Below are positions 1 to 64,000 of a stretch of DNA of 64,000 bases, piece after piece (the stretch's first letter is position 1; each line of letters starts with the position of its first letter). Below the pieces are notes generated by a model. The model saw only the letters and a list, made by a program, of their open reading frames with translations, made no database searches and was not told where the DNA came from. The stretch spans positions 544,001 to 608,000 of the forward strand of contig CAWDVR010000001.1 in assembly GCA_963805975.1 (NCBI GenBank). Reading direction: 5' to 3'. The DNA is from an uncultured Acidobacteriota bacterium (lineage in GTDB: Bacteria; Acidobacteriota; Thermoanaerobaculia; Multivoradales; SZUA-115). The translations under genes and the position numbers were made by a program.

Positions 1-436
1 CCAGTTCACCGACATGCACCAGGTGTTCCTCGACAACTACGTCTCCGCCCGGCCCGAGACCCCGATCTGGGAAGCGGCGCCCGGCGACTCGATCCGTTTC
101 CGCGTCGTTCACCCGGCCGGCAACACCCAGAACCAGACCTTCGAGGTGCAGGGGCACGTCTGGTACGAGGAGCCGTTCCTGACCTCCGCGATCCCGTCGC
201 AGGGCATCGGCTACAGCACGGTCTCGAACTGGGAAGGCGTACACAACGGCATCGGCCCCGGCGGGCACTTGCAGTGCCTGCTGCCCAGCGCCGGCGGTGC
301 CTACCAGATCCAGGGCGAGTACATGTACAAGAGCTACGTGCCCTGGGCGCTCGACGACGGCCTCTGGGGCCTGCTGCAGGTCGACCCGACGCTGCCCCCG
401 ACCGTGGGCTCTTCGTCGATCGACACCGGCAAGTAG
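1..436 (+). CDS. C-terminal part of a large multicopper-oxidase-like (cupredoxin) protein; 5' end lies outside the window
   Basis: PIWEAAPGDSIRFRVVHP...FEVQGHVW...GEYMYKS...GLWGLLQV resembles the terminal cupredoxin domain of MnxG-type oxidases; frame is open from the window start; SCO genes lie downstream. Confidence 0.65.
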   Translation, partial: QFTDMHQVFLDNYVSARPETPIWEAAPGDSIRFRVVHPAGNTQNQTFEVQGHVWYEEPFLTSAIPSQGIGYSTVSNWEGVHNGIGPGGHLQCLLPSAGGAYQIQGEYMYKSYVPWALDDGLWGLLQVDPTLPPTVGSSSIDTGK

Positions 437-454
437 AAGACAGCGAGATCGACC

Positions 455-2512
455 ATGAAACCTACTCTTATCTCTTGGACGTCCCTTGCGGCCCGCCGGC
501 TGGGTGCCGCCTCGCTCCTCGGAGCGCTGGCGGCGGCCCCGCAGGCGGTTGCCACCTCCCCGGCCGAGGCGACGGCCCCGGCCGGGGGCCTTTCTTCTTC
601 GACTACCGCTTCTTCGACCCCAGGCAGCGTCCCTTCCGGCCACTACCAGGTGGAGCACTCGGGGCTTCGGGTCGACCTCACCCTCGACTCGCTCGCCGAG
701 CCGCGCCCCGCCGGCCGGTTCGAGGAGCGCGATCCACTGTCCGTCTCCATCCGGGTCACGGACGCGGCGACCGGCGCCCCGATGGCCGGGCTCTCGCCGG
801 CCGCCTGGCTGGACCTGATCCCCTCCGCGGCCGATGACGGCCCGCAAGCGTGCAAGCTCAAGCTGCAGAACTTCCTGAGCGGCGCGCTGCTCTCGGCGCC
901 GGCGGTCTCCCTCAACTCTTTCTACGTGGTGGCGCTCAACTCCGAGCCCTCGCTCACCGTCATCGACCCGCTCTCCGGCTTCGGCGGCTCGAAGCTCCTG
1001 GCGCTGGTGGACCTCTCCTCGCCCGGCGAGGACTGGGTGCTCACCCGCGACGGCGCCTGGCTGTTCGTCTCCCTGCCGGCCTCGGGCCGGGTGGCGGTGG
1101 TCGACACCGCGCGCTTCAAGCTGGTGACCGAGATCGAGACCGGCGGCCGCCCGTCCCGCCTCCTCCTGCAACCGGACGAGGGCTACCTGTGGGTGGCGGA
1201 TGGCTCCACGGCTGCGGGCTCGGGCGTGACGGTGATCGACACCGCACGCCGCACCGTGGTGGGCCGTATCGCCACCGGCGCCGGCCCGCACGACCTCGCC
1301 GTGGCGGGCGACGGGCGGCACGTGTTCGTGACCAACGAGACGGCGGGCACGCTCTCCGTGCTCGAGGTCGATTCGCTGTCCCGCCGCGCCGAGATCGCCA
1401 CCGGGCCACGGCCCGTGGCGCTCGCCTACTCGGCCCTCTCCGGCGCCGTCTACGTGTCGGACGCCGTGGCCGGTACGGTCACCGTGGTCGACGCCGCCCG
1501 CCACCAGGTGGTGGCGCAGATCGAGGCGGAGCCCGGCCTCGGCCAGGTCCGCTTCGCGCCGGACGGCCGCCTGGCCTTCGTGGTCAACCCCGGCGCCGAC
1601 AAGGTCCATATCCTCGACGGCGCCAGCCATCGCCTGGTGCAGACCGCGGAGGTCGAGGACGAGCCGTACCAGGTGAGCTTCACCGACACCCTGGCCTACA
1701 TTCGCCACCGGGCGAGCGAGACGGTGATGATGGTCCCCCTCGCGGCAGTGGGGGAGCCGGGCCGGACAGTGCCCGTGGCGAGCTTCCCGGGCGGCCAGAA
1801 GGCTCCCGGCAGCACGGTTCCCGCGAGCCTCGCTGCCGGCATCGTGCCCGCCGACAAGCCCACGGCCGTGCTGGTCGGCAACCCGCTGGACCGCACCATC
1901 TACTACTACATGGAGGGTTCCGCGGCGCCGATGGGGAGCTTCCAGAACTACGGCCGCGAGCCCCGCGCCGTGCTGGCGGTGGACCGCAGCCTCCGGCAGT
2001 CCGCGGCCGGAGTGTACGAGGCGAAGGCGCGGCTCGCCGGCGCCGGCGTCTACGACCTGGCGCTGTTCGTGGACTCGCCGCGCATCTCCCACTGCTTCCG
2101 CTTCGAGGTCGAGGCCAATCCCGAGCTCGAGCGCCAGCGCCTGGCGGCCCAGGGAGCGCGGGTCGATTTCCTGACCCTGGCGGACGAGGTGGCGGTGGGC
2201 GAACCGGTCGCGGTCCGCTTCCGGTTGAGCGACCCGGTGAGCGGCCTGCCGATGGCGGGCTTGCGGGACGTGGTGGCGCGCGCCTTCCTCGTTCCCGGCA
2301 TCTGGCAGGGACGGCTCCCCGCCGTCGAGATCGCCGCGGGTCTGTACCAGGTGGAGCTGACGCCGGCCGCGGCCGGCTCCTACGTCGTGCAGCTCGAAGC
2401 GCCGTCGGCCCGGCTCACCGTCAACCGCTCGCCGAGCCTGAATTTGCAGGTCGTCGAGCGCGCCCCCGCACAGGCCGCAAAGTCCAACTCCGAGCCGAGG
2501 AGAACGCCATGA
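455..2512 (+). CDS. Secreted YVTN/cytochrome-D1-like beta-propeller protein with a C-terminal YtkA-like domain
   Basis: Signal peptide; repeated blades (VAVVDT, IATGAGPHDL, VFVTNE); C-terminal GLYQVELTP..AGSY. Confidence 0.8.
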   Translation: MKPTLISWTSLAARRLGAASLLGALAAAPQAVATSPAEATAPAGGLSSSTTASSTPGSVPSGHYQVEHSGLRVDLTLDSLAEPRPAGRFEERDPLSVSIRVTDAATGAPMAGLSPAAWLDLIPSAADDGPQACKLKLQNFLSGALLSAPAVSLNSFYVVALNSEPSLTVIDPLSGFGGSKLLALVDLSSPGEDWVLTRDGAWLFVSLPASGRVAVVDTARFKLVTEIETGGRPSRLLLQPDEGYLWVADGSTAAGSGVTVIDTARRTVVGRIATGAGPHDLAVAGDGRHVFVTNETAGTLSVLEVDSLSRRAEIATGPRPVALAYSALSGAVYVSDAVAGTVTVVDAARHQVVAQIEAEPGLGQVRFAPDGRLAFVVNPGADKVHILDGASHRLVQTAEVEDEPYQVSFTDTLAYIRHRASETVMMVPLAAVGEPGRTVPVASFPGGQKAPGSTVPASLAAGIVPADKPTAVLVGNPLDRTIYYYMEGSAAPMGSFQNYGREPRAVLAVDRSLRQSAAGVYEAKARLAGAGVYDLALFVDSPRISHCFRFEVEANPELERQRLAAQGARVDFLTLADEVAVGEPVAVRFRLSDPVSGLPMAGLRDVVARAFLVPGIWQGRLPAVEIAAGLYQVELTPAAAGSYVVQLEAPSARLTVNRSPSLNLQVVERAPAQAAKSNSEPRRTP

Positions 2513-3219
2513 CCTTGCGACGCTCGACCAAGAAGCTTGAAGCTCTCCTGGCTCTCTCGCTGGCGCTCGGAGCAGCCTCCGTGGGCTTCCGGCCCGGGCA
2601 AGCCCACGCTGCGGAGCAGGCGGCCGGAGCCCCCTGCCACGCTGAGCACGGCACGGCGACGGCGCCCTCCGAGCCGCGCTCCGAGGTGGTGCCGGAGGTA
2701 GTGACCGCCCGGCTCGAGATCCCGGACCTCGAGCTGACCGACCAGGACGGCAAACCGGTGCGTTTCTATCGCGACCTGGTGGCGGGCCGCCTGGTCGCCA
2801 TGAACTTCATCTTCACCACCTGCACCACCATCTGCCCGCCTATGGGCGCCAACTTCGCCAAGCTCGGACGAGTCCTCGCCCGGCGCCAGGGAGCGCCGGT
2901 GGCGCTGGTCTCGGTGTCGATCGACCCGGCCACGGACACGCCGGCGCGGCTCAAGGCCTGGCGGGACAATCTGCTGGGTGCCGGTCCGGCATCGAGCCCG
3001 TGGACGCTCGTCACCGGCCCGAGACAGGAGATGACGGCCCTCCTGAAGGCGCTCAACGCCTTCAACGCGGACAAGGCACGCCACACGCCGTTCCTGCTCC
3101 TCGGCAACGAGGCCACCGGCGAGTGGCGGCGCGTCTACGGCTTGACGCCCCCTGCCGAGCTTGCCAAGCTGCTCGACGAGCTCGCCACCACCACCGTCGC
3201 CAAGGGAGTCGCACCATGA
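2509..3219 (+). CDS. SCO1/SenC family copper chaperone
   Basis: FIFTTCTTICP CxxxC motif, SIDPATDTP, distal His (ARHTP); ATGA overlap with the upstream stop. Confidence 0.88.
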   Translation: MTLRRSTKKLEALLALSLALGAASVGFRPGQAHAAEQAAGAPCHAEHGTATAPSEPRSEVVPEVVTARLEIPDLELTDQDGKPVRFYRDLVAGRLVAMNFIFTTCTTICPPMGANFAKLGRVLARRQGAPVALVSVSIDPATDTPARLKAWRDNLLGAGPASSPWTLVTGPRQEMTALLKALNAFNADKARHTPFLLLGNEATGEWRRVYGLTPPAELAKLLDELATTTVAKGVAP

Positions 3220-3803
3220 GCCCGCTCTCCTATCGCCCGGCACTCGCGGCTCTCGCCGTGGCCGCTCTGCTCCTCGGAACCGCCAGCCCTCGGGCTTGGG
3301 CCGCAGGCGGCACCGACACCGCCCGCAACTACTTCACCGACGTGGGCCTGGTCAACCAGGACGGCGAGGAGATGCGCTTCTACAGCGATCTGCTGCAGGG
3401 CAAGATGGTGGTCATCAGCTCGATCTTCACCACCTGCACCGGCGCCTGCCCGGTGACCTCCAAGAACATGCAGAAGATCCAGCAGTTCCTGGGCGACCGC
3501 CTGGGCAAAGACGTGGTGATGCTCTCGATCACCGTCGATCCGGCCACCGACACGCCGCCCAAGATGAAAGAGCTCGCAGAGCAGCTCGGCGCCAGGCCGG
3601 GCTGGTATTTCCTGACGGGCACGCCCGCCAACGTGGAGCTGGCGCTCGGCAAGCTGGGCTCCGCGGTCAGAGAGCCGGAGGACCACAACAACCTGATCTT
3701 CGTCGGCAACGAGCGCACCGGCCTGTGGAAGAAAGCCTTCGGCCTCGCCGCGAGCGAAGAGCTGCTCCCGATCGTGCAGTCGGTGCTGGAGGACGAAGGC
3801 TAG
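3216..3803 (+). CDS. Second SCO1/SenC family protein
   Basis: IFTTCTGACP, TVDPATDTP, WYFLTG, EDHNN; ATGA overlap. Confidence 0.88.
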   Translation: MSPLSYRPALAALAVAALLLGTASPRAWAAGGTDTARNYFTDVGLVNQDGEEMRFYSDLLQGKMVVISSIFTTCTGACPVTSKNMQKIQQFLGDRLGKDVVMLSITVDPATDTPPKMKELAEQLGARPGWYFLTGTPANVELALGKLGSAVREPEDHNNLIFVGNERTGLWKKAFGLAASEELLPIVQSVLEDEG

Positions 3804-3825
3804 GAAGTCGCGGCATCCACCCGGA

Positions 3826-6365
<2,540 letters not shown>

Positions 6366-6369
<4 letters not shown>

Positions 6370-6959
6370 GGCTGCATCTCCTCCGCCAGCCAGGCCTTGG
6401 CCCGCATCCAGAGCCGCTGCGCGGTGCGCAGCGAGAGACCGAGGGCCGTGGCCGTCTCCTCTTCGCTGTAGCCGCCGAAGACCCGGCACTCGACCACCCG
6501 GACCAGGCGGGTGTCCAACTCGGATAAACGGAAAAGCGCCTGCTCGACCGCCAGCACCTGCTCGATCTCGGCGTCGATCGCCGGCGGCTCGTCGGCGGGA
6601 GGCGCCGCCGCCTGGTCGCCGCCCCGCTTGCTCGCGCCGCGGCGGCGGGCGTAGTCGACCAGGATCTGGCGCATCGCCCTGGCGCTCACGGCGAAGAAAT
6701 GGCCGCGATCGGCATAGGCGCCGGCGTGGTCGGCCAGCTTCAGGTAGGCCTCGTGGACCAGGGCGGTGGTCTCGAGGGTATGACCGGGCCGGATGCGGCC
6801 CAGCTGGCCATGGGCGATGCGGCGGAGATCGGCGTACAAGAGCGGCATCAGGCGGTCGAAAGCGGCGCGATCTCCCTCGGCCGCGAGGCGGAGGAGCTCT
6901 GCGATCGCGCTGCGATCGAGCGAATCGGCGGTCGTGGGGGCGGTGGGATCCGTGGACAT
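6366..6959 (-). CDS. ECF sigma factor of the kinase-associated type (ECF43-like)
   Basis: LYADLRRIA, HTLETTALVHEAYLKL, AMRQILVDYAR, sigma4 HTH ETATALGLSLRT; coupled to the kinase. Confidence 0.9.
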
Positions 6960-7065
6960 TTCGGCTCCTTCGGGCGAGCTGTGAGCTCGTCGCGGCGCGG
7001 ATGCTACCTGTGGGGCGTCGCCTGCGCGCGAATCGCGCACGGCCTACAATGCCCGGCGAGGAAGA

Positions 7066-8688
7066 ATGCCCGCGGAGCGCACCCTGATCCGAGACTGCGA
7101 ATACCCTCTTCCGGGAGGTCGGCCGCGCTCTCCACGCGGGGCGCTAGTGAGCGTCTCGTGCGCCGTGCTCGGCCTTCTTTCCCTGGGGTGGGTGGCGCTC
7201 GCCGCCGGCGCGCTCGCTCCCGCCGAGCAGCGCGGCAAGCAGATCTATCTCACCGGCAAGAGCCCCGGTGGGGGAGAGATCGTCGCCACCCTCGGCCAGG
7301 GCGGTGTCGAGGTGCCGGCCGGCCTGATGCCCTGCGGAAGCTGCCACGGGGCGGACGGCCGCGGGCGGCCCGAGGGCGGTGCGGTGCCGTCCGACATCAC
7401 CTGGCCCGCCCTCACGCGAAGCTACGGCGTGCGCCACGCGGACGGCCGCGAGCACCCGCCCTACGACGAGCGCTCCCTGGTCAAGGCCATCACCCTCGGT
7501 GTCGATCCGGCGGGCAACGCGCTCTCCGCCGTCATGCCCCGCTACCGGCTGTCGCAGCAAGACGCGGCCGACCTGGTAGCCTACCTCGGGCGCATCGCCG
7601 AGGACCGCGACCCCGGGATCGGCGAGGACGCTCTCACGCTCGGCCTCGTCCTGCCGCCCGAGCCCGGTGCCGCCGCCGGCGTCGAGACCGTGCTCGGCGC
7701 GCTGGCCGGCGAGCTCAACGGCAAGGGCGGCCTCTACGCGAGAAAGCTCCGCCTCGTGCGCGCAGCGCCCACGGGCACGCCGGCGGAGCGGGCCGCGGCG
7801 CTCGCGGCGTTCCTCGACCGCGAGCAGCCGTTCGCGCTGCTGGCGCCGTTCCTGGCCGGCGCCGAGCGCGAGATGGGAGCGGTGCTGGCCGAGCGCGGCA
7901 TTCCCGCGGTGGGCGCCCTGGCGGCCGAGCCCGTGCTCGAGACGCCGCTCAACCGCTCCGTGTTCTACCTCTACGGCGGCATCACTCACCAGACGCTGGC
8001 GCTGGTGGATCGCCTGGCGGCGCCGCCGGCCGGGCCCTGGGCGCTGGCGCTGCCCGCGGGCCGGGCCCGGGAGCTCGAAGGGCTGGCGGCGGCGGTGGAG
8101 CGGCGAGCGGCGGCCCGAGGCCTGGCGCCCGCGCGGCGGCTGGCGTATGCCGAGGCGAGCGAGGCCGTGGCCGGCGCGGCGGAGGCCGGAGCCAGGTCCG
8201 TGATCTTCCTCGGCGGTGCGGCGGAGGCCGCCGCGTTTCTCGACGAAGCCGCGGCACGCGGCTGGGAGGGCCGGTTTCTCGCCCCTGGCGGCGCGGCCGG
8301 GCCGACCGTGCTCGGGAGGGCGAGCGCTTTCCGCGGCAAGGTGACGCTCTCCTTCTCGACCCTGCCGTCCGACCTTCGGCCCGAGGCCCTCGCCGAGCTC
8401 GAGCGGCTGTCGGGAGGTGCCGAGGCGGCGCGCTCGGGCCGGCCGGCGCGCGCCTCGGCGCTCGCCGCCGCCCGGCTGCTGGTGGAGGCGCTGGCGGGCC
8501 TGGGCCGCGACCTGAGCCGCGAGGGCCTGGTGCAGGCGCTCGAAGGCGTCTATCGCTTCGAGACCGGGCTCACACCGCCGCTCAGCTTCGGCCCCAACTC
8601 CCGAGTCGGTGCCGCGGGCGCCTGGCTGGTGGAGGTCGAGCCGTCGTCCGGCGCGGTGCTGGGCGCGGAATGGCTCAGGCTGGAGTGA
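7066..8688 (+). CDS. Cytochrome c fused to a periplasmic (branched-chain type) ligand-binding domain; start uncertain
   Basis: CGSCHG heme motif, distal MPRY, then a type I PBP-like domain (ELNGKGGLYARKLRL...TPPLSFGP). Confidence 0.8.
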   Translation: MPAERTLIRDCEYPLPGGRPRSPRGALVSVSCAVLGLLSLGWVALAAGALAPAEQRGKQIYLTGKSPGGGEIVATLGQGGVEVPAGLMPCGSCHGADGRGRPEGGAVPSDITWPALTRSYGVRHADGREHPPYDERSLVKAITLGVDPAGNALSAVMPRYRLSQQDAADLVAYLGRIAEDRDPGIGEDALTLGLVLPPEPGAAAGVETVLGALAGELNGKGGLYARKLRLVRAAPTGTPAERAAALAAFLDREQPFALLAPFLAGAEREMGAVLAERGIPAVGALAAEPVLETPLNRSVFYLYGGITHQTLALVDRLAAPPAGPWALALPAGRARELEGLAAAVERRAAARGLAPARRLAYAEASEAVAGAAEAGARSVIFLGGAAEAAAFLDEAAARGWEGRFLAPGGAAGPTVLGRASAFRGKVTLSFSTLPSDLRPEALAELERLSGGAEAARSGRPARASALAAARLLVEALAGLGRDLSREGLVQALEGVYRFETGLTPPLSFGPNSRVGAAGAWLVEVEPSSGAVLGAEWLRLE

Positions 8689-10303
8689 GCGCCGCGCTCG
8701 CCGCCCGCCGGCGCGTCCGGCGCCAGACGGCCACGTCCCGGCGCAGGTAGAGGCCCAGCCACACCACCAGCAGCACCGCGAGCAGGCCGTTGAAGACGCT
8801 GTAGCTCTCGTAGCGCCCGGATTGGAAGAGGAAAAAGACGTAGTAGAGGCCGTAGAGCACGGCCTGGGAGACCGCCAGCAGCCGCGCTCGCCTTGTCCCC
8901 TCCGGCCCCGGCGCCGCGAGGCAGGGGAGGAGCGCCAGGCAGGCCCAGTAGTAGCGGGACGCCACCACCAGCGCGAAGAGCGGCACCAGGCCGAAGAGCA
9001 GCGCGTCGACCCCCTTGCGGCGGCCCAGCACCAGAACGTATCCCAGGAGGAAGATCACGGCCGCCGCCCTGTACAGCGGCTCCTGGCGTGCGAAGGTCTC
9101 CCGCCGCTCGTCCCCGGAGCGGTCGAGGTCGAGGCTCGTCACCTCGTGCGTGAACCAGTGCTTGAGCCCCACCCGCTGCTCCCCGAACACGTGGAGCTCG
9201 CTGTGGTGGGTGATCCTCCGGCCGAAGTCCTCCCATGCCCGGAAGCCGTGGCCGCCCAGCGAGCCGATGCCAAGACCGGCGAGGCAGAACAGGGCGAAGG
9301 CGGCGGTGAAGCGGAGGGCGACCCGATCCAGCCTGCCGGTGCGCACCCAGCGAAGGGCGGCGGGAGCCAGGGCCGAGGCCACCAGGAGCAGAGGAAACAC
9401 GCGCGCCATGGTGGCGAAGGCCAGGGCCGCCGCCGCGGGCAGCGGTTGCCGGCGCTTGACGAAGCAGACGCCGGCGGCGATGGCGCAGAACCAGTCGTAC
9501 TGCAGGAAGCCCCCCAAGAGCCGCTGGAGATTGACCGGCGAGAGGGCCAGGAACAGCAGGACGAGCGCCGTGGTGCGGGCGCCGAAGGTGCGGCCGATGA
9601 GCCAGAAGGTGAGCACGAAGAGCAGCAGGTCGAGCCCGGTCAGGAGCTTGAGCGCCGCCGGGCTCGACGCCGGCAGCCAGCGGGTCAGCCAAGAGGCGGA
9701 CACGGTCCAGAACGGGCTCGGGTTGTAGCCGCGATCGCGCATCACACCCCGCCACTCTCGCGGGCTCATCTGCGGCTGCAAGGCGGCGAGGTCGTCCTTG
9801 AAATCCTGCCAGCGCTCCGGGCTGAAATGGTCCGCGGGCCGGTAGCGGGCCTCGGCCGCGGCGCGGGGCCCGACCTCGTAGGTCTCGAGGTTGCGCACCC
9901 GCTCGACGCCGTTCCAGTAGCCGCCAGCCTCGTGGTCCGCGGCGAGCGCGGCGACGTAGAGGTCGTGGTAGCCGAGCTCGTCGAAGTACTCGGCGCCCAG
10001 GTAGTAGTGAAAGACCGGCCACACCCGCACCCAGGGGCTGGTCGTGAAGCGCCAGAGGTCCGGCCCCGCGCCATGGGCGAGCGCGGCCACGGCGAGGGCG
10101 ACCAGCAGGCGGGTACGCGCGACCTCGCTCAGGCGCCCGCCCGAGGGCAGGCGTGGCAGGACCAGCGCCGCGAGAGCGAGGAGCAGGAGGCTGATCCGCA
10201 CCGGCGTCGAGGGGAGCAGGAGGGTGGTTCCCAGGGTGGCCGCCGCCAAACCGAGAGTGGCGAGCACCGAGGCCGGGGTCCAGAGGCGGGTCGCGGGCGG
10301 CAT
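8675..10303 (-). CDS. Polytopic membrane protein, probable GT-C fold glycosyltransferase (GT87-like)
   Basis: Many TM helices; loop motifs FHYYLGAEYFDELGY, RGYNPSPFW, GGFLQYDW. Confidence 0.55.
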   Translation of the reverse strand: MPPATRLWTPASVLATLGLAAATLGTTLLLPSTPVRISLLLLALAALVLPRLPSGGRLSEVARTRLLVALAVAALAHGAGPDLWRFTTSPWVRVWPVFHYYLGAEYFDELGYHDLYVAALAADHEAGGYWNGVERVRNLETYEVGPRAAAEARYRPADHFSPERWQDFKDDLAALQPQMSPREWRGVMRDRGYNPSPFWTVSASWLTRWLPASSPAALKLLTGLDLLLFVLTFWLIGRTFGARTTALVLLFLALSPVNLQRLLGGFLQYDWFCAIAAGVCFVKRRQPLPAAAALAFATMARVFPLLLVASALAPAALRWVRTGRLDRVALRFTAAFALFCLAGLGIGSLGGHGFRAWEDFGRRITHHSELHVFGEQRVGLKHWFTHEVTSLDLDRSGDERRETFARQEPLYRAAAVIFLLGYVLVLGRRKGVDALLFGLVPLFALVVASRYYWACLALLPCLAAPGPEGTRRARLLAVSQAVLYGLYYVFFLFQSGRYESYSVFNGLLAVLLVVWLGLYLRRDVAVWRRTRRRAASAALTPA

Positions 10304-10391
10304 GGGAGCGGACTTTCGCAGGGTGTACCTTACCGTTGCATGACGAGAGGCCGGCGCAATAGACGCCGAGACCGATAAGATCGGGCCTCGC

Positions 10392-11069
10392 ATGAAAATC
10401 CTGCTGGTCGAGGACGATCCCCTACTTTCCGAGGCGGTGGCCGAAGTGCTGCGGGGTGAGTGCTACGCGGTCGACGTGGTCCGCGACGGCGCCTCCGCCT
10501 CGGAGAGCATGACAGTCAACGACTACGACCTCGTGGTGCTGGACTACACCATCCCTCCGCCCACCGGCATCGAGCTCGTCCGGCTGTGGCGTGAGGAGGG
10601 CCGCGCCACCCCCGTCCTGATGCTCACCGGCCGTTCGACGGTGGAGGACCGCGTCCTCGGCCTCGACGCCGGCGCCGACGACTACCTGGTGAAGCCCTTC
10701 GTCTTCGCCGAGCTCCTGGCCCGCGTGCGGAGCCTCCTGCGCCGGCGCGAGAAGCCGGTCGAGAGCGTGCTCGAGGCGGCCGACCTGCGCCTGGATCGCG
10801 CCGGCCACGAGGTGAGGGTCGCCGGCCGGCTCGTCGAGCTGTCGCCCAAGGAGTTCGCGCTGCTCGAGTACCTGCTCACGCGCAAGGACCAGGTGGTCTC
10901 CCGCGCCGAGATCGAGGAGCACGTCTGGGACTCCTCCTTCGACTCCTTCACCAACATCATCGACGTCCTCATCCACCGGCTGCGCAAGAAGATCGACGGC
11001 GACCGCGAAGCCCGCCTCATCCACACCGTCAAGGGTGCCGGGTATCGGCTGAGTGGGGAGCGGCGGTAA
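10392..11069 (+). CDS. OmpR-family response regulator with no adjacent kinase
   Basis: KILLVEDD, VVLD, LDAGADDYLVKPF, winged helix IHTVKGAGY. Confidence 0.93.
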   Translation: MKILLVEDDPLLSEAVAEVLRGECYAVDVVRDGASASESMTVNDYDLVVLDYTIPPPTGIELVRLWREEGRATPVLMLTGRSTVEDRVLGLDAGADDYLVKPFVFAELLARVRSLLRRREKPVESVLEAADLRLDRAGHEVRVAGRLVELSPKEFALLEYLLTRKDQVVSRAEIEEHVWDSSFDSFTNIIDVLIHRLRKKIDGDREARLIHTVKGAGYRLSGERR

Positions 11070-11265
11070 AAGCCGGCCTGACGAGAGTGGCTCCGCGGCG
11101 CACGAAGTACGGAGAACCCCCCACCTGTGAAGGCCAAGCTGACCGTCACGACCGAAGAAGACCTCATCCCGAGCCGAGCCGCCCCTTGTTGCAGGATTCT
11201 CTTGTTGTTACGATCCCTCTCCATCCATGCTGGAGAAGCACAGCCGGCTCTCGGAAGAGGTGTTC

Positions 11266-12768
11266 ATGGCTCGACATGGCCTTTGCGCAGTGGCAGGGAT
11301 CTCTCTGGCTCTTGCGGTCGCGCTGGCGCCGCCTGCCGCCGGGAACCCCGCCGTCTACAAGCAGCGCATCCGGCCAGGTGACGAGGCGAACCCCAAGGGG
11401 CCGGGCGGCCCTCCCGGTCACATCCACCCCACGGCCCTCGGCAGCGAGAGCTACCAGGCGACGACGGCCGATGGCCTCACCTGGGACCGGCCGCTGGGCT
11501 GTGGACCCGAGATCTCCGGGCTGGGGCCCGTCCGCTACCACGCGCAGCTTTTCACGGTGGACGCCGACGGTTTCTACGACATCTCGAGCGCCCAAGGCTT
11601 CGACGGCTACCTCCACCTCTATGCCGGCGCGTTCCTCCCCGATCCGCCCGCCCAGGCCAACGGTTGCATCGCCGCGAACGACGATGCCGCGGGCGGCATC
11701 GGCAGCTCCGGGATCCCGTACGTTCACCTGACCGCCGGCACCCCCTACTTCCTGGTCACCAGCGGCTTTGCCGCCGCCAACCACGGCACTTTCACCAATA
11801 CCCTCGGCGGCCCCGGCGAGGTCGCGATCGGTGGCCGCGGCGGGGACCTGGCTCTGACGGTGACACCGAGCGTGGAGGCCGCCGGGCCGGGCGATCCGTT
11901 CTTCTACGACGTGGTGATCACCAACCATGGCCCGGGCGCGGCCAACGCCGTCGAGGTCACGGCGACCCCGAGCGCCAACCTGAGCGTGGAGCACGGCACC
12001 TGCGGCTCGCTCCCGTGGTCGATCGGCACCCTGGCGGAGGGCGCCTCGGTGAGCTGCCGCCTCATGGTCACGGTCACCGGCTGCGGGCCGGCCACGCTGA
12101 CCGCGAGCGCCCAGGGCAACGAGCCGGACGAGCCCGCCGACAACACCGCCACCGGGGCCGTCAACTCCAACCGCGTGGCCGACCCGGATTTCGTGGCGGG
12201 CTCGCCGAGCTTCGCCTGGACCGAGACCTCGACCCGCTTCGGCACCCCGCTCTGCACCGCGGCCGTGTGCGGTACCGGCACCGGCACGGGCCCCAGCTCG
12301 GGCACCTGGTGGGCCTGGTTCGGCGGTACGCGGGGCTTCGAGGAGGGCCGGCTCACGCAGACCGTGACGGTGCCCGCCGGCGAGCAGGCATTTCTCGCTT
12401 TCGACCTCGAGATGTTCGTGTGCAGCGGCGACCCGGCGGATTTCCTCGAGGTGCGGGTGGACGGCGACCGCGTGTTCCATGCCGACGCCACCGATGCCCG
12501 CTGTGGAGCCCTCGGCTACGGCCGGCAGATGATCGACCTCGCGGCCTACGCCGACGACGGCCCCCACGTTCTCGATCTGCACTCGGTCACGGCGAGCAGC
12601 GTGGGGAGCAACTTCTTCGTCGACGACGTGTCCGTGTTCGCTTGCCGCGGCGTGACGCCGGTCGAGCCGCCGGGCATCCCGGCGCTCGACACGGCCGGGC
12701 TCGCTCTCCTGGCCCTCGCCCTGGCCGGCGGCGCGATGTGGGTGCTGCGCCGCCGCCGCGTGGCCTGA
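11266..12768 (+). CDS. Secreted surface protein with a DUF11 domain and an IPTL-CTERM-like sorting tail
   Basis: Signal peptide; DLALTVT...ITNHGPGAA...DNTAT (DUF11); tail IPALD + hydrophobic helix + RRRR; GAAGAGG RBS before ATG 11266. Confidence 0.8.
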   Translation: MARHGLCAVAGISLALAVALAPPAAGNPAVYKQRIRPGDEANPKGPGGPPGHIHPTALGSESYQATTADGLTWDRPLGCGPEISGLGPVRYHAQLFTVDADGFYDISSAQGFDGYLHLYAGAFLPDPPAQANGCIAANDDAAGGIGSSGIPYVHLTAGTPYFLVTSGFAAANHGTFTNTLGGPGEVAIGGRGGDLALTVTPSVEAAGPGDPFFYDVVITNHGPGAANAVEVTATPSANLSVEHGTCGSLPWSIGTLAEGASVSCRLMVTVTGCGPATLTASAQGNEPDEPADNTATGAVNSNRVADPDFVAGSPSFAWTETSTRFGTPLCTAAVCGTGTGTGPSSGTWWAWFGGTRGFEEGRLTQTVTVPAGEQAFLAFDLEMFVCSGDPADFLEVRVDGDRVFHADATDARCGALGYGRQMIDLAAYADDGPHVLDLHSVTASSVGSNFFVDDVSVFACRGVTPVEPPGIPALDTAGLALLALALAGGAMWVLRRRRVA

Positions 12769-12774
12769 GAGAAT

Positions 12775-12831
12775 GGCCGGTATAAGCCCGGCCGCTACAC
12801 CCGGAACGTAGCGGCCGGACCTGTGCCGGCC
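12775..12831. repeat. Inverted pair of GTAG-type REP-like palindromes
   Basis: GTAGCGGCCGGGCTTATACCGGCC on the minus strand (12775-12798) and GTAGCGGCCGGACCTGTGCCGGCC on the plus strand (12808-12831), between convergent genes. Confidence 0.65.
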
Positions 12832-13829
12832 GGTTCTGGTTCCGCCTGCGCCAGCAGCTCCGCTCGCTCCTCCCCGGACAGGAAGGCCGTGGCCAGCGCG
12901 TTCTCTTGCAGGCGGCGGAGATCGCTCTCCGTGAGCCCCAGCTCCTCCTCGGCCACGCGGTACTCGTGCGCGAGGTCGATGCCGGAGATCGAGGGGTCGT
13001 CGGTCGAGAGCGAGGCGAGGAGGCCGCGGGCGAGGAAGCGGGGCAGGGGGTGCTCGGCGTAGCTCGTCACAGTGCTGGTCTGCAGGTTGCTCGTCGGGCA
13101 GCATTCGAGGGCGATGCCGCGCTCGGCCAGGAGGTCGAGCACCGCCGCGTCCTCCACGGCGCGCACGCCGTGGCCGATGCGCTCGGCCCCCAGCTCGAGC
13201 ACCGCCTGCCGCACGCTCTCGGCCCCGGCCGCCTCGCCGGCGTGGGCCACCACGCGCAGGCCGGCGTCCCTGGCGCGGGCGAAGTGGCGGACGAAGAGGC
13301 CGCCGGGGAAGTTCTTCTCGTCGCCGGCGAGGTCCAGGGCGGCGACCCCGCGGTCGCGGCAGCGGATCGCCGCCTCGAGCTCGATCTCGGCGGTCTCCGG
13401 CCCGAAGGTACGCGACAGGATGACGATGAGCTTGGCACGGACGGGCAGGTCCGAGGCGCCGGCGACCACGTCGCAGATCGCCTCGGTGACGCCCAGCGGG
13501 TCCAGCCCGTGGGCGCCGGCCATGAAGTAGGGCGAGAAGCGCAGCTCGATGGCGTCGATGCCCTCGGCCACGGCGTCCTCGAGGTTCTCTCTCGCGATGC
13601 GCCGCACCGCCTCGTAGTCGACCAGCACCCGTTGCAGGATGTCGAACTTGGCCAGGAAGCCCAGGAGGTCGGGCTCCGTGGTCATCACCTGCACGTGGGG
13701 GCGCAGCGCCTCGAGCTCCCAGGCCGGGAGCTCCAGGTTGTGCCGGCGCGCGAGATCGAGGACGGTTCCGAGCCTCACGTTGCCGTCCAGGTGGCGGTGG
13801 AGCTCGACCAGGGGGTAGCCGTTTCGCAT
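12795..13829 (-). CDS. add: Adenosine deaminase
   Basis: ELHRHLDG, ELRFSP, DLAGDE, HAGEA, RIGHG, CPTSN, TDDP. Confidence 0.93.
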   Translation of the reverse strand: MRNGYPLVELHRHLDGNVRLGTVLDLARRHNLELPAWELEALRPHVQVMTTEPDLLGFLAKFDILQRVLVDYEAVRRIARENLEDAVAEGIDAIELRFSPYFMAGAHGLDPLGVTEAICDVVAGASDLPVRAKLIVILSRTFGPETAEIELEAAIRCRDRGVAALDLAGDEKNFPGGLFVRHFARARDAGLRVVAHAGEAAGAESVRQAVLELGAERIGHGVRAVEDAAVLDLLAERGIALECCPTSNLQTSTVTSYAEHPLPRFLARGLLASLSTDDPSISGIDLAHEYRVAEEELGLTESDLRRLQENALATAFLSGEERAELLAQAEPEPAGTGPAATFRV

Positions 13830-13841
13830 CCAGGCATTCTA

Positions 13842-13884
13842 GTAGGGGCGACCGGCGGTCGCCCCGATGCCCGGCGGTCGCCCT
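13842..13884 (+). repeat. GTAG-type REP palindrome plus a partial copy
   Basis: GTAG-GGGCGACCG-G-CGGTCGCCC followed by CCGGCGGTCGCCC; intergenic. Confidence 0.65.
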
Positions 13885-13904
13885 CTCCGCGCCTGCCGAA
13901 CGGG

Positions 13905-15575
13905 TCAGTCGTACATCCCGTCCGCGAACCAGTCCCCCGTGGCGCGGTCGCGGAACACGCGGTAGATGCCGCCGCCGGCGAGCTCCACGTCCCAGTAGTC
14001 CCGGAGCGTGGGGCTCTCGGACCACCACTCCTCCTCGAGCCCCCAGGGGCCGGAGGCCACCCGCACCCGGCCGCGGATGCGGGGCGGCTTGCGGGGTTCC
14101 TGATCGGGATCGTCCGCCACGGGGCGAGGCTCGATCGAGAGCAGCCGGATGCCCAAGAGCTCGGGCGGCGGCCCACTGCCGTAGGGCACCACGGGCTCGG
14201 CCACCATGTCCTCCATTGCGAAGCGCTCGTCGGGCTCGGGCGGCGCCGGGGGCCTCCCCTCGGCCGGGCCCCCCTCGGGCGGAGCCGTGGTCAAGACCTC
14301 GATCGGCACCGGCGGGCGCAGCACCCGCACGGCGAGGAGGCCCTGGCCGCGGCGCGGCTCGCGCTCCACGCGCGGCGGTGGCGGCGGAGCATAGGCGACC
14401 AGTGCGAAGCGCTCGGGACGGTGGCCGTCGGCGGTGGCCGGCGAGCCGGAGCGGCCCGGCCCGAGCAGGGCGAAGAGGCGGGCGAGGGTGGTGGCGAGCT
14501 GATCGGGCGACAGGGCCTCGGGGCCGAAGAGGGAGAGCTGGGCCTCGCGCGGCCGGTCGGGATGGGCGGTGAAGCGGAAGGCGACGACCGGCGCGCCGGG
14601 AGGGCGGGCCTCGAGCTCGAGCCGCACCAGGGTGAGGAGCGTCTTGGTGTCGCGCGTGGGAGCGGGCAGGTCGAGGCTGCGCTCGTAGAGACCGTCGGGC
14701 TCGAGCTTCAGGGCGAGCTCCAGACGCTTGGCGGCGAACCCCTGCGCGGCGAGGCGCTGGCCCAGGCGGTCCAGGGCGGCGCGGCCGACGAAGAGAAAGG
14801 GCTCGAGCGAGACCAGCGGCCAGTCGAGGCTCATGCCCTCGCGGAAGCAGGGCGGCACGGGGCGGGGCATCAGGGGCTGGGGGTCGAGGCCGCGCGCCGT
14901 GGCGTGCAGCTCCTGCCCCGCCCTGCCCAGGCGGCTCGCCACCTCTGCCGCCGGCAGCTTGGCGAAGTCGCCGATCGAGCGCACGCCCCAGCGCTCCAGG
15001 GTGGCGGAGACGCCGAGCTCCGGCGCCAGGCGCTCGAGCGGCAGGGGGGCGAGGAAGGCGGCCTCCTCGCCCAGGGGAACGACGGTCGGCGAGCGTGGGA
15101 GGTCCGCCGCCACCCGCGCCGCGAGCTTGGCCGCCGCCACCCCCACCCGCACCGGCAGGTCGGCCTTCTGCGCGGCGTCGATCAGCGCGCGGCCGACCTG
15201 GTGCTCGAAGTGCTCGCCGGGGAAGTGGCGCTCCAGGCCTTCGAGATCGAGGTAGACGACGCCCTCGCCCGCGTCCTCGACGCGGGGGGAGAGGGTCTCG
15301 GCGGCTTCCACCAGGGCCTCCTGGGCGGAGCGCTCACAGTCCGCGTCTCTCGCGCGCGCCACCAGCTTGGGCAGCAGGGCCCGCGCCTGGGGCAGGGTGA
15401 GGCCCGCCTTGAGCCCGGCCTGCCGCGCCGAGCGGGTAGCGGCCACCAGGCGGGCGGCGTTGCCGCTGCCGGCGAAGACGGCGAAGGCCTCCCGGGCGAG
15501 CTCGGGCTCGCTCCTCAGGCGTGCCGCGAGCGGGAAGAGGGGGACGACGAGGCAGGCGAGGCGGGCGGGTGGCAT
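13905..15575 (-). CDS. imuB: ImuB, catalytically degenerate Y-family polymerase accessory protein
   Basis: GLTLPQARAL, SPRVE..GEGVVYLD, KLAARVAA, LERWGVRSIGDF; C-terminal GPW..EEEWW..RDYWDVE..DGMYD. Confidence 0.88.
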   Translation of the reverse strand: MPPARLACLVVPLFPLAARLRSEPELAREAFAVFAGSGNAARLVAATRSARQAGLKAGLTLPQARALLPKLVARARDADCERSAQEALVEAAETLSPRVEDAGEGVVYLDLEGLERHFPGEHFEHQVGRALIDAAQKADLPVRVGVAAAKLAARVAADLPRSPTVVPLGEEAAFLAPLPLERLAPELGVSATLERWGVRSIGDFAKLPAAEVASRLGRAGQELHATARGLDPQPLMPRPVPPCFREGMSLDWPLVSLEPFLFVGRAALDRLGQRLAAQGFAAKRLELALKLEPDGLYERSLDLPAPTRDTKTLLTLVRLELEARPPGAPVVAFRFTAHPDRPREAQLSLFGPEALSPDQLATTLARLFALLGPGRSGSPATADGHRPERFALVAYAPPPPPRVEREPRRGQGLLAVRVLRPPVPIEVLTTAPPEGGPAEGRPPAPPEPDERFAMEDMVAEPVVPYGSGPPPELLGIRLLSIEPRPVADDPDQEPRKPPRIRGRVRVASGPWGLEEEWWSESPTLRDYWDVELAGGGIYRVFRDRATGDWFADGMYD

Positions 15576-15596
15576 GGATCAAGGCCCTTCAACCTT

Positions 15597-15713
15597 CCCT
15601 CACCCCAACCCTCTCCCGCAAGCGGGAGAGGGGGTCAAGGCCACTGCCGGCTCCCTCCGGTCCCCTCGCCCCGCTTGCGGGGAGAGGGTTAGGGTGAGGG
15701 GCTGGGGTGAGGG
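15597..15713. repeat. Inverted REP doublet of the CCCTCACCCCAACCCTCTCCC...GGGAGAGGG family
   Basis: 15597-15632 and an imperfect inverted copy at 15663-15700, each with an internal hairpin; lies between imuA and imuB. Confidence 0.8.
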
Positions 15714-15716
15714 TCC

Positions 15717-16601
15717 TCACCGCCCACCTCCCACTGCCACAAGCGGCAGCGGTGCGGCCTCCGGCAGCCGCTCGACGGCGGACGGCGACAGCTCCGCCGC
15801 CGGGTCGAGGAAGGGGATCGCCCGCCAGGCCAGGCGGGTGTCGCCGCCCGGCGCCTGGCCGCGCTGCTTGGCCACGGCGAGGTGCGAGGCGACACCGGCC
15901 AGGAGGCGTGGCGCGACCCCGCTCCCCAGCCAGGCGGTGCGGGCGCTCTCGACAGCGAGCACCGCGGCGGCGGCCGTGCCGCTCACCCGGTAGGGGGCCG
16001 ACACCAGGAGCGCCGCCTCGTGGTCGCGGGCGGCGCGCGCCAGCCGCAGCCAGCAGCCCTCGTCGGCACGCCCGCGAAGCGGCGGCAGGCCGAGGTCGAG
16101 CACCACCAGGGGAAAGCCGCCGGTGAGCACGGTCTCCGCGGCCGAGAGGGCTTCCTTGAGGCGCCGCGGACGCAGCCACAGGAGCCGCTCGAGGTCCACC
16201 CCCGCCAGGGCGGCGGCCCGCGGGTCGAGGCCGTCGCCCAGGTCGACGAAGGCGGCGGCCCGGCCGGTGCCGGTGACCGCGGCGAGCACGGTGAGCAGGA
16301 GAGAGAAGCGCCCGGAGGTGCGCCGGCCGACCAGCTCGACGAGCGAGCGCCGGGCGAGGCCGCCGCCCAGCAGGCGGTCGAAGGCCGGCTCGGCGGTGGG
16401 CAGAGGGGGCTCGCCGTGCAGGCGCCGGCGGCGAAGAACGAGATCCCGCGCGCTCCCGATACGCGAGCGCAAAGGCTGCGGTAGAGTCTGACGAACAGCC
16501 TCGAGCACCGGCCGGGGAGACCCCGGGGCAGGGGAGTTAGAGACCTCCCCGGCCGGCCGCTCAAGATTGAATTTCCCTGCTTTAGCCGTGGCTGATTCCA
16601 T
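15717..16601 (-). CDS. imuA: ImuA/RecA-like P-loop protein
   Basis: FDRLLGGGL, degenerate Walker A GRRTSGRFS, AGVDLERLL, LVVLD; directly upstream of imuB. Confidence 0.8.
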   Translation of the reverse strand: MESATAKAGKFNLERPAGEVSNSPAPGSPRPVLEAVRQTLPQPLRSRIGSARDLVLRRRRLHGEPPLPTAEPAFDRLLGGGLARRSLVELVGRRTSGRFSLLLTVLAAVTGTGRAAAFVDLGDGLDPRAAALAGVDLERLLWLRPRRLKEALSAAETVLTGGFPLVVLDLGLPPLRGRADEGCWLRLARAARDHEAALLVSAPYRVSGTAAAAVLAVESARTAWLGSGVAPRLLAGVASHLAVAKQRGQAPGGDTRLAWRAIPFLDPAAELSPSAVERLPEAAPLPLVAVGGGR

Positions 16602-16636
16602 GTTGATTTTCGGAGGTTCTGTGCGCTTCGTGTCCG

Positions 16637-16688
16637 AGGCAAAGAGTAGGCGTAAAAAAGGCGTAAGTCAAGGGCAAGTTAGGCGTAA
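16637..16688 (-). promoter_or_regulatory. Sigma70-type promoter of imuA overlapped by phased direct repeats (candidate SOS operator)
   Basis: Minus strand TTGACT (16671-16666), 17-nt spacer, TACTCT (16648-16643); AGGCGTAA at 16648, 16659 and 16681. Confidence 0.72.
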
Positions 16689-16742
16689 GTTTGAGCGTCT
16701 GGGCGGAAGCCCCCCTTCTCCTCGGGCGGAAGGGGGCGGCCG

Positions 16743-17943
16743 GTGAGGGGCCGTTGCGAGGTGGCGGTGGTCGGTGGCGGGGCCGTGGGAGCCGCCACCG
16801 CCATGGCGCTCGTCGGGAAGGTCGGCTCCCTGGTGCTGATCGAGGCCGAGCCGGCGCTCGCCGCCCACCAGAGCAGTCACAACAGCGGCGTCATCCACTC
16901 CGGTCTCTACTACAAGCCCGGCTCGCTCAAAGCCGAGACCGCCACCGCGGGCCGCGACGCCCTCTACCGCTTCTGCGCCGAGGAAGGTCTGCCGCACCGC
17001 CGCTGCGGCAAGCTGGTGGTGGCGACCGAGGAGCGGGAGCTGCCGGCCCTGGCCGAGCTCGAGCGCCGTGGCCGGGCCAACGGCTTGGTGGACGTGAGGC
17101 GGCTCACCCTGGCGGAGATGCGCGAGGTCGAGCCCGAGGTGGCCGGCCTCGCCGGGCTCTGGGTCGGCGAAACCGGCATCGTGGATTTCGCCGAGGTCAC
17201 CCGCGCCTACGCCCGGAAAGTGGAGGCGGCGGGCGGCGAGGTGCGGACCGGCGCCCGCCTGCTCCGCGTCCACGAGCGGGGCGACGGCCTCACCCTGGAG
17301 ACCGACGGCCGGCGAGCTCGGCTGCAACTTCCTGGTGAACTGCGCGGGGCTCGGCAGCGACCGCGTGGCGCGCCTCTGCGGCGTCGACCCGGAGGTCTCG
17401 ATCGTGCCCTTCCGCGGCGACTACTACGAGCTCGAGCCCGAGCGGCGGTCCCTGGTCCGCGGGCTGATCTACCCGGTGCCGGACGCCTCCCTGCCGTTCC
17501 TGGGCGTCCACTTGACGCGCACCATCCACGGCCAGGTCGAGGCCGGGCCCAACGCCGTGCTGGCCCTGGCCCGCGAGCGCTACCGCAAGCTCGCCTTCGT
17601 GCCGCGGGACGCCTGGGCCGCCCTCACCTACCCCGGCACCTGGCGGTTGCTACGGCGCTACTGGCGCACCGGCTGGGCGGAGGTGCGACGCTCGCTCTCT
17701 CCCACCGCCTTCGCCGCGGCCCTGGCCCGGCTGGTGCCGGCGATCCGCCGGCAGGACATCCGGCCCGCCGGCTGCGGCATCCGGGCCCAGGCCGTCGACC
17801 GCCAGGGCCGCTTGGTCGAGGACTTCCACCTGCTGACGGCGAAGAGGAGCCTGCACGTGCTCAACGCCCCCTCCCCAGCCGCCACCGCCTCGATCGCCAT
17901 CGGGCGGGTGGTGGCGGAGAAGGTGAGGGCGGCGCTGGAGTGA
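16743..17943 (+). CDS. lhgO: L-2-hydroxyglutarate oxidase, split by a +1 frameshift near 17307 (probable sequence error)
   Basis: GGGAVG, HQSSHNSGVIHSGLYYKPGSLKA; second frame NCAGL..SDR, PFRGDYY, IYPVPD, FLGVH, NAPSPAATAS. Confidence 0.88.
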
Positions 17944-18094
17944 GCCTGCTCAGTCCTCGTGGGCTTCGCGGATCAGGTCGATAAAGAAAAACCTCGACTC
18001 AGGGAATACCACTGGCGGTGTGAAGTCGGGGCGACTCTCGAAGGTTCAGGAGAGCGCCCCGCAGGGGGTCGATCGAGAGCCGAGAGGAGATACC

Positions 18095-18451
18095 CTACAT
18101 GTCCACGAGCACGCTGAAGCCGCCGTAGACCATGCGCTTCATGTCGAAGGGCATCTTCTTCGGCATCTTGGCCAGGCGTGGGTCTTTCATCACCTGGGCG
18201 TTGACCTTGTTGCGGTGGGCCTTGGACTTGTAGAGGATCCAGGCGAAGACCACGGTCTCGCCGCGCTTCAAGGGGACCGTGGTCGAGAACGGCACCATGC
18301 CCTGAACGTCCAGGTCGTCGCCCGCACACTCGCAGTACTGGAGAGCGCCGTGCTCTATCCAGATCTTGCCGGCCTGCTGGGCGATGCGGCGGTAGGCCGG
18401 GATGTTCTTCTTGGGTATTGGTAGTACGAATCCATCGACATAACGAGGCAT
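18095..18451 (-). CDS. DUF1428 (YbaA-like) protein
   Basis: YVDGFV, W.EHGAL.Y.EC.GDD, ETVVFAWI, MPFDMKRMVYGGF. Confidence 0.9.
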   Translation of the reverse strand: MPRYVDGFVLPIPKKNIPAYRRIAQQAGKIWIEHGALQYCECAGDDLDVQGMVPFSTTVPLKRGETVVFAWILYKSKAHRNKVNAQVMKDPRLAKMPKKMPFDMKRMVYGGFSVLVDM

Positions 18452-18552
18452 CGTTCGTCTCCTCTAGGTAGGTTCGTCGAGCACATCCTCCGGACCGAGG
18501 AATTCTACCGTGGGCTTTCGAGGTGGAGGAGGAGCCTTCGGCGGAGAGAGGG

Positions 18553-18599
18553 TCTGCCGGGGCGCCCCCTGGAGGATTCCAGGAGACGCCCCGGCGGGA
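18553..18599 (-). terminator. GC-rich hairpin downstream of the 18617-19072 gene
   Basis: CCGGGGCG..CCTGGA/TCCAGG..CGCCCCGG imperfect stem; no clear U tract. Confidence 0.4.
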
Positions 18600-18616
18600 G
18601 AGGAGAGAGCGGGTGG

Positions 18617-19072
18617 TTAGGAAAGGCTGCGGAGCAGCCGGTTGAAGCTGTCGGTGGGAAGCGAGACGCGGATGTCCGAGTCGTGGTCGTGGACGGTGAT
18701 CTCGAGCGAGCGGCCTTCCTTCGCGATCCGCACCCGTTCGCGGCTGCTCTCGACGCTCACCAGCACGGCGTCGGGGCAGTCCTCGATCGCCTGGAAGACG
18801 GCGTGGAGCGAGTCGCGCCAGGGCTCGATCTTGCGCGTCAGAGCGGCACGCTCGCGGTCCGGCATGAAGAGCGCCAGGGCATCCACCCCCAACTCGACGA
18901 AAGCCGCCGGTACCGGCAGGTAGAGGTTGACGCCGTCCGGCGAGCGATCCTGGATGGCCACCGTCACCACGCCCTTGTGGATCACCACGGCCGCCAGCGC
19001 CACCCCGGTGCCGGCCAGCATCACGGCACCGGCGATCATCAGCACGGCGAAGAAGCGAAGGATGCGTTTCAT
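18617..19072 (-). CDS. Exported or membrane-anchored hypothetical protein
   Basis: N-terminal hydrophobic segment; VNLYLPVP...LVSVESSRERVRIAK...IRVSLP pattern shared with its neighbour. Confidence 0.7.
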   Translation of the reverse strand: MKRILRFFAVLMIAGAVMLAGTGVALAAVVIHKGVVTVAIQDRSPDGVNLYLPVPAAFVELGVDALALFMPDRERAALTRKIEPWRDSLHAVFQAIEDCPDAVLVSVESSRERVRIAKEGRSLEITVHDHDSDIRVSLPTDSFNRLLRSLS

Positions 19073-19096
19073 GATGCGGCTCCCCTTTTACGGTTC

Positions 19097-19162
19097 GTCA
19101 GCCAGAGCGTCGCGAGGGATTCTTCGCTGCGCTCGGGATGACAGTCGGTCACTCAGGATGAC
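19097..19162. repeat. Degenerate REP cluster of the GTCATCCTGAGCGCAGCGAAGGATC family
   Basis: GATTCTTCGCTGCGCTCGGGATGAC plus CTCAGGATGAC and a decayed forward copy; matches 23839-23938. Confidence 0.75.
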
Positions 19163-19170
19163 AGTCGCCG

Positions 19171-19728
19171 TCAGCGGGCTTCGGGCTGGCTGTCGATCCA
19201 CACCCGCACCTGGCTGCGATCGTCGTTCACGGTCACCAGCTCGCCCTCGCCCTCGGCCACCAGGGCGGCGAGCGCTGCCTGCACGTTCAGGCTGTTGCCC
19301 TCGCCGGAGAGGAGCGCGTCGACCACGGTCAGGGGGATGCGCGCGTGGATCTCGGCGCCGCTCCCGGAGTGCTCGGTGGTGCGCGCCACCAGGTAGCCGC
19401 GCTCCTTGGAGAGCTTGATGTTCTCGTTGTTGCTCTTGACCGTGACGTAGGTCATGTCCGGGGAGGTCGAGACCTCGTGCCACAGGGCACGCAGCTTGGC
19501 GGCGTCGAACTCCTGGTTGTCGATCACGATCCGGCCGTCGCGCATCTGGTCCTGCGGGATCAGCGGCAGGGCCTTCTCGACGATCGAGATGGGAAGGTTG
19601 ACGGTGACGGTCTCGTTGCCGTTGGCCTGGTCCTGGACGGTGACGTGGAACCAGAGGTCGGCGGCGGTGGCGGGCAAGGCGGACAGCGCCACGGTGAGGA
19701 TGGCAGCGCAAAGCGTACGGGTCTTCAT
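19171..19728 (-). CDS. Secreted hypothetical protein with an internal two-fold repeat
   Basis: Signal peptide ending ATA-A; VNLPISIVEKAL / ARIPLTVVDALL repeat. Confidence 0.7.
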   Translation of the reverse strand: MKTRTLCAAILTVALSALPATAADLWFHVTVQDQANGNETVTVNLPISIVEKALPLIPQDQMRDGRIVIDNQEFDAAKLRALWHEVSTSPDMTYVTVKSNNENIKLSKERGYLVARTTEHSGSGAEIHARIPLTVVDALLSGEGNSLNVQAALAALVAEGEGELVTVNDDRSQVRVWIDSQPEAR

Positions 19729-19840
19729 GAGAACAAGCTCCTTTCCCTCGGGGGGAGATGCGTGCTGCTCGGTTTTTTCAGCTCGGGGCGGCGTGTCGGC
19801 CGCTCTCAACCGAAAAGACGCTCGAGGGTAGGCGAATGTT

Positions 19841-21655
19841 TCAGCCGCCCGACGGGGCGACGTCGGCGAGCTCGTCGATCATCGCGGAGATGACGTCGAA
19901 GCCGCCGCGCCAGAAGGCCGGGTCGGTCGGGTCGACGCCGGTCTCGGCCAGGATCTGCTGCGGCCGCGCCGAGCCGCCGTAGGCAAGGAGCTTGAGGTAG
20001 GCCGGCTTGAAGGCCTCGCCCTCCTGCTGATAGCGCCGGTAAAGGGCGAGAACCAGGAGCTGGCCGAAGCTGTAGGCGTAGCAGTAGAAGGGAGTCTGGT
20101 AGAGGTGGGGGATGGCCAGCCATTCGTGCTGGAACTCGGGCGGCACCTCCACGGCGTCGCCGAACTGCTCCTGGAGGTTGGCGAAGTAGAGGGCGTTGAG
20201 CTCCTGCGGCGAGCGGCCGGCGAGGATCGCCTTGTGCGCTTCGATCTCGAAGAGCACGAAGTAGGCCTGGCGCACCACCGAGGCGTAGATGCTGTCGATC
20301 GAGTAGACCAGGAGCTCGCGCCGCGCCACCGGCTCCTTCTCCTGCTCCAGCAGGCGGTCGGTGACCAGCATCTCGGCGAACACCGAGGCAGTCTCGGCGA
20401 GCGGCAGCGAGGAGCGCTGGGTGAGCACCGAGTGGCCGGAGGCCATGGTGCTGTGCACGGCGTGGCCCAGCTCGTGGGCGAGGGTGGTCACGTCGCGCAG
20501 CCGCTCGTTGTAGGACACCAGCACCCACGGCGTCTGGCTGGGCAGCACGGTGGCACAGAAGGCGCCCGTGCGCTTGCCCCGCCGCACCTCGCTGTCGATA
20601 TGGTGCTCGTCGAACACCCGCCGCGCCTGGGCGGCGAAGCAGGGATGGAAGCGCTCGAAGGTGTCGAGCACCGTCGCCACCGAGTCGTGGTAGGGCACCT
20701 TGCGGTCGGTCTCGGCCAGCGGGGCGTAAAGGTCGTAGCGGCGCAGCCGCGGCAGCCCCAGGTGGCCGGCCTTCCAGCGGAAGTAGCGCTGGAAGACCGG
20801 CGCGGACTCGCGGATGACCTGCAGGAGAGTGTCGACGGCGGCGTCCGGGATGTCGTTGCCCACGTTGCGCACCGCGATCGGCGAGGAGAAGCCGCGCAGG
20901 CCCACCTGCTCGTTGTACCAGTCGCGCACCCGGTTGGCGTAGATCTGCGCCAGCGGCGTGGCCTCGCGGCCGTAGACCCGGAACAGCTCGCGGTACACCG
21001 CCTCCCGCAGCACCGGCCGCGGCGAGTGGGTGTAGCCCACCAGCTCATCGCGGGTCAGGGTGCGTTTCTCGCCGTCCACCTCGAGCTCGAACTCGAGCCG
21101 GTTGGTGAGCACGGAGTAGAGGGTGAGGAGCGCGCCCACGCCGTCACTGTCCTTCAAGCCGATGATCTGTTCGCTGCGCTCGTCCAGGGTGTAGGGCTTG
21201 AAGCGCCGGACCTCGGAGAGATAGTGGACGAGGTCCGGCCGGGCGGCGACCCCGGGCAGCAGGGCCTCGGCCTCGGCATCCGACAGGCTCTTCCACCACA
21301 GCTCGAAGAAGAGGACGCGGTTGTTGGTCGCCACCAGGGACTGCTGCACTCGGTTCTGGCAGGTGAGCGCGGCCTGCGACTGGGTGTCGCCGGCGAACCA
21401 AAGAGTGGCGTAGGACTCGAGCACCAGCATGCGCTCGACCAGCGCCTCGTAGTCCTCGACCACGGCGCGGAAGGCCGCGGGGTCGAGGTCCGGCGCCAGC
21501 CGGCTGCGCCAGGCCTCGAAGGCCAGCACGGCGGTCTCGAGATCCTGGAGCTGGCGGGCGAGGGCCTCCTCGGTCTGCTCTGCGAGGAGCTGGGAAAGGT
21601 CCCAGGCTGCGGGTGAATAGACTGGGCTCGCTTCGAGGAGGGAGGTTGTCGTCAT
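19841..21655 (-). CDS. pepF: Oligoendopeptidase F (M3B)
   Basis: WDLS, GKRTGAFC, TLAHELGH, LAETASVFAE, IPH..TPFYCYAYSFG. Confidence 0.93.
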   Translation of the reverse strand: MTTTSLLEASPVYSPAAWDLSQLLAEQTEEALARQLQDLETAVLAFEAWRSRLAPDLDPAAFRAVVEDYEALVERMLVLESYATLWFAGDTQSQAALTCQNRVQQSLVATNNRVLFFELWWKSLSDAEAEALLPGVAARPDLVHYLSEVRRFKPYTLDERSEQIIGLKDSDGVGALLTLYSVLTNRLEFELEVDGEKRTLTRDELVGYTHSPRPVLREAVYRELFRVYGREATPLAQIYANRVRDWYNEQVGLRGFSSPIAVRNVGNDIPDAAVDTLLQVIRESAPVFQRYFRWKAGHLGLPRLRRYDLYAPLAETDRKVPYHDSVATVLDTFERFHPCFAAQARRVFDEHHIDSEVRRGKRTGAFCATVLPSQTPWVLVSYNERLRDVTTLAHELGHAVHSTMASGHSVLTQRSSLPLAETASVFAEMLVTDRLLEQEKEPVARRELLVYSIDSIYASVVRQAYFVLFEIEAHKAILAGRSPQELNALYFANLQEQFGDAVEVPPEFQHEWLAIPHLYQTPFYCYAYSFGQLLVLALYRRYQQEGEAFKPAYLKLLAYGGSARPQQILAETGVDPTDPAFWRGGFDVISAMIDELADVAPSGG

Positions 21656-21844
21656 TTTTTAGAGTATGCAGAAAGTTGATCGGTTTTCTGAGCAGACGGG
21701 AAATTCTAGATCAAGCGAAGGCTTTGCGGGTGGCTGTCCCGCTCCCCGAGGGCCTCGGCACTAGGAGGGCGTGTAGCCCCAAGGGGCCTTGGCAGTATCA
21801 TCTCGGCCCCGACTCACCCCGGAACTTTCGTATCGGAGACCGCT

Positions 21845-22093
21845 ATGGCGTGGGATGAAGAAGAAGACACCACGATCTACAAAGTCGTCGTCAACCACGA
21901 GGAGCAGTACTCCATCTGGCCTGCCGACCGCGAGAACCCCCTGGGGTGGAACGACGTCGGCAAGAGCGGCCCCAAGGCCGAGTGCCTGGCCTACATCGAG
22001 GAAGTCTGGACCGACATGAGGCCCCTCTCGCTGCGCAAGAAGATGGAAGAGATGGAGCGCGAGCGGCAGGCGGCGCAAGGCAAGTCCAACTGA
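21845..22093 (+). CDS. mbtH: MbtH-like protein
   Basis: [13 protein letters not shown]...PLGW...[18 protein letters not shown], with all three conserved Trp. Confidence 0.95.
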
Positions 22094-22107
22094 CGAGGAG
22101 GCGAGCG

Positions 22108-22413
22108 ATGCGAAACTACACCAAGGCCTACTACCTGGGGGAGCTGCGCAAGTTCGCGGGCTTCGCGGCGGTCGCCGGCCCGGCCGCGGCCCGGCTCGAG
22201 GACGAGACCCCGGTCTACGTGCGCGACGACTTCCAGGTCGTCACCTTCGAAGCGGTGTTCGAGGACGAGGCGCCGGAGGCGGAGCTGGTGGTGAAAGAGG
22301 TGACGCCGGAATGGAAGGCGTTCCTCGAGACCCAGCTCGAGCCGCCGTTCGTCATTCCCGACGACCTCAAGTTCATGTACGAAGAGGAACCGGCCCCGGC
22401 CGCGGCCTCCTAG
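22108..22413 (+). CDS. Small acidic hypothetical protein downstream of mbtH
   Basis: GAGGAGG RBS; MRNYTKAYYLGELRKF...VTPEWKAF...IPDDL; coding-like codon usage. Confidence 0.78.
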   Translation: MRNYTKAYYLGELRKFAGFAAVAGPAAARLEDETPVYVRDDFQVVTFEAVFEDEAPEAELVVKEVTPEWKAFLETQLEPPFVIPDDLKFMYEEEPAPAAAS

Positions 22414-23774
22414 CCTCCCGGCAGCAAGCCCCCTCCGAAAGCCAGCAGCTCGAGCACCGCCGCGGCCAGCCCGGCCGCGGCGAGCCGGGCGCGCGGCAGG
22501 GCCGCGAGAGCGGCCCGTCCGCCCGGCCGGGCTAACGTACCCCGGGCCAACGTACCCACGGCCAGCGACGCGTAGAGGATCAGCAGCGGCAGGAGTTGCA
22601 CCACGTAGCGCGACTTGACGTGCAAGCCGACGAACAGCAGCAGGTTGTAGGCGAAGAAGGCCGGCAGCACCCAGGCCCAGGCGCGCCGGGCCGGCGGGTG
22701 GAGCGCCAGGCCCAGCGGCGCGGCGGCAAGCAGCAGCGCGTAGAGCGCGTAGCTCGTGCCGCGGAGCAGCACCGCCAGGGCCGGCGGCGCCTGCCAATAG
22801 CCGCGGCGCCGCTCGGCGAGCGCCCCGCCGGGCAGTTGGTCGGTGAGGAGCGAGTCCTTGTCGAAGAGCCGGAAGTGCTGGCGGGAGAGCTGGCCCGCGA
22901 GCGTGGCGAGCCAGCCTTGCTCGGCGATCCGTTGCCGCACCTTGCCGGCGAGTGCCTGGTTGCGCTCGGCGAAGGTCGAGCCGCCGGCCTCGAAGGCGGC
23001 CAGCTCCTCGATCCCGCGGCGGTCGGAGAAGTCTTTGCGCGACGTGTCGTTCAATCCCACCCAGAGATTGAACCGCGAGCTGTCGGCGACGACGTAGGAG
23101 CCGGTGGCACGGCCGTGGGCGACGATCGTGGGCAGCACCACCGCGAGCGCCACTCCCAGCACCAGCGCCGCCGAGGCCAGCGCGCGGCGCCGCGGGCGCT
23201 CGGCGAGCACCGGCAGCAGGAGCACCGGCAGGAAGGGGCCGAGCAGGCTCTTGGCGAGGAGCGCCAGGCCCAGCGCCAGCCCCATCGCGGCCAGCCAGCC
23301 GCGGTGCGCCGGATGAGCCGCCAGGACCCAGAGCACGAAAGCGAAGAGGGCGAGGTGCAAGACCTCGGGCCAGAGGTAGAAGGCGAAAGCGGCGAGCGGC
23401 GGGTAGGCGAGGACCAGCAGGCCGGCGAGGTCCGCGGCCCAGCCCGGCCCCTCTGTAGACCGGGCGCCCAAGCGCCGGGCGAGGTCGCGGAGCAGCCAGG
23501 CGGCCGCCGCCAGGAGGGAGAGCTGGGCCAGGGCCACGGCGCCGCGCGAGCTGCCCGTCGCCCGGAGCAGGCCCGCGAGGAACTGCGAGTAGAGGGGCGG
23601 CCAGAAGAGGTCGGGCTTCACGGCCTCGCCGGCCGCGAGCGCCTCGGCGCGCTCCAGGTAGCGCAGCTCGTCCCCCACCCGGCGCCGGGGCTCGGGGTTC
23701 CACTCGATCCACGCCAGGGCGGCGATCACCACCGAGGCGGCCAGAAGGCCCAGCGCGAGAGACCGGCGGGACAT
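22410..23774 (-). CDS. ArnT/PMT-like (GT-C) membrane glycosyltransferase
   Basis: GDELRY acidic loop, FWPPLY, LWPEVL, FNLWVGLN, SRY; many TM helices. Confidence 0.75.
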   Translation of the reverse strand: MSRRSLALGLLAASVVIAALAWIEWNPEPRRRVGDELRYLERAEALAAGEAVKPDLFWPPLYSQFLAGLLRATGSSRGAVALAQLSLLAAAAWLLRDLARRLGARSTEGPGWAADLAGLLVLAYPPLAAFAFYLWPEVLHLALFAFVLWVLAAHPAHRGWLAAMGLALGLALLAKSLLGPFLPVLLLPVLAERPRRRALASAALVLGVALAVVLPTIVAHGRATGSYVVADSSRFNLWVGLNDTSRKDFSDRRGIEELAAFEAGGSTFAERNQALAGKVRQRIAEQGWLATLAGQLSRQHFRLFDKDSLLTDQLPGGALAERRRGYWQAPPALAVLLRGTSYALYALLLAAAPLGLALHPPARRAWAWVLPAFFAYNLLLFVGLHVKSRYVVQLLPLLILYASLAVGTLARGTLARPGGRAALAALPRARLAAAGLAAAVLELLAFGGGLLPGG

Positions 23775-23838
23775 GGAGGTGGGCAGGATAGCGGCGGCCG
23801 GCGGAAGGCCGCAAGCGAGCGCCGAGGTCGAGGCCGCC

Positions 23839-23938
23839 CCCAGATCCTTCGCTGCGCTCAGGATGACAAGGCCCCCTCTCGCGAGCACAGGGACATCCAC
23901 CCACGTACTGTCATCCTGAGCGCAGCGAAGGATCTGGG
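23839..23938. repeat. Perfect 30-bp inverted REP doublet (REPIN-like)
   Basis: CCCAGATCCTTCGCTGCGCTCAGGATGACA (23839-23868) and its exact reverse complement (23909-23938). Confidence 0.88.
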
Positions 23939-24004
23939 CGGGGGAGGATCGGAGGAGGGGTACACAGCATGGTAGGGTTGGTCTTCTCGATGATGGGCTC
24001 CCAC

Positions 24005-24370
24005 ATGAAAAGACTCCCCGTTCTCCTCCTCTCCTTCTCCCTGCTCTTCTTTCTCTCGTCGCCGGGTGCCGCGGCCGAAGAGCCGGCGAAGCTCGCCAAC
24101 ACCCTGCGCTGGACCACCGCCAGCGAGGTCGACAACTTCGGCTTCGACATCTACCGCGGCGATCAGAAGGACGGCCCCTTCGTCCGCCTGACCCAGTCGC
24201 CGATCCCCGGCGCGGGCACCTCCGACGTGCCCACGCAGTACGAGTACCACGACGAGACCATCGAGCCGGACCGCGAGTACTTCTACTACGTCGAGTCCAT
24301 CGCCATGGACGGCAGGCGGGAGCACTTCACGCCCGTGGTGCGAGTGGCGCCCAAGCGCCGGCCCGAATGA
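24005..24370 (+). CDS. Small secreted FN3-like WxTASE domain protein
   Basis: Signal peptide ending AAA; NTLRWTTASEVDNFGFDIYRG...GAGTS...YEYHD...YFYYVE. Confidence 0.82.
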   Translation: MKRLPVLLLSFSLLFFLSSPGAAAEEPAKLANTLRWTTASEVDNFGFDIYRGDQKDGPFVRLTQSPIPGAGTSDVPTQYEYHDETIEPDREYFYYVESIAMDGRREHFTPVVRVAPKRRPE

Positions 24371-26742
24371 AGGTGCGCTCCAGATTCGCTCGGCGGGCTG
24401 CTCTCCTCGCGCTGGCCGCCGCCGTCGGCGCGAGCCTCGCGGGCGCCGCCGCCCCGAAAGCCGCTCCTCTGCCCGCGGCGATAAAGATCTTCGTGCGCGA
24501 GCCCGGCGTCTACCGGGTGACCTTCGACGAGCTCGCGGCGGCGGGCCTCGCACGCGAACCCTTGGCCAGCCACCGTATCGGGCTCGCGAGCGCCGGCCGG
24601 CCGGTGCCCATCTGGGTCCACGGCGACGGCGACGGCCGCTTCGGCCCCGGCGACGCGATCGAGTTCGTGGGCGAGCACCTGGCCGGCGAGCACTCCTACT
24701 TCAACCCGCAATCGGACGAGAACGTCTACCGGCTGCGCTTCGACGACCCGGCGCCGGCCCGCATGCGCGGCCTGGCCTCCGAGGGGAAGAAGGCTCCGCG
24801 GGCCGGCGGGGCGGCGCGCTTCGAGCGCCGGCTCCACCTCGAGAACGACGACCTGTTGCTGCGCTTCTCCAAGGCTGCCGGCGAGGATGTCGAGCTCTGG
24901 TACTGGGCCAAGCTCGGCTGGGCGGACAAGGAGGCCTTCGCCCTGCCGCTCGAGCTGCCGGGCCGCGAGCCGGCCGGCGCGGTGCGCCTGCGCGTGTCGC
25001 TGCGCGGCTGGTCCTGGCAGCGGCCCGAAGAGCACCGGATGCCCGATCACCGCGTCGAGGTGGCGCTCGACGGCGTGGCGCTCGGCAGCGGCGAATGGGA
25101 CGGTCAGGACGAGCTGGTGCTGGACCTGCCCGCGGTGCCGGCGGCGGCGCTCGCCTCGATCTCCGGAGGGGGAGCGCACAAGCTCACCCTGGGCGTTCCC
25201 CCGCGTACCGCGGAAGGAGCCAAGGACCCGATCGTCGACGTGGTGGTGCTCAACTGGGTCGAGGTCTCCTATCCCTCGGCGCGCGCCGCGGAGGGCGAGG
25301 ACGAGCGGCTCTACCTCGCGGCACCCGGCGCCGCGCAGGGCGTGCTCGAGACCATGGCACCCCTGGTGATCTACGGCGAAAAAGGCAGCCGGGTGGAGGC
25401 GCAGCCGGCCGGCGCCGCCAGGCCCGACGGCAGCAGGCCCTACGCCTTTCCGCTCGCCGCCGGCGAGAGCTGGGTCTACGCGGTGGGAGCCGCCGGACTC
25501 CTCAGCCCGGCGAAGCTGGCGGCGGACCGGCCGTCCGACCTCGCGAGCACGAGCCGGCAGGCGGACTACATCATGATCGCCCACCCCAGCCTGAAGGATG
25601 CGATCGAGCCGCTGGCCGCGCTCCACCGCCGTCGCGGGCTCACCGTCGAGGTGGTGGACGTCGACGACGTCTACGACGAGTTCTCGGACGGCGTGGTCTC
25701 GCCGCGCGCGCTGCGCGATTTCCTCTCCCACGCCTACCACCATTGGGCGCGGCCGGCGCCGCGTTTCGTGCTCCTGGTGGGGGACGCGAGCTGGGACCCG
25801 CGGGCCGCGGAAGCCGGTGAGGACCGCGCCTACGTGGACTGGGCGTTCGCGCCCCGCGACGGCGCCCGCTTCCGGCGGAACCGCAGCACCTCCTACAGTG
25901 ACGAGGCGCTGCGCCGCAACCGCAATCTGATCCCCACCGGCACCTACCTCACTCCCCAGGGCCACGCCGCCAGCGACAACGAGCTGGTGGCGGTGGACGG
26001 CAACGACCGCTACCCGGACCTGGCGATCGGCCGCCTGCCGGTGGTGACGCCGGAAGAGGTGGCGGCCATCGTCAGCAAGACCATCCGCTACCTGACCGAG
26101 CCCGAGGCCGGTGCCTGGCGGCAGCGCATCCTGTGGATCACCAACGAAGACCCGGCGCTCCAGCGGCACAGCGACCGGCTGGCCGCGACCCTCGCCGGCC
26201 AGGGCTACGAGTCGCGCAAGGTCTACCCCGGGGCCACCGGGGCGAGCAACGCGATGCTCCAGCAGACGCTGCGCCAGTCCTTCGACGAGGGCTTCGCGGT
26301 GGTGCACTTCCACGGTCATGGCGGCCGCTACATCTGGCGCACCGGCGTCTCGGACCTGGAAAAGAACAGCGACCTCTTCACCCTCGAGGATCTCGACCGC
26401 CTGGCACCCTCGCACCGGCTCTCGGTGGTGCTGAGCATGACCTGCTACTCGGCGCCGTTCGACCACCCGACGGCGGACTCGATCGGCGAGAAGCTGCTGC
26501 GCTTGCCGGACAAGGGCGCGGTGGCGGTGTTCGCCGCTTCCTGGCGCAACGCCCCGCTCACCGGCTACAGCCAGGCGGTGGTCGAGGAGCTGCTGCGCGA
26601 GAAGACGGTGGGTGAGGCGCTGGTGAAAGCCAAGCGGCGGGCGGTCACCCTGTCGTTGGTCGAGCTCTACAACCTGCTGGGCGACCCGGCCCTCGAGATG
26701 CCGCCGCGGGCCCTGCACGGGCACGAGGCGGCGGCGCCATGA
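24367..26742 (+). CDS. C25 family cysteine peptidase (gingipain/PorU-like)
   Basis: Signal peptide; KIFVREPGVYRVT, ADYIMIAH, VYDEFSDG, LLVGDAS, IGRLP, catalytic HFHGHG and MTCYS, YNLLGDP; ATGA-coupled on both sides. Confidence 0.9.
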   Translation: MKVRSRFARRAALLALAAAVGASLAGAAAPKAAPLPAAIKIFVREPGVYRVTFDELAAAGLAREPLASHRIGLASAGRPVPIWVHGDGDGRFGPGDAIEFVGEHLAGEHSYFNPQSDENVYRLRFDDPAPARMRGLASEGKKAPRAGGAARFERRLHLENDDLLLRFSKAAGEDVELWYWAKLGWADKEAFALPLELPGREPAGAVRLRVSLRGWSWQRPEEHRMPDHRVEVALDGVALGSGEWDGQDELVLDLPAVPAAALASISGGGAHKLTLGVPPRTAEGAKDPIVDVVVLNWVEVSYPSARAAEGEDERLYLAAPGAAQGVLETMAPLVIYGEKGSRVEAQPAGAARPDGSRPYAFPLAAGESWVYAVGAAGLLSPAKLAADRPSDLASTSRQADYIMIAHPSLKDAIEPLAALHRRRGLTVEVVDVDDVYDEFSDGVVSPRALRDFLSHAYHHWARPAPRFVLLVGDASWDPRAAEAGEDRAYVDWAFAPRDGARFRRNRSTSYSDEALRRNRNLIPTGTYLTPQGHAASDNELVAVDGNDRYPDLAIGRLPVVTPEEVAAIVSKTIRYLTEPEAGAWRQRILWITNEDPALQRHSDRLAATLAGQGYESRKVYPGATGASNAMLQQTLRQSFDEGFAVVHFHGHGGRYIWRTGVSDLEKNSDLFTLEDLDRLAPSHRLSVVLSMTCYSAPFDHPTADSIGEKLLRLPDKGAVAVFAASWRNAPLTGYSQAVVEELLREKTVGEALVKAKRRAVTLSLVELYNLLGDPALEMPPRALHGHEAAAP

Positions 26743-27119
26743 GATCCGGCAGCACAGCCCTGCGGGCCGGGCTCGCTCTGGCGGTCCTCACGGTGGTGAT
26801 CCTGGGAACGGGCTGCCAGGGTGGCGACGAGGCGGAGAGCCGCAGGAACCTGCTGCGCTGGACCACGAGCTGGGAGAAGGAGAACGTCGGCTTCGACGTC
26901 TACCGCGGGCCGGCACCCGCAGGCCCCTTCGAGAAGCTCACGCCCGTCCCCATCGCCGGCGGCGGCGTGTCGGAGAAGCCGCAGGACTACCGCTTCGAGG
27001 ACACCACCATCGACCCGGCCCGCGAGTACTTCTACTACGTCGAGGTGGTGAAGGCGAACGGCGAGCGGCTGAAGATCACGCCGGTGATGCGCGCCAAGGC
27101 CAAGGCACCGAAGGGGTGA
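26739..27119 (+). CDS. Lipoprotein paralogue of the FN3-like WxTASE protein
   Basis: Lipobox-like LGTG-C; NLLRWTTSWEKENVGFDVYRG...YRFEDTTIDPAREYFYYVE. Confidence 0.82.
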   Translation: MRSGSTALRAGLALAVLTVVILGTGCQGGDEAESRRNLLRWTTSWEKENVGFDVYRGPAPAGPFEKLTPVPIAGGGVSEKPQDYRFEDTTIDPAREYFYYVEVVKANGERLKITPVMRAKAKAPKG

Positions 27120-28963
27120 GTCGCGGGATCGGCTTCGAGGTCCTTGGGCGAGGTGCTCGACGCCCGAGCTCGCTGCGCGCCTCGCCCAAGGACCTCGAAG
27201 CCGATCCCGCGACGGCACGAGAGAGAAGATCCAAGCGTAACGGCAAGCGAGACGGGTTCGCCTTCGCCGCCATCTTTCTGCTGGCGCTCGCCGTCCGCCT
27301 GCTCTGCCTTCGGCAGCTCGGCGGGTTCCCGCTCTTCGACTTTCCTCTCGCGGACTCGAGGGTCTACCTCGAATGGGCGCGCCAGATCGTGGCGGGGGAT
27401 CTCTGGAGCCGCTCGCAGGGCGTCTTCTACCAGGCGCCGCTCTACCCGTACTTCCTGGCCGCGGTCTCGGGGCTGGCCGGCGAGAGCCTGGGTGCCATCC
27501 GCCTTGCCCAGGCCCTGATCGGCGCACTGGGCTGCGGCCTCCTCACCGTGGCCGGCCGGCTGTTCTTCGATCGGCCGACCGGGCTGCTCGCCGGTGGGCT
27601 CACCGCGCTCTACGCACCGCTGGTCTTCACCGAGAGCCTGATCCAGAAGGAGGCGCTGGCCGCCGCCCTCGCCGCCGCGTTGCTCCTCTCCCTGGCTCTG
27701 GCCGGCCGGCGCGAGCCCGGCTGGCCCTGGCTCGCGGCGGGTGTCGCGCTCGGCGCTCTCTCTCTGCTGCGCGAGAACGCCCTGCTCGTGGCACCGGTCC
27801 TCGCCGGCTGGCTGTTGCTCTCACGGCGCGATCCGCCGGCCGCCGCCCCCCATGGCCTGTGGCCTCGGGTGCTGGCATTCGTGGCAGGCCTGGCGCTGGT
27901 CCTGGTGCCGGTGGCGTTGCGGAACGCGGCCTTCGGCGGTGGCTTGGCGCTGACCACGTCGCAGGCCGGGCCCAACTTCTACATCGGCAACCATGCCGGC
28001 GCCACGGGCTCCTACGTACCGCTCCTCGCCGGCCGGAGCGATCCGGCTTTCGAGCGCCGGGACGCGACCGAGATCGCCGAGCAGGCCGTGGGCCGCGAGC
28101 TGGCGCCGGGCGAGGTCTCTTCCTATTGGTTTCGGAGGGCGCTCACCTTCATGCGTGAGGAACCCGGCGCCTGGCTGGCGCTCCTGGCGCGCAAGGCATG
28201 GATGGTGATGCACCGCTTCGAGCTGGCCGACACCGAGGATCTCTACCTCTTCCGCGAGGCGTCCCCGCTCCTCACGGCCCTTTCCGGGCTCGGCAACCTC
28301 GGGGTCCTGCTGCCGCTGGCGGCCGGCGGCGTGGTCCTCACCTGGGGCCGGCGCCGCGGGCTCGCCCCGCTCTATCTCACCGCCGCGACCCTTCTCCTCT
28401 CCGTTGCCCTGGCCTTCGTCTTCAGCCGCTACCGGTTGCCGGCCGTGCCGGCGCTGGCCGTGCTCGCCGCCGCGGGGTTGCGCGAGGCCTGGCTCCGGGT
28501 TCGCGCCGGCAATCTCCGGTCCCTGGCCCCGGCCGCGCTCGCGGTGGCGCTGGTGGCGGTGCCGGTCAACTGGCCGGCGCCGGCCGCGTGGCGTGGGGGA
28601 ACTGGCATGGCCTTCTCGAACCTCGGCGCGGCGCTCGCCGGCCAGGGCCGTCTCGACGAGGCCATCTCCCAGTACAGGAAGGCGCTCGCCCTGACGCCCG
28701 ACCTCGTCGAGGGACACCTCAACCTGGGCTCGACGCTCCTCGTCCAGGGCCGGGTGGAGGAGGCCTTGCCGCACCTCGAGCGCGCCGCGGCTCTGCAACC
28801 GGCGGACGCCGAGATCGAGCTCCAGCTCGCCTTCGTCCACGAGCGGCGCGGCGACCGCGACGTGGCCCGGGCGCACGCACAGCGTGCGCTCGAGCTGGCC
28901 CGCCGTTCGGGCAGCCCCGGGCTCGCGGCCCGAGCCGAGGCGCTGCTGCGCACGCTGCTCTGA
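27116..28963 (+). CDS. ArnT/PMT-like glycosyltransferase with C-terminal TPRs
   Basis: DSRVYLEWA, FYQAPLYPYFL, LRENAL, NFYIGN, FSRYRLP; TPR tail SNLGAAL...YRKAL. Confidence 0.82.
   Translation: MSRGIGFEVLGRGARRPSSLRASPKDLEADPATARERRSKRNGKRDGFAFAAIFLLALAVRLLCLRQLGGFPLFDFPLADSRVYLEWARQIVAGDLWSRSQGVFYQAPLYPYFLAAVSGLAGESLGAIRLAQALIGALGCGLLTVAGRLFFDRPTGLLAGGLTALYAPLVFTESLIQKEALAAALAAALLLSLALAGRREPGWPWLAAGVALGALSLLRENALLVAPVLAGWLLLSRRDPPAAAPHGLWPRVLAFVAGLALVLVPVALRNAAFGGGLALTTSQAGPNFYIGNHAGATGSYVPLLAGRSDPAFERRDATEIAEQAVGRELAPGEVSSYWFRRALTFMREEPGAWLALLARKAWMVMHRFELADTEDLYLFREASPLLTALSGLGNLGVLLPLAAGGVVLTWGRRRGLAPLYLTAATLLLSVALAFVFSRYRLPAVPALAVLAAAGLREAWLRVRAGNLRSLAPAALAVALVAVPVNWPAPAAWRGGTGMAFSNLGAALAGQGRLDEAISQYRKALALTPDLVEGHLNLGSTLLVQGRVEEALPHLERAAALQPADAEIELQLAFVHERRGDRDVARAHAQRALELARRSGSPGLAARAEALLRTLL
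27120..27213. repeat. Perfect 34-bp inverted repeat with a 26-nt spacer
   Basis: GTCGCGGGATCGGCTTCGAGGTCCTTGGGCGAGG (27120-27153) is the reverse complement of 27180-27213. Confidence 0.9.
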
Positions 28964-28987
28964 GCCTGCAATAGGATCGAGGCCGAG

Positions 28988-30007
28988 ATGAGCGGCACCT
29001 CCTTCAAGATCGCCGCGGTACAGGCGTCGCCGGTCTTCCTCGACCGCGAGCGTACGGTGGACAAGGCGTGCGAGTTGCTGCAGAGGGCAGCCGCGGCCGG
29101 CGCCCGCCTGGTGATCTTCCCGGAGGCCTTCATCCCCACCTACCCGTTCTGGGTCTGGTTCGTGCCGGCGGGCCGCTCCACCGTGCTGCGCGACCTCTAT
29201 GCCGAGCTCCTGGACCAGGCGGTCGCCATCCCCGGCCCGGCCACCGATCGCCTTTGCGCCGCCGCTCGCACGGCCGGGGTCCACGTGGCGATGGGGGTCA
29301 ACGAGATCAACCTCGAAGCGAGCGGCACCACGCTCTACAACACCCTGCTGTGGATCGGCGCCGACGGCTCGATCCTCGGCAAGCACCGCAAGCTCGTGCC
29401 CACGGCCGGCGAGCGACTGGTGCACGCGCCCGGCGACGGCTCGACTCTCGACGTCTACCCGACGCCGATCGGCCGCCTCTCGGGTCTGATCTGCTGGGAG
29501 AACTACATGCCGCTGGCGCGCTACGCGCTCGCCGCCTGGGGCACGGAGATCTATGCCGCGCCCACCTGGGACCGCGGCGAGCCCTGGCTCTCGACCTTGC
29601 GCCACGTGGCCAAGGAATGCCGTTGCTACGTCGCCGGCTGCTGCAGCGCCTTGCACCGGGACGAGGTGCCGGACCGCTATTCCTTCAAGCGCGAGCTCCT
29701 GCCTGCCGACCTCGAGTGGATCAACCCGGGAGACAGCGCCATCGCCGATCCCGATGGCAAGTGGGTGGTGGAGCCGGTCGCCCGTCGCGAGGAGATCCTG
29801 CTCGCCGACGTGGATCTCGACCGTGTGCGCGGCCCACGCTGGCAGCTCGACATCGCCGGCCACTACGCGCGGCCCGACGTCTTCCAGCTCACCGTGGATC
29901 GGACGCCGAGGCCTTTGATCGAAGTCCGCCTTCCGGAGGCTGCGGCACCGCTCGGGCGGGGCAGGAGGCATGGCGGCAAAAAGTTCTCGCCTCCAGCCGG
30001 CCCCTAG
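28988..30007 (+). CDS. Nitrilase (carbon-nitrogen hydrolase)
   Basis: Glu-Lys-Cys triad in FPEAF, HRKLVPT, ICWENY; GHYARPDVF. Confidence 0.92.
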   Translation: MSGTSFKIAAVQASPVFLDRERTVDKACELLQRAAAAGARLVIFPEAFIPTYPFWVWFVPAGRSTVLRDLYAELLDQAVAIPGPATDRLCAAARTAGVHVAMGVNEINLEASGTTLYNTLLWIGADGSILGKHRKLVPTAGERLVHAPGDGSTLDVYPTPIGRLSGLICWENYMPLARYALAAWGTEIYAAPTWDRGEPWLSTLRHVAKECRCYVAGCCSALHRDEVPDRYSFKRELLPADLEWINPGDSAIADPDGKWVVEPVARREEILLADVDLDRVRGPRWQLDIAGHYARPDVFQLTVDRTPRPLIEVRLPEAAAPLGRGRRHGGKKFSPPAGP

Positions 30008-30105
30008 CAAGAAGGTGCAGGCGTCGGCGACGCAGTCTGTCGATCGGACAGCGATTTCCCGGCTTTTCGGCTGTAAACATACCCTCCGTACGGCGCCGCG
30101 AGCCC

Positions 30106-30121
30106 TGGCATGGGGCCTGCA
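30106..30121 (+). promoter_or_regulatory. Candidate sigma54 promoter upstream of ku
   Basis: TGGCATG-GGGC-CTGCA with exact GG-N10-GC spacing, about 200 bp before the ATG. Confidence 0.4.
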
Positions 30122-30317
30122 CTACCGGCCTGCCGTAACGCAATGCCGGCTCGCGATCGTCGCGAACCGGCCTCCAAATAGAGTCACGAGGTACTGGCGG
30201 GTCTTCGGGCCCCGGCGTTTGGCCGGGGGAGACAAATTGGAACTGGGTGCGACGCCGAAAGGCGTAGCCACACGAGGGGGCCCGAAGCCCGCTGTTTTCA
30301 CGAAACTCTCAATCCCC

Positions 30318-31217
30318 ATGGCACATGCGATCTGGAAAGGCAGCCTGAGCTTCGGCCTGGTCAACATTCCCGTCGGGCTCTTTCCTGCCGAGGCACCCGA
30401 CGATCTCGACCTCACGCTCCTCGATCGCCGCGACCTCTCGCGGGTGGGTTACAACAAGATCAACAAAGAGACCGGGGAGCCGATCGAGGCCTCCGAGATC
30501 GTGCGCGGTTACGAGGTCTCGGACGGCAAGTTCGTGCTGCTGACCGAGAGCGATTTCAAGAAGGCCAACCCCAAGGCCACGCAGACGGTCGAGATCTTCG
30601 GCTTCGTGGCCGCCGGTGACATCCCGCCCCTCTACTTCGACAAGCCGTACTACCTGGCGCCGCTCAAGCAGGGTGTCAAGCCTTACGCCCTGTTGCGTGC
30701 GGCGCTCGAGCGCTCCGGTCGCATGGGGCTGGCGCGGCTGGTGATCCGCACGCGGCAGTACCTCGCCGCCGTCTATTCGCACGAGGACTCCCTGGTCGTC
30801 AACCTGCTGCGCTTCCCCCACGAGCTGCGGGACCCCGCCGCTCTCGACGTACCCGACACCGGCAAGAAAGCGGCCCCCTCCGCCAAGGAGCTGGAGCTCG
30901 CCGAGCGGCTGATCGCCGGTATGGAAGAGAAGTGGGAGCCCAAGCAGTACAAGGACGAGTACCGCGACGACCTCCTGGCCCTGATCAAGCGGAAGGCCAA
31001 GAGCCCGCGCGCCGTCGAGGCCGAGCCCGAGCCCGACGACGAACCGATGGCCGAGGTGGTGGACCTGATGGCGCTGCTCAAGAAGAGCGTGGCGGCGAAG
31101 AGCACCGGCAAGGGCTCCACCAAGGCCAAGCCCAAGCGCGCACCGCGCACCGGCAGAGCCTCCACCGAGCGCACGGCCCGCCGCTCGTCGCGATCGCGCA
31201 GCCGGAAGTCGGCCTAG
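30318..31217 (+). CDS. ku: Ku protein (NHEJ)
   Basis: IWKGSLSFGLVNIPV, IVRGYE, YFDKPYYL, YKDEYR, VVDLMALLKKS; basic tail. Confidence 0.96.
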   Translation: MAHAIWKGSLSFGLVNIPVGLFPAEAPDDLDLTLLDRRDLSRVGYNKINKETGEPIEASEIVRGYEVSDGKFVLLTESDFKKANPKATQTVEIFGFVAAGDIPPLYFDKPYYLAPLKQGVKPYALLRAALERSGRMGLARLVIRTRQYLAAVYSHEDSLVVNLLRFPHELRDPAALDVPDTGKKAAPSAKELELAERLIAGMEEKWEPKQYKDEYRDDLLALIKRKAKSPRAVEAEPEPDDEPMAEVVDLMALLKKSVAAKSTGKGSTKAKPKRAPRTGRASTERTARRSSRSRSRKSA

Positions 31218-31239
31218 CCAACCTCTCGGAGAGCGAACC

Positions 31240-33810
31240 ATGCCGCTCGCCGAGTACCACCGCAAGAGAGATTTCCGCCGCACCCCGGAGCCGCGCGGCA
31301 GCGCCGCCAAGGCGCGTGGCAAGCCGGCGGCCGGCAGCTACGTGATCCAGAAGCACGACGCTACCCGCCTGCACTACGACTTCCGGCTCGAGCTCGACGG
31401 CGTGCTCAAGAGCTGGGCCGTGCCCAAGGGGCCCAGCCTCGACCCGGCGGAGAAGCGGCTGGCGGTCGAGGTGGAAGACCATCCCCTCGAGTACGGCGGG
31501 TTCGAAGGGGTGATCCCGCGCGGCGAGTACGGCGGCGGCACGGTGGTGCTGTGGGACCGCGGCCGTTGGCGGCCCCAAGGCGACGCCGGCAAGGATCTCG
31601 CCGCCGGCAAGCTCAAGTTCGAGCTCGAGGGCGAGAAGCTCTCCGGCGGCTGGAACCTGGTGCGGCTCCGTGGCCGGGAGGGGGAGGACGGCCGCACCAA
31701 CTGGCTGCTGATCAAGGAAGACGACGAGCAGGCAAGGCCGCATTCGCAGGGCGATGTCCTCGAAGAACGACCGGAGAGCGTGATCTCCGGCCGGAGCATC
31801 GACGAGGTGGCCGCGCGCCGCGACCGGGTGTGGCGCTCGGGCCGGGCGGAGAAGACCAAACCGGCGCGCGCTCCGGCCAAGGCGAAGAGCGGGCACAAGG
31901 CGCGAGTGGGCGCCGCCCCCGAGCTGCCCTCCGAGCCCCAGCTCGCGACCCTGGTCGACGAGCCGCCGCGGGGCGAGGAATGGCTGCACGAGATCAAGCT
32001 CGACGGCTACCGCGTGCTGGCGCGCTGGGACGGGGAGCGGCCGCAGCTCTTCACCCGCCACGCGCTCGACTGGACCGACCGCTTCCCTGCGGTCGCCGCC
32101 GCGCTCACCAAGCTCCCGGCCGAGTCCGCGCTCCTGGACGGCGAGATCGTGGCCCTGACCGCCGACGGCAAGCCCTCCTTCCAGGCCTTGCAGCGCGCGC
32201 TCCGCGAGGGCAAGGGCGAGCTCACCTACTTCGTCTTCGACCTCCTGCACTTGGACGGGCGGGACCTGGCGGTCCAGCCGCTCCGCGAGCGCAAGGCGCG
32301 GCTCGCCAGCCTGCTCGCCAAGGCCCGCGGCACGACGCTTCGTTACAGCGACCACGTGGAGGGCCGCGGCCTCGACTTCCATCGCTCGGCCTGCAAGCTG
32401 GGGCTCGAAGGGATGGTCAGCAAGCGGGCCGACGCTCCCTACCGGCCGGGCCGCAGCCGCGACTGGCTGAAGATCAAGTGCGGGCGGCGGCAGGAGGCGG
32501 TGATCGGCGGCTTCAGCGAGCCGTCCGGCACCCGCTCGGGCCTCGGCGCCCTGCTGCTGGGGGTGATGGAGGGCGGCAAGCTGCGCTACGCGGGCAAGGT
32601 CGGCACCGGCTTCGACGCCGCCACGCTCCGCGACCTGCGGGCCCGGCTCGGAAAGCTCGAACGCGCCAAGCCGCCGTTCGACCCGGCGCCGCCCCGAGCC
32701 GAGGTGCGCGGCGCGCATTGGGTGCAACCGCGGCTCGTGGCCGAGGTGAGCTTCGCCGAATGGACGGAGGACGGACGGATGCGCCAGGCCTCGTTCCAGG
32801 GTCTGCGGGAGGACAAGAAACCGGCCGAGGTGCGGCGCGAGGAGCCGGCGGAGGCCGCGCCGCCGCCGCCCGCCAAGCCGCGTCCTGCGGCGAGCGGCAA
32901 GAAGGCCAAGGCCGGCCGCGGCCGGGGCGACGGGCCGGCGGGTGTGGCGCTCACCCACCCGGACCGCGTGCTCTATCCGGAGCAGGGCCTCACCAAGCTC
33001 GATCTGGCGCGCTACTACGAGAAGGTGGCGGACTGGGTGCTGCCGCACGTCGCCGGCCGGCCGCTCTCCGTGGTGCGCTGTCCGGACGGGAGCACCGGCC
33101 AGTGCTTCTACCAGAAGCACCCGCACCAGGGAGCCACGAGCCCGCTGCTCTCGGTTCCCATCCGTGAGGACGACGGCGACGAAGCGCCCTATCTCTATAT
33201 CGAGGACCTCGCCGGCCTCGTCACCCTGGTGCAGATCGGTGCCCTGGAGATTCATCCCTGGGGCTCGCGCGTCGCCGCGGTGGAGACGCCGGACCGCTTG
33301 GTGCTGGATCTCGACCCGGATCCGAAGCTGCCGTGGGCCACGCTGGTGGCGGCGGCACGCCTGGTGCGCGACCGCTTGGCCGAGCACGGTCTCGAAAGCT
33401 GGGTCAAGACCACTGGCGGCAAGGGGCTTCACGTTTGCGCGCCGCTCTCTGGAAAGACCTCCTGGGACGACCTTCGCGCCTTCGCGCGCGAGATCGCGGA
33501 GGGACTGGCCCGCGAGGCCCCCGAGCGCTTCCTGAGCAAGGCCTCCAAGGCGGCGCGCGCGGGCAAGATCTTCGTCGACTGGTTGCGCAACGGCCGCGGC
33601 GCCACCGCCGTCGCTCCTTATTCGACGCGGGCTCGCGCCGGTGCCACGGTCGCCACCCCGCTCACCTGGGAGGAGCTGGGGCGCGCGCGGCCCGGCCGCT
33701 TCACGGTCGAGACCGTGCCCGCCCGGCTGGCGCGCCTGGCGCGCGACCCCTGGGAGGGGTTTTCGAAGGCGCGGCAGAAGCTGCCGAAGATTGGATCCGG
33801 CCGAGGGTGA
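31240..33810 (+). CDS. ligD: DNA ligase D (phosphoesterase-ligase-polymerase)
   Basis: QKHDATRLHYDFRLE; EIKLDGYR, EGMVSKR, WLKIK; LTHPDRVLYP, DLDP, KTTGGKGLH, DWLRN. Confidence 0.96.
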   Translation: MPLAEYHRKRDFRRTPEPRGSAAKARGKPAAGSYVIQKHDATRLHYDFRLELDGVLKSWAVPKGPSLDPAEKRLAVEVEDHPLEYGGFEGVIPRGEYGGGTVVLWDRGRWRPQGDAGKDLAAGKLKFELEGEKLSGGWNLVRLRGREGEDGRTNWLLIKEDDEQARPHSQGDVLEERPESVISGRSIDEVAARRDRVWRSGRAEKTKPARAPAKAKSGHKARVGAAPELPSEPQLATLVDEPPRGEEWLHEIKLDGYRVLARWDGERPQLFTRHALDWTDRFPAVAAALTKLPAESALLDGEIVALTADGKPSFQALQRALREGKGELTYFVFDLLHLDGRDLAVQPLRERKARLASLLAKARGTTLRYSDHVEGRGLDFHRSACKLGLEGMVSKRADAPYRPGRSRDWLKIKCGRRQEAVIGGFSEPSGTRSGLGALLLGVMEGGKLRYAGKVGTGFDAATLRDLRARLGKLERAKPPFDPAPPRAEVRGAHWVQPRLVAEVSFAEWTEDGRMRQASFQGLREDKKPAEVRREEPAEAAPPPPAKPRPAASGKKAKAGRGRGDGPAGVALTHPDRVLYPEQGLTKLDLARYYEKVADWVLPHVAGRPLSVVRCPDGSTGQCFYQKHPHQGATSPLLSVPIREDDGDEAPYLYIEDLAGLVTLVQIGALEIHPWGSRVAAVETPDRLVLDLDPDPKLPWATLVAAARLVRDRLAEHGLESWVKTTGGKGLHVCAPLSGKTSWDDLRAFAREIAEGLAREAPERFLSKASKAARAGKIFVDWLRNGRGATAVAPYSTRARAGATVATPLTWEELGRARPGRFTVETVPARLARLARDPWEGFSKARQKLPKIGSGRG

Positions 33811-33823
33811 AAGGGGAGGGAGC

Positions 33824-34691
33824 GTGAAAAAGGGCGAGAAAAAACCACTACGGCCGGCGCAGGCTCAACGCCGCCAGCCGGGCATCGAGTCCAGGATGAA
33901 GCCGCAACCGCAGGCCGAGCGGCCGGAGCACCGGGGGAGCGGCAAGCTCGCGGGCAAGGTGGCGCTGATCACCGGCGGCGACAGCGGCATCGGCCGCGCC
34001 GTCGCCATCGCCTTCGCGCGCGAAGGCGCGAACGTGGCGATCCTCTATCTCGACGAGCACGACGACGCCAAGGAGACCCTGCGCCTGGTCGACGAGGAGG
34101 GGGCGCGCGGCCTCGCTGATCGCCGGCGACATCGGCAACGCGAAGTTCTGCCGCCGCGCCGTCGAGAAGGCGGTCAAGAAGCTCGGCCGGCTCGACGTCC
34201 TGGTCAACAACGCGGCCGAGCAGCACCGGCAGGAGTCGCTCGCGGACATCTCCGTCGCGCAGCTCGAGCGCACCTTCCGCACCAACGTCTTCGCCATGTT
34301 CTACCTGACCCAGGCGGCGCTCGCCCACCTGGGCAAGGGGAGCGCGATCATCAACACGACCTCGGTCACCGCCTACCGCGGCAGCCCGAAGCTGATCGAC
34401 TACGCGGCTACCAAGGGGGCGATCGTCTCCTTCACCCGCTCGCTCGCTTCCGCGCTGGTCGAGCAAGGCATCCGGGTCAACGCGGTCGCGCCGGGACCGA
34501 TCTGGACGCCGCTGATCCCGGCCTCGTTTCCCGCCAAGGAGGTGGCGACCTTCGGCTCGGACTCGCCCATGGGCCGTGCCGGCCAGCCCGCAGAAGTGGC
34601 GCCGTGCTTCGTCTTCCTGGCCTCGGAGGACGCCTCCTACATCACCGGCCAGGTACTGCACCCCAACGGCGGCGAGATCGTCAACGGTTGA
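33824..34691 (+). CDS. General-stress SDR oxidoreductase (YhdF/YdaD-like), +1 frameshift near 34100-34115
   Basis: TGGDSGIGRA; second frame LVNNAAEQ, DYAATKGA, VAPGPIWTPLI, LHPNGG. Confidence 0.88.
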
Positions 34692-34709
34692 GCGGGGAGG
34701 AAGAAAGTC

Positions 34710-36240
34710 ATGCCGCAGTGGATCAAGAAAGCCGTTTGGGACCTGGGCCTGCGCCGGAAGAGATACCCGGCGCTCGAAGAAAACCTGACCGTCGACGTCC
34801 TGGTGGCGGGTGCCGGCATCACCGGTCTCACCACGGCCACGCGGCTCGTCCAGGCCGGCGCGAGCGTGGCCGTGGTCGACGCCGGCCGCGTGGCCTCGGG
34901 CACCTCGGGCGGCACCTCGGCGCACGTCACCGAGGTGCCGGAGATCCCGTATCCGAAGCTCCTCTCCCAGCTCGGGGAGGAGCAAGCCCGCATCTTCACC
35001 GCCGCCTACCGTGCCGGCGTGGAGTGGATCAGAGCACAGGCCGCGGGCGGCATCGACTGTGATTTCGAGACCGTGCCGGCGTTCCGCTACAGCGAGCAGG
35101 AAGAGGACCGTGGGAACCTGGCACGGGAAGCCGAGGCAGCCCGCTCGCTGAACGTGGAGGCCGAGGAGATCGCCGAGCTGCCGCTGCCCTTCGCCATCGC
35201 GGGTGCCATCCGCTTCGCTCGCCAGGCGCAGTTCCACCCCATCCGCTACGTGGATGGCCTGGCGCGGGCCTTCGTCGCGGCCGGCGGCCGGATCTTCGAG
35301 GAGACCCGTCTGACGGACTGGGAGGAGAAAGAGGGCAAGGTCGAGGCCCGGGTCGGCTCCCCCAGGGCGCGGGCGGAGCACCTTGTGCTCGCCACCCACA
35401 CGCCGCCGAACTTCAACCTGTTGCAGACCGAGCTCATCCCGCGGCGCACGTACCTCCTCGCCCTGCGGCTGCGCGAGACGCCTCCCGAAGGCCTGTTCTG
35501 GGACTCGGAGGAGCCGTACCACTATCTCCGGGCCGTGCCCGATCCGGAGGCTGCCGGTGGCAACGGGCGGCTGCTGCTGGTGGGCGGCGAGGACCACACC
35601 ACCGGCCACGACCCGGACACCGCCGAGCGCTATCGGCGCCTGGTAAGGCTGGGCCGGGAAGCGCTTCGCCGTCGAGTCCGTGGTGGCGCGCTGGTCGGCG
35701 CAGTTCTACGAATCGGCCGACGGCCTGCCCTACATCGGCCGGAGCCCCTTCGCCGAGCAGGTGCTCGTCGCCACCGGTTTTTCCGGCGTGGGCCTCTCGG
35801 CCGGCACCATGGCGGGCCTGCTGCTCTCGGACCTGATCCAGGGGCAGAGCAATCCCTGGGCAGAGATCTTCGCCGCCACCCGTCTGCGGCCCCTGGCCGC
35901 CGCGCCGGGCTTCGTGCGCGAGAACGCCGCTTCGGCCGCGGCCTTCGTCAGCGACCGCCTGAAGCCGTCCGAGGCCGAGTCGCTGGACGACGTGCCGCGC
36001 GGCGAGGGTCGCCTCATCCGGCTCGACGGCGAGAGGCTGGCGGTGTACCGCGACCTCGAGGGCCGGCTCAGCGCTCGCTCGCCGGTCTGCACTCACCTCG
36101 GTTGCCTGGTGCGCTGGAACACGGCCGAGGCCACCTGGGACTGTCCCTGCCACGGCGGCCGGTTCAAGCCGGACGGCACCGTGCTCGAAGGCCCGCCGAC
36201 GTCGCCGCTCGAGCCGCGGGAGCTGCCACGCAACCACTAG
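34710..36240 (+). CDS. FAD-dependent oxidoreductase with a C-terminal Rieske domain (YhfW-like), +1 frameshift near 35645
   Basis: GAGITG, AQFHP, GGEDH; second frame WSAQ..DGLPYIG, CTHLGC, WDCPCHG. Confidence 0.88.
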
Positions 36241-36315
36241 GAGCCGAGCTTTCGTGAAAGGCTCGTGGAAACGCAGATGTCAAGCCAAGAGAAAGTATTT
36301 CTATTCGGCATCGAT

Positions 36316-36331
36316 GGGCACGCGGGTTGCA
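36316..36331 (+). promoter_or_regulatory. Sigma54 (-24/-12) promoter of yciF
   Basis: GGGCACG-CGGG-TTGCA, near consensus, in an AT-richer intergenic region 60 bp before the ATG. Confidence 0.68.
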
Positions 36332-36390
36332 ATTGCTGTATAGCGTAGGCAGACGAAGTACTCCAGTGAGACAGTGAAAAAGGAGAGGTT

Positions 36391-37005
36391 ATGGAGCTTT
36401 CTACGCTACGCGATCTGTACGTACACCAGCTCAAGGACGTGTACAGCGCGGAGAAGCAGATCACCAAGGCGTTGCCAAAGATGATTCGCGGCGCTTCCAG
36501 CTCGGAGCTGGTCTCGGCGCTCGAGGAACATCTTTCCGTCACCGAGCAGCAGATCGCGCGCCTGGAGGAAATTTTTACAAACCTCGGCGAGTCGACCCGC
36601 GGCCCCAAGTGCAAAGGCATGGAAGGGCTGCTCGAGGAAGGAGCGGAGACGCTCAAGGCCGAAGGTGACGCGGACGTGCTCGACGCCGCCATCATCGCGT
36701 CCGCACAGCGCGTCGAGCACTACGAGATCGCGGCCTATGGCACCCTGCGCACCTACGCCGAGCTCCTGGGCGAGAAGGACGCTGCGGCGCTGCTCGACAC
36801 CACGGCCGACGAGGAGGGCGAGGCGGACAAGCTGTTGAGCGAGATCGCTCAAACCTGTGTCAACCAGCTCGCGGCCAACGGCAACGGCTCCGGAGCGCCG
36901 AAAGAGCCGCGTCGCAACACGACCAATCGGCCCCGTTCCTCGCGCCGCCAGGCGACTACCAACGAACGCTCTGCGACCAAAGCCACCGCCAGCGGCAAGA
37001 AGTAA
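36391..37005 (+). CDS. yciF: Ferritin-like DUF892 protein
   Basis: LKDVYSAEKQ, CKGMEGL, AQRVEHYEIAAYGT; GGAGAGG RBS. Confidence 0.92.
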   Translation: MELSTLRDLYVHQLKDVYSAEKQITKALPKMIRGASSSELVSALEEHLSVTEQQIARLEEIFTNLGESTRGPKCKGMEGLLEEGAETLKAEGDADVLDAAIIASAQRVEHYEIAAYGTLRTYAELLGEKDAAALLDTTADEEGEADKLLSEIAQTCVNQLAANGNGSGAPKEPRRNTTNRPRSSRRQATTNERSATKATASGKK

Positions 37006-37124
37006 GAGGAAGATCGACTCAGGACTCAGGCAGCAGAGCAGTGCCGCCTCGAGAAAAGTAAGGGATGCAACTTCTTTGGACTGAGCGGCAATGCTTGCCG
37101 CGACAACCAGAAAGGAATTACATC

Positions 37125-37532
37125 ATGGCGAACCAGAAAGAGAACAATCCGGCTCAGGGCCAGCAGGGCCAGGGCCAGCAGGGTCAGCAGGGTGGCTACC
37201 AGAAGCATCAGGGCCAGAATCCAGGCCAGGATCAGGGTGGCCAGGGTCAGCGGCAGGGCCAGCAGCAGGGTGGCGGCTCGCAGAAGCCGTTCGACCAGGG
37301 CCAGCAGGGTGGTGGCATGGGCCAGGGGCAGCAGGGCGGCTTCCAGAAGCCGTCCGACCAGGGCCAGCAGGGCGGGTTCCAAAAGCCGCTCGACCAGGGC
37401 CAGGGTCCGCGCGAGGAAGGGTCCGACCGCGGCCAGAAGCCCGCTCAGGGCAGCGTCAACCCGCGCGCCGAGGACGAGGATCGCGACAACAAGCGCTCCG
37501 AGCGCGGCTCGAGCGACACCGGCTCGCGCTAG
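37125..37532 (+). CDS. Gln/Gly-rich disordered protein (hydrophilin-like)
   Basis: AAAGGAA RBS; repeats QKP(F/S/L)DQGQ x3; almost no hydrophobic core. Confidence 0.72.
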   Translation: MANQKENNPAQGQQGQGQQGQQGGYQKHQGQNPGQDQGGQGQRQGQQQGGGSQKPFDQGQQGGGMGQGQQGGFQKPSDQGQQGGFQKPLDQGQGPREEGSDRGQKPAQGSVNPRAEDEDRDNKRSERGSSDTGSR

Positions 37533-37634
37533 CTCCCACCGTGCGAGCCCGAGGCTCGCAGTTGACCGCTAGCAGCACCGCAGCAAGTGGCCGGCTCCGC
37601 GAGGGGCCGGCCGTCCCTTTCCCTGAACTTCTCG

Positions 37635-39524
37635 CTAGGGCATTTCACCCAACATTCGCCGCGCGAGCGTGCGATGGTTGCTCTCCCCGGCCGCCGAATC
37701 CTCGGTTGCTGCCAGGTAGCGCTCGAGCGCCTGGCGGGACTCCGCCGGCCGCCCCAGCTCCTTGTAGAGGGTGCCCAGGTGGAAGGCGGCGAGCGTGCAA
37801 GAGCCCGCCTCCACGCCCACCAGGGATTGCACGCTCTCGAGCTCGGCCAGAGCATCGGTCTTTCTGCCGTCGAGATAGAGCAGCACGCCCAGGTTCGAAG
37901 TCATCGCGCAGCGTTGGTACGGCACGGCGTCGCGCCCCCGGCGCAGCTCGGAGATCGCCTCCGCCCGGCGCCCGCGCCGCTCGAGCACCACCGCCAGTTG
38001 CTCGTACGGGTGAGGGTTGTCGGGCTGATCCGCCTGCACCAGGCGGAGGTCCCGCTCCGCCCCCTCGAGATCGCCCCGGACCCGGAGGATGCGCGCCCGG
38101 TCGAGGAGGGCCGAGGTCACGGGCCGGATCGCCAAGGCGTCGTTCAAGGTCGTGAGCGCCTCGTCCGGCCTGCCGGCCTCGAGCAGCGCGTGGCCGAGCT
38201 GGGCGCGGTTGAAGGCCGAGGTCGGGTCGCTCACCAGCCCCCGTTCCCAGAGCGCCAGCTCCGAGCCCCAGGCGCGGTTGTAGCGCGCGGTCTGGGCGGC
38301 GAGCGGCAGGAGCAGGAGACCGGTGCCGAAGAGCAGCGCTCGCTCGGCGCGCCGGCGGCGCGCCGGAGCGAGCTCCCCGGCCGCGAGCCAGGCCGCTCCC
38401 AGCGCCGTCATCCAGAAGCCCAGCAGCGGCAGGTAGAGGTAGCGGTCGTGCACGAGCTGCTCGGGGATGAAGGCGTTGACGTTGCAGGCCGGCAGCAGAG
38501 GCACGAGGAACAGCACTGGACCCAGCCAGAGCCGCGGCCGCCGGCGCACCAGCCAGACGGCGAGCACCGCCGCCCCAGCGACCGCCAGCAGCGGCAGCAC
38601 GAGGTTTTCGAAGCCGGCATTGGCCGTCGTGACGGCGCGCAGGGGGTACGACGGTCCCAGCCAGGCTGGCAGTAGCGCCTGCCGCAGATAGAAGGCGAGG
38701 AGCGACGGCGCCGTGAGCAGCAGCCCGACGGGCCCCATCCGCCACGGGGTCTGGACCTCGACCATGCCCAGCACCCAGGCACGTGCGGCAAGGAAGAGGA
38801 CGGCCAGGACGACGAAGGGGAGGCTGGTGAGGATGCCGCGCCGCCAAGCCGCGCGCCACCAAGCTTTTTGCCGGGGCTCGCCGCGGCCGGCCTCACCGCG
38901 GTCGACCCAATGCCCGGCGACCGCTGTGGCCACGAGCACCGGGAAGACGACGGCGATCTCCTTGGCACCGAGAGCCAGGAGGTAGCAGGCGAGCGCGGCC
39001 AGCCACCGCCCGCGGCTCGGGCTTTGCCTCCCGGGAAGGATCAGGAGCAGCGCCAGCAGCTGGAAGAGCGCGGTCAGCAGGTCCGGGGAGCCCGAGATCC
39101 AGGCCACGGACTCGACGTGGACCGGGTGCACGGCGAACACCGCGCCGATCGCCGCGGCGGGCGGCGTAGCGAACCCGAGGCGGCAGAGCAGGAAGAAGGC
39201 AGCGACCACCACGCCGGCGTGCAGAGCCATGTTCGCCAGGTGCCAGCCCACAGGGCTCTCGACCCCGAAGAGTGCATGGTTCGCCGCCAGCCAGGCCACG
39301 AATACCGGCCGCCAGTAGTTACTCCAGGCCTCCTCGCGCGCTCCCTTGAAGGCCCAGACATCCGAGGTCAGGGCCTCGCCCAGCCGGTCCGGGCCACGGA
39401 GAAGGTGATTCTCCAGAATTTGGACTCTGTCGTCATATACGAATTTTCCGTCCAGCGAGTTGGCGTAGGTCGCTAGAGCCACCACCACCAGAATCAACGC
39501 ACAAAGCCCTTGGTTTTTTCGCAC
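37635..39524 (-). CDS. TMTC-like membrane glycosyltransferase with TPR tail
   Basis: FVYDD, YWRP, LFAVHP-type FAVHPVHVESVAWIS, KE, DRYLYLP, LW then TPRs; GTG start inferred. Confidence 0.82.
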   Translation of the reverse strand: MRKNQGLCALILVVVALATYANSLDGKFVYDDRVQILENHLLRGPDRLGEALTSDVWAFKGAREEAWSNYWRPVFVAWLAANHALFGVESPVGWHLANMALHAGVVVAAFFLLCRLGFATPPAAAIGAVFAVHPVHVESVAWISGSPDLLTALFQLLALLLILPGRQSPSRGRWLAALACYLLALGAKEIAVVFPVLVATAVAGHWVDRGEAGRGEPRQKAWWRAAWRRGILTSLPFVVLAVLFLAARAWVLGMVEVQTPWRMGPVGLLLTAPSLLAFYLRQALLPAWLGPSYPLRAVTTANAGFENLVLPLLAVAGAAVLAVWLVRRRPRLWLGPVLFLVPLLPACNVNAFIPEQLVHDRYLYLPLLGFWMTALGAAWLAAGELAPARRRRAERALLFGTGLLLLPLAAQTARYNRAWGSELALWERGLVSDPTSAFNRAQLGHALLEAGRPDEALTTLNDALAIRPVTSALLDRARILRVRGDLEGAERDLRLVQADQPDNPHPYEQLAVVLERRGRRAEAISELRRGRDAVPYQRCAMTSNLGVLLYLDGRKTDALAELESVQSLVGVEAGSCTLAAFHLGTLYKELGRPAESRQALERYLAATEDSAAGESNHRTLARRMLGEMP

Positions 39525-39603
39525 GGGGAGAGTAGAGTACCCGGAAATTGTTGAAGTCGATCCTCGGGACCTGGCGGTCTTCCCGAAAGCTACTGGAGGA
39601 GTC

Positions 39604-40251
39604 ATGAAAAAAGCAGGTTTCGGTCTCTCCGCTCTCGTTGCGGCCCTGGTTGTGCTCCCGGTTCTCGCGGGCACGACGTTGACGTTCACCACCGCGGATC
39701 CGGCGGCGCCGCTGCCCGACAACACCGGCCTTTTCACCGCCTGTCAGAACATCACGGTGGCCGCGATGCCGACCACCATCACCGAGGTGACGGTGCAGAT
39801 CTCTTCGGCGCACTCCTGGGCCGGCGACCTGGTCGCCCGGCTCACGTCCCCGAGCGCCTCGGTTCTGACGCTGGTCAACCGCCCCGGGCGCACCGGCACC
39901 GGCTTCGGCGACAGCAGCAACCTGGCGGCGGCGACGCCGATCACCTACAGCGACACAGCGGCCTCCGGTCTGTCGGCCGAGACCATGGGCAGCCCGGCCG
40001 CTTGCGGTGACACCTCGGTCATCGGCTCCACCCCCGCCTGCCTGGCCGACAACTTCATCCCGGCACCGGCAGTCACTGACATTCCTCCGGGCGTGGGCAC
40101 CAACCTCGCCCAGTTCGACGGCGCGGACCCGAACGGCGTGTGGCAGCTCTGCATCGCCGACGGGGGGCCTGGCGACACCGGCACCCTGAGCTCCTGGAGC
40201 ATCACCGTGACCTCGACGCCGGTGGAGCTGCAGAGCTTCACCATCGAGTAA
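39604..40251 (+). CDS. Secreted proprotein-convertase P-domain protein ending in PVELQSFTIE
   Basis: GGAGGA RBS, signal peptide; HSWAGDL..LTSP and FDGADPNGVWQL..D..GDTGTLSSW. Confidence 0.85.
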   Translation: MKKAGFGLSALVAALVVLPVLAGTTLTFTTADPAAPLPDNTGLFTACQNITVAAMPTTITEVTVQISSAHSWAGDLVARLTSPSASVLTLVNRPGRTGTGFGDSSNLAAATPITYSDTAASGLSAETMGSPAACGDTSVIGSTPACLADNFIPAPAVTDIPPGVGTNLAQFDGADPNGVWQLCIADGGPGDTGTLSSWSITVTSTPVELQSFTIE

Positions 40252-40275
40252 GCGACCGCTCTCGCGGTTGCGGTT

Positions 40276-40309
40276 GCAAGGCCACCCTTCGGGGTGGCCT
40301 TGCCGTTTC
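40276..40309 (+). terminator. Intrinsic terminator-like hairpin
   Basis: GCAAGGCCACCC-TTCG-GGGTGGCCTTGC: 12-bp stem, UUCG loop, followed by CGTTTC. Confidence 0.75.
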
Positions 40310-40330
40310 AGGGAGGTCGCGCGCCGGGCC

Positions 40331-41965
40331 ATGACCGTTCGACCCTTCACCCGGCTGGCTGCCGTGCCGGCCCTGGCGTTTCTCGCCTTGGCCTCGGCCG
40401 CCTGCCAGGGCGACCCGCCGGCGAGCTCGCCCCCACCACCCGCCTCGACCTCGAACCTCCAGCCGCTGCCGGCACCTTCCACCGGAGGCTTCGAGCCCGA
40501 GGTTCGCGAGCAGCTCGACCGCCTGCGTTCGCAGGTCGCTCTGCTCGAGACGGGGCGCGCCTCTGCGGCCGATCGGGCCGCCGGATACGGCGCGCTCGCC
40601 ATGCTCTACCATGCCTACGGGCTCGATGCCGCGGCCCGCGCCTGTTACCAGAACGCGCGCACCCTGGCTCCCACCGAGCCGCGCTGGCCTTACTACCTGG
40701 GACGGCTCGATCTGGCCGCCGGCCGCAATGCCGAGGCGGCAGAGGCATTCGAGGCCTCCTTGAAGCTCGAGCCGGGCGAAAAGCTGAGTCTCCTGGGTCT
40801 CGGTCAGGCGCGCCAGGCCGAGGGCGGGCTCGAGCAAGCGAGGAGCGCGTTCGAGTCGGCACGGGCCAGGGAGGCCGAGAGCGTTCTCGCACACTTCCAC
40901 CTGGGGCAGATCGCGGCCGAGCGCGGCGAGCTGCCGACGGCGATCCGGCACCTCGAAGCGGCGCTTGCCGCGCAGCCGGACGCCGAGCCCGTGCAGCGGG
41001 TGCTCGCGGGCGTCTACGGGCGGGCCGGGGACCGCCTGCGCGCCGCGGAGGTGAGCCGCAGGGGAGGCAAGGCGGCGCTCGCCTATGACGACCCGCGGAT
41101 GCTGGCCGTCGAGACGCTCGCCAAGAGTGGCCGCGCCCTGGTCGACCGCGGCGTGGCGGCGTTCGCCGAGGGTCGCTTCGCCGATGCCGAGGCGGCTTTC
41201 CGCCAGGCGGTGGCCAGCCTGCCCGACGACGCGGATGCGCACTTGAACCTCGGCTCGGCGCTCTTCGAGCAAAGGAAGCTCCCCGAGGCCGAGCAGGAGT
41301 ACCGCCGTACCCTGGAGCTCGATCCGGCCGCCACCCGCGCGCGCTTCAACCTCGGTACCCTGCTCGCCGCGAGCGGCAGGCGCGACAAGGCGATCCGGGA
41401 GTACGAAGCGGCGCTGCGCAGTGATCCCGGCCACGTCTCCGCGCACTTCAACCTGGCCAACTCGCTGCTCACGCTCGGCCGTTTCGCCGAAGCCGAGGGC
41501 CACTTCGCGGCGGTCGTGGAGCGGGAGCCGGCCCGGTCCTCCGCCCGCCTGGGCCTTGCGGTGAGCCGGTCCCGGCTCGGGCGCGACGCCGAGGCACGGC
41601 AGGCACTGGAGGAGGGCCTCGGTCTGCGGCCGGCTGACCGCGTGCTCACCGAGGGCTTGGTGCGGCTACTGGCCGCGAGCCCCGACCCGGCGGTTCGCGA
41701 CGGCGCGCGCGCGCTGGCGCTCGCCCGCCAGCTCATGGCCGCCCAGAGCCAGCTCGAGAGCGTCGAGGCCCTGGCCATGGCCCTGGCGGAGACCGGCGAC
41801 TTCGCGCAGGCGGCGCAGCTCCAGGCCAACGCTCTCGCCGCCGTCCGCAGCTCGAGCCGGCCGGAGCTGGTCGAGCCCGTGGAGCGCAACCTCGCCCTCT
41901 ACCGCGCCGGCAAGCCCTGCCGGGAACCCTGGCGGGGCGAGGACTTCGGGGGGACGTGGGAGTAG
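40331..41965 (+). CDS. TPR-repeat lipoprotein
   Basis: Lipobox ASAA-C; many TPRs (WPYYLG, AHLNLGSAL, ARFNLG, AHFNLAN). Confidence 0.85.
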   Translation: MTVRPFTRLAAVPALAFLALASAACQGDPPASSPPPPASTSNLQPLPAPSTGGFEPEVREQLDRLRSQVALLETGRASAADRAAGYGALAMLYHAYGLDAAARACYQNARTLAPTEPRWPYYLGRLDLAAGRNAEAAEAFEASLKLEPGEKLSLLGLGQARQAEGGLEQARSAFESARAREAESVLAHFHLGQIAAERGELPTAIRHLEAALAAQPDAEPVQRVLAGVYGRAGDRLRAAEVSRRGGKAALAYDDPRMLAVETLAKSGRALVDRGVAAFAEGRFADAEAAFRQAVASLPDDADAHLNLGSALFEQRKLPEAEQEYRRTLELDPAATRARFNLGTLLAASGRRDKAIREYEAALRSDPGHVSAHFNLANSLLTLGRFAEAEGHFAAVVEREPARSSARLGLAVSRSRLGRDAEARQALEEGLGLRPADRVLTEGLVRLLAASPDPAVRDGARALALARQLMAAQSQLESVEALAMALAETGDFAQAAQLQANALAAVRSSSRPELVEPVERNLALYRAGKPCREPWRGEDFGGTWE

Positions 41966-41978
41966 CCCGGCTGCAGGG

Positions 41979-43736
41979 TCATCGCACCCGGTGAGCGAAG
42001 GCCCCCGCCGCAATCCCCCGCCACCGCTCCTTCCGCCCATCCGGCCACCGGATCTCGATATTCAGCGTCGAGCCGTCGTTGCCGGCGCCCAACCCCACCA
42101 GCAGCCGCGGATCTCTCGCCGAGAGGTAGCTGCCGTCCGTGTGGACGCGGTGGTGGAGCGCCGGGCCCTTCCTACGGCTCACGGTGACGCGGGCCTGGAG
42201 CGCATCGCCGCCCGCGGCCGTGGCCAGGCTCACGCCGAGCCAGGGCAGGCGGTTGCCGAGCTGGTTCTCGAGAAGGCGCACCGGGCCGCCGTTGTTGGTC
42301 AGGATCACATCGGTGTCGCCGTCGTTGTCGAGATCGCCGAAGGCCGCGCCGCGGCCTACCTCGGAGAGCGCGAAGACCTCACCGCCACGAGCCGTGGTGT
42401 CCTCGAAGGTGCCGTTGCCCCGGCTGCGGAAGAGCTGCTTGACCTGGTGCAGCGGGAAAGGGTCGCCCCTGTCGGCCAGCGCCGGGATGTCGCGCACCGC
42501 GCCGTTGGTCACCAGCAGATCGAGCCAGCCGTCGTTGTCGTAGTCGAGCCATCCGGTGCCAAAGCCGGTGTAGGGAAAGCTCGGCGCTCCCAGAAGGGCA
42601 CCGCGGCGCGCATCGGCGAACGTGCCGTCGCCCTGGTTGACGAACAGGGCATGGGTCTCGCCCGTCAGGTGGGTGACGAAGAGATCCTCGTCGCCGTCGG
42701 CGTCGAAGTCGCCGGCGGCGACGCCCATCGAAGCCTCGACCGCGCCGGAGCCGCTCACCGCGCAGCCGGCGAGCGCCGCCTCGTCCTCGAACCGGCCGCC
42801 GCCCTGGTTGATCCAGAGCTGGTTGGGCGCGGCGTCGTTGGCGACGAAGAGGTCGAGGCGGCCGTCCTGGTCGAAGTCGGTGGCCACGGCGCCCAGGGCC
42901 GGACCGTCCGCGGCGGCGATGCCGGAGGCCAGGGTCGTGTCCTCGAAAGTGCCGTCGCCGCGGTTGCGGAGCAGCCGGTCGGGCACCGGGTGGAAGCTCA
43001 TGGGGCCGCAGTAGTCCACGGCTCCCGACGCGCCGCGGCAGAGGCGGTGGTTGTCGAAGGTGAAGTCCACGTAGTTGGCGATGAAGAGATCGAGCCGGCC
43101 GTCCTGGTCGTAGTCGAAGAAGGTGGCGGAAGCCGAGAAGCGGCTGTCGCCGGCCCCGGAGCGCGCCGTGGCGTCCTCGAAGGTGCCGTCACCGCGGTTT
43201 CTCCAGAGCTGGTTGGCGCCGAAGCGGGTGACGTAGAGGTCCACGTGGCCGTCGGCGTCGTAGTCCCCCGTCGCCGCTCCCATGCCGTAGCCGCTGGAAT
43301 CGAGCCGGCTCGACGCGGTGACGTCCACGAACCGCGGCTCGAGGCGGCCTATGGCCGAGAGCGTCAGGTCGTTGCGATACAGGCGATCCCGCAGGGGTGT
43401 CATGCCGGGCGCCGGCGGCGCCAGCGCATCCGCGAGGGACTTGCCCGGCCCGAGCAGCGCGCCTTGCATCAGGAAGAGGTCGAGATCGCCGTCGCCGTCG
43501 AAGTCGAAGAGCGCCGCGCCGGCCCCCATCACCTCCACAATGTAGCGCTCCCCCGAACGGCCGTTGAAATGGACGAAGTCGAGCCCGAGCTCGCGGGCGC
43601 GCTCGGTGAAGACCTCGCCGGAAGCGGTCGGGCTGACCTGCGCGGTGGTTGGATCAGGTTGCTCCGGAGGGCCGCAGGCGACAAGACTGGCCGCCAGGGA
43701 GCATGGGAGCGCGAAGCAGGTCAGCGGAGAGCTCAC
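41979..43736 (-). CDS. CRTAC1-family FG-GAP/ASPIC-UnbV lipoprotein
   Basis: LVA-C lipobox; repeated D(F/Y)DxDGxxDL; ASPIC-type GSYLS..GLG...IRWPDG; GTGA overlap. Confidence 0.9.
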   Translation of the reverse strand: MSSPLTCFALPCSLAASLVACGPPEQPDPTTAQVSPTASGEVFTERARELGLDFVHFNGRSGERYIVEVMGAGAALFDFDGDGDLDLFLMQGALLGPGKSLADALAPPAPGMTPLRDRLYRNDLTLSAIGRLEPRFVDVTASSRLDSSGYGMGAATGDYDADGHVDLYVTRFGANQLWRNRGDGTFEDATARSGAGDSRFSASATFFDYDQDGRLDLFIANYVDFTFDNHRLCRGASGAVDYCGPMSFHPVPDRLLRNRGDGTFEDTTLASGIAAADGPALGAVATDFDQDGRLDLFVANDAAPNQLWINQGGGRFEDEAALAGCAVSGSGAVEASMGVAAGDFDADGDEDLFVTHLTGETHALFVNQGDGTFADARRGALLGAPSFPYTGFGTGWLDYDNDGWLDLLVTNGAVRDIPALADRGDPFPLHQVKQLFRSRGNGTFEDTTARGGEVFALSEVGRGAAFGDLDNDGDTDVILTNNGGPVRLLENQLGNRLPWLGVSLATAAGGDALQARVTVSRRKGPALHHRVHTDGSYLSARDPRLLVGLGAGNDGSTLNIEIRWPDGRKERWRGIAAGAFAHRVR

Positions 43737-45433
43737 GGCGCGAGGTCCGCGAGCATGCGCTGGAGGTGGGAGTGAGAAGGGTGGCGGGAGACGGCCCTGC
43801 GCAGCACCTCCCGGGCTTCCTCGATCCGCCCCGCGCCGCGCAGCAGCACCGCCGCGTTGCGGGCCGCGTCGGCTGGATAGGGCGGCGCCTCGGCGGTGGC
43901 GAGGAAGACGGCGAGGGCCTCGTCGCCCCGGCCGACCTCGGCCAGGCAGGAGCCGTAGTTCACCCGCGTGAGCGCCTTCTCCTGGACATAGCCTGGACGG
44001 CCGGCGAAGGCGGCGAGGGCTTGCTCGTAGTAGGGCAGCGCCCGCGCCGCGTCCCGGTGCCGGGTGTGGAACAGCACCGCCAGGCCGTGGTAGCCGAAGG
44101 GCGCGAGAGGGTCGGCAGCGATCGAGCCCTCCAGCAGGGCCTGCGCCTCGTCGATCCGCCCTTCCTCCAGGGCGTGCGCGGCCAGCCAGTCGAAGGCGGC
44201 CGGGTTGCCGGGATCGACCGCCGCCACCCGCTGCCAGAGCGCCACGTCGCTCGCCCAGAAGCGGTCGTGGTAGAGGTTGCTCGCGGCCCACACGGCGAGA
44301 AGACCGGCCGCGAGCCCCCAGCGCAGGCGCCGCGCGCGCACCTTCTCCACCAGCAGCCAGGCGGCGACGAGGCAGAGCCCGAGCACCGCCAGGTAGAGAT
44401 AGCGCTGGTGCACCAGGTAGGTGGGGCGAAAGCCGCGCACGTTCCCGGCCGGCGCCAGGCAGAACAGGCACCAGAGCGCGCCGAAGCCCACCACGCGCGC
44501 TCGGCGGGCGGCGAGCGCCACCGTGGCCAGCACCACGACCCAGACGAGCACCGATCCCCAGGCCGCGGCCGAGCCCCAGCCTTCCACGTAGCGCACCGGG
44601 TAGCTGGGCGAGAGATGCAAAGGCCAGAAGAGGAACCGCAGGTACTCGAGCCCGAGCCGCGGCAGGGTGGGCAGTACCTCTGCCCAGCTGGGCCCGGGAT
44701 AGACGCCGAGCAGGCTGGTGAGCACCAGCTTGCGGGCCGCAAAGTAGACGACGGTTACCCCGAGGTAGGGCAGGAGCCCGCGGACGCGCCGGGCGAGCGG
44801 GCGCTGGGGGGCCAGCCAGTGCTCGGTGAGCGGCACCAGCGCGAGGAGCGAGAGCGCGGCCTCCTTGAAGCCGAGCGACAGCAGGAAGAGGAGCGCGCCG
44901 GCCGCGAGGCACCGTCTCCCGCCACCCTCGAGCCAGCGGATGTGCGCCACCAGGGCGAGGAGCATCAGCGCCGAGGCGGGCGGATCGTTGAACGCCGTCG
45001 CCACCCAGGCCACGGACTCGCCGTGCGCCGGGTGCACGGCGAAGAGCAGGGCGCCGAGGAGAGCCACCTCGTCACCCAGGCGCAGCCGGCGCAGGAAGGC
45101 GAGCGCCGCGAGGCACGCGGCGAGGTGCAGGGCCACGGCCACGGCGTGCCAGACGACGGCGCTCGGACCGAAGAGCTGGTAGAGCAGCAGGTAGAAAGTG
45201 AAGAACAGGGGCCGGTAGTAGTTCGAGCGCTGGTCCTCCGCGCGGGTCAGCGACAGCACGTCCCGCTGCCAGAAAGACGGCAGGCTCGACCAGCTCCTGA
45301 GGTTCGGGTTGTTGACCACCTGCTCGTGGTCGTCCCAGACGAAGCCGTGCGCGAGGGTCGGCGCGTAGACGGCGAGCACCAGGACGGCGATCGCCGCCAC
45401 CTCGAGCCAGAGCCGGCGCCGGGACTCAGACAT
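43733..45433 (-). CDS. Second TMTC-like glycosyltransferase with TPR tail
   Basis: FVWDD, NYYRP, LFAVHPAHGESVAWV, FKE, QRYLYL; paralogous to 37635-39524. Confidence 0.82.
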   Translation of the reverse strand: MSESRRRLWLEVAAIAVLVLAVYAPTLAHGFVWDDHEQVVNNPNLRSWSSLPSFWQRDVLSLTRAEDQRSNYYRPLFFTFYLLLYQLFGPSAVVWHAVAVALHLAACLAALAFLRRLRLGDEVALLGALLFAVHPAHGESVAWVATAFNDPPASALMLLALVAHIRWLEGGGRRCLAAGALLFLLSLGFKEAALSLLALVPLTEHWLAPQRPLARRVRGLLPYLGVTVVYFAARKLVLTSLLGVYPGPSWAEVLPTLPRLGLEYLRFLFWPLHLSPSYPVRYVEGWGSAAAWGSVLVWVVVLATVALAARRARVVGFGALWCLFCLAPAGNVRGFRPTYLVHQRYLYLAVLGLCLVAAWLLVEKVRARRLRWGLAAGLLAVWAASNLYHDRFWASDVALWQRVAAVDPGNPAAFDWLAAHALEEGRIDEAQALLEGSIAADPLAPFGYHGLAVLFHTRHRDAARALPYYEQALAAFAGRPGYVQEKALTRVNYGSCLAEVGRGDEALAVFLATAEAPPYPADAARNAAVLLRGAGRIEEAREVLRRAVSRHPSHSHLQRMLADLAP

Positions 45434-46709
45434 CGAGGTGCTTCTGCACTTCGCGGTCGCGGCTCACCCGCCAGATCTTCGAGTCGAGGTAGTAGTGCTG
45501 CATGGCGAAGCCGAGAAGCAGGGCGGCGAAGAGCTGCTCGCCCAGGCCGAGGGCGGCGGGGTCGCGCACGCCGGCCATCATGCCCAGCGAGTTGAGCAGG
45601 AGCTGGTCCAGCTCCAGGCCGGTCCAGGACCTGAGCCAGCCGATCCACGGCCCACGGTAGAAGCCGAAGGTGAAGACCAGCCCCACCAGCGCGTAGACCG
45701 GCACGCTGCGAAAGAAGAGCTGTGCCCAGCGGTGGCGTGGTTCCTGGCTCGCCCCGTACTTGCGCCTGCCATAGGCGTAGACGATGGCGTGGTACTGGAT
45801 GTTGTGGCCGACAGTGACCAGGGGCACCAGGAACGCCGCCATCAGCGGATGGCTGAAGGCCACGAAGTGGAGAGGCAGGAGCGGCGCCAGGTAGAGCAGC
45901 TTGCTGGCGTTGACCCCCCGGCCGGCCAGAGCCAGCCGCGCCTGGTAGCCGAGATAGAAGAGCAGCGCGCCGAGATAGGCGGCCCAGGCCACCGGGTGGA
46001 GCAGGGCGGCGACGCTCCAGCCGGCGACCAGCGGCCGGTCGAGCCCGAGGTCCGGCATGCCCGGCGTGCGGCGGAAGTAGTGGCTGGTCATGAACAGCAC
46101 CAGCGGCATGTACATGGCGAGGTTGAAGAACCAGCGATCGACGCGCGGGTCCCCGGTGTCGCCGGCTTTGCGCTGGTAGAGGCTGACGAAGCCCCAGTGC
46201 TGGCGCACCACGTGGTAGTAGGCCCACAGCCGAAAGCCGGTGAAGAAGGCCAGCGCCCCGCCCGCGAGCATGGCCGGAGGCAGCGGCCGGCCGATCCTTC
46301 CGAGATAGGCGCCCGCGGCGTAGGGCAGCAGGATCACCAGCGGCCCGACGAGGAACCAGAGGAAGGAGAAGCGCAGCACCCTGCCGCGGTTCTGCCACTC
46401 GTCCGGGTCGGCGAGCGTGCGGCCGAGCGTCGCCCAGACGTGCGGCGCATCGAGGAGGAAGGCCCAGCTCGCCACCACCAGGAGCTCCAGGGTGAGCGGG
46501 ACCTCGAGGCCACCCAGAGCCAGGGTGGCGAGCGGATCGTGCAGAGGATCGGCCAGGGTGGCGATGGCGTAGAAGATGACGCCGACATAGAGCCACCCGG
46601 CGAGGGCCGAGCCGATGTAGAAGCCCAGGTCCCGCCGGCGGTCGAGGAGCCAGACGAAGCGCGAGCCGCTGCCGGCGGCGGTCCTGGCCTCTGCTGCAGC
46701 GATGCTCAT
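45426..46709 (-). CDS. Polytopic membrane protein with four His-containing motifs
   Basis: DAPHVWAT, YYHVVRQHWGF, VGHNIQYH, MQHYYLD; overlaps the start of the next gene. Confidence 0.75.
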   Translation of the reverse strand: MSIAAAEARTAAGSGSRFVWLLDRRRDLGFYIGSALAGWLYVGVIFYAIATLADPLHDPLATLALGGLEVPLTLELLVVASWAFLLDAPHVWATLGRTLADPDEWQNRGRVLRFSFLWFLVGPLVILLPYAAGAYLGRIGRPLPPAMLAGGALAFFTGFRLWAYYHVVRQHWGFVSLYQRKAGDTGDPRVDRWFFNLAMYMPLVLFMTSHYFRRTPGMPDLGLDRPLVAGWSVAALLHPVAWAAYLGALLFYLGYQARLALAGRGVNASKLLYLAPLLPLHFVAFSHPLMAAFLVPLVTVGHNIQYHAIVYAYGRRKYGASQEPRHRWAQLFFRSVPVYALVGLVFTFGFYRGPWIGWLRSWTGLELDQLLLNSLGMMAGVRDPAALGLGEQLFAALLLGFAMQHYYLDSKIWRVSRDREVQKHLDV

Positions 46710-46756
46710 GGCGAGAGTGGGAAGTCGCAAGCAGTATAGCGAAGGGGCTGGAGAGC

Positions 46757-46884
46757 CGGATGGATTCCCGCTTCCGCGGGAATGACTGCGGCAAACCTGC
46801 ATCACGCACCGCCTATCATTCCCGCTACACGGGGCAGCTCCCCACAGCGTATCTGTCATTCCCGCGCAAGCGGGAATCCATCCG
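46757..46884. repeat. Inverted REP doublet of the GTCATTCCCGCG..GCGGGAATCC (dRS3-like) family
   Basis: 30-bp arms at 46757-46786 and 46855-46884 with one mismatch; decayed third copy in the spacer. Confidence 0.88.
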
Positions 46885-46955
46885 CTGCCGGCGCCGACGC
46901 TCACGGCTGCCTTCCGCCACCGGGATAGAATCTCGCCTGGTAGCGAGGAGAACGG

Positions 46956-48143
46956 ATGCCGAAAGTCACGCGACGCAGCTTCCTGGCCGGATCGGCCGCC
47001 GCCCTGGCGTGCTCGTCCGGGCTCGACAGGCTCTGGGCCGAGACCGACCTCGAGCTCGAGCCCCGGCCACGGATGCACCCGTCGAAGCGTGGCAACCGTG
47101 TCGCCGTGCTGCCTTTCGCCGACGAGCCCGAGGTGGCGCTGGGCGTCGTGCTCGGGCAGGGCCTCTCCGGCCGCCGGCTGCTCGACCTCTCGACGGTCGA
47201 GGACGGCGCGCTGGTGACGCCGACCGACCGCTACTACATCCGCACCCGCACGCCGGACTACCTGCCGTCGCCCGAGTCCTGGCGGCTTGCCGTACGCACG
47301 CTGACCGGCACGCCCCTCGATCTGCCGATGAGGGACCTCGAAGCGATGGCCGAGCCGCAGGGCGTCCACCTCTGCGAGAGCACCGACAACGGCTTGGACG
47401 TGCGCTTCGGCATGATGAGCGCCGCGGAGTGGAAGGGGATCCCGCTCGGCAAGCTCCTCGCGCGCTACGGCACCCCGGCGGAGGGAGAGTGGCTGGTGCT
47501 GGTCGAGGGCTTCGACCGCTTCGCGAGCAAGGGGGTCGAGAAGAGCGCCGGCGCGAGCTGGGTCTTCACGCCGCACGACCTCGAGTCGACCGGCGCCTTC
47601 CTCGCCACCGAGATGAACGGCGCACCGCTCCTGCCCGACCTCGGCGCGCCCGCGCGCCTGGTGGTGCCGGGCTGGTATGGCTGCACCTGGATCAAGTGGG
47701 TGCACAGCGTGGTGATGGTGCCCGCGCACACCACGTCCACGCCGCACATGCGGGAATACGCCGGCCGTACGCGCCAGGCCGGCCGGCCGCGCCTCGCCAA
47801 GGACTATGCGCCGGCGGTGATCGATCCCGCGGCGCTGCCGGTGAGGATCGAGCGCTGGCGCTGGCGGGGCTACTACTACTACCGGATCTGTGGCGTGGCC
47901 TGGGGGGGCGCCGCTCCGGTCGAGTCGGTGCTCATCCGGCTCGATCCGAGAGCGCCGTTCGAGCCCGTGGACTGGTTCCCGCCGCCCCAGTCGGCCGCCA
48001 CCTGGAGCCTGTGGAGCCACGACTGGTGCCCGCCGCAGCCGGGCCGCTACCGCATCGATCTGGCGGTGGGCGGCTCCCGCCTGCGGACCCGGCGCCTGGC
48101 GGACGGACACTATCTGCGCCAGGTCGACATCGAGGAGATCTGA
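46956..48143 (+). CDS. Tat-exported sulfite-oxidase-family molybdopterin protein
   Basis: TRRSFL Tat motif; YYIRT, WKGIPL, LATEMNGAPL..GAPARLVVPGWYG..WIKWV; C-terminal dimerisation-like domain. Confidence 0.85.
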   Translation: MPKVTRRSFLAGSAAALACSSGLDRLWAETDLELEPRPRMHPSKRGNRVAVLPFADEPEVALGVVLGQGLSGRRLLDLSTVEDGALVTPTDRYYIRTRTPDYLPSPESWRLAVRTLTGTPLDLPMRDLEAMAEPQGVHLCESTDNGLDVRFGMMSAAEWKGIPLGKLLARYGTPAEGEWLVLVEGFDRFASKGVEKSAGASWVFTPHDLESTGAFLATEMNGAPLLPDLGAPARLVVPGWYGCTWIKWVHSVVMVPAHTTSTPHMREYAGRTRQAGRPRLAKDYAPAVIDPAALPVRIERWRWRGYYYYRICGVAWGGAAPVESVLIRLDPRAPFEPVDWFPPPQSAATWSLWSHDWCPPQPGRYRIDLAVGGSRLRTRRLADGHYLRQVDIEEI

Positions 48144-48148
48144 CGCCC

Positions 48149-49285
48149 ATGCGCCGCACCTGGCCTCTTGCCTTCGTCCTGCTGCCGCTCGTCGCCCTGG
48201 CGCAGGCCGCCGGCCACCGCACCCTCGGCCACTACGCCGCCGGCGGCGCCCGAGCCCGGCCTCACCTTCGAGGAGTACGAGCCGCGCTCCAGCCTGGTGG
48301 TGCCCGCGCACGAGGTGCGGCGGGCGCGCTATCCGTTCATCGACGTCCACAATCACCAGCGCGGCACGACGATGACCGCCGAGGACGCCGCCAAGCTGGT
48401 CGCCGCCATGGACGAGCTCAACATGGCGGTGATGGTCAACCTCTCGGGCGGTCGGGGCGACGACCTCGACAAGATCGTCGCCAACATGAAGGGGCGCCAC
48501 CCGGAGCGCTTCGTGATCTTCGCCAACGTGGACTTCGCCGGCATCGACGAGCCGGGCTGGGGCGAGCGCGCCGCGGCGCAGCTCGAGCGCGACGTCAAGA
48601 TGGGGGGCGCCCAGGGGCTCAAGATCTTCAAGAACCTGGGAATGTTCGTCAAGGACGCGAGCGGCAGGATCGTCCCGGCCGACGACCCGCGCATCGACCC
48701 GGTGTGGGCGAAGGCCGGCGAGCTGGGCATTCCGGTGCTCATCCACACCGGCGAGCCGAAGCCGTTCTTCGATCCCTACGACCGCTTCAACGAGCGCTGG
48801 CTGGAGCTCAAGGAGTTCCCCAACCGGCGCCGCCCGCCGGCGGAGTTCGGCACCTTCGAAGAAGTGATGGGCGAGCAGCACAACCTCTTCCGCAAGCACC
48901 CGCGGACGACCTTCATCAACGCCCACCTCGGCTGGCTGGGCAACGACCTCGGCCGCCTGGGCAAGCTGATGGACGAGCTGCCGAACATGATGACCGAGAT
49001 CGGCGCCGTGCTGGCCGAGATCGGCCGCCAGCCGCGGGCGGCGCGGGAGTTCATGATTCGCTACCAGGACCGCGTGCTCTTCGGCAAGGACATCTGGGCG
49101 CCGGAGGAGTACTGGGTCTATTTCCGGGTGCTCGAGACCGCGGACGAGTACTTCGACTACTACCGCCGCCGCCACGCTTTCTGGCAGATCTACGGCCTCG
49201 ACCTGCCGGACGAGGTGCTCAAGAAGCTCTACTACAAGAACGCCCTGCGCATCATCCCCGGCATCGACCCCTCGCGCTTCCCGCC

Positions 49286-49289
<4 letters not shown>
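48149..49289 (+). CDS. Secreted amidohydrolase (Amidohydro_2); signal peptide offset by a +1 frameshift near 48205
   Basis: IDVHNH, GLKIFK, LIHTGEP, NAHLG, LFGKD; the ATG 48149 frame gives a clean signal peptide. Confidence 0.85.
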
Positions 49290-50296
<1,007 letters not shown>

Positions 50297-50302
50297 CTTT
50301 CA

Positions 50303-50989
50303 ATGGATCGACGAAGAATCTCGCGCTGGATGCGCCGGTTCACGGTGCGCTTCTGGCGGCCGGGCGAGGACAGGCCGAGCCTCGGGCACACCGTCAATCT
50401 CTCCCCCCGGGGCCTGTTCATCGGCACCAACCGGCCGCCGAAGAGCGGCGAGCGGGTGCGGGTGGAAGTCGTGGACCCGCAGAAGGGCTTCGTGGTCGAG
50501 GGCGTGGTCGCCCACTCCCACCAGGTGGCACCCGAGCTCCAGCGCATCCGGGAAGGGGGCATGGGAGTACGGCTCCTGTCGAGCGAGGAGCTGATCCGTG
50601 CGCTGGTGGCCACCCCGGCGCGGGAGGCCGCCACCCCGCAGCCGCCCTCCGAGGCGCCGGCGCCGCCCGTTCCGGCGGCGGGCTTCACCGTGTGCTTCGA
50701 GACCGAGGAGCAGTTCCTCACCGCCCTGCGCCGGGACATCCAGCACGGGGGCCTTTTCGTGCCCACCCGCAAGCCTGCGCCCCTCGACCAGCTCGTGACC
50801 CTGGATCTCGAGCTCCGAGGGGGCGGGGGTTGGGTCGAGCGGGTGGTGGCCCGCGTCGTCCAGCGCTACGACCCGGAGCACTCCGGGGTCGATCGGGCCG
50901 GCCGGGGCCCGGGCATGGGCGTCGAGCTGGTCGAGGGCGACGCTGTCATGGCCCGGCTGCGACGGCGGGCACAGGGTCTCTCCCGCTAG
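50303..50989 (+). CDS. Tandem PilZ-domain protein
   Basis: RRISR...NLSPRGLFI and DIQHGGLFV...GMGV in two domains. Confidence 0.8.
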   Translation: MDRRRISRWMRRFTVRFWRPGEDRPSLGHTVNLSPRGLFIGTNRPPKSGERVRVEVVDPQKGFVVEGVVAHSHQVAPELQRIREGGMGVRLLSSEELIRALVATPAREAATPQPPSEAPAPPVPAAGFTVCFETEEQFLTALRRDIQHGGLFVPTRKPAPLDQLVTLDLELRGGGGWVERVVARVVQRYDPEHSGVDRAGRGPGMGVELVEGDAVMARLRRRAQGLSR

Positions 50990-51074
50990 CCGGCCGCGGT
51001 ATCATCGGTTTTCGAGCAGGGTAGGGGAACCGAACCCCGTCGCGCTTGGCGCGGCGGCAGAAAGGAGATTCAGT

Positions 51075-51671
51075 ATGCAACGTCGAATTTGGGCATTCTT
51101 GACGGTTTGTGTCTGCGGTCTGGCTCTGGGGGCGGGCTTCGCCACGGCCCAGCAGGGGGGCGCTGCTCCCTCGGCCGAGGAGCAGGCGATGATGGCCGCG
51201 ATGACTCCCGGCGAGCACCATCGCCACCTCGACTCCATGGCGGGAAGCTGGAACACGAAGTTCAAGCTGTGGATGGATCCCAGCCAGCCGCCGATGGAGT
51301 CGGCGGGCACGGCGGAGGCCAAGTGGATCCTGGACGGCCGCTACCTGGAGTCCGTGCACAAGGGCAACATGATGGGCATGCCCTTCGAAGGCCACGGCCT
51401 GGAGGGCTACGACAACCTGGCCAAGGAGTACGTCGGCACCTGGGTGGACAACATGGGCACCGGCATCATGGTCTCCAAAGGGAAGTGCTCGGACGGCGGC
51501 AAGGTCCATACCGGCATCGGCGACACCCTCGACCCGATGACGGGCAAGGCGACGAAGGTCCGCATGGTGACCACGGCCGTCGACGCCAAGTCCTACCGCA
51601 TGGAGATGTACATGACCCCGCAGGGCGGCAGCGAGTTCAAGTCCATGGAGATGGTCGCGACCCGCAAGTAG
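51075..51671 (+). CDS. DUF1579 secreted protein
   Basis: TPGEHH..L..MAGSW, FEGHGLEGYDN, WVDNMGTG. Confidence 0.85.
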   Translation: MQRRIWAFLTVCVCGLALGAGFATAQQGGAAPSAEEQAMMAAMTPGEHHRHLDSMAGSWNTKFKLWMDPSQPPMESAGTAEAKWILDGRYLESVHKGNMMGMPFEGHGLEGYDNLAKEYVGTWVDNMGTGIMVSKGKCSDGGKVHTGIGDTLDPMTGKATKVRMVTTAVDAKSYRMEMYMTPQGGSEFKSMEMVATRK

Positions 51672-51793
51672 GCCCTCCAGGAAGAATCGCCCGGTACGGG
51701 TTGTTTCTCTGGCGTAGAATCGTTTGCAGCCGGCGCGGCTTCCCCTCGTGGGCCCGCCGCGCCGGCCCCGCATCACGAACCGCCGCCATCCCG

Positions 51794-51822
51794 CAGATCC
51801 CGCTTCGTGCTCGGGATGACAG
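51794..51822 (-). repeat. Single degenerate GTCATCC-family REP
   Basis: CAGATCCCGCTTCGTGCTCGGGATGACA resembles 23841-23868. Confidence 0.6.
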
Positions 51823-51839
51823 ACAACCAGGAGGAAGCC

Positions 51840-52271
51840 GTGCCCTACAGCCCCATGTTGGTCAAACCCATGCGTGAAGAGCTGACCTCGATCGGTGTCG
51901 CCGAGCTGCTGACGGCGGCCGACGTCGACGCTTTCATCGCCCAGAAGGAAGGCACCAGCCTGCTGGTCTTCAACTCGGTCTGCGGTTGCGCCGCGGGCAT
52001 GGCCCGGCCGGGCGTGCGACTGGCGCTCGAGAGCCCCCACAAGCCCGACCGGATGGCGTCGGTCTTCGCCGGCCAGGATCTCGAGGCCACGGCCCGCGCC
52101 CGCCAGCACCTCGCCGACATCCCGCCCTCCTCGCCGTCGATCGCCCTGTTCAAGGATGGCGAGCTCGTCCACTTCGTGCCGCGACACCGCATCGAAGGCC
52201 GCGACGCCCTGCAGGTGGCCGACGACCTGATCACCGCCTTCGAGGCGCACGGCGCCCAGGCCGCGGGCTAG
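51840..52271 (+). CDS. BrxA/BrxB family bacilliredoxin
   Basis: VKPMREEL, NSVCGCAAG.ARP, VFAGQD, PPSSPS, RHRIEGR; AGGAGG before GTG. Confidence 0.9.
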   Translation: MPYSPMLVKPMREELTSIGVAELLTAADVDAFIAQKEGTSLLVFNSVCGCAAGMARPGVRLALESPHKPDRMASVFAGQDLEATARARQHLADIPPSSPSIALFKDGELVHFVPRHRIEGRDALQVADDLITAFEAHGAQAAG

Positions 52272-52295
52272 CCCCCTCTTTGCCGGAAGCCACCG

Positions 52296-52568
52296 ATGGG
52301 GACCTTCCACCAGGGCAAGGGCGAGCTCCACGGCATCACCGTGGTGGTGGACACCGCGGGCCCCGAGGTCTACGTGGGCCGTTGCGACGAAGTGCGGCCG
52401 GACGGCGTGGTGCTGCTCGACGGCAACCTGCACCGGGACGGCGCGGACGGCCGGAGCAAGGCCGAGTGGGTGAGCGCCGCCTCGCGCTTCGGGGTGTGGA
52501 AGAAGTTCGACCGCTTCGTGGTGCCCGCCGAGCAGGTGGTCTCGGTGCGCCGCCTCGGAGATCTCTAA
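52296..52568 (+). CDS. Small beta-rich hypothetical protein
   Basis: LHGITVVVDT..VYVGRC; tightly packed in the operon. Confidence 0.75.
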   Translation: MGTFHQGKGELHGITVVVDTAGPEVYVGRCDEVRPDGVVLLDGNLHRDGADGRSKAEWVSAASRFGVWKKFDRFVVPAEQVVSVRRLGDL

Positions 52569-52577
52569 GGAGCCTCG

Positions 52578-54212
52578 ATGCCCAACCGCATCACCCGCAT
52601 CCCGCACCCCGTCAACGAGCCGGTCAGGAGCTACGCGCCGGGCAGCCCGGAGAAGCGCTCGCTCAAAGGTCGGCTCGGCGACATGCTGGCCGACGAGATC
52701 GAGGTCCCGCTGCTGATCGGCGGCAAGGAAGTGCGGACCGGTAACACGGCACGGGCGATCTGCCCGCACGACCACGGCCACGTGGTCGCCAACTTCCACC
52801 AGGCCGGCACTGCCGAGGTGGAGCAGGCGATCGCCGCCGCGGGCCAGGCCTGGCACGAGTGGTCGGAGATGGAGTGGACCGACCGCGCCGCGATCTTCCT
52901 CAAGGCGGCCGAGCTTCTGGCCGGCCCGTGGCGCGACACGCTGAACGCCGCCACCATGCTCAACCAGTCGAAGACCGTGTTCCAGGCGGAGATCGACGCG
53001 GCCTGCGAGCTGATCGACTTCTGGCGCTACAACCCGCACTACATGGCGGAGATCTATGCCGATCAGCCCCTCTCCTCGCCCGGGGTCTGGAACTACGGCG
53101 AGTACCGGGCGCTCGAGGGCTTCGTGTTCGCGGTGACGCCGTTCAATTTCACCTCGATCGGCGGCAACCTGCCGACCGCGCCGGCGTTGATGGGCAACAC
53201 GGTGCTGTGGAAGCCGGCCTCGACGGCGGTGGTCTCGGCCTACTACATCGCCAAGCTCCTCGAAGAGGCCGGTCTCCCTCCCGGGGTCATCAACTTCGTT
53301 CCGGGCAGCGGCAGCAAGGTCGGCAACCCGGTGCTCGCCAGCCGCGAGCTCGCGGGCATCCACTTCACCGGCTCGACGGCGGTGTTCAACGGCATGTGGC
53401 GCACCATGGCCGGGAACCTCGAGAGCTACCGCGGCTACCCGCGCATCGTGGGCGAGACCGGTGGCAAGGACTTCGTTTTCGCCCATCCCTCGGCCGACCG
53501 GCAGGCACTGGTGACGGCCCTGGTACGCGGCGCCTTCGAGTACCAGGGGCAGAAATGCTCGGCGGCGTCCCGTGCCTACGTGCCGAAGTCGCTCTGGGAC
53601 GGCGGCGTGCGCGACAGCCTGGCCGATCAGGTGGAGTCCCTCACCATGGGCAGCCCGCTCGACTTCCGCAACTTCATGGCGGCGGTGATCGACGAGGCCT
53701 CGTTCGACAACACCATGAGCTACATCGAGCACGCCAGGGGCGCGGCCGGCTTCGAGATCATCGCCGGCGGCCGGGGCGACAAGTCGGAAGGCTACTTCGT
53801 GCGCCCGACAGTGATCCGCTCGGACGATCCGTCCTCGAAGCTGATGTGCGAGGAGATCTTCGCGCCGGTCCTGACCGTGCACGTCTACGCGGACTCGGAG
53901 GTCGACGCCGCGGTGGAGCGCTGCAACACGACCGGGCCGTACGCCCTGACCGGCGCGGTCTTCGCCCAGGACCGGAAGGTGATCGTCGAGCTGGCCACGA
54001 AGCTCCGGCACGCGGCGGGCAACTTCTACATCAACGACAAGCCGACGGGCGCGGTGGTGGGGCAGCAGCCTTTCGGAGGCTCGCGCGCCTCGGGCACCAA
54101 CGACAAGGCGGGCTCGAAGGCGAACCTGATGCGCTGGGTGTCGCAGCGTTCGATCAAGGAGACTTTCGTCCCGCCCACGGACTATCGCTACCTGTTCATG
54201 GGGGAGGAGTAG
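52578..54212 (+). CDS. pruA: 1-pyrroline-5-carboxylate dehydrogenase
   Basis: PFNFTSI, FTGS, GETGGK, EYQGQKCSAASR, EEIF, NDKPTGAVVGQQPFGG. Confidence 0.95.
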   Translation: MPNRITRIPHPVNEPVRSYAPGSPEKRSLKGRLGDMLADEIEVPLLIGGKEVRTGNTARAICPHDHGHVVANFHQAGTAEVEQAIAAAGQAWHEWSEMEWTDRAAIFLKAAELLAGPWRDTLNAATMLNQSKTVFQAEIDAACELIDFWRYNPHYMAEIYADQPLSSPGVWNYGEYRALEGFVFAVTPFNFTSIGGNLPTAPALMGNTVLWKPASTAVVSAYYIAKLLEEAGLPPGVINFVPGSGSKVGNPVLASRELAGIHFTGSTAVFNGMWRTMAGNLESYRGYPRIVGETGGKDFVFAHPSADRQALVTALVRGAFEYQGQKCSAASRAYVPKSLWDGGVRDSLADQVESLTMGSPLDFRNFMAAVIDEASFDNTMSYIEHARGAAGFEIIAGGRGDKSEGYFVRPTVIRSDDPSSKLMCEEIFAPVLTVHVYADSEVDAAVERCNTTGPYALTGAVFAQDRKVIVELATKLRHAAGNFYINDKPTGAVVGQQPFGGSRASGTNDKAGSKANLMRWVSQRSIKETFVPPTDYRYLFMGEE

Positions 54213-54221
54213 CCGGGCCGC

Positions 54222-54257
54222 GTGACGTTTGTCACCCGAAGAGGTTACGTTCGCCTC
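54222..54257 (+). promoter_or_regulatory. Candidate DesR/NarL-type operator pair
   Basis: Palindrome GTGAC-GTTT-GTCAC and a degenerate copy GTTACGTTCGCCTC 22 bp downstream, ahead of the ABC operon. Confidence 0.6.
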
Positions 54258-54311
54258 TAACCCAGACCGGCCTTCGGGTCCGAGAATCGTCCTCGTCAGA
54301 AGGAGGACGAA

Positions 54312-55262
54312 ATGGACCCGACCCGCAATCAAGCTGTCGCCGAGCTCCCCGTCGCCCAGCCCCCTGTCGCCGAGCTACGGGGCGCAACCAAGAAATACGG
54401 CTCGATCACCGCTCTGGACGGCGTCGACCTCGCGCTGCGGCGCGGCGAGGTGACGGCGCTCCTGGGCCCGAACGGCGCCGGCAAGACCACCGCCGTCAAG
54501 CTGCTGCTCGGCCTGGTGCGGCCCACGGCCGGCCGGGCGCGGCTCTTCGGCCGCGACCCCTGGAGCACCGAGGCCCGCGTGCGCGCCGGCGCCATGCTGC
54601 AGGTCTCGAAGGTGCCGGAGACGCTCCGCGTCCGCGAGCATCTCGACCTCTTCCGCAGCTACTACCCGCGGCCCATGCCGCTCGACGAGCTGGTGGAGGT
54701 CGCCGGCCTCGCCGGGCTCGAAGGGCGCCTCTACGGCAAGCTCTCGGGCGGGCAGAAGCAGCGCCTGGCCTTCGCCCTGGCGCTCTGCGGCGACCCCGAG
54801 CTGCTCTTTCTCGACGAGCCCACGGTGGGGCTCGACGTGGAGGCGCGGCGCGGCTTCTGGGGCGAGGTCCGGCGCCTGGCCGGCGCCGGCCGCACCCTGC
54901 TCCTGACCACGCACTACCTGGAAGAGGCCGACTCGCTCGCCGACCGGGTGGTGGTGCTGCAGCAGGGCCGCATCGTGGCCGACGGCACGCCGGCCGAGAT
55001 CAAGGCGCGGGCCGCGGCGCGCAAGGTGCGCTGCGTCACCCGCGTGGCGGTGGCCGACGTGCTCTGCTGGCCGGGGGTGGCGAGCGCGTCCCGCGACCGC
55101 GGTGTGCTGGAGATCCTCGCCACCGACGCCGACTCCGTGGTGCGCGAGCTGCTCGCCCGCGATCCCGGCCTCTCCGGCCTCGAGGTCCTGAACGCCGGCC
55201 TCGAGGAAGCCTTCCTCGCCCTCACCCAAGAGCATCGCCACTTCGAGAAAGGGGCCGCCTGA
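54312..55262 (+). CDS. ABC-2 exporter ATP-binding subunit
   Basis: GPNGAGKT, LSGGQ, LFLDEP, TTH. Confidence 0.94.
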   Translation: MDPTRNQAVAELPVAQPPVAELRGATKKYGSITALDGVDLALRRGEVTALLGPNGAGKTTAVKLLLGLVRPTAGRARLFGRDPWSTEARVRAGAMLQVSKVPETLRVREHLDLFRSYYPRPMPLDELVEVAGLAGLEGRLYGKLSGGQKQRLAFALALCGDPELLFLDEPTVGLDVEARRGFWGEVRRLAGAGRTLLLTTHYLEEADSLADRVVVLQQGRIVADGTPAEIKARAAARKVRCVTRVAVADVLCWPGVASASRDRGVLEILATDADSVVRELLARDPGLSGLEVLNAGLEEAFLALTQEHRHFEKGAA

Positions 55263-56065
55263 TGACCACGCTCGCCGCCGTTGCCGATGCTCCGGGCTCG
55301 CGGAGCCTGCTGCGGATCTATCTCCTGGAAGCGAAGTACGAGTTCCTGAAGGTGCTGCGCCTGCCGGGATACGTCCTGCCCACGCTTACCTTCCCGCTGA
55401 TGTTCTACCTGCTCTTCGGCGTCGCCTTCGGCGCCGCGAAGGTGGTGGGGCAGGTGAACATGGCGACCTACCTGCTCCCCACCTACGGCGCGTTCGGCGT
55501 CATCGGCGCCTCGCTCTTCGGCTTCGGCGTGGGGGTCGCGGTAGAACGTGGGCAGGGGTGGATGCTTCTCAAGCGCGCCAGCCCGATGCCGCCTGCCGCC
55601 TACTTCTTCGCCAAGATCGTCATGGCGATGCTCTTCGGCGCCTTGATCATCCTCGGCCTCTTCGCTCTTGGCGCCGGTGCGGGTGGCGTCCGCCTGCCGG
55701 CGCTGACCTGGCTGGCGCTCGGTGGCACGCTGGTGGCGGGCGCGCTGCCGTTCTGCGCCTTCGGGCTGGTGATCGGCAGCTTCGCCGGTCCCAACTCGGC
55801 CCCGGCGCTGGTCAACCTCGTGTACCTGCCGATGGGCTTCGCGTCGGGGTTGTGGATCCCGGTCGACATGTTGCCCGGCTTCTTCCAGAAGCTCGCGGTC
55901 ACGCTGCCGGCCTATCACTACGGCCAGCTCGCGCTCCTCAACCTGGATGCCGCCCGCGGCACGTCGGCCGTCGGCCACCTGATCTATCTCGCGGTTTTCA
56001 CCGTAGTTTGTCTGGTGGTGGCGAGCATCGGGCTCCGCCGCAATGAGGACCGGGCGTACGGCTAG
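55262..56065 (+). CDS. ABC-2 exporter permease
   Basis: Six TM helices; VERGQGW, SGLWIP; TGATG coupling. Confidence 0.9.
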   Translation: MTTLAAVADAPGSRSLLRIYLLEAKYEFLKVLRLPGYVLPTLTFPLMFYLLFGVAFGAAKVVGQVNMATYLLPTYGAFGVIGASLFGFGVGVAVERGQGWMLLKRASPMPPAAYFFAKIVMAMLFGALIILGLFALGAGAGGVRLPALTWLALGGTLVAGALPFCAFGLVIGSFAGPNSAPALVNLVYLPMGFASGLWIPVDMLPGFFQKLAVTLPAYHYGQLALLNLDAARGTSAVGHLIYLAVFTVVCLVVASIGLRRNEDRAYG

Positions 56066-56098
56066 GATAGCCCTGCCCATCGATTCGAGGAGACTGAC

Positions 56099-57940
56099 AT
56101 GGCTATCGAGACAAGGTCTGTCGCCCGGCCGCTGCGGCGAGCCCTGGCGGGCGTGCTCGCCGCCCTGGCGCTGGCTGTAGCGCCCGGGGTGTGGGCGCCC
56201 GGGGCTGGGGCGGCCGAAGAGGGAACGGCCGAGAAGGTGATCGCGGTCGTGAACGCCCGGCTGTTCGACGGCGAGAAGGTGGTGCCGCGGGCCACGGTGG
56301 TGTTCTCGACCGCCGGCAAGGTGCTGGCCGTGGGGCCGGAGGTCCAGCCGCCGGCCGGAGCGGAGGTGATCGACGGCAGCGGCCGCACGCTCTTGCCGGG
56401 CTTGATCGACGCCCACACCCACTCCTTTCTGGGGGCGCTCGAACGGGCGCTGGTCTTCGGCGTGACCACGAACCTCGACATGATGACCGACCCGACCTGG
56501 GCCGCGGCCCGGCGCCGGGAGCAGGCCGAGGGCAAGGCCACGGGCCGCGCCGACCTGTTCTCGGCCAGCACCCTGGTGACCGCCCCCGGCGGCCACGGCA
56601 CACAGTTCGGGGTGGTGATCCCGACGCTCGCCAGGCCCGAGGACGCGGAGGCGTTCGTTGCCGCCCGCATCGCCGAGGGGGCGGACTACGTGAAGATCGT
56701 CTCCGAGGACGGCTCGCAGTTCGGCGGCCGCCTCGGTGCGCTCGACCGGCCCACCATCGCGGCGGCGATCGTCGCTGCCCAGAAGCAGGGCAAGCTCGCC
56801 GTGGTCCACGTCAGCACCTTCGGCCGCGCGCAGGAGGCGATCGCCGACGGTGCGAACGGGCTCGTCCACCTCTTCCTGGACAAGCCTGCGGATCTGGCCA
56901 TGGCACGGCTCACCGGCGAGCGCCACGCCTTCGTGATCCCGACGCTGGTGGTGCTCGAAGGCATGACCGGCAAGGCCGGGGGCGCCTCTCTCACGACCGA
57001 TCCCCGCACCCAGCCGTACCTGACGGTGGCCGAGGTGCAGAACCTGAAGCAGATGTTCCCGCGCCACGGTGAGACCCGGCTCGACCCGGCCCTCGAGACC
57101 GTGCGCCTGATGAAGGCCGCCGGCGTGCCGATCCTCGCCGGCAGCGACGCGCCCAATCCAGGCACCGCGCACGGTTCGGCCCTGCACCGCGAGCTGGAGC
57201 TGCTGGTCCAGGCCGGCCTCACGCCGGCCGAAGCCCTGGCCGCCGCCACCTCGGTGCCTGCCCGCGAGTTCGGGCTGGCGGACCGCGGCCGGGTTGCGCC
57301 CGGCCTGGTGGCGGACCTGCTCCTGGTCGAGGGCGACCCGACCCAGGACGTCACGGCCACGCGGGCGATCCGCAACGTCTGGAAGCGAGGTCACGCCGTG
57401 GACCGGCCGCTCCAGGATGCGGCGCCCGCCGAGGCGCCCAAGCTGGCGGCCGGCCTGGTGAGCGACTTCGACGGCGACGAGGTGAGTGCCACGACGGGGG
57501 TGGGCTGGGTGACCTCCACGGATCAGTTCCGCGGCGGGACCTCGACCGCGGCGATCGAGCTCACCGCGGGCGGAGCGGCCGGGAGCAAGGGCTCGCTCGC
57601 GGTGAGCGGCGAGATCCGTGCCGGCTTCGCCTTCCCCTGGGCCGGTGCGATGTACTTTCCCGGCGCCGCGGCCATGGCGCCGGTCGATGCCTCCGGCCTG
57701 CGGGAGCTGGTGTTCTGGGCGCGAGGCGAGGGCGGGACCTTCCGGGTGATGGCGCTCTCGGGCAGCGCGGCCGTACCGTCCATGCAGACCTTCGAGGTCG
57801 GGCCCGAGTGGCGCGAGGTGGTGCTGCAGCTCTCCAGCTTCTCCGGCATGGACCCCAGGGCGCTCCTCGGCCTGCTGTTCTCGGCGAGCAGCTCGCCGGG
57901 CCCGTTCCGGTTCCAGATCGACGACATCCGGCTGCGCTAG
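56099..57940 (+). CDS. Secreted amidohydrolase with a C-terminal CIA30/CBM11-like domain
   Basis: PGLIDAHTH, VVH, LVH, AGSDA; tail VSDFD..W..STD..GG.S..FQIDDIRL. Confidence 0.85.
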   Translation: MAIETRSVARPLRRALAGVLAALALAVAPGVWAPGAGAAEEGTAEKVIAVVNARLFDGEKVVPRATVVFSTAGKVLAVGPEVQPPAGAEVIDGSGRTLLPGLIDAHTHSFLGALERALVFGVTTNLDMMTDPTWAAARRREQAEGKATGRADLFSASTLVTAPGGHGTQFGVVIPTLARPEDAEAFVAARIAEGADYVKIVSEDGSQFGGRLGALDRPTIAAAIVAAQKQGKLAVVHVSTFGRAQEAIADGANGLVHLFLDKPADLAMARLTGERHAFVIPTLVVLEGMTGKAGGASLTTDPRTQPYLTVAEVQNLKQMFPRHGETRLDPALETVRLMKAAGVPILAGSDAPNPGTAHGSALHRELELLVQAGLTPAEALAAATSVPAREFGLADRGRVAPGLVADLLLVEGDPTQDVTATRAIRNVWKRGHAVDRPLQDAAPAEAPKLAAGLVSDFDGDEVSATTGVGWVTSTDQFRGGTSTAAIELTAGGAAGSKGSLAVSGEIRAGFAFPWAGAMYFPGAAAMAPVDASGLRELVFWARGEGGTFRVMALSGSAAVPSMQTFEVGPEWREVVLQLSSFSGMDPRALLGLLFSASSSPGPFRFQIDDIRLR

Positions 57941-57958
57941 GCGCCGGACCCTCGAGCC

Positions 57959-59077
57959 ATGCGCCTGCTCCCCAAAGACCCCGAGATCGGCTGGACGCCC
58001 TACGTCTGGCTGGTCTATCTCGTCCAGTTTCCCGTCCACCTGCTGTTCGAAGAGGCCGGTGCGCTCGAATGGGCGCTGACCGTCGCCGCGCTGGCGATCT
58101 TCCTCGTCCTCTACTTCCGCGGCTTCTGGCTCGACGGCCGGCGGCTGCTGGTGGTGATCGCCGCCATCGCCCTCCTCGGCATCTCCTTCTCGCCGTTCAA
58201 CCCGGGAGCGGTGGTGTTCTTCATCTACGCCGGCGCCTTCGCCGCGCATGCGGGTCCGCCGCGCCTTGCCTGGCGCGTACTGCTCGCTCTGGAGCTGGTG
58301 CTCGCCCTCGAGACCTGGCTGGCCCCGATCCGGCTCCTGTGGGCGGTCCCCGGCCTGCTCTTCACCGTGCTGATCGGCGCGATCAACATCTTCTACCGCG
58401 AGCGCAGCCTCGCCTCGGCCAAGCTCAGGCTGGCGCAGGAGGAGGTGGAGCGGCTGGCGACCATGGCCGAGCGCGAGCGCATCGGCCGCGACCTGCACGA
58501 CCTGCTGGGGCACACGCTGTCGGTGATCACCCTCAAGTCCGAGCTCGCGGCGCGGCTCGCCCTCACGCAGCCGGAGCGGGCGCAGCGCGAGATGCGGGAG
58601 GTGGAGCGCATCGCGCGCCAGTCCATGGGCGAGGTGCGGGAGGCGGTGCGCGGCTTCCGCGCCGCCGGCCTCGAGGCCGAGCTCGCCAATGCCCACCTCG
58701 CCTGCGAGGCGGCCGGGGTGGCGCTCAGCATCGAGCGGGACGAGGTCGCGCCCGGCGCCAACGCGCTGGGCGCCAGGCAGGAGAACGCCCTGGCTCTCGC
58801 GTTGCGCGAGGCGGTGACCAACGTGGTGCGCCACGCCGGCGCGAGCCGCTGCCGCGTGCGCCTCTCGAAGGCCGGCGAGGAGGTCGTGCTGACGGTCGGC
58901 GACGACGGCCGCGGCGGCGCTCCGTCCGAGGGCTCCGGGCTCGCCGGCATGCGCGAGCGCATCGCGGCGCTGGGCGGCACCGTGACCCGCGACGGCACCC
59001 GCGGCACCCGGGTCGAGGTGCGGTTGCCCGCTTTCTCAGGCCCGGTGGCTCCGGCCCGGCTGCGGAGCGCCGGCTGA
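57959..59077 (+). CDS. DesK-like sensor histidine kinase (HisKA_3)
   Basis: ERERIGRDLHDLLGH, REAVTNVVRH, DDGRG, GSGLAGM. Confidence 0.93.
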   Translation: MRLLPKDPEIGWTPYVWLVYLVQFPVHLLFEEAGALEWALTVAALAIFLVLYFRGFWLDGRRLLVVIAAIALLGISFSPFNPGAVVFFIYAGAFAAHAGPPRLAWRVLLALELVLALETWLAPIRLLWAVPGLLFTVLIGAINIFYRERSLASAKLRLAQEEVERLATMAERERIGRDLHDLLGHTLSVITLKSELAARLALTQPERAQREMREVERIARQSMGEVREAVRGFRAAGLEAELANAHLACEAAGVALSIERDEVAPGANALGARQENALALALREAVTNVVRHAGASRCRVRLSKAGEEVVLTVGDDGRGGAPSEGSGLAGMRERIAALGGTVTRDGTRGTRVEVRLPAFSGPVAPARLRSAG

Positions 59078-59679
59078 TGATCCGCGTGCTCCTGGCCGAG
59101 GACCAGGCCCTGGTGCGCGGCGCGCTCGCCGCCCTGCTCGAGACCGAGGGCGACTTCGAGGTGGTGGGCGAAGCGGCCGACGGCCGGGAGGCGCTGGAGC
59201 TGGCGCTGGCGAGGACGCCGGACGTGGTGGTCACCGACATCGAGATGCCCCACCTGACCGGCCTCGAGGTGGCGGCCGAGCTCCAGGCGCGCGGCTGCAG
59301 CTCCCGGGTGGTGATCGTCACCACCTTCGCCCGTGCCGGCTACCTGCGGCGGGCGCTCGAAGCCGGCGCCGTGGGCTACCTGCTCAAGGACTCGCCGGCC
59401 GCCGAGCTGGCGGCGGCACTGCGTCGGGTCCACGCCGGGGGCCGCGCCATCTCGCCCGAGCTCGCGGCCGAGGCCTGGACCGAGGCCGATCCGCTCTCCG
59501 ACCGCGAGCGCCAGGTGCTGCGCCTGGCGGGGGAGGGGATGACCGGCAGCCGCATCGCCCGCGAGCTCCACCTCTCGGAGGGCACGGTACGCAACTACCT
59601 GTCGGAGGCGGTCGGCAAGCTCGGCGCCGCCAACCGCGTGGAAGCCGCGCGCCTCGCCCGCGAGAAGGGCTGGCTATAG
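59077..59679 (+). CDS. DesR-like NarL/LuxR response regulator
   Basis: LLAEDQ, DIEMP, TTFAR.GY, LSEGTVRNYLS, GWL. Confidence 0.93.
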   Translation: MIRVLLAEDQALVRGALAALLETEGDFEVVGEAADGREALELALARTPDVVVTDIEMPHLTGLEVAAELQARGCSSRVVIVTTFARAGYLRRALEAGAVGYLLKDSPAAELAAALRRVHAGGRAISPELAAEAWTEADPLSDRERQVLRLAGEGMTGSRIARELHLSEGTVRNYLSEAVGKLGAANRVEAARLAREKGWL

Positions 59680-59689
59680 AATCCTGCGC

Positions 59690-60556
59690 ATGGCGCGGAT
59701 CGCCGTACTGGCGGATCTCCACGGCAACGTACCGGCCACGGAAGCGGTGCTCGCCGACCTCGAGCGCCAGCGGGTGGACGAGGTGCTGCTGGGCGGCGAC
59801 CTGGTGGGCCGCGGGCCGCAGGGCGGTGCCGTCGTGCGGCGTCTCGCCGCCACCGGCTGGCGCTCGGTGCGCGGCAACCACGAGGACTACCTGCTCGACT
59901 TCCGCGCCGGACGCGTGCCCGCGGACTGGCTGTTCACCGAAGAGTGGTCGGCGGCGCGCTGGATGGCTTCCGAGCTCTCGGCCAGCGAGTCGGCGTACAT
60001 CGCGGCGCTGCCGTTCTCGCTCAGCTCGGCACTGGCGCCGGGGCTGCGGCTGGTGCACGGCAGCCCGCGCTCGGCCAACGAGGGGCTCGGCCCCTGGACG
60101 GCCGAGCAGGAGCTCTGCGACCACCTCGCCCTGGTGGAGGAGAGCCTGCTGGTCTGCGCGCACACCCATCGCCCGATGGAGCGCCGCGTACCGGGCGGGA
60201 CGGTGGTCAACGTGGGCTCGGTGGGGCTGCCGTTCAACGGCGACCGGCGCGCCCAGTACACGATCTTCGAGCCGACCGAGAGCGGCTGGGAGGTGGAGCT
60301 GCGGGGCGTGCCCTACGATCTCGCCGAGATCTTCGAGATCTACGAGTCCTCGGGCTTCCTCGCGGCGGGCGGCGCCACCGCGCGGCTGCTGCGGCTCGAG
60401 CTCGAGCACGCTCGGCCCTTCCTGGTACCGTTCTTGAAGTGGGCGGAGGCGAGCGCGGTGCGGCCCGAGCCGCAACGCATCCCGGATTTCCTCGATTTCT
60501 TCCGCCCCGAGGAACCGTTGGGCACGTTTTTCGGCCGTCTCGCCGCCCTCGGCTGA
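59690..60556 (+). CDS. Calcineurin-like metallophosphoesterase
   Basis: DLHGN, GDLVG, GNHE, HGSP, HTH, NVGSVG. Confidence 0.9.
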
Positions 60557-60576
60557 CGGCGTCTTCCGGAGGTTCT

Positions 60577-62304
60577 ATCTCACACCCCATCGAAGGCAAC
60601 ACGCAGGGCCTCTCGGCCTCCGAGAGGCGCACCCTCGAGCGCACCTTCCGCCGCCGCGTCGACCCGCAGGAGGCGTTCTCGCCGGAGCTCGCCCGCCACT
60701 TGGCCGAGGTGTCGCGCCAGATCGGTCGCCAGGTGGGCGTGCTCCTCACCCGCGAGGGCGCCGTCCGCCACGTGGTGGTGGGCGACGCGCAGCGGCTGAT
60801 GCTGCCGGACATCGGCCGCCTGCGCGGCGGCGCCGGCCGCTTCCGCGGCCTGCGCCTGGTCCACACCCACTTGAAGGGCGAGCCCCTCACCCGCGACGAC
60901 CTGAACGACCTCGCGCTCCTGCGCCTCGACCTGGTGGCGATGATCGAGGCCCTGCCCTCGGGCCTGCCGGGGCGGGTCGAGGTGGCGCAGGTCAACCCGT
61001 CGGCCTTCGACGGCGCACAGGGCGCGCCGGAGGATGCGTTCCTCCGCGTCGCGGCGCCGGACCTGCACCGCCTCGACTTCGACTTCGAGGCCAGCATCCG
61101 GGCCCTGGAGGAAGAAACTGCGCGCCTGACCGGCGCCGCCGGCAAAGTGGGCGAGGAGCGGGCCCTGGTCGTCGGCCTCAACCCCGACGACGAGCACTAC
61201 GAAGAGACGCTGGAGCTGGTGCGCTCGGCAGGGGTGATCGTCGCCGGCACCTCGCGGCAGCGCCGCGGCCAGGTCCACCCCAAGACCGTGGTGGGGCAGG
61301 GCAAGCTCCAGGAGCTGGTGCTCGAGAGCATGCGGCGCGGCGCCACGGTGGCGATCTTCGACATCAACCTGAAGCCGGGCCAGGCGCGGGCCTTCGAGGA
61401 CGCCACGGGCCTCAAAGCCATCGACCGCACGCAGCTCATCCTGGACGTCTTCGCGCAGCGCGCCAAGAGCCGCGACGGCAAGCTCCAGGTCGAGCTCGCG
61501 CAGCTCCGCTACTCGCTGCCGCGGCTCACCGAGAAGGATGCCGGGCTGTCGCGGCTGACCGGCGGCATCGGCGGCCGCGGGCCGGGAGAGACGGTGATGG
61601 AGATCGGCCGCCGCCGCATCCGGGACCGCATCCGCGCCCTCGAGCAGGAGGTCGGCAATCTCTCGCAGCAGCGCGACCTGCGCCGCCAGCGGCGGCGGCG
61701 CGAAGGCGTGCCCGTGCTGTCGATCATCGGCTACACCAACGCCGGCAAGAGCACGCTCTTGAACGCCCTCACCAAGAGCGACGTCGAGACCGCGGACAAG
61801 CTGTTCATGACCCTCGACCCGACCAGCCGCCGGCTGCGCTTCCCGCGCGAGGGCGAGGTGGTGGTGACCGATACCGTGGGCTTCATCGCCGACCTGCCGG
61901 CCGACTTGGTGGCGGCCTTCCGCGCCACGCTCGAGGAGCTCAAGGACGCGGACCTGCTGCTGCACGTGGTGGACGTGGCCGACCCTCGCATGGAGGCGAA
62001 GATCGCCTCCGTGGACGGCCTCCTGGCCGAGCTGAAGGTGGAGGAGGTGCCCCGGCTGATGGTCTTCAACAAGGCCGATCTCCTGCCGCCGGGGGCGGGG
62101 GAGCAGATCGCCGGACGCCACGAGGGCGTGGCGGTCTCGGCCCGCCTGCGCCAGGGCCTGCCGGACCTCATCCACGCCGCGGAGGAGCGGCTGGGGAGGA
62201 GCCGGCCCCTGCTCGAGCCGCGCCCCGGCGAGCGGGAAGCGGCGCTCGCGGCTGCCGAGGCCACGGTGCCGGAAGACGATGTGGTCGCGGGCAAGGCAAT
62301 GTGA
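60577..62304 (+). CDS. hflX: Long-form GTPase HflX; start codon apparently non-canonical
   Basis: [44 protein letters not shown]. Confidence 0.92.
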
Positions 62305-62388
62305 TACATTCAGTTAGACTTTTGCATCCAGTCGAACTTAGAGTTTCCGTAGCGCTTGCCCGAGGCCCAAGCTCCGCTCCCCGCCCCC

Positions 62389-62512
62389 TCCTCACTTTGT
62401 CCTGCCCAGTGCTCCGCCGGGGATCGTCACCACGCCTGCCTACCGCCGGTCCCGCGACCGGCGGCGACCAAGGATCGATCGCCCGCACCCAACCCGGGCA
62501 AAGTGAGGAACC
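62389..62512 (+). promoter_or_regulatory. Structured 5' leader that sequesters the RBS of the RRM gene
   Basis: TCCTCACTTTGTCC (62389-62402) pairs with GGGCAAAGTGAGGA (62496-62509); inner 9-bp hairpin at 62443-62464. Confidence 0.65.
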
Positions 62513-62782
62513 ATGGCCAAGAGAATCTACGTAGGGAACCTGCCTTTCTCCGCCAACGAAGATCAGCTCCGCGACCTCTTCAGCACCTATGGCGAGGTGG
62601 TCTCGGTGAGCCTGATCACCGACCGCCAGACCGGCCAGCCGCGCGGCTTCGGCTTTGTCGAGATGCACGACGAGGCGGTGGACAAGGCGGTGGCGGGGCT
62701 CGACCAGCAGCCCTTCGGTGGCCGCACCCTGCGCGTCAACGAGGCACGGCCGCGCGACGACCGTCCGCCGCGCCGCGGTTGA
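62513..62782 (+). CDS. Single-RRM RNA-binding protein
   Basis: RNP2 IYVGNL, RNP1 RGFGFVEM, LRVNEARP. Confidence 0.95.
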   Translation: MAKRIYVGNLPFSANEDQLRDLFSTYGEVVSVSLITDRQTGQPRGFGFVEMHDEAVDKAVAGLDQQPFGGRTLRVNEARPRDDRPPRRG

Positions 62783-62787
62783 CGGCA

Positions 62788-62809
62788 GGCGCCCGCGGAG
62801 GCGGGCGCC
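62788..62809 (+). terminator. Hairpin after the RRM gene
   Basis: GGCGCCCGC-GGAG-GCGGGCGCC; weak U tract. Confidence 0.4.
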
Positions 62810-62886
62810 CGGGTCTCCCGAAGCCGTGGTGTTAGCATCCCCGTTTTCCTCGGGGCGGCTTGAGCCTCGGCTGATGGAGGCTTGTG

Positions 62887-64000
62887 ATGAGCGACGGCGA
62901 ACGCTACGAACCGCAGGAGATCGAGCCCCGCTGGCAGGCGAAGTGGGCGGCGGACGGCCTCTACCGTTCCGACGTCGATCCCGCGCGGCCCAAGCACTAT
63001 GCCGTGACCATGCTGCCCTATCCCTCGGGCGATCTCCACATCGGTCACTGGTACTCCATTTCGCCGCCCGACGCGCGCGCCCGCTTCAAGCGCATGCAGG
63101 GTTTCAACGTGCTGTTCCCGATCGGCTTCGACGCCTTCGGGCTGCCGGCCGAGAACGCGGCGATCAAGCACAACATCCATCCCAAGCAGTGGACCTACGC
63201 CAACATCGAACGCATGCGCGGCCAGCTCCGGCTGATGGGCGCGATGTTCGACTGGCGGCGCGAGATGGTGTCCTGCGATCCCGAGTACTACCGCTGGACG
63301 CAGTGGTTCTTCCTCAAGCTCTTCGCGGGTGACCTCGCCTACCGGAAAGCGGCGGCGGTCGACTGGTGCCCCTCCTGCAACACCACCCTCGCCCGCGAGC
63401 AGGTGGTGGGGGACGACCGCCGTTGCGAGCGCTGCGACACGCCGGTCACCCGCCGCAACCTCGAGCAGTGGTTCTTCCGCACCACCCGCTACGCCGACGA
63501 GCTCCTGGACTACTCCGGGGTGCGCTGGCCGGAGCGCGTCAAGCTGCTCCAGCAGCGCTGGATCGGCCGCTCCGAGGGCGCCCAGGTCGCCTTCCGCGCC
63601 GAGACCGGGGACTCAATCGAGGTCTTCACCACCCGGCCGGACACGCTCTGGGGCGTGACCTTCCTGGTGCTGGCGCCGGAGCACCCGCTGGTCGCCAAGG
63701 TCACCGCCCCCGACCGCCAGGCCGAGGTGGAGGCCTACCTGGAACAGGCGCGGCGGCAGAGCGACGTACAGCGCGAGGCCGCCGACCGCGAGAAGACCGG
63801 GGTGGCCACCGGCGGCTTCGCCGTCAACCCGGTGAACGGCGAGCGGGTGCCGATCTGGATCGCGGACTACGTGCTGCCGACCTACGGCTCGGGCGCCATC
63901 ATGGCGGTGCCGGCCCACGACCAGCGCGACTTCGAGTTCGCGCGCCGCTTCGCTCTGCCCATCCGGCCGGTGATCGTGCCGGAGGGGGAGGACGCTCCCG
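62887..64000 (+). CDS. leuS: Leucyl-tRNA synthetase, 5' part (runs off the window)
   Basis: Read directly from the sequence, absent from the ORF track: [68 protein letters not shown]. Confidence 0.95.

Follow-up and report, generated by a model that had tools for sequence, protein, structure and literature searches.

Do a C25 cysteine peptidase, the two small exported proteins encoded on either side of it and an exported P-domain protein that stops abruptly at TPVELQSFTIE belong to one C-terminal sorting system, in which the tail of the cargo supplies a strand that the small proteins lack? The question arises from a 64,000-nucleotide stretch of an uncultured Acidobacteriota genome (contig CAWDVR010000001.1; hereafter the window), for which a sequence-only reading had proposed such a system. 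The five ORFs named there are all present where it placed them (Table 1), including the cargo with its terminal TPVELQSFTIE. The coupling proposed for the first four genes is borne out by overlapping stop and start codons at all three joints (ATGA at 24367, ATGA at 26739, and GTGA at 27116).

Table 1. Features of the locus, with positions in the window
Feature	Position	Strand	Evidence
GT-C membrane glycosyltransferase, PMT_2-like, 454 aa	22410..23774	-	PF13231, 27.7 bits; ATG at 23774
Intergenic 35-nt inverted repeat, REP-like, genome-wide	23834..23943	.	outside the system
Adaptor A1: signal peptide and FN3 domain without strand A	24005..24370	+	AF2 model, FN3 structure matches
Stand-alone PorU-like C25 cysteine peptidase, His651/Cys693 intact, without CTD	24367..26742	+	PF01364, 268 bits
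Adaptor A2: lipoprotein paralogue, likewise without strand A	26739..27119	+	143 bits to the adaptor profile
PMT_2 and TPR membrane protein, coupled here, not a conserved part	27116..28963	+	Pfam domains
Cargo: exported P-domain protein with terminal tail	39604..40251	+	PF01483 (P_proprotein)
Tail PVELQSFTIE-stop, predicted donated strand A	40219..40251	+	register of strand E16-24, intact domain
12-bp perfect hairpin 3′ of the cargo gene, possible terminator, without T run	40276..40303	+	

The fourth coupled gene, previously taken for an ArnT-TPR enzyme, does encode PMT_2 and TPR domains; its identity as ArnT is not established, and the conserved partner lies elsewhere. Since it occurs at only 1 of 80 adaptor loci, it was rejected as a core part. 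The conserved fourth component, missed by the earlier reading, is the divergently oriented GT-C gene (22410-23774), which is present at 54 of the 80 loci and whose orthologue was found in 10/12 adaptor genomes (not in G088 and G069) versus 0/139 others. Glycosyltransferase, Wzm/Wzt, or sugar-dehydratase genes lie at 36/80 adaptor loci. Among the smaller elements, the 26-nt core of the inverted repeat has 77 copies in the genome at ≤2 mismatches, and the hairpin behind the cargo gene was not called by a terminator scan.

The C25 domain reaches residue 778 in a protein of 791 and therefore leaves no room for a type IX secretion system (T9SS) C-terminal domain (CTD), as the sequence-only reading had claimed. 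PorU (6ZA2) is the only PDB relative of the protein, which scores below both PorU equivalogs (NF033707, 194.7 against a cut-off of 420; NF052324, 132.3 against 450). The His/Cys dyad is kept in 56/56 aligned C25 ORFs. The best PorV candidate in the genome (96% complete) reached 28.8 bits against a cut-off of 90, with the positive control detected, and a CTD profile built from 10 proteins (9/10 recovered in leave-one-out) had no match there. Independence from T9SS, previously argued from the window, is supported at the level of the genome; searches with PF18962 and SprA also returned nothing, but their positive controls were blank too.

A split FN3 domain

By inspection, rather than with a predictor, A1 was assigned a signal peptide and A2 a lipobox; A1 reaches NTLRWTTASEVDNFGFDIYR 7 residues past the likely cleavage site and A2 reaches NLLRWTTSWEKENVGFDVYR about 10 residues past the lipobox cysteine, in line with the short distance reported earlier. 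The two share 47% identity. Neither Pfam nor NCBIfam has a model that matched the adaptors, and nothing usable was obtained from either for the tail; Atlas matches were unnamed clusters only (0.94-0.96), with FN3-bearing clusters (0.82-0.83) as leads. Comparison with PDB structures places the adaptor among FN3-type β-sandwiches (best Z 9.5, rmsd 2.6, 79 aligned), as it does the intact fused homologue (best Z 11.3, rmsd 2.8, 104 aligned). The AF2 model of A1 (pLDDT 93) has six strands, counted from NTLRW, and the intact domain has seven; the extra strand starts with the Leu in the PVxL register. In the 12 PDB FN3 chains common to both match lists, the adaptor alignment begins 8-14 residues later than that of the intact domain. 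Positions -7 to -17 from the W motif are only 2-10% hydrophobic and rich in Pro, Ala, and Glu (117 of 120 homologues, being those that could be anchored). The split-domain reading, with the modeled adaptor as an FN3 sandwich minus strand A, is well supported.

The missing strand is found, in the same register, in the intact homologue, and it matches the tail pattern PVxLxxFx[VI][ED]-stop. Tails stop 3-4 residues past the Phe, carry neither a transmembrane helix nor a basic cluster, and follow a very short linker. A second, unrelated exported protein of the same genome ends in LPVELMSFEAD (C1:628156-628968), and in a list of 55 cargo homologues (query included) the tail is kept in 45, replaced by PEP-CTERM in 2, and replaced by another transmembrane-plus-basic end in 6. 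Because an unrelated exported protein carries the tail and 45/55 homologues keep it, the tail is not a chance feature. This genome has only those two tail proteins and relatives have up to about 20; the three Tahibacter genomes G151-G153 give 15-19 pattern matches. Across genomes, 56 tail ORFs represent 39 unrelated cargo families with a nearly fixed tail length, which supports reading it as a portable signal of the sorting type.

Complex prediction, proposed earlier as a check, gave a weak result. The complex score was 0.46 against 0.00 for the best control, but no interface was returned, so the score does not identify the tail as the contact. In the benchmark the mark was reached by 116/157 solved pairs and 2/215 mismatched pairs, and at scores ≤0.60 by only 18 solved pairs together with both mismatched ones; the halves of a split FN3 domain can also pass through likeness to solved folds. 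The runs agreed in at least 80% of contacts, with partner pLDDT of at least 74. It is very probable, by inference, that the tail binds the adaptor.

Tail, adaptor, and peptidase across genomes

In a sample of the class, tails occur in 12/12 adaptor-bearing genomes and 0/139 others, and in the family of Tahibacter in 29/30 (none being found in adaptor-bearing G176) and 0/91, counts that overstate independence because the genomes are related. They were obtained with fixed DNA patterns and then judged by eye; this step removed matches that end in TGG or have Phe in place of the Leu, and stop-ended matches in adaptor-less G148, G026, and G101 lie in short shadow frames and were not counted. A looser first pattern gave 8-9 further in-frame, stop-ended matches in adaptor-less genomes (at 33 nt in G002, G117 twice, G073 twice, G101, and G097; at 36 nt in G093 and G004), which lack the [VIA][EDQNHK] end and were likewise left out. 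On these counts the 230 adaptor-less genomes, many of which have the intact FN3 form, yielded no tail. Each of the 42 adaptor-bearing genomes in the two samples has a stand-alone C25, and in the Tahibacter family the 30 genomes (of 121) with such a C25 are exactly those with the adaptor; in the class sample, weaker C25 matches occur in another 43 genomes, mostly in large ORFs. Co-occurrence of tail, adaptor, and stand-alone C25 in two distant lineages is thus supported, and none of the genomic patterns that the sequence-only reading named as contrary to its proposal was seen.

At the level of single loci, 19 of the 20 examined have a tail gene immediately upstream of a divergent strand-less domain, as do 11/12 of those chosen without a known tail. 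A second adaptor copy stands directly behind C25 at L004 and L008 among the 80 loci. Among 63 longer adaptor matches, 22 are fused to C25, at either of its ends, and 11 proteins are fused to PPIases; fusions to DUF1573 Ig repeats also occur, with one-to-one pairs of tail gene and DUF1573-adaptor in the Tahibacter family. Of the 27 longer matches that are most distant, 21 carry the strand in cis. In a tree, 45 strand-less domains fall on one side of a branch and 25 intact ones on the other (support 95/93), and this genome also encodes a giant cargo-FN3-C25 fusion with an intact domain (C2:600780-605621).

Another C-terminal tail, FxDGFESGD, was considered as a C25 substrate and rejected: it has 34 C-terminal copies here, yet its distribution fails to track the adaptor. 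The pattern matches in 6/26 adaptor-less genomes (3-35 each) and is absent from G040, G001, and G043 and from three adaptor-bearing Tahibacter/Dokdonella genomes.

A proposed route and its alternatives

The account that best explains these observations as a whole, and that we hold to be somewhat better than an even bet, is tail-adaptor-C25 sorting with a cut and attachment to glycan. In it, unrelated exported cargoes end in a ten-residue tail matching strand A of an FN3 domain, and the other six strands of that domain are encoded on their own, as an exported adaptor that stands next to a PorU-like C25 enzyme or is fused with it. The tail likely completes the adaptor sandwich; this would position the cargo for C25, which would make its cut immediately upstream of the tail and probably attach the cargo to a surface glycan that comes with the linked GT-C. 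PorU offers a precedent for cleavage before a C-terminal β-sandwich and for transpeptidation (PMC4560394, PMC4804311, PMC10202324). That the cargo is a C25 substrate is probable; given cleavage, a glycan acceptor has an even chance. The PorU cleavage motif (T/E/D/N before the cut, G/A/S after; PMC10202324) precedes the tail in 36/76 cases against 27.2 expected and is not clearly enriched. Two secretins are present that might serve in crossing the outer membrane.

The main rival is that the tail is retained, with cargo docked noncovalently on a membrane-tethered adaptor by strand complementation, in the manner of pilins, while C25 processes the adaptor or some other component of the envelope. 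By a crude rule, 58/111 adaptors have a lipobox-like motif; roughly half thus seem to be lipidated and could hold cargo without any cut, and the one-to-one pairs in the Tahibacter family would suit docking. In T9SS cargo the intact PVELxxF FN3 domain precedes the CTD and so presumably stays on the cargo, the cut falling behind it; type V pili unite a C-terminal donor strand with gingipain cleavage (PMC13655056). Docking is nevertheless unlikely: a genome's single core adaptor gene, which is coupled or fused to its one core C25 gene, has to serve as many as about 20 tails, the ends of the adaptors vary, are of low complexity and show no conserved cut site, and a stand-alone C25 accompanies every adaptor-bearing genome of the two samples. 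Less probable still is an adaptor that acts as a transient chaperone reader, with C25 only hydrolyzing the tail and GT-C glycosylating the cargo, or its new end, separately. The PPIase and DUF1573 fusions and the PMT-like character of GT-C fit that account, and PorU also releases cargo (PMC10202324). The tight C25-GT-C-polysaccharide linkage suits one coupled attachment step equally well. C-terminal O-glycosylation is known from pilins, where TfpO/TfpM carry it out.

Largely refuted, and very improbable, is the idea that truncation of PVELxxF-FN3 proteins left the tail behind and that it was inherited together with a C25 operon to which it is unrelated. Intact forms are common, and the weaker C25 matches of the class sample would fit it. 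Against it stand the spread of a tail of near-fixed length over 39 cargo families, its absence from the adaptor-less genomes, many with the intact form, and the failure of the abundant FxDGFESGD tail to follow the adaptor.

Tentatively, and at somewhat less than even odds, the tail-adaptor-C25 route can be extended to a T9SS-free Gram-negative sortase with a single-β-strand signal, in which the adaptor would hand cargo to chaperones and to a transpeptidase swapping the tail for surface glycan. Such a system may have arisen once, by splitting of the FN3 domain of a cargo-FN3-C25 protein, and spread between Acidobacteriota and Gammaproteobacteria. No description of a tail/adaptor/C25 route was found in titles and abstracts, with few subscription journals covered, and it is apparently undescribed. 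If correct, it would extend the role of PorU-like C25 enzymes beyond T9SS and would account for exported proteins, hundreds in number, that otherwise go unannotated. With its catcher domain and ligase, the natural ten-residue tag could become a protein-engineering tool. Tail-bearing proteins occur in some soil and water bacteria, and Tahibacter strains are culturable.

Comparison with known systems

Of the C-terminal sorting signals considered for comparison, some are membrane-helix tags that membrane proteases cut and the others are entire folded domains such as the T9SS CTD; a signal that consists of one strand from a split domain would add another principle. The present system resembles PEP-CTERM/exosortase, GlyGly-CTERM, MYXO-CTERM, and LPXTG in directing many unrelated cargoes to one enzyme locus and in its patchy distribution, and its tail is interchangeable with PEP-CTERM on one cargo domain. 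Unlike the tripartite CTERM signals, the tail has no transmembrane helix or basic cluster, and a soluble C25 with a separate reader protein takes the place of the membrane protease.

With the PorQUVZ attachment complex of Bacteroidota it shares a C25 enzyme with a His/Cys dyad, Sec cargo, linked glycan genes, and a β-sandwich that would sit at the cargo C-terminus. The T9SS signal is a whole folded CTD, whereas here it is one ten-residue strand, the FN3 sandwich would be completed in trans, the enzyme lacks a CTD and falls short of the PorU cut-off, and the hosts are Acidobacteriota and Gammaproteobacteria. The intact PVELxxF...WxTxxE FN3 domains seen in T9SS cargo and in giant cargo-FN3-C25 proteins are the same domain with the same motifs; they hold strand A in cis, and the strand-less forms make up a separate branch.

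The predicted strand donation recalls type V (FimA/Mfa1) and chaperone-usher pili, in which one chain donates a β-strand that completes another chain's sandwich. The donor strand of type V pili is C-terminal, and a gingipain takes part (PMC13655056). Unlike in donor-strand pili, donor and acceptor here are different proteins and the cargoes are unrelated. Adaptors lack the tail and cargoes lack the adaptor domain, except in P0199, where the two are joined in one protein; because the adaptor has no donor strand, the tail contact would not build a polymer.

An FN3 domain without its first strand

The sequence-only reading had described two small proteins (the adaptor A1 and its lipoprotein paralogue A2) coupled to a C25 peptidase, and an exported P-domain protein (the cargo) ending in PVELQSFTIE-stop. 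The ORFs, the stop/start codon overlaps, both NxLRWTT motifs and the cargo end are all as described. The genome (5.36 Mb, 96% complete) encodes adaptors whose closest relatives carry the labels Thermoanaerobaculia or Acidobacteriota.

Positions of features, in the window unless a contig (C) or fetched locus (L) is named
Feature	Position	Strand	Remarks
GT-C	22410..23774	-	PMT_2-like glycosyltransferase
Inverted repeat pair	23834-23943		35 nt, between GT-C and A1; core in 77 genome copies
A1	24005..24370	+	adaptor
C25	24367..26742	+	stand-alone, PorU-like; His651 and Cys693
A2	26739..27119	+	lipoprotein paralogue
PMT-TPR gene	27116..28963	+
Operon-cargo interval	28988-37532		nitrilase; other genes presumably Ku-, LigD- and ferritin-like
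Two genes apparently split over two frames	33641-36257		which we take to be short-chain dehydrogenase-like and FAD oxidoreductase-like; possibly sequencing frameshifts
Cargo	39604..40251	+	tail PVELQSFTIE-stop
Second tail protein	C1:628156-628968		exported, unrelated to cargo
FxDGFESGD-type tail ORF	C1:1450873-1453383		example
Fused ORF (L002)	C2:600780-605621		1613 codons: cargo, intact FN3-like domain, C25; dyad intact
PPIase with strand-less domain (G069)	L109:8989-11163		adjoins tail gene, second PPIase, divergent C25
PapD-like chaperone gene and two unassigned exported proteins (G001)	L110:4282-8496		between GT-C and adaptor/C25 genes

Structure models support the proposal that the FN3 domain is split. 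AlphaFold2 predicts six strands for A1, the first at NTLRW (mean pLDDT 93), versus seven for the intact domain of the fused ORF, which carries the PVEL strand in cis. The extra strand (residues 16-24, pLDDT 74-89) begins at a Leu aligned by motif with that of PVEL, and it rests on one sequence because the alignment rows for that model are adaptors. FN3 domains are the structural matches of both models; for 12 PDB chains that figure in both match lists, alignment to the adaptor begins 8-14 residues further in than alignment to the intact domain (e.g., Ihog 477 vs 464, ED-B 1280 vs 1266). Of 310 A1 homologues of near-equal length, 120 were listed; 117 of these could be aligned by the W motif, and their stretch from -7 to -17 varies in length, is rich in Pro/Ala/Glu and is 2-10% hydrophobic. 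The strand occurs in cis in 21 of the 27 most distant longer matches, preceding T9SS C-terminal domains (CTDs), other short tails or C25. In an unrooted tree of 70 hand-picked rows and 90 columns, a branch with support 95/93 separates all 45 strand-less domains from the 25 intact ones. No model in Pfam or NCBIfam covers adaptor or tail.

Complex prediction for A1 with mature cargo scored 0.46 against 0.00 for the best control, a result classed as weak. Of the solved pairs 116/157 attained the mark, as did 2/215 mismatched pairs; those that attained it at 0.60 or under comprise only 18 solved pairs but both mismatches. Contact agreement between runs was at least 80% and partner pLDDT at least 74. 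The output is a score without an interface, and resemblance to solved folds may be enough for a split FN3 to pass.

The tail and its distribution

Judged by sequence, the tail acts like a sorting signal. It is retained in 45 of 55 proteins on the cargo homologue list, the remainder ending in PEP-CTERM (2), another TM-plus-basic end (6), or a different or seemingly truncated end (2). Fetched loci supplied 56 tail ORFs (some of them duplicates), which form 39 BLAST families; a crude rule finds a signal-like start in most of these ORFs. Pfam matches, found in 11 of 42 scanned, include Kelch, FG-GAP, LTD, DUF4082, P-domain and cleaved adhesin. Beyond its Phe the tail runs for 3-4 residues, stopping near the end of strand A. 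The proposed genome-wide count returned two tail proteins here, the cargo among them.

Tail, strand-less adaptor and C25 were expected to co-occur, and they do, in counts from related and hence nonindependent genomes where lack of a match does not equal absence. The strand-less domain (E below 1e-30) occurs in 12 of 151 Thermoanaerobaculia genomes, this one included; the G069 copy is fused to a PPIase. All 12 encode tails (1 to about 20 each) versus 0/139 others, which include the unpublished G004, G103 and G134. A relaxed pattern matched 11 times, in 10 of the 139 (6 ending in TGG, 2 with Phe for Leu, 3 in shadow frames); its reversed control gave 16 over all 151. Stand-alone C25 (E below 1e-100) is present in 11 of the 12, with a divergent 760-codon C25 ORF adjoining the adaptor in G069, and 43 other genomes (G103 among them) have only weaker matches, mostly within large ORFs. 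GT-C is found in 10/12 versus 0/139. In the family of Tahibacter, adaptor (one match being a fragment) and C25 share the same 30 of 121 genomes; tails occur in 29 of these, pattern search finding none in G176, and in 0/91 adaptor-less genomes, where five pattern matches all end in TGG.

The FxDGFESGD tail, taken as a control, did not track the adaptor across genomes. This second, commoner C-terminal tail, (I/L)FxDGFE(S/T)GD(T/L)SxW(S/T)xxV(P), caps unrelated long ORFs (34 ORFs, on all six contigs here; as many as 83 pattern matches in a related genome), and no paper on it was found in our literature search.

Gene neighborhoods and fusions

Among the best 80 of 206 adaptor loci (flanks at most 10 kb), C25 accompanies the adaptor in 57, GT-C in 54, a tail gene in 9 and the PMT-TPR gene in 1; GT2/GT4, Wzm/Wzt or GDP-mannose dehydratase clusters lie in 36. 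In L008, TPR and FG-GAP genes, which flank the cargo here, directly follow the C25 operon. The 63 longer matches include 11 adaptor-PPIase fusions; in P0200 and P0202-P0211 the strand-less domain forms the C terminus of a PPIC-type PPIase. In P0199 a short linker joins tail to adaptor, which may be a gene-calling artifact.

A tail gene precedes a divergent strand-less domain, most often terminal on a DUF1573 Ig-repeat protein, in 19 of 20 fetched regions. These regions account for 21 of the 38 secondary matches. Eight were chosen for a tail already seen, and 11 of the 12 chosen without one also have it. A conserved Tahibacter-family operon (L129-L148) encodes an exported protein with an FDxFDSRRQTFIG-like end, for which no family match was found, a small tail protein and a DUF1573-repeat protein with a terminal strand-less domain, and adjoins a divergent GT2 gene.

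Catalytic reading or docking

We infer that the tail of the exported cargo slots into the adaptor as its strand A; this would rebuild in trans a C-terminal sandwich of the type ahead of which PorU cleaves. PorU is described as cleaving its cargo, attaching it through a peptide bond and using free amines (PMC4560394, PMC10202324, PMC4804311). The main rival is permanent docking on the adaptor, as in type V pili (PMC13655056). There are many tail genes to one adaptor gene, and fusions join the adaptor to C25 at either terminus (22/63 longer matches; 5 N-terminal, 17 C-terminal), both of which speak against a permanent anchor and favor the adaptor as catalytic reader. Against catalytic reading count the short linker ahead of the tail, the weak signal for a PorU-type cleavage motif there (36/76 vs 27.2 expected), lipobox-like motifs in 58/111 adaptors, the one-to-one tail/DUF1573 pairs, and the fact that the intact domain precedes T9SS CTDs; for these reasons docking stays the main rival. 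The intact domain also precedes TxWGxIK-like and xFLPxxxK-like ends (P0212, P0213, P0215, P0216, P0220, P0228, P0229), and so sits at the cargo/signal junction in several systems. Giant C25 ORFs of the fused kind occur commonly across the class; they may be surface proteins that process themselves.

PorV (control positive) and CTD searches of this genome gave no match above cut-off and no match, respectively; SprA and PF18962 searches were blank, as was their control, and two secretins are present. No description of a tail/adaptor system was found in open-access literature at abstract level. PorU (6ZA2, E 1e-15) is the only PDB relative of the window C25 and shares its His/Cys dyad, conserved in 56/56 aligned C25 ORFs, but the window enzyme scores under both PorU cut-offs and, as the sequence-only reading held, has no CTD. 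The chemistry would be borrowed from PorU, while the signal type and its reader match none of the families tested.
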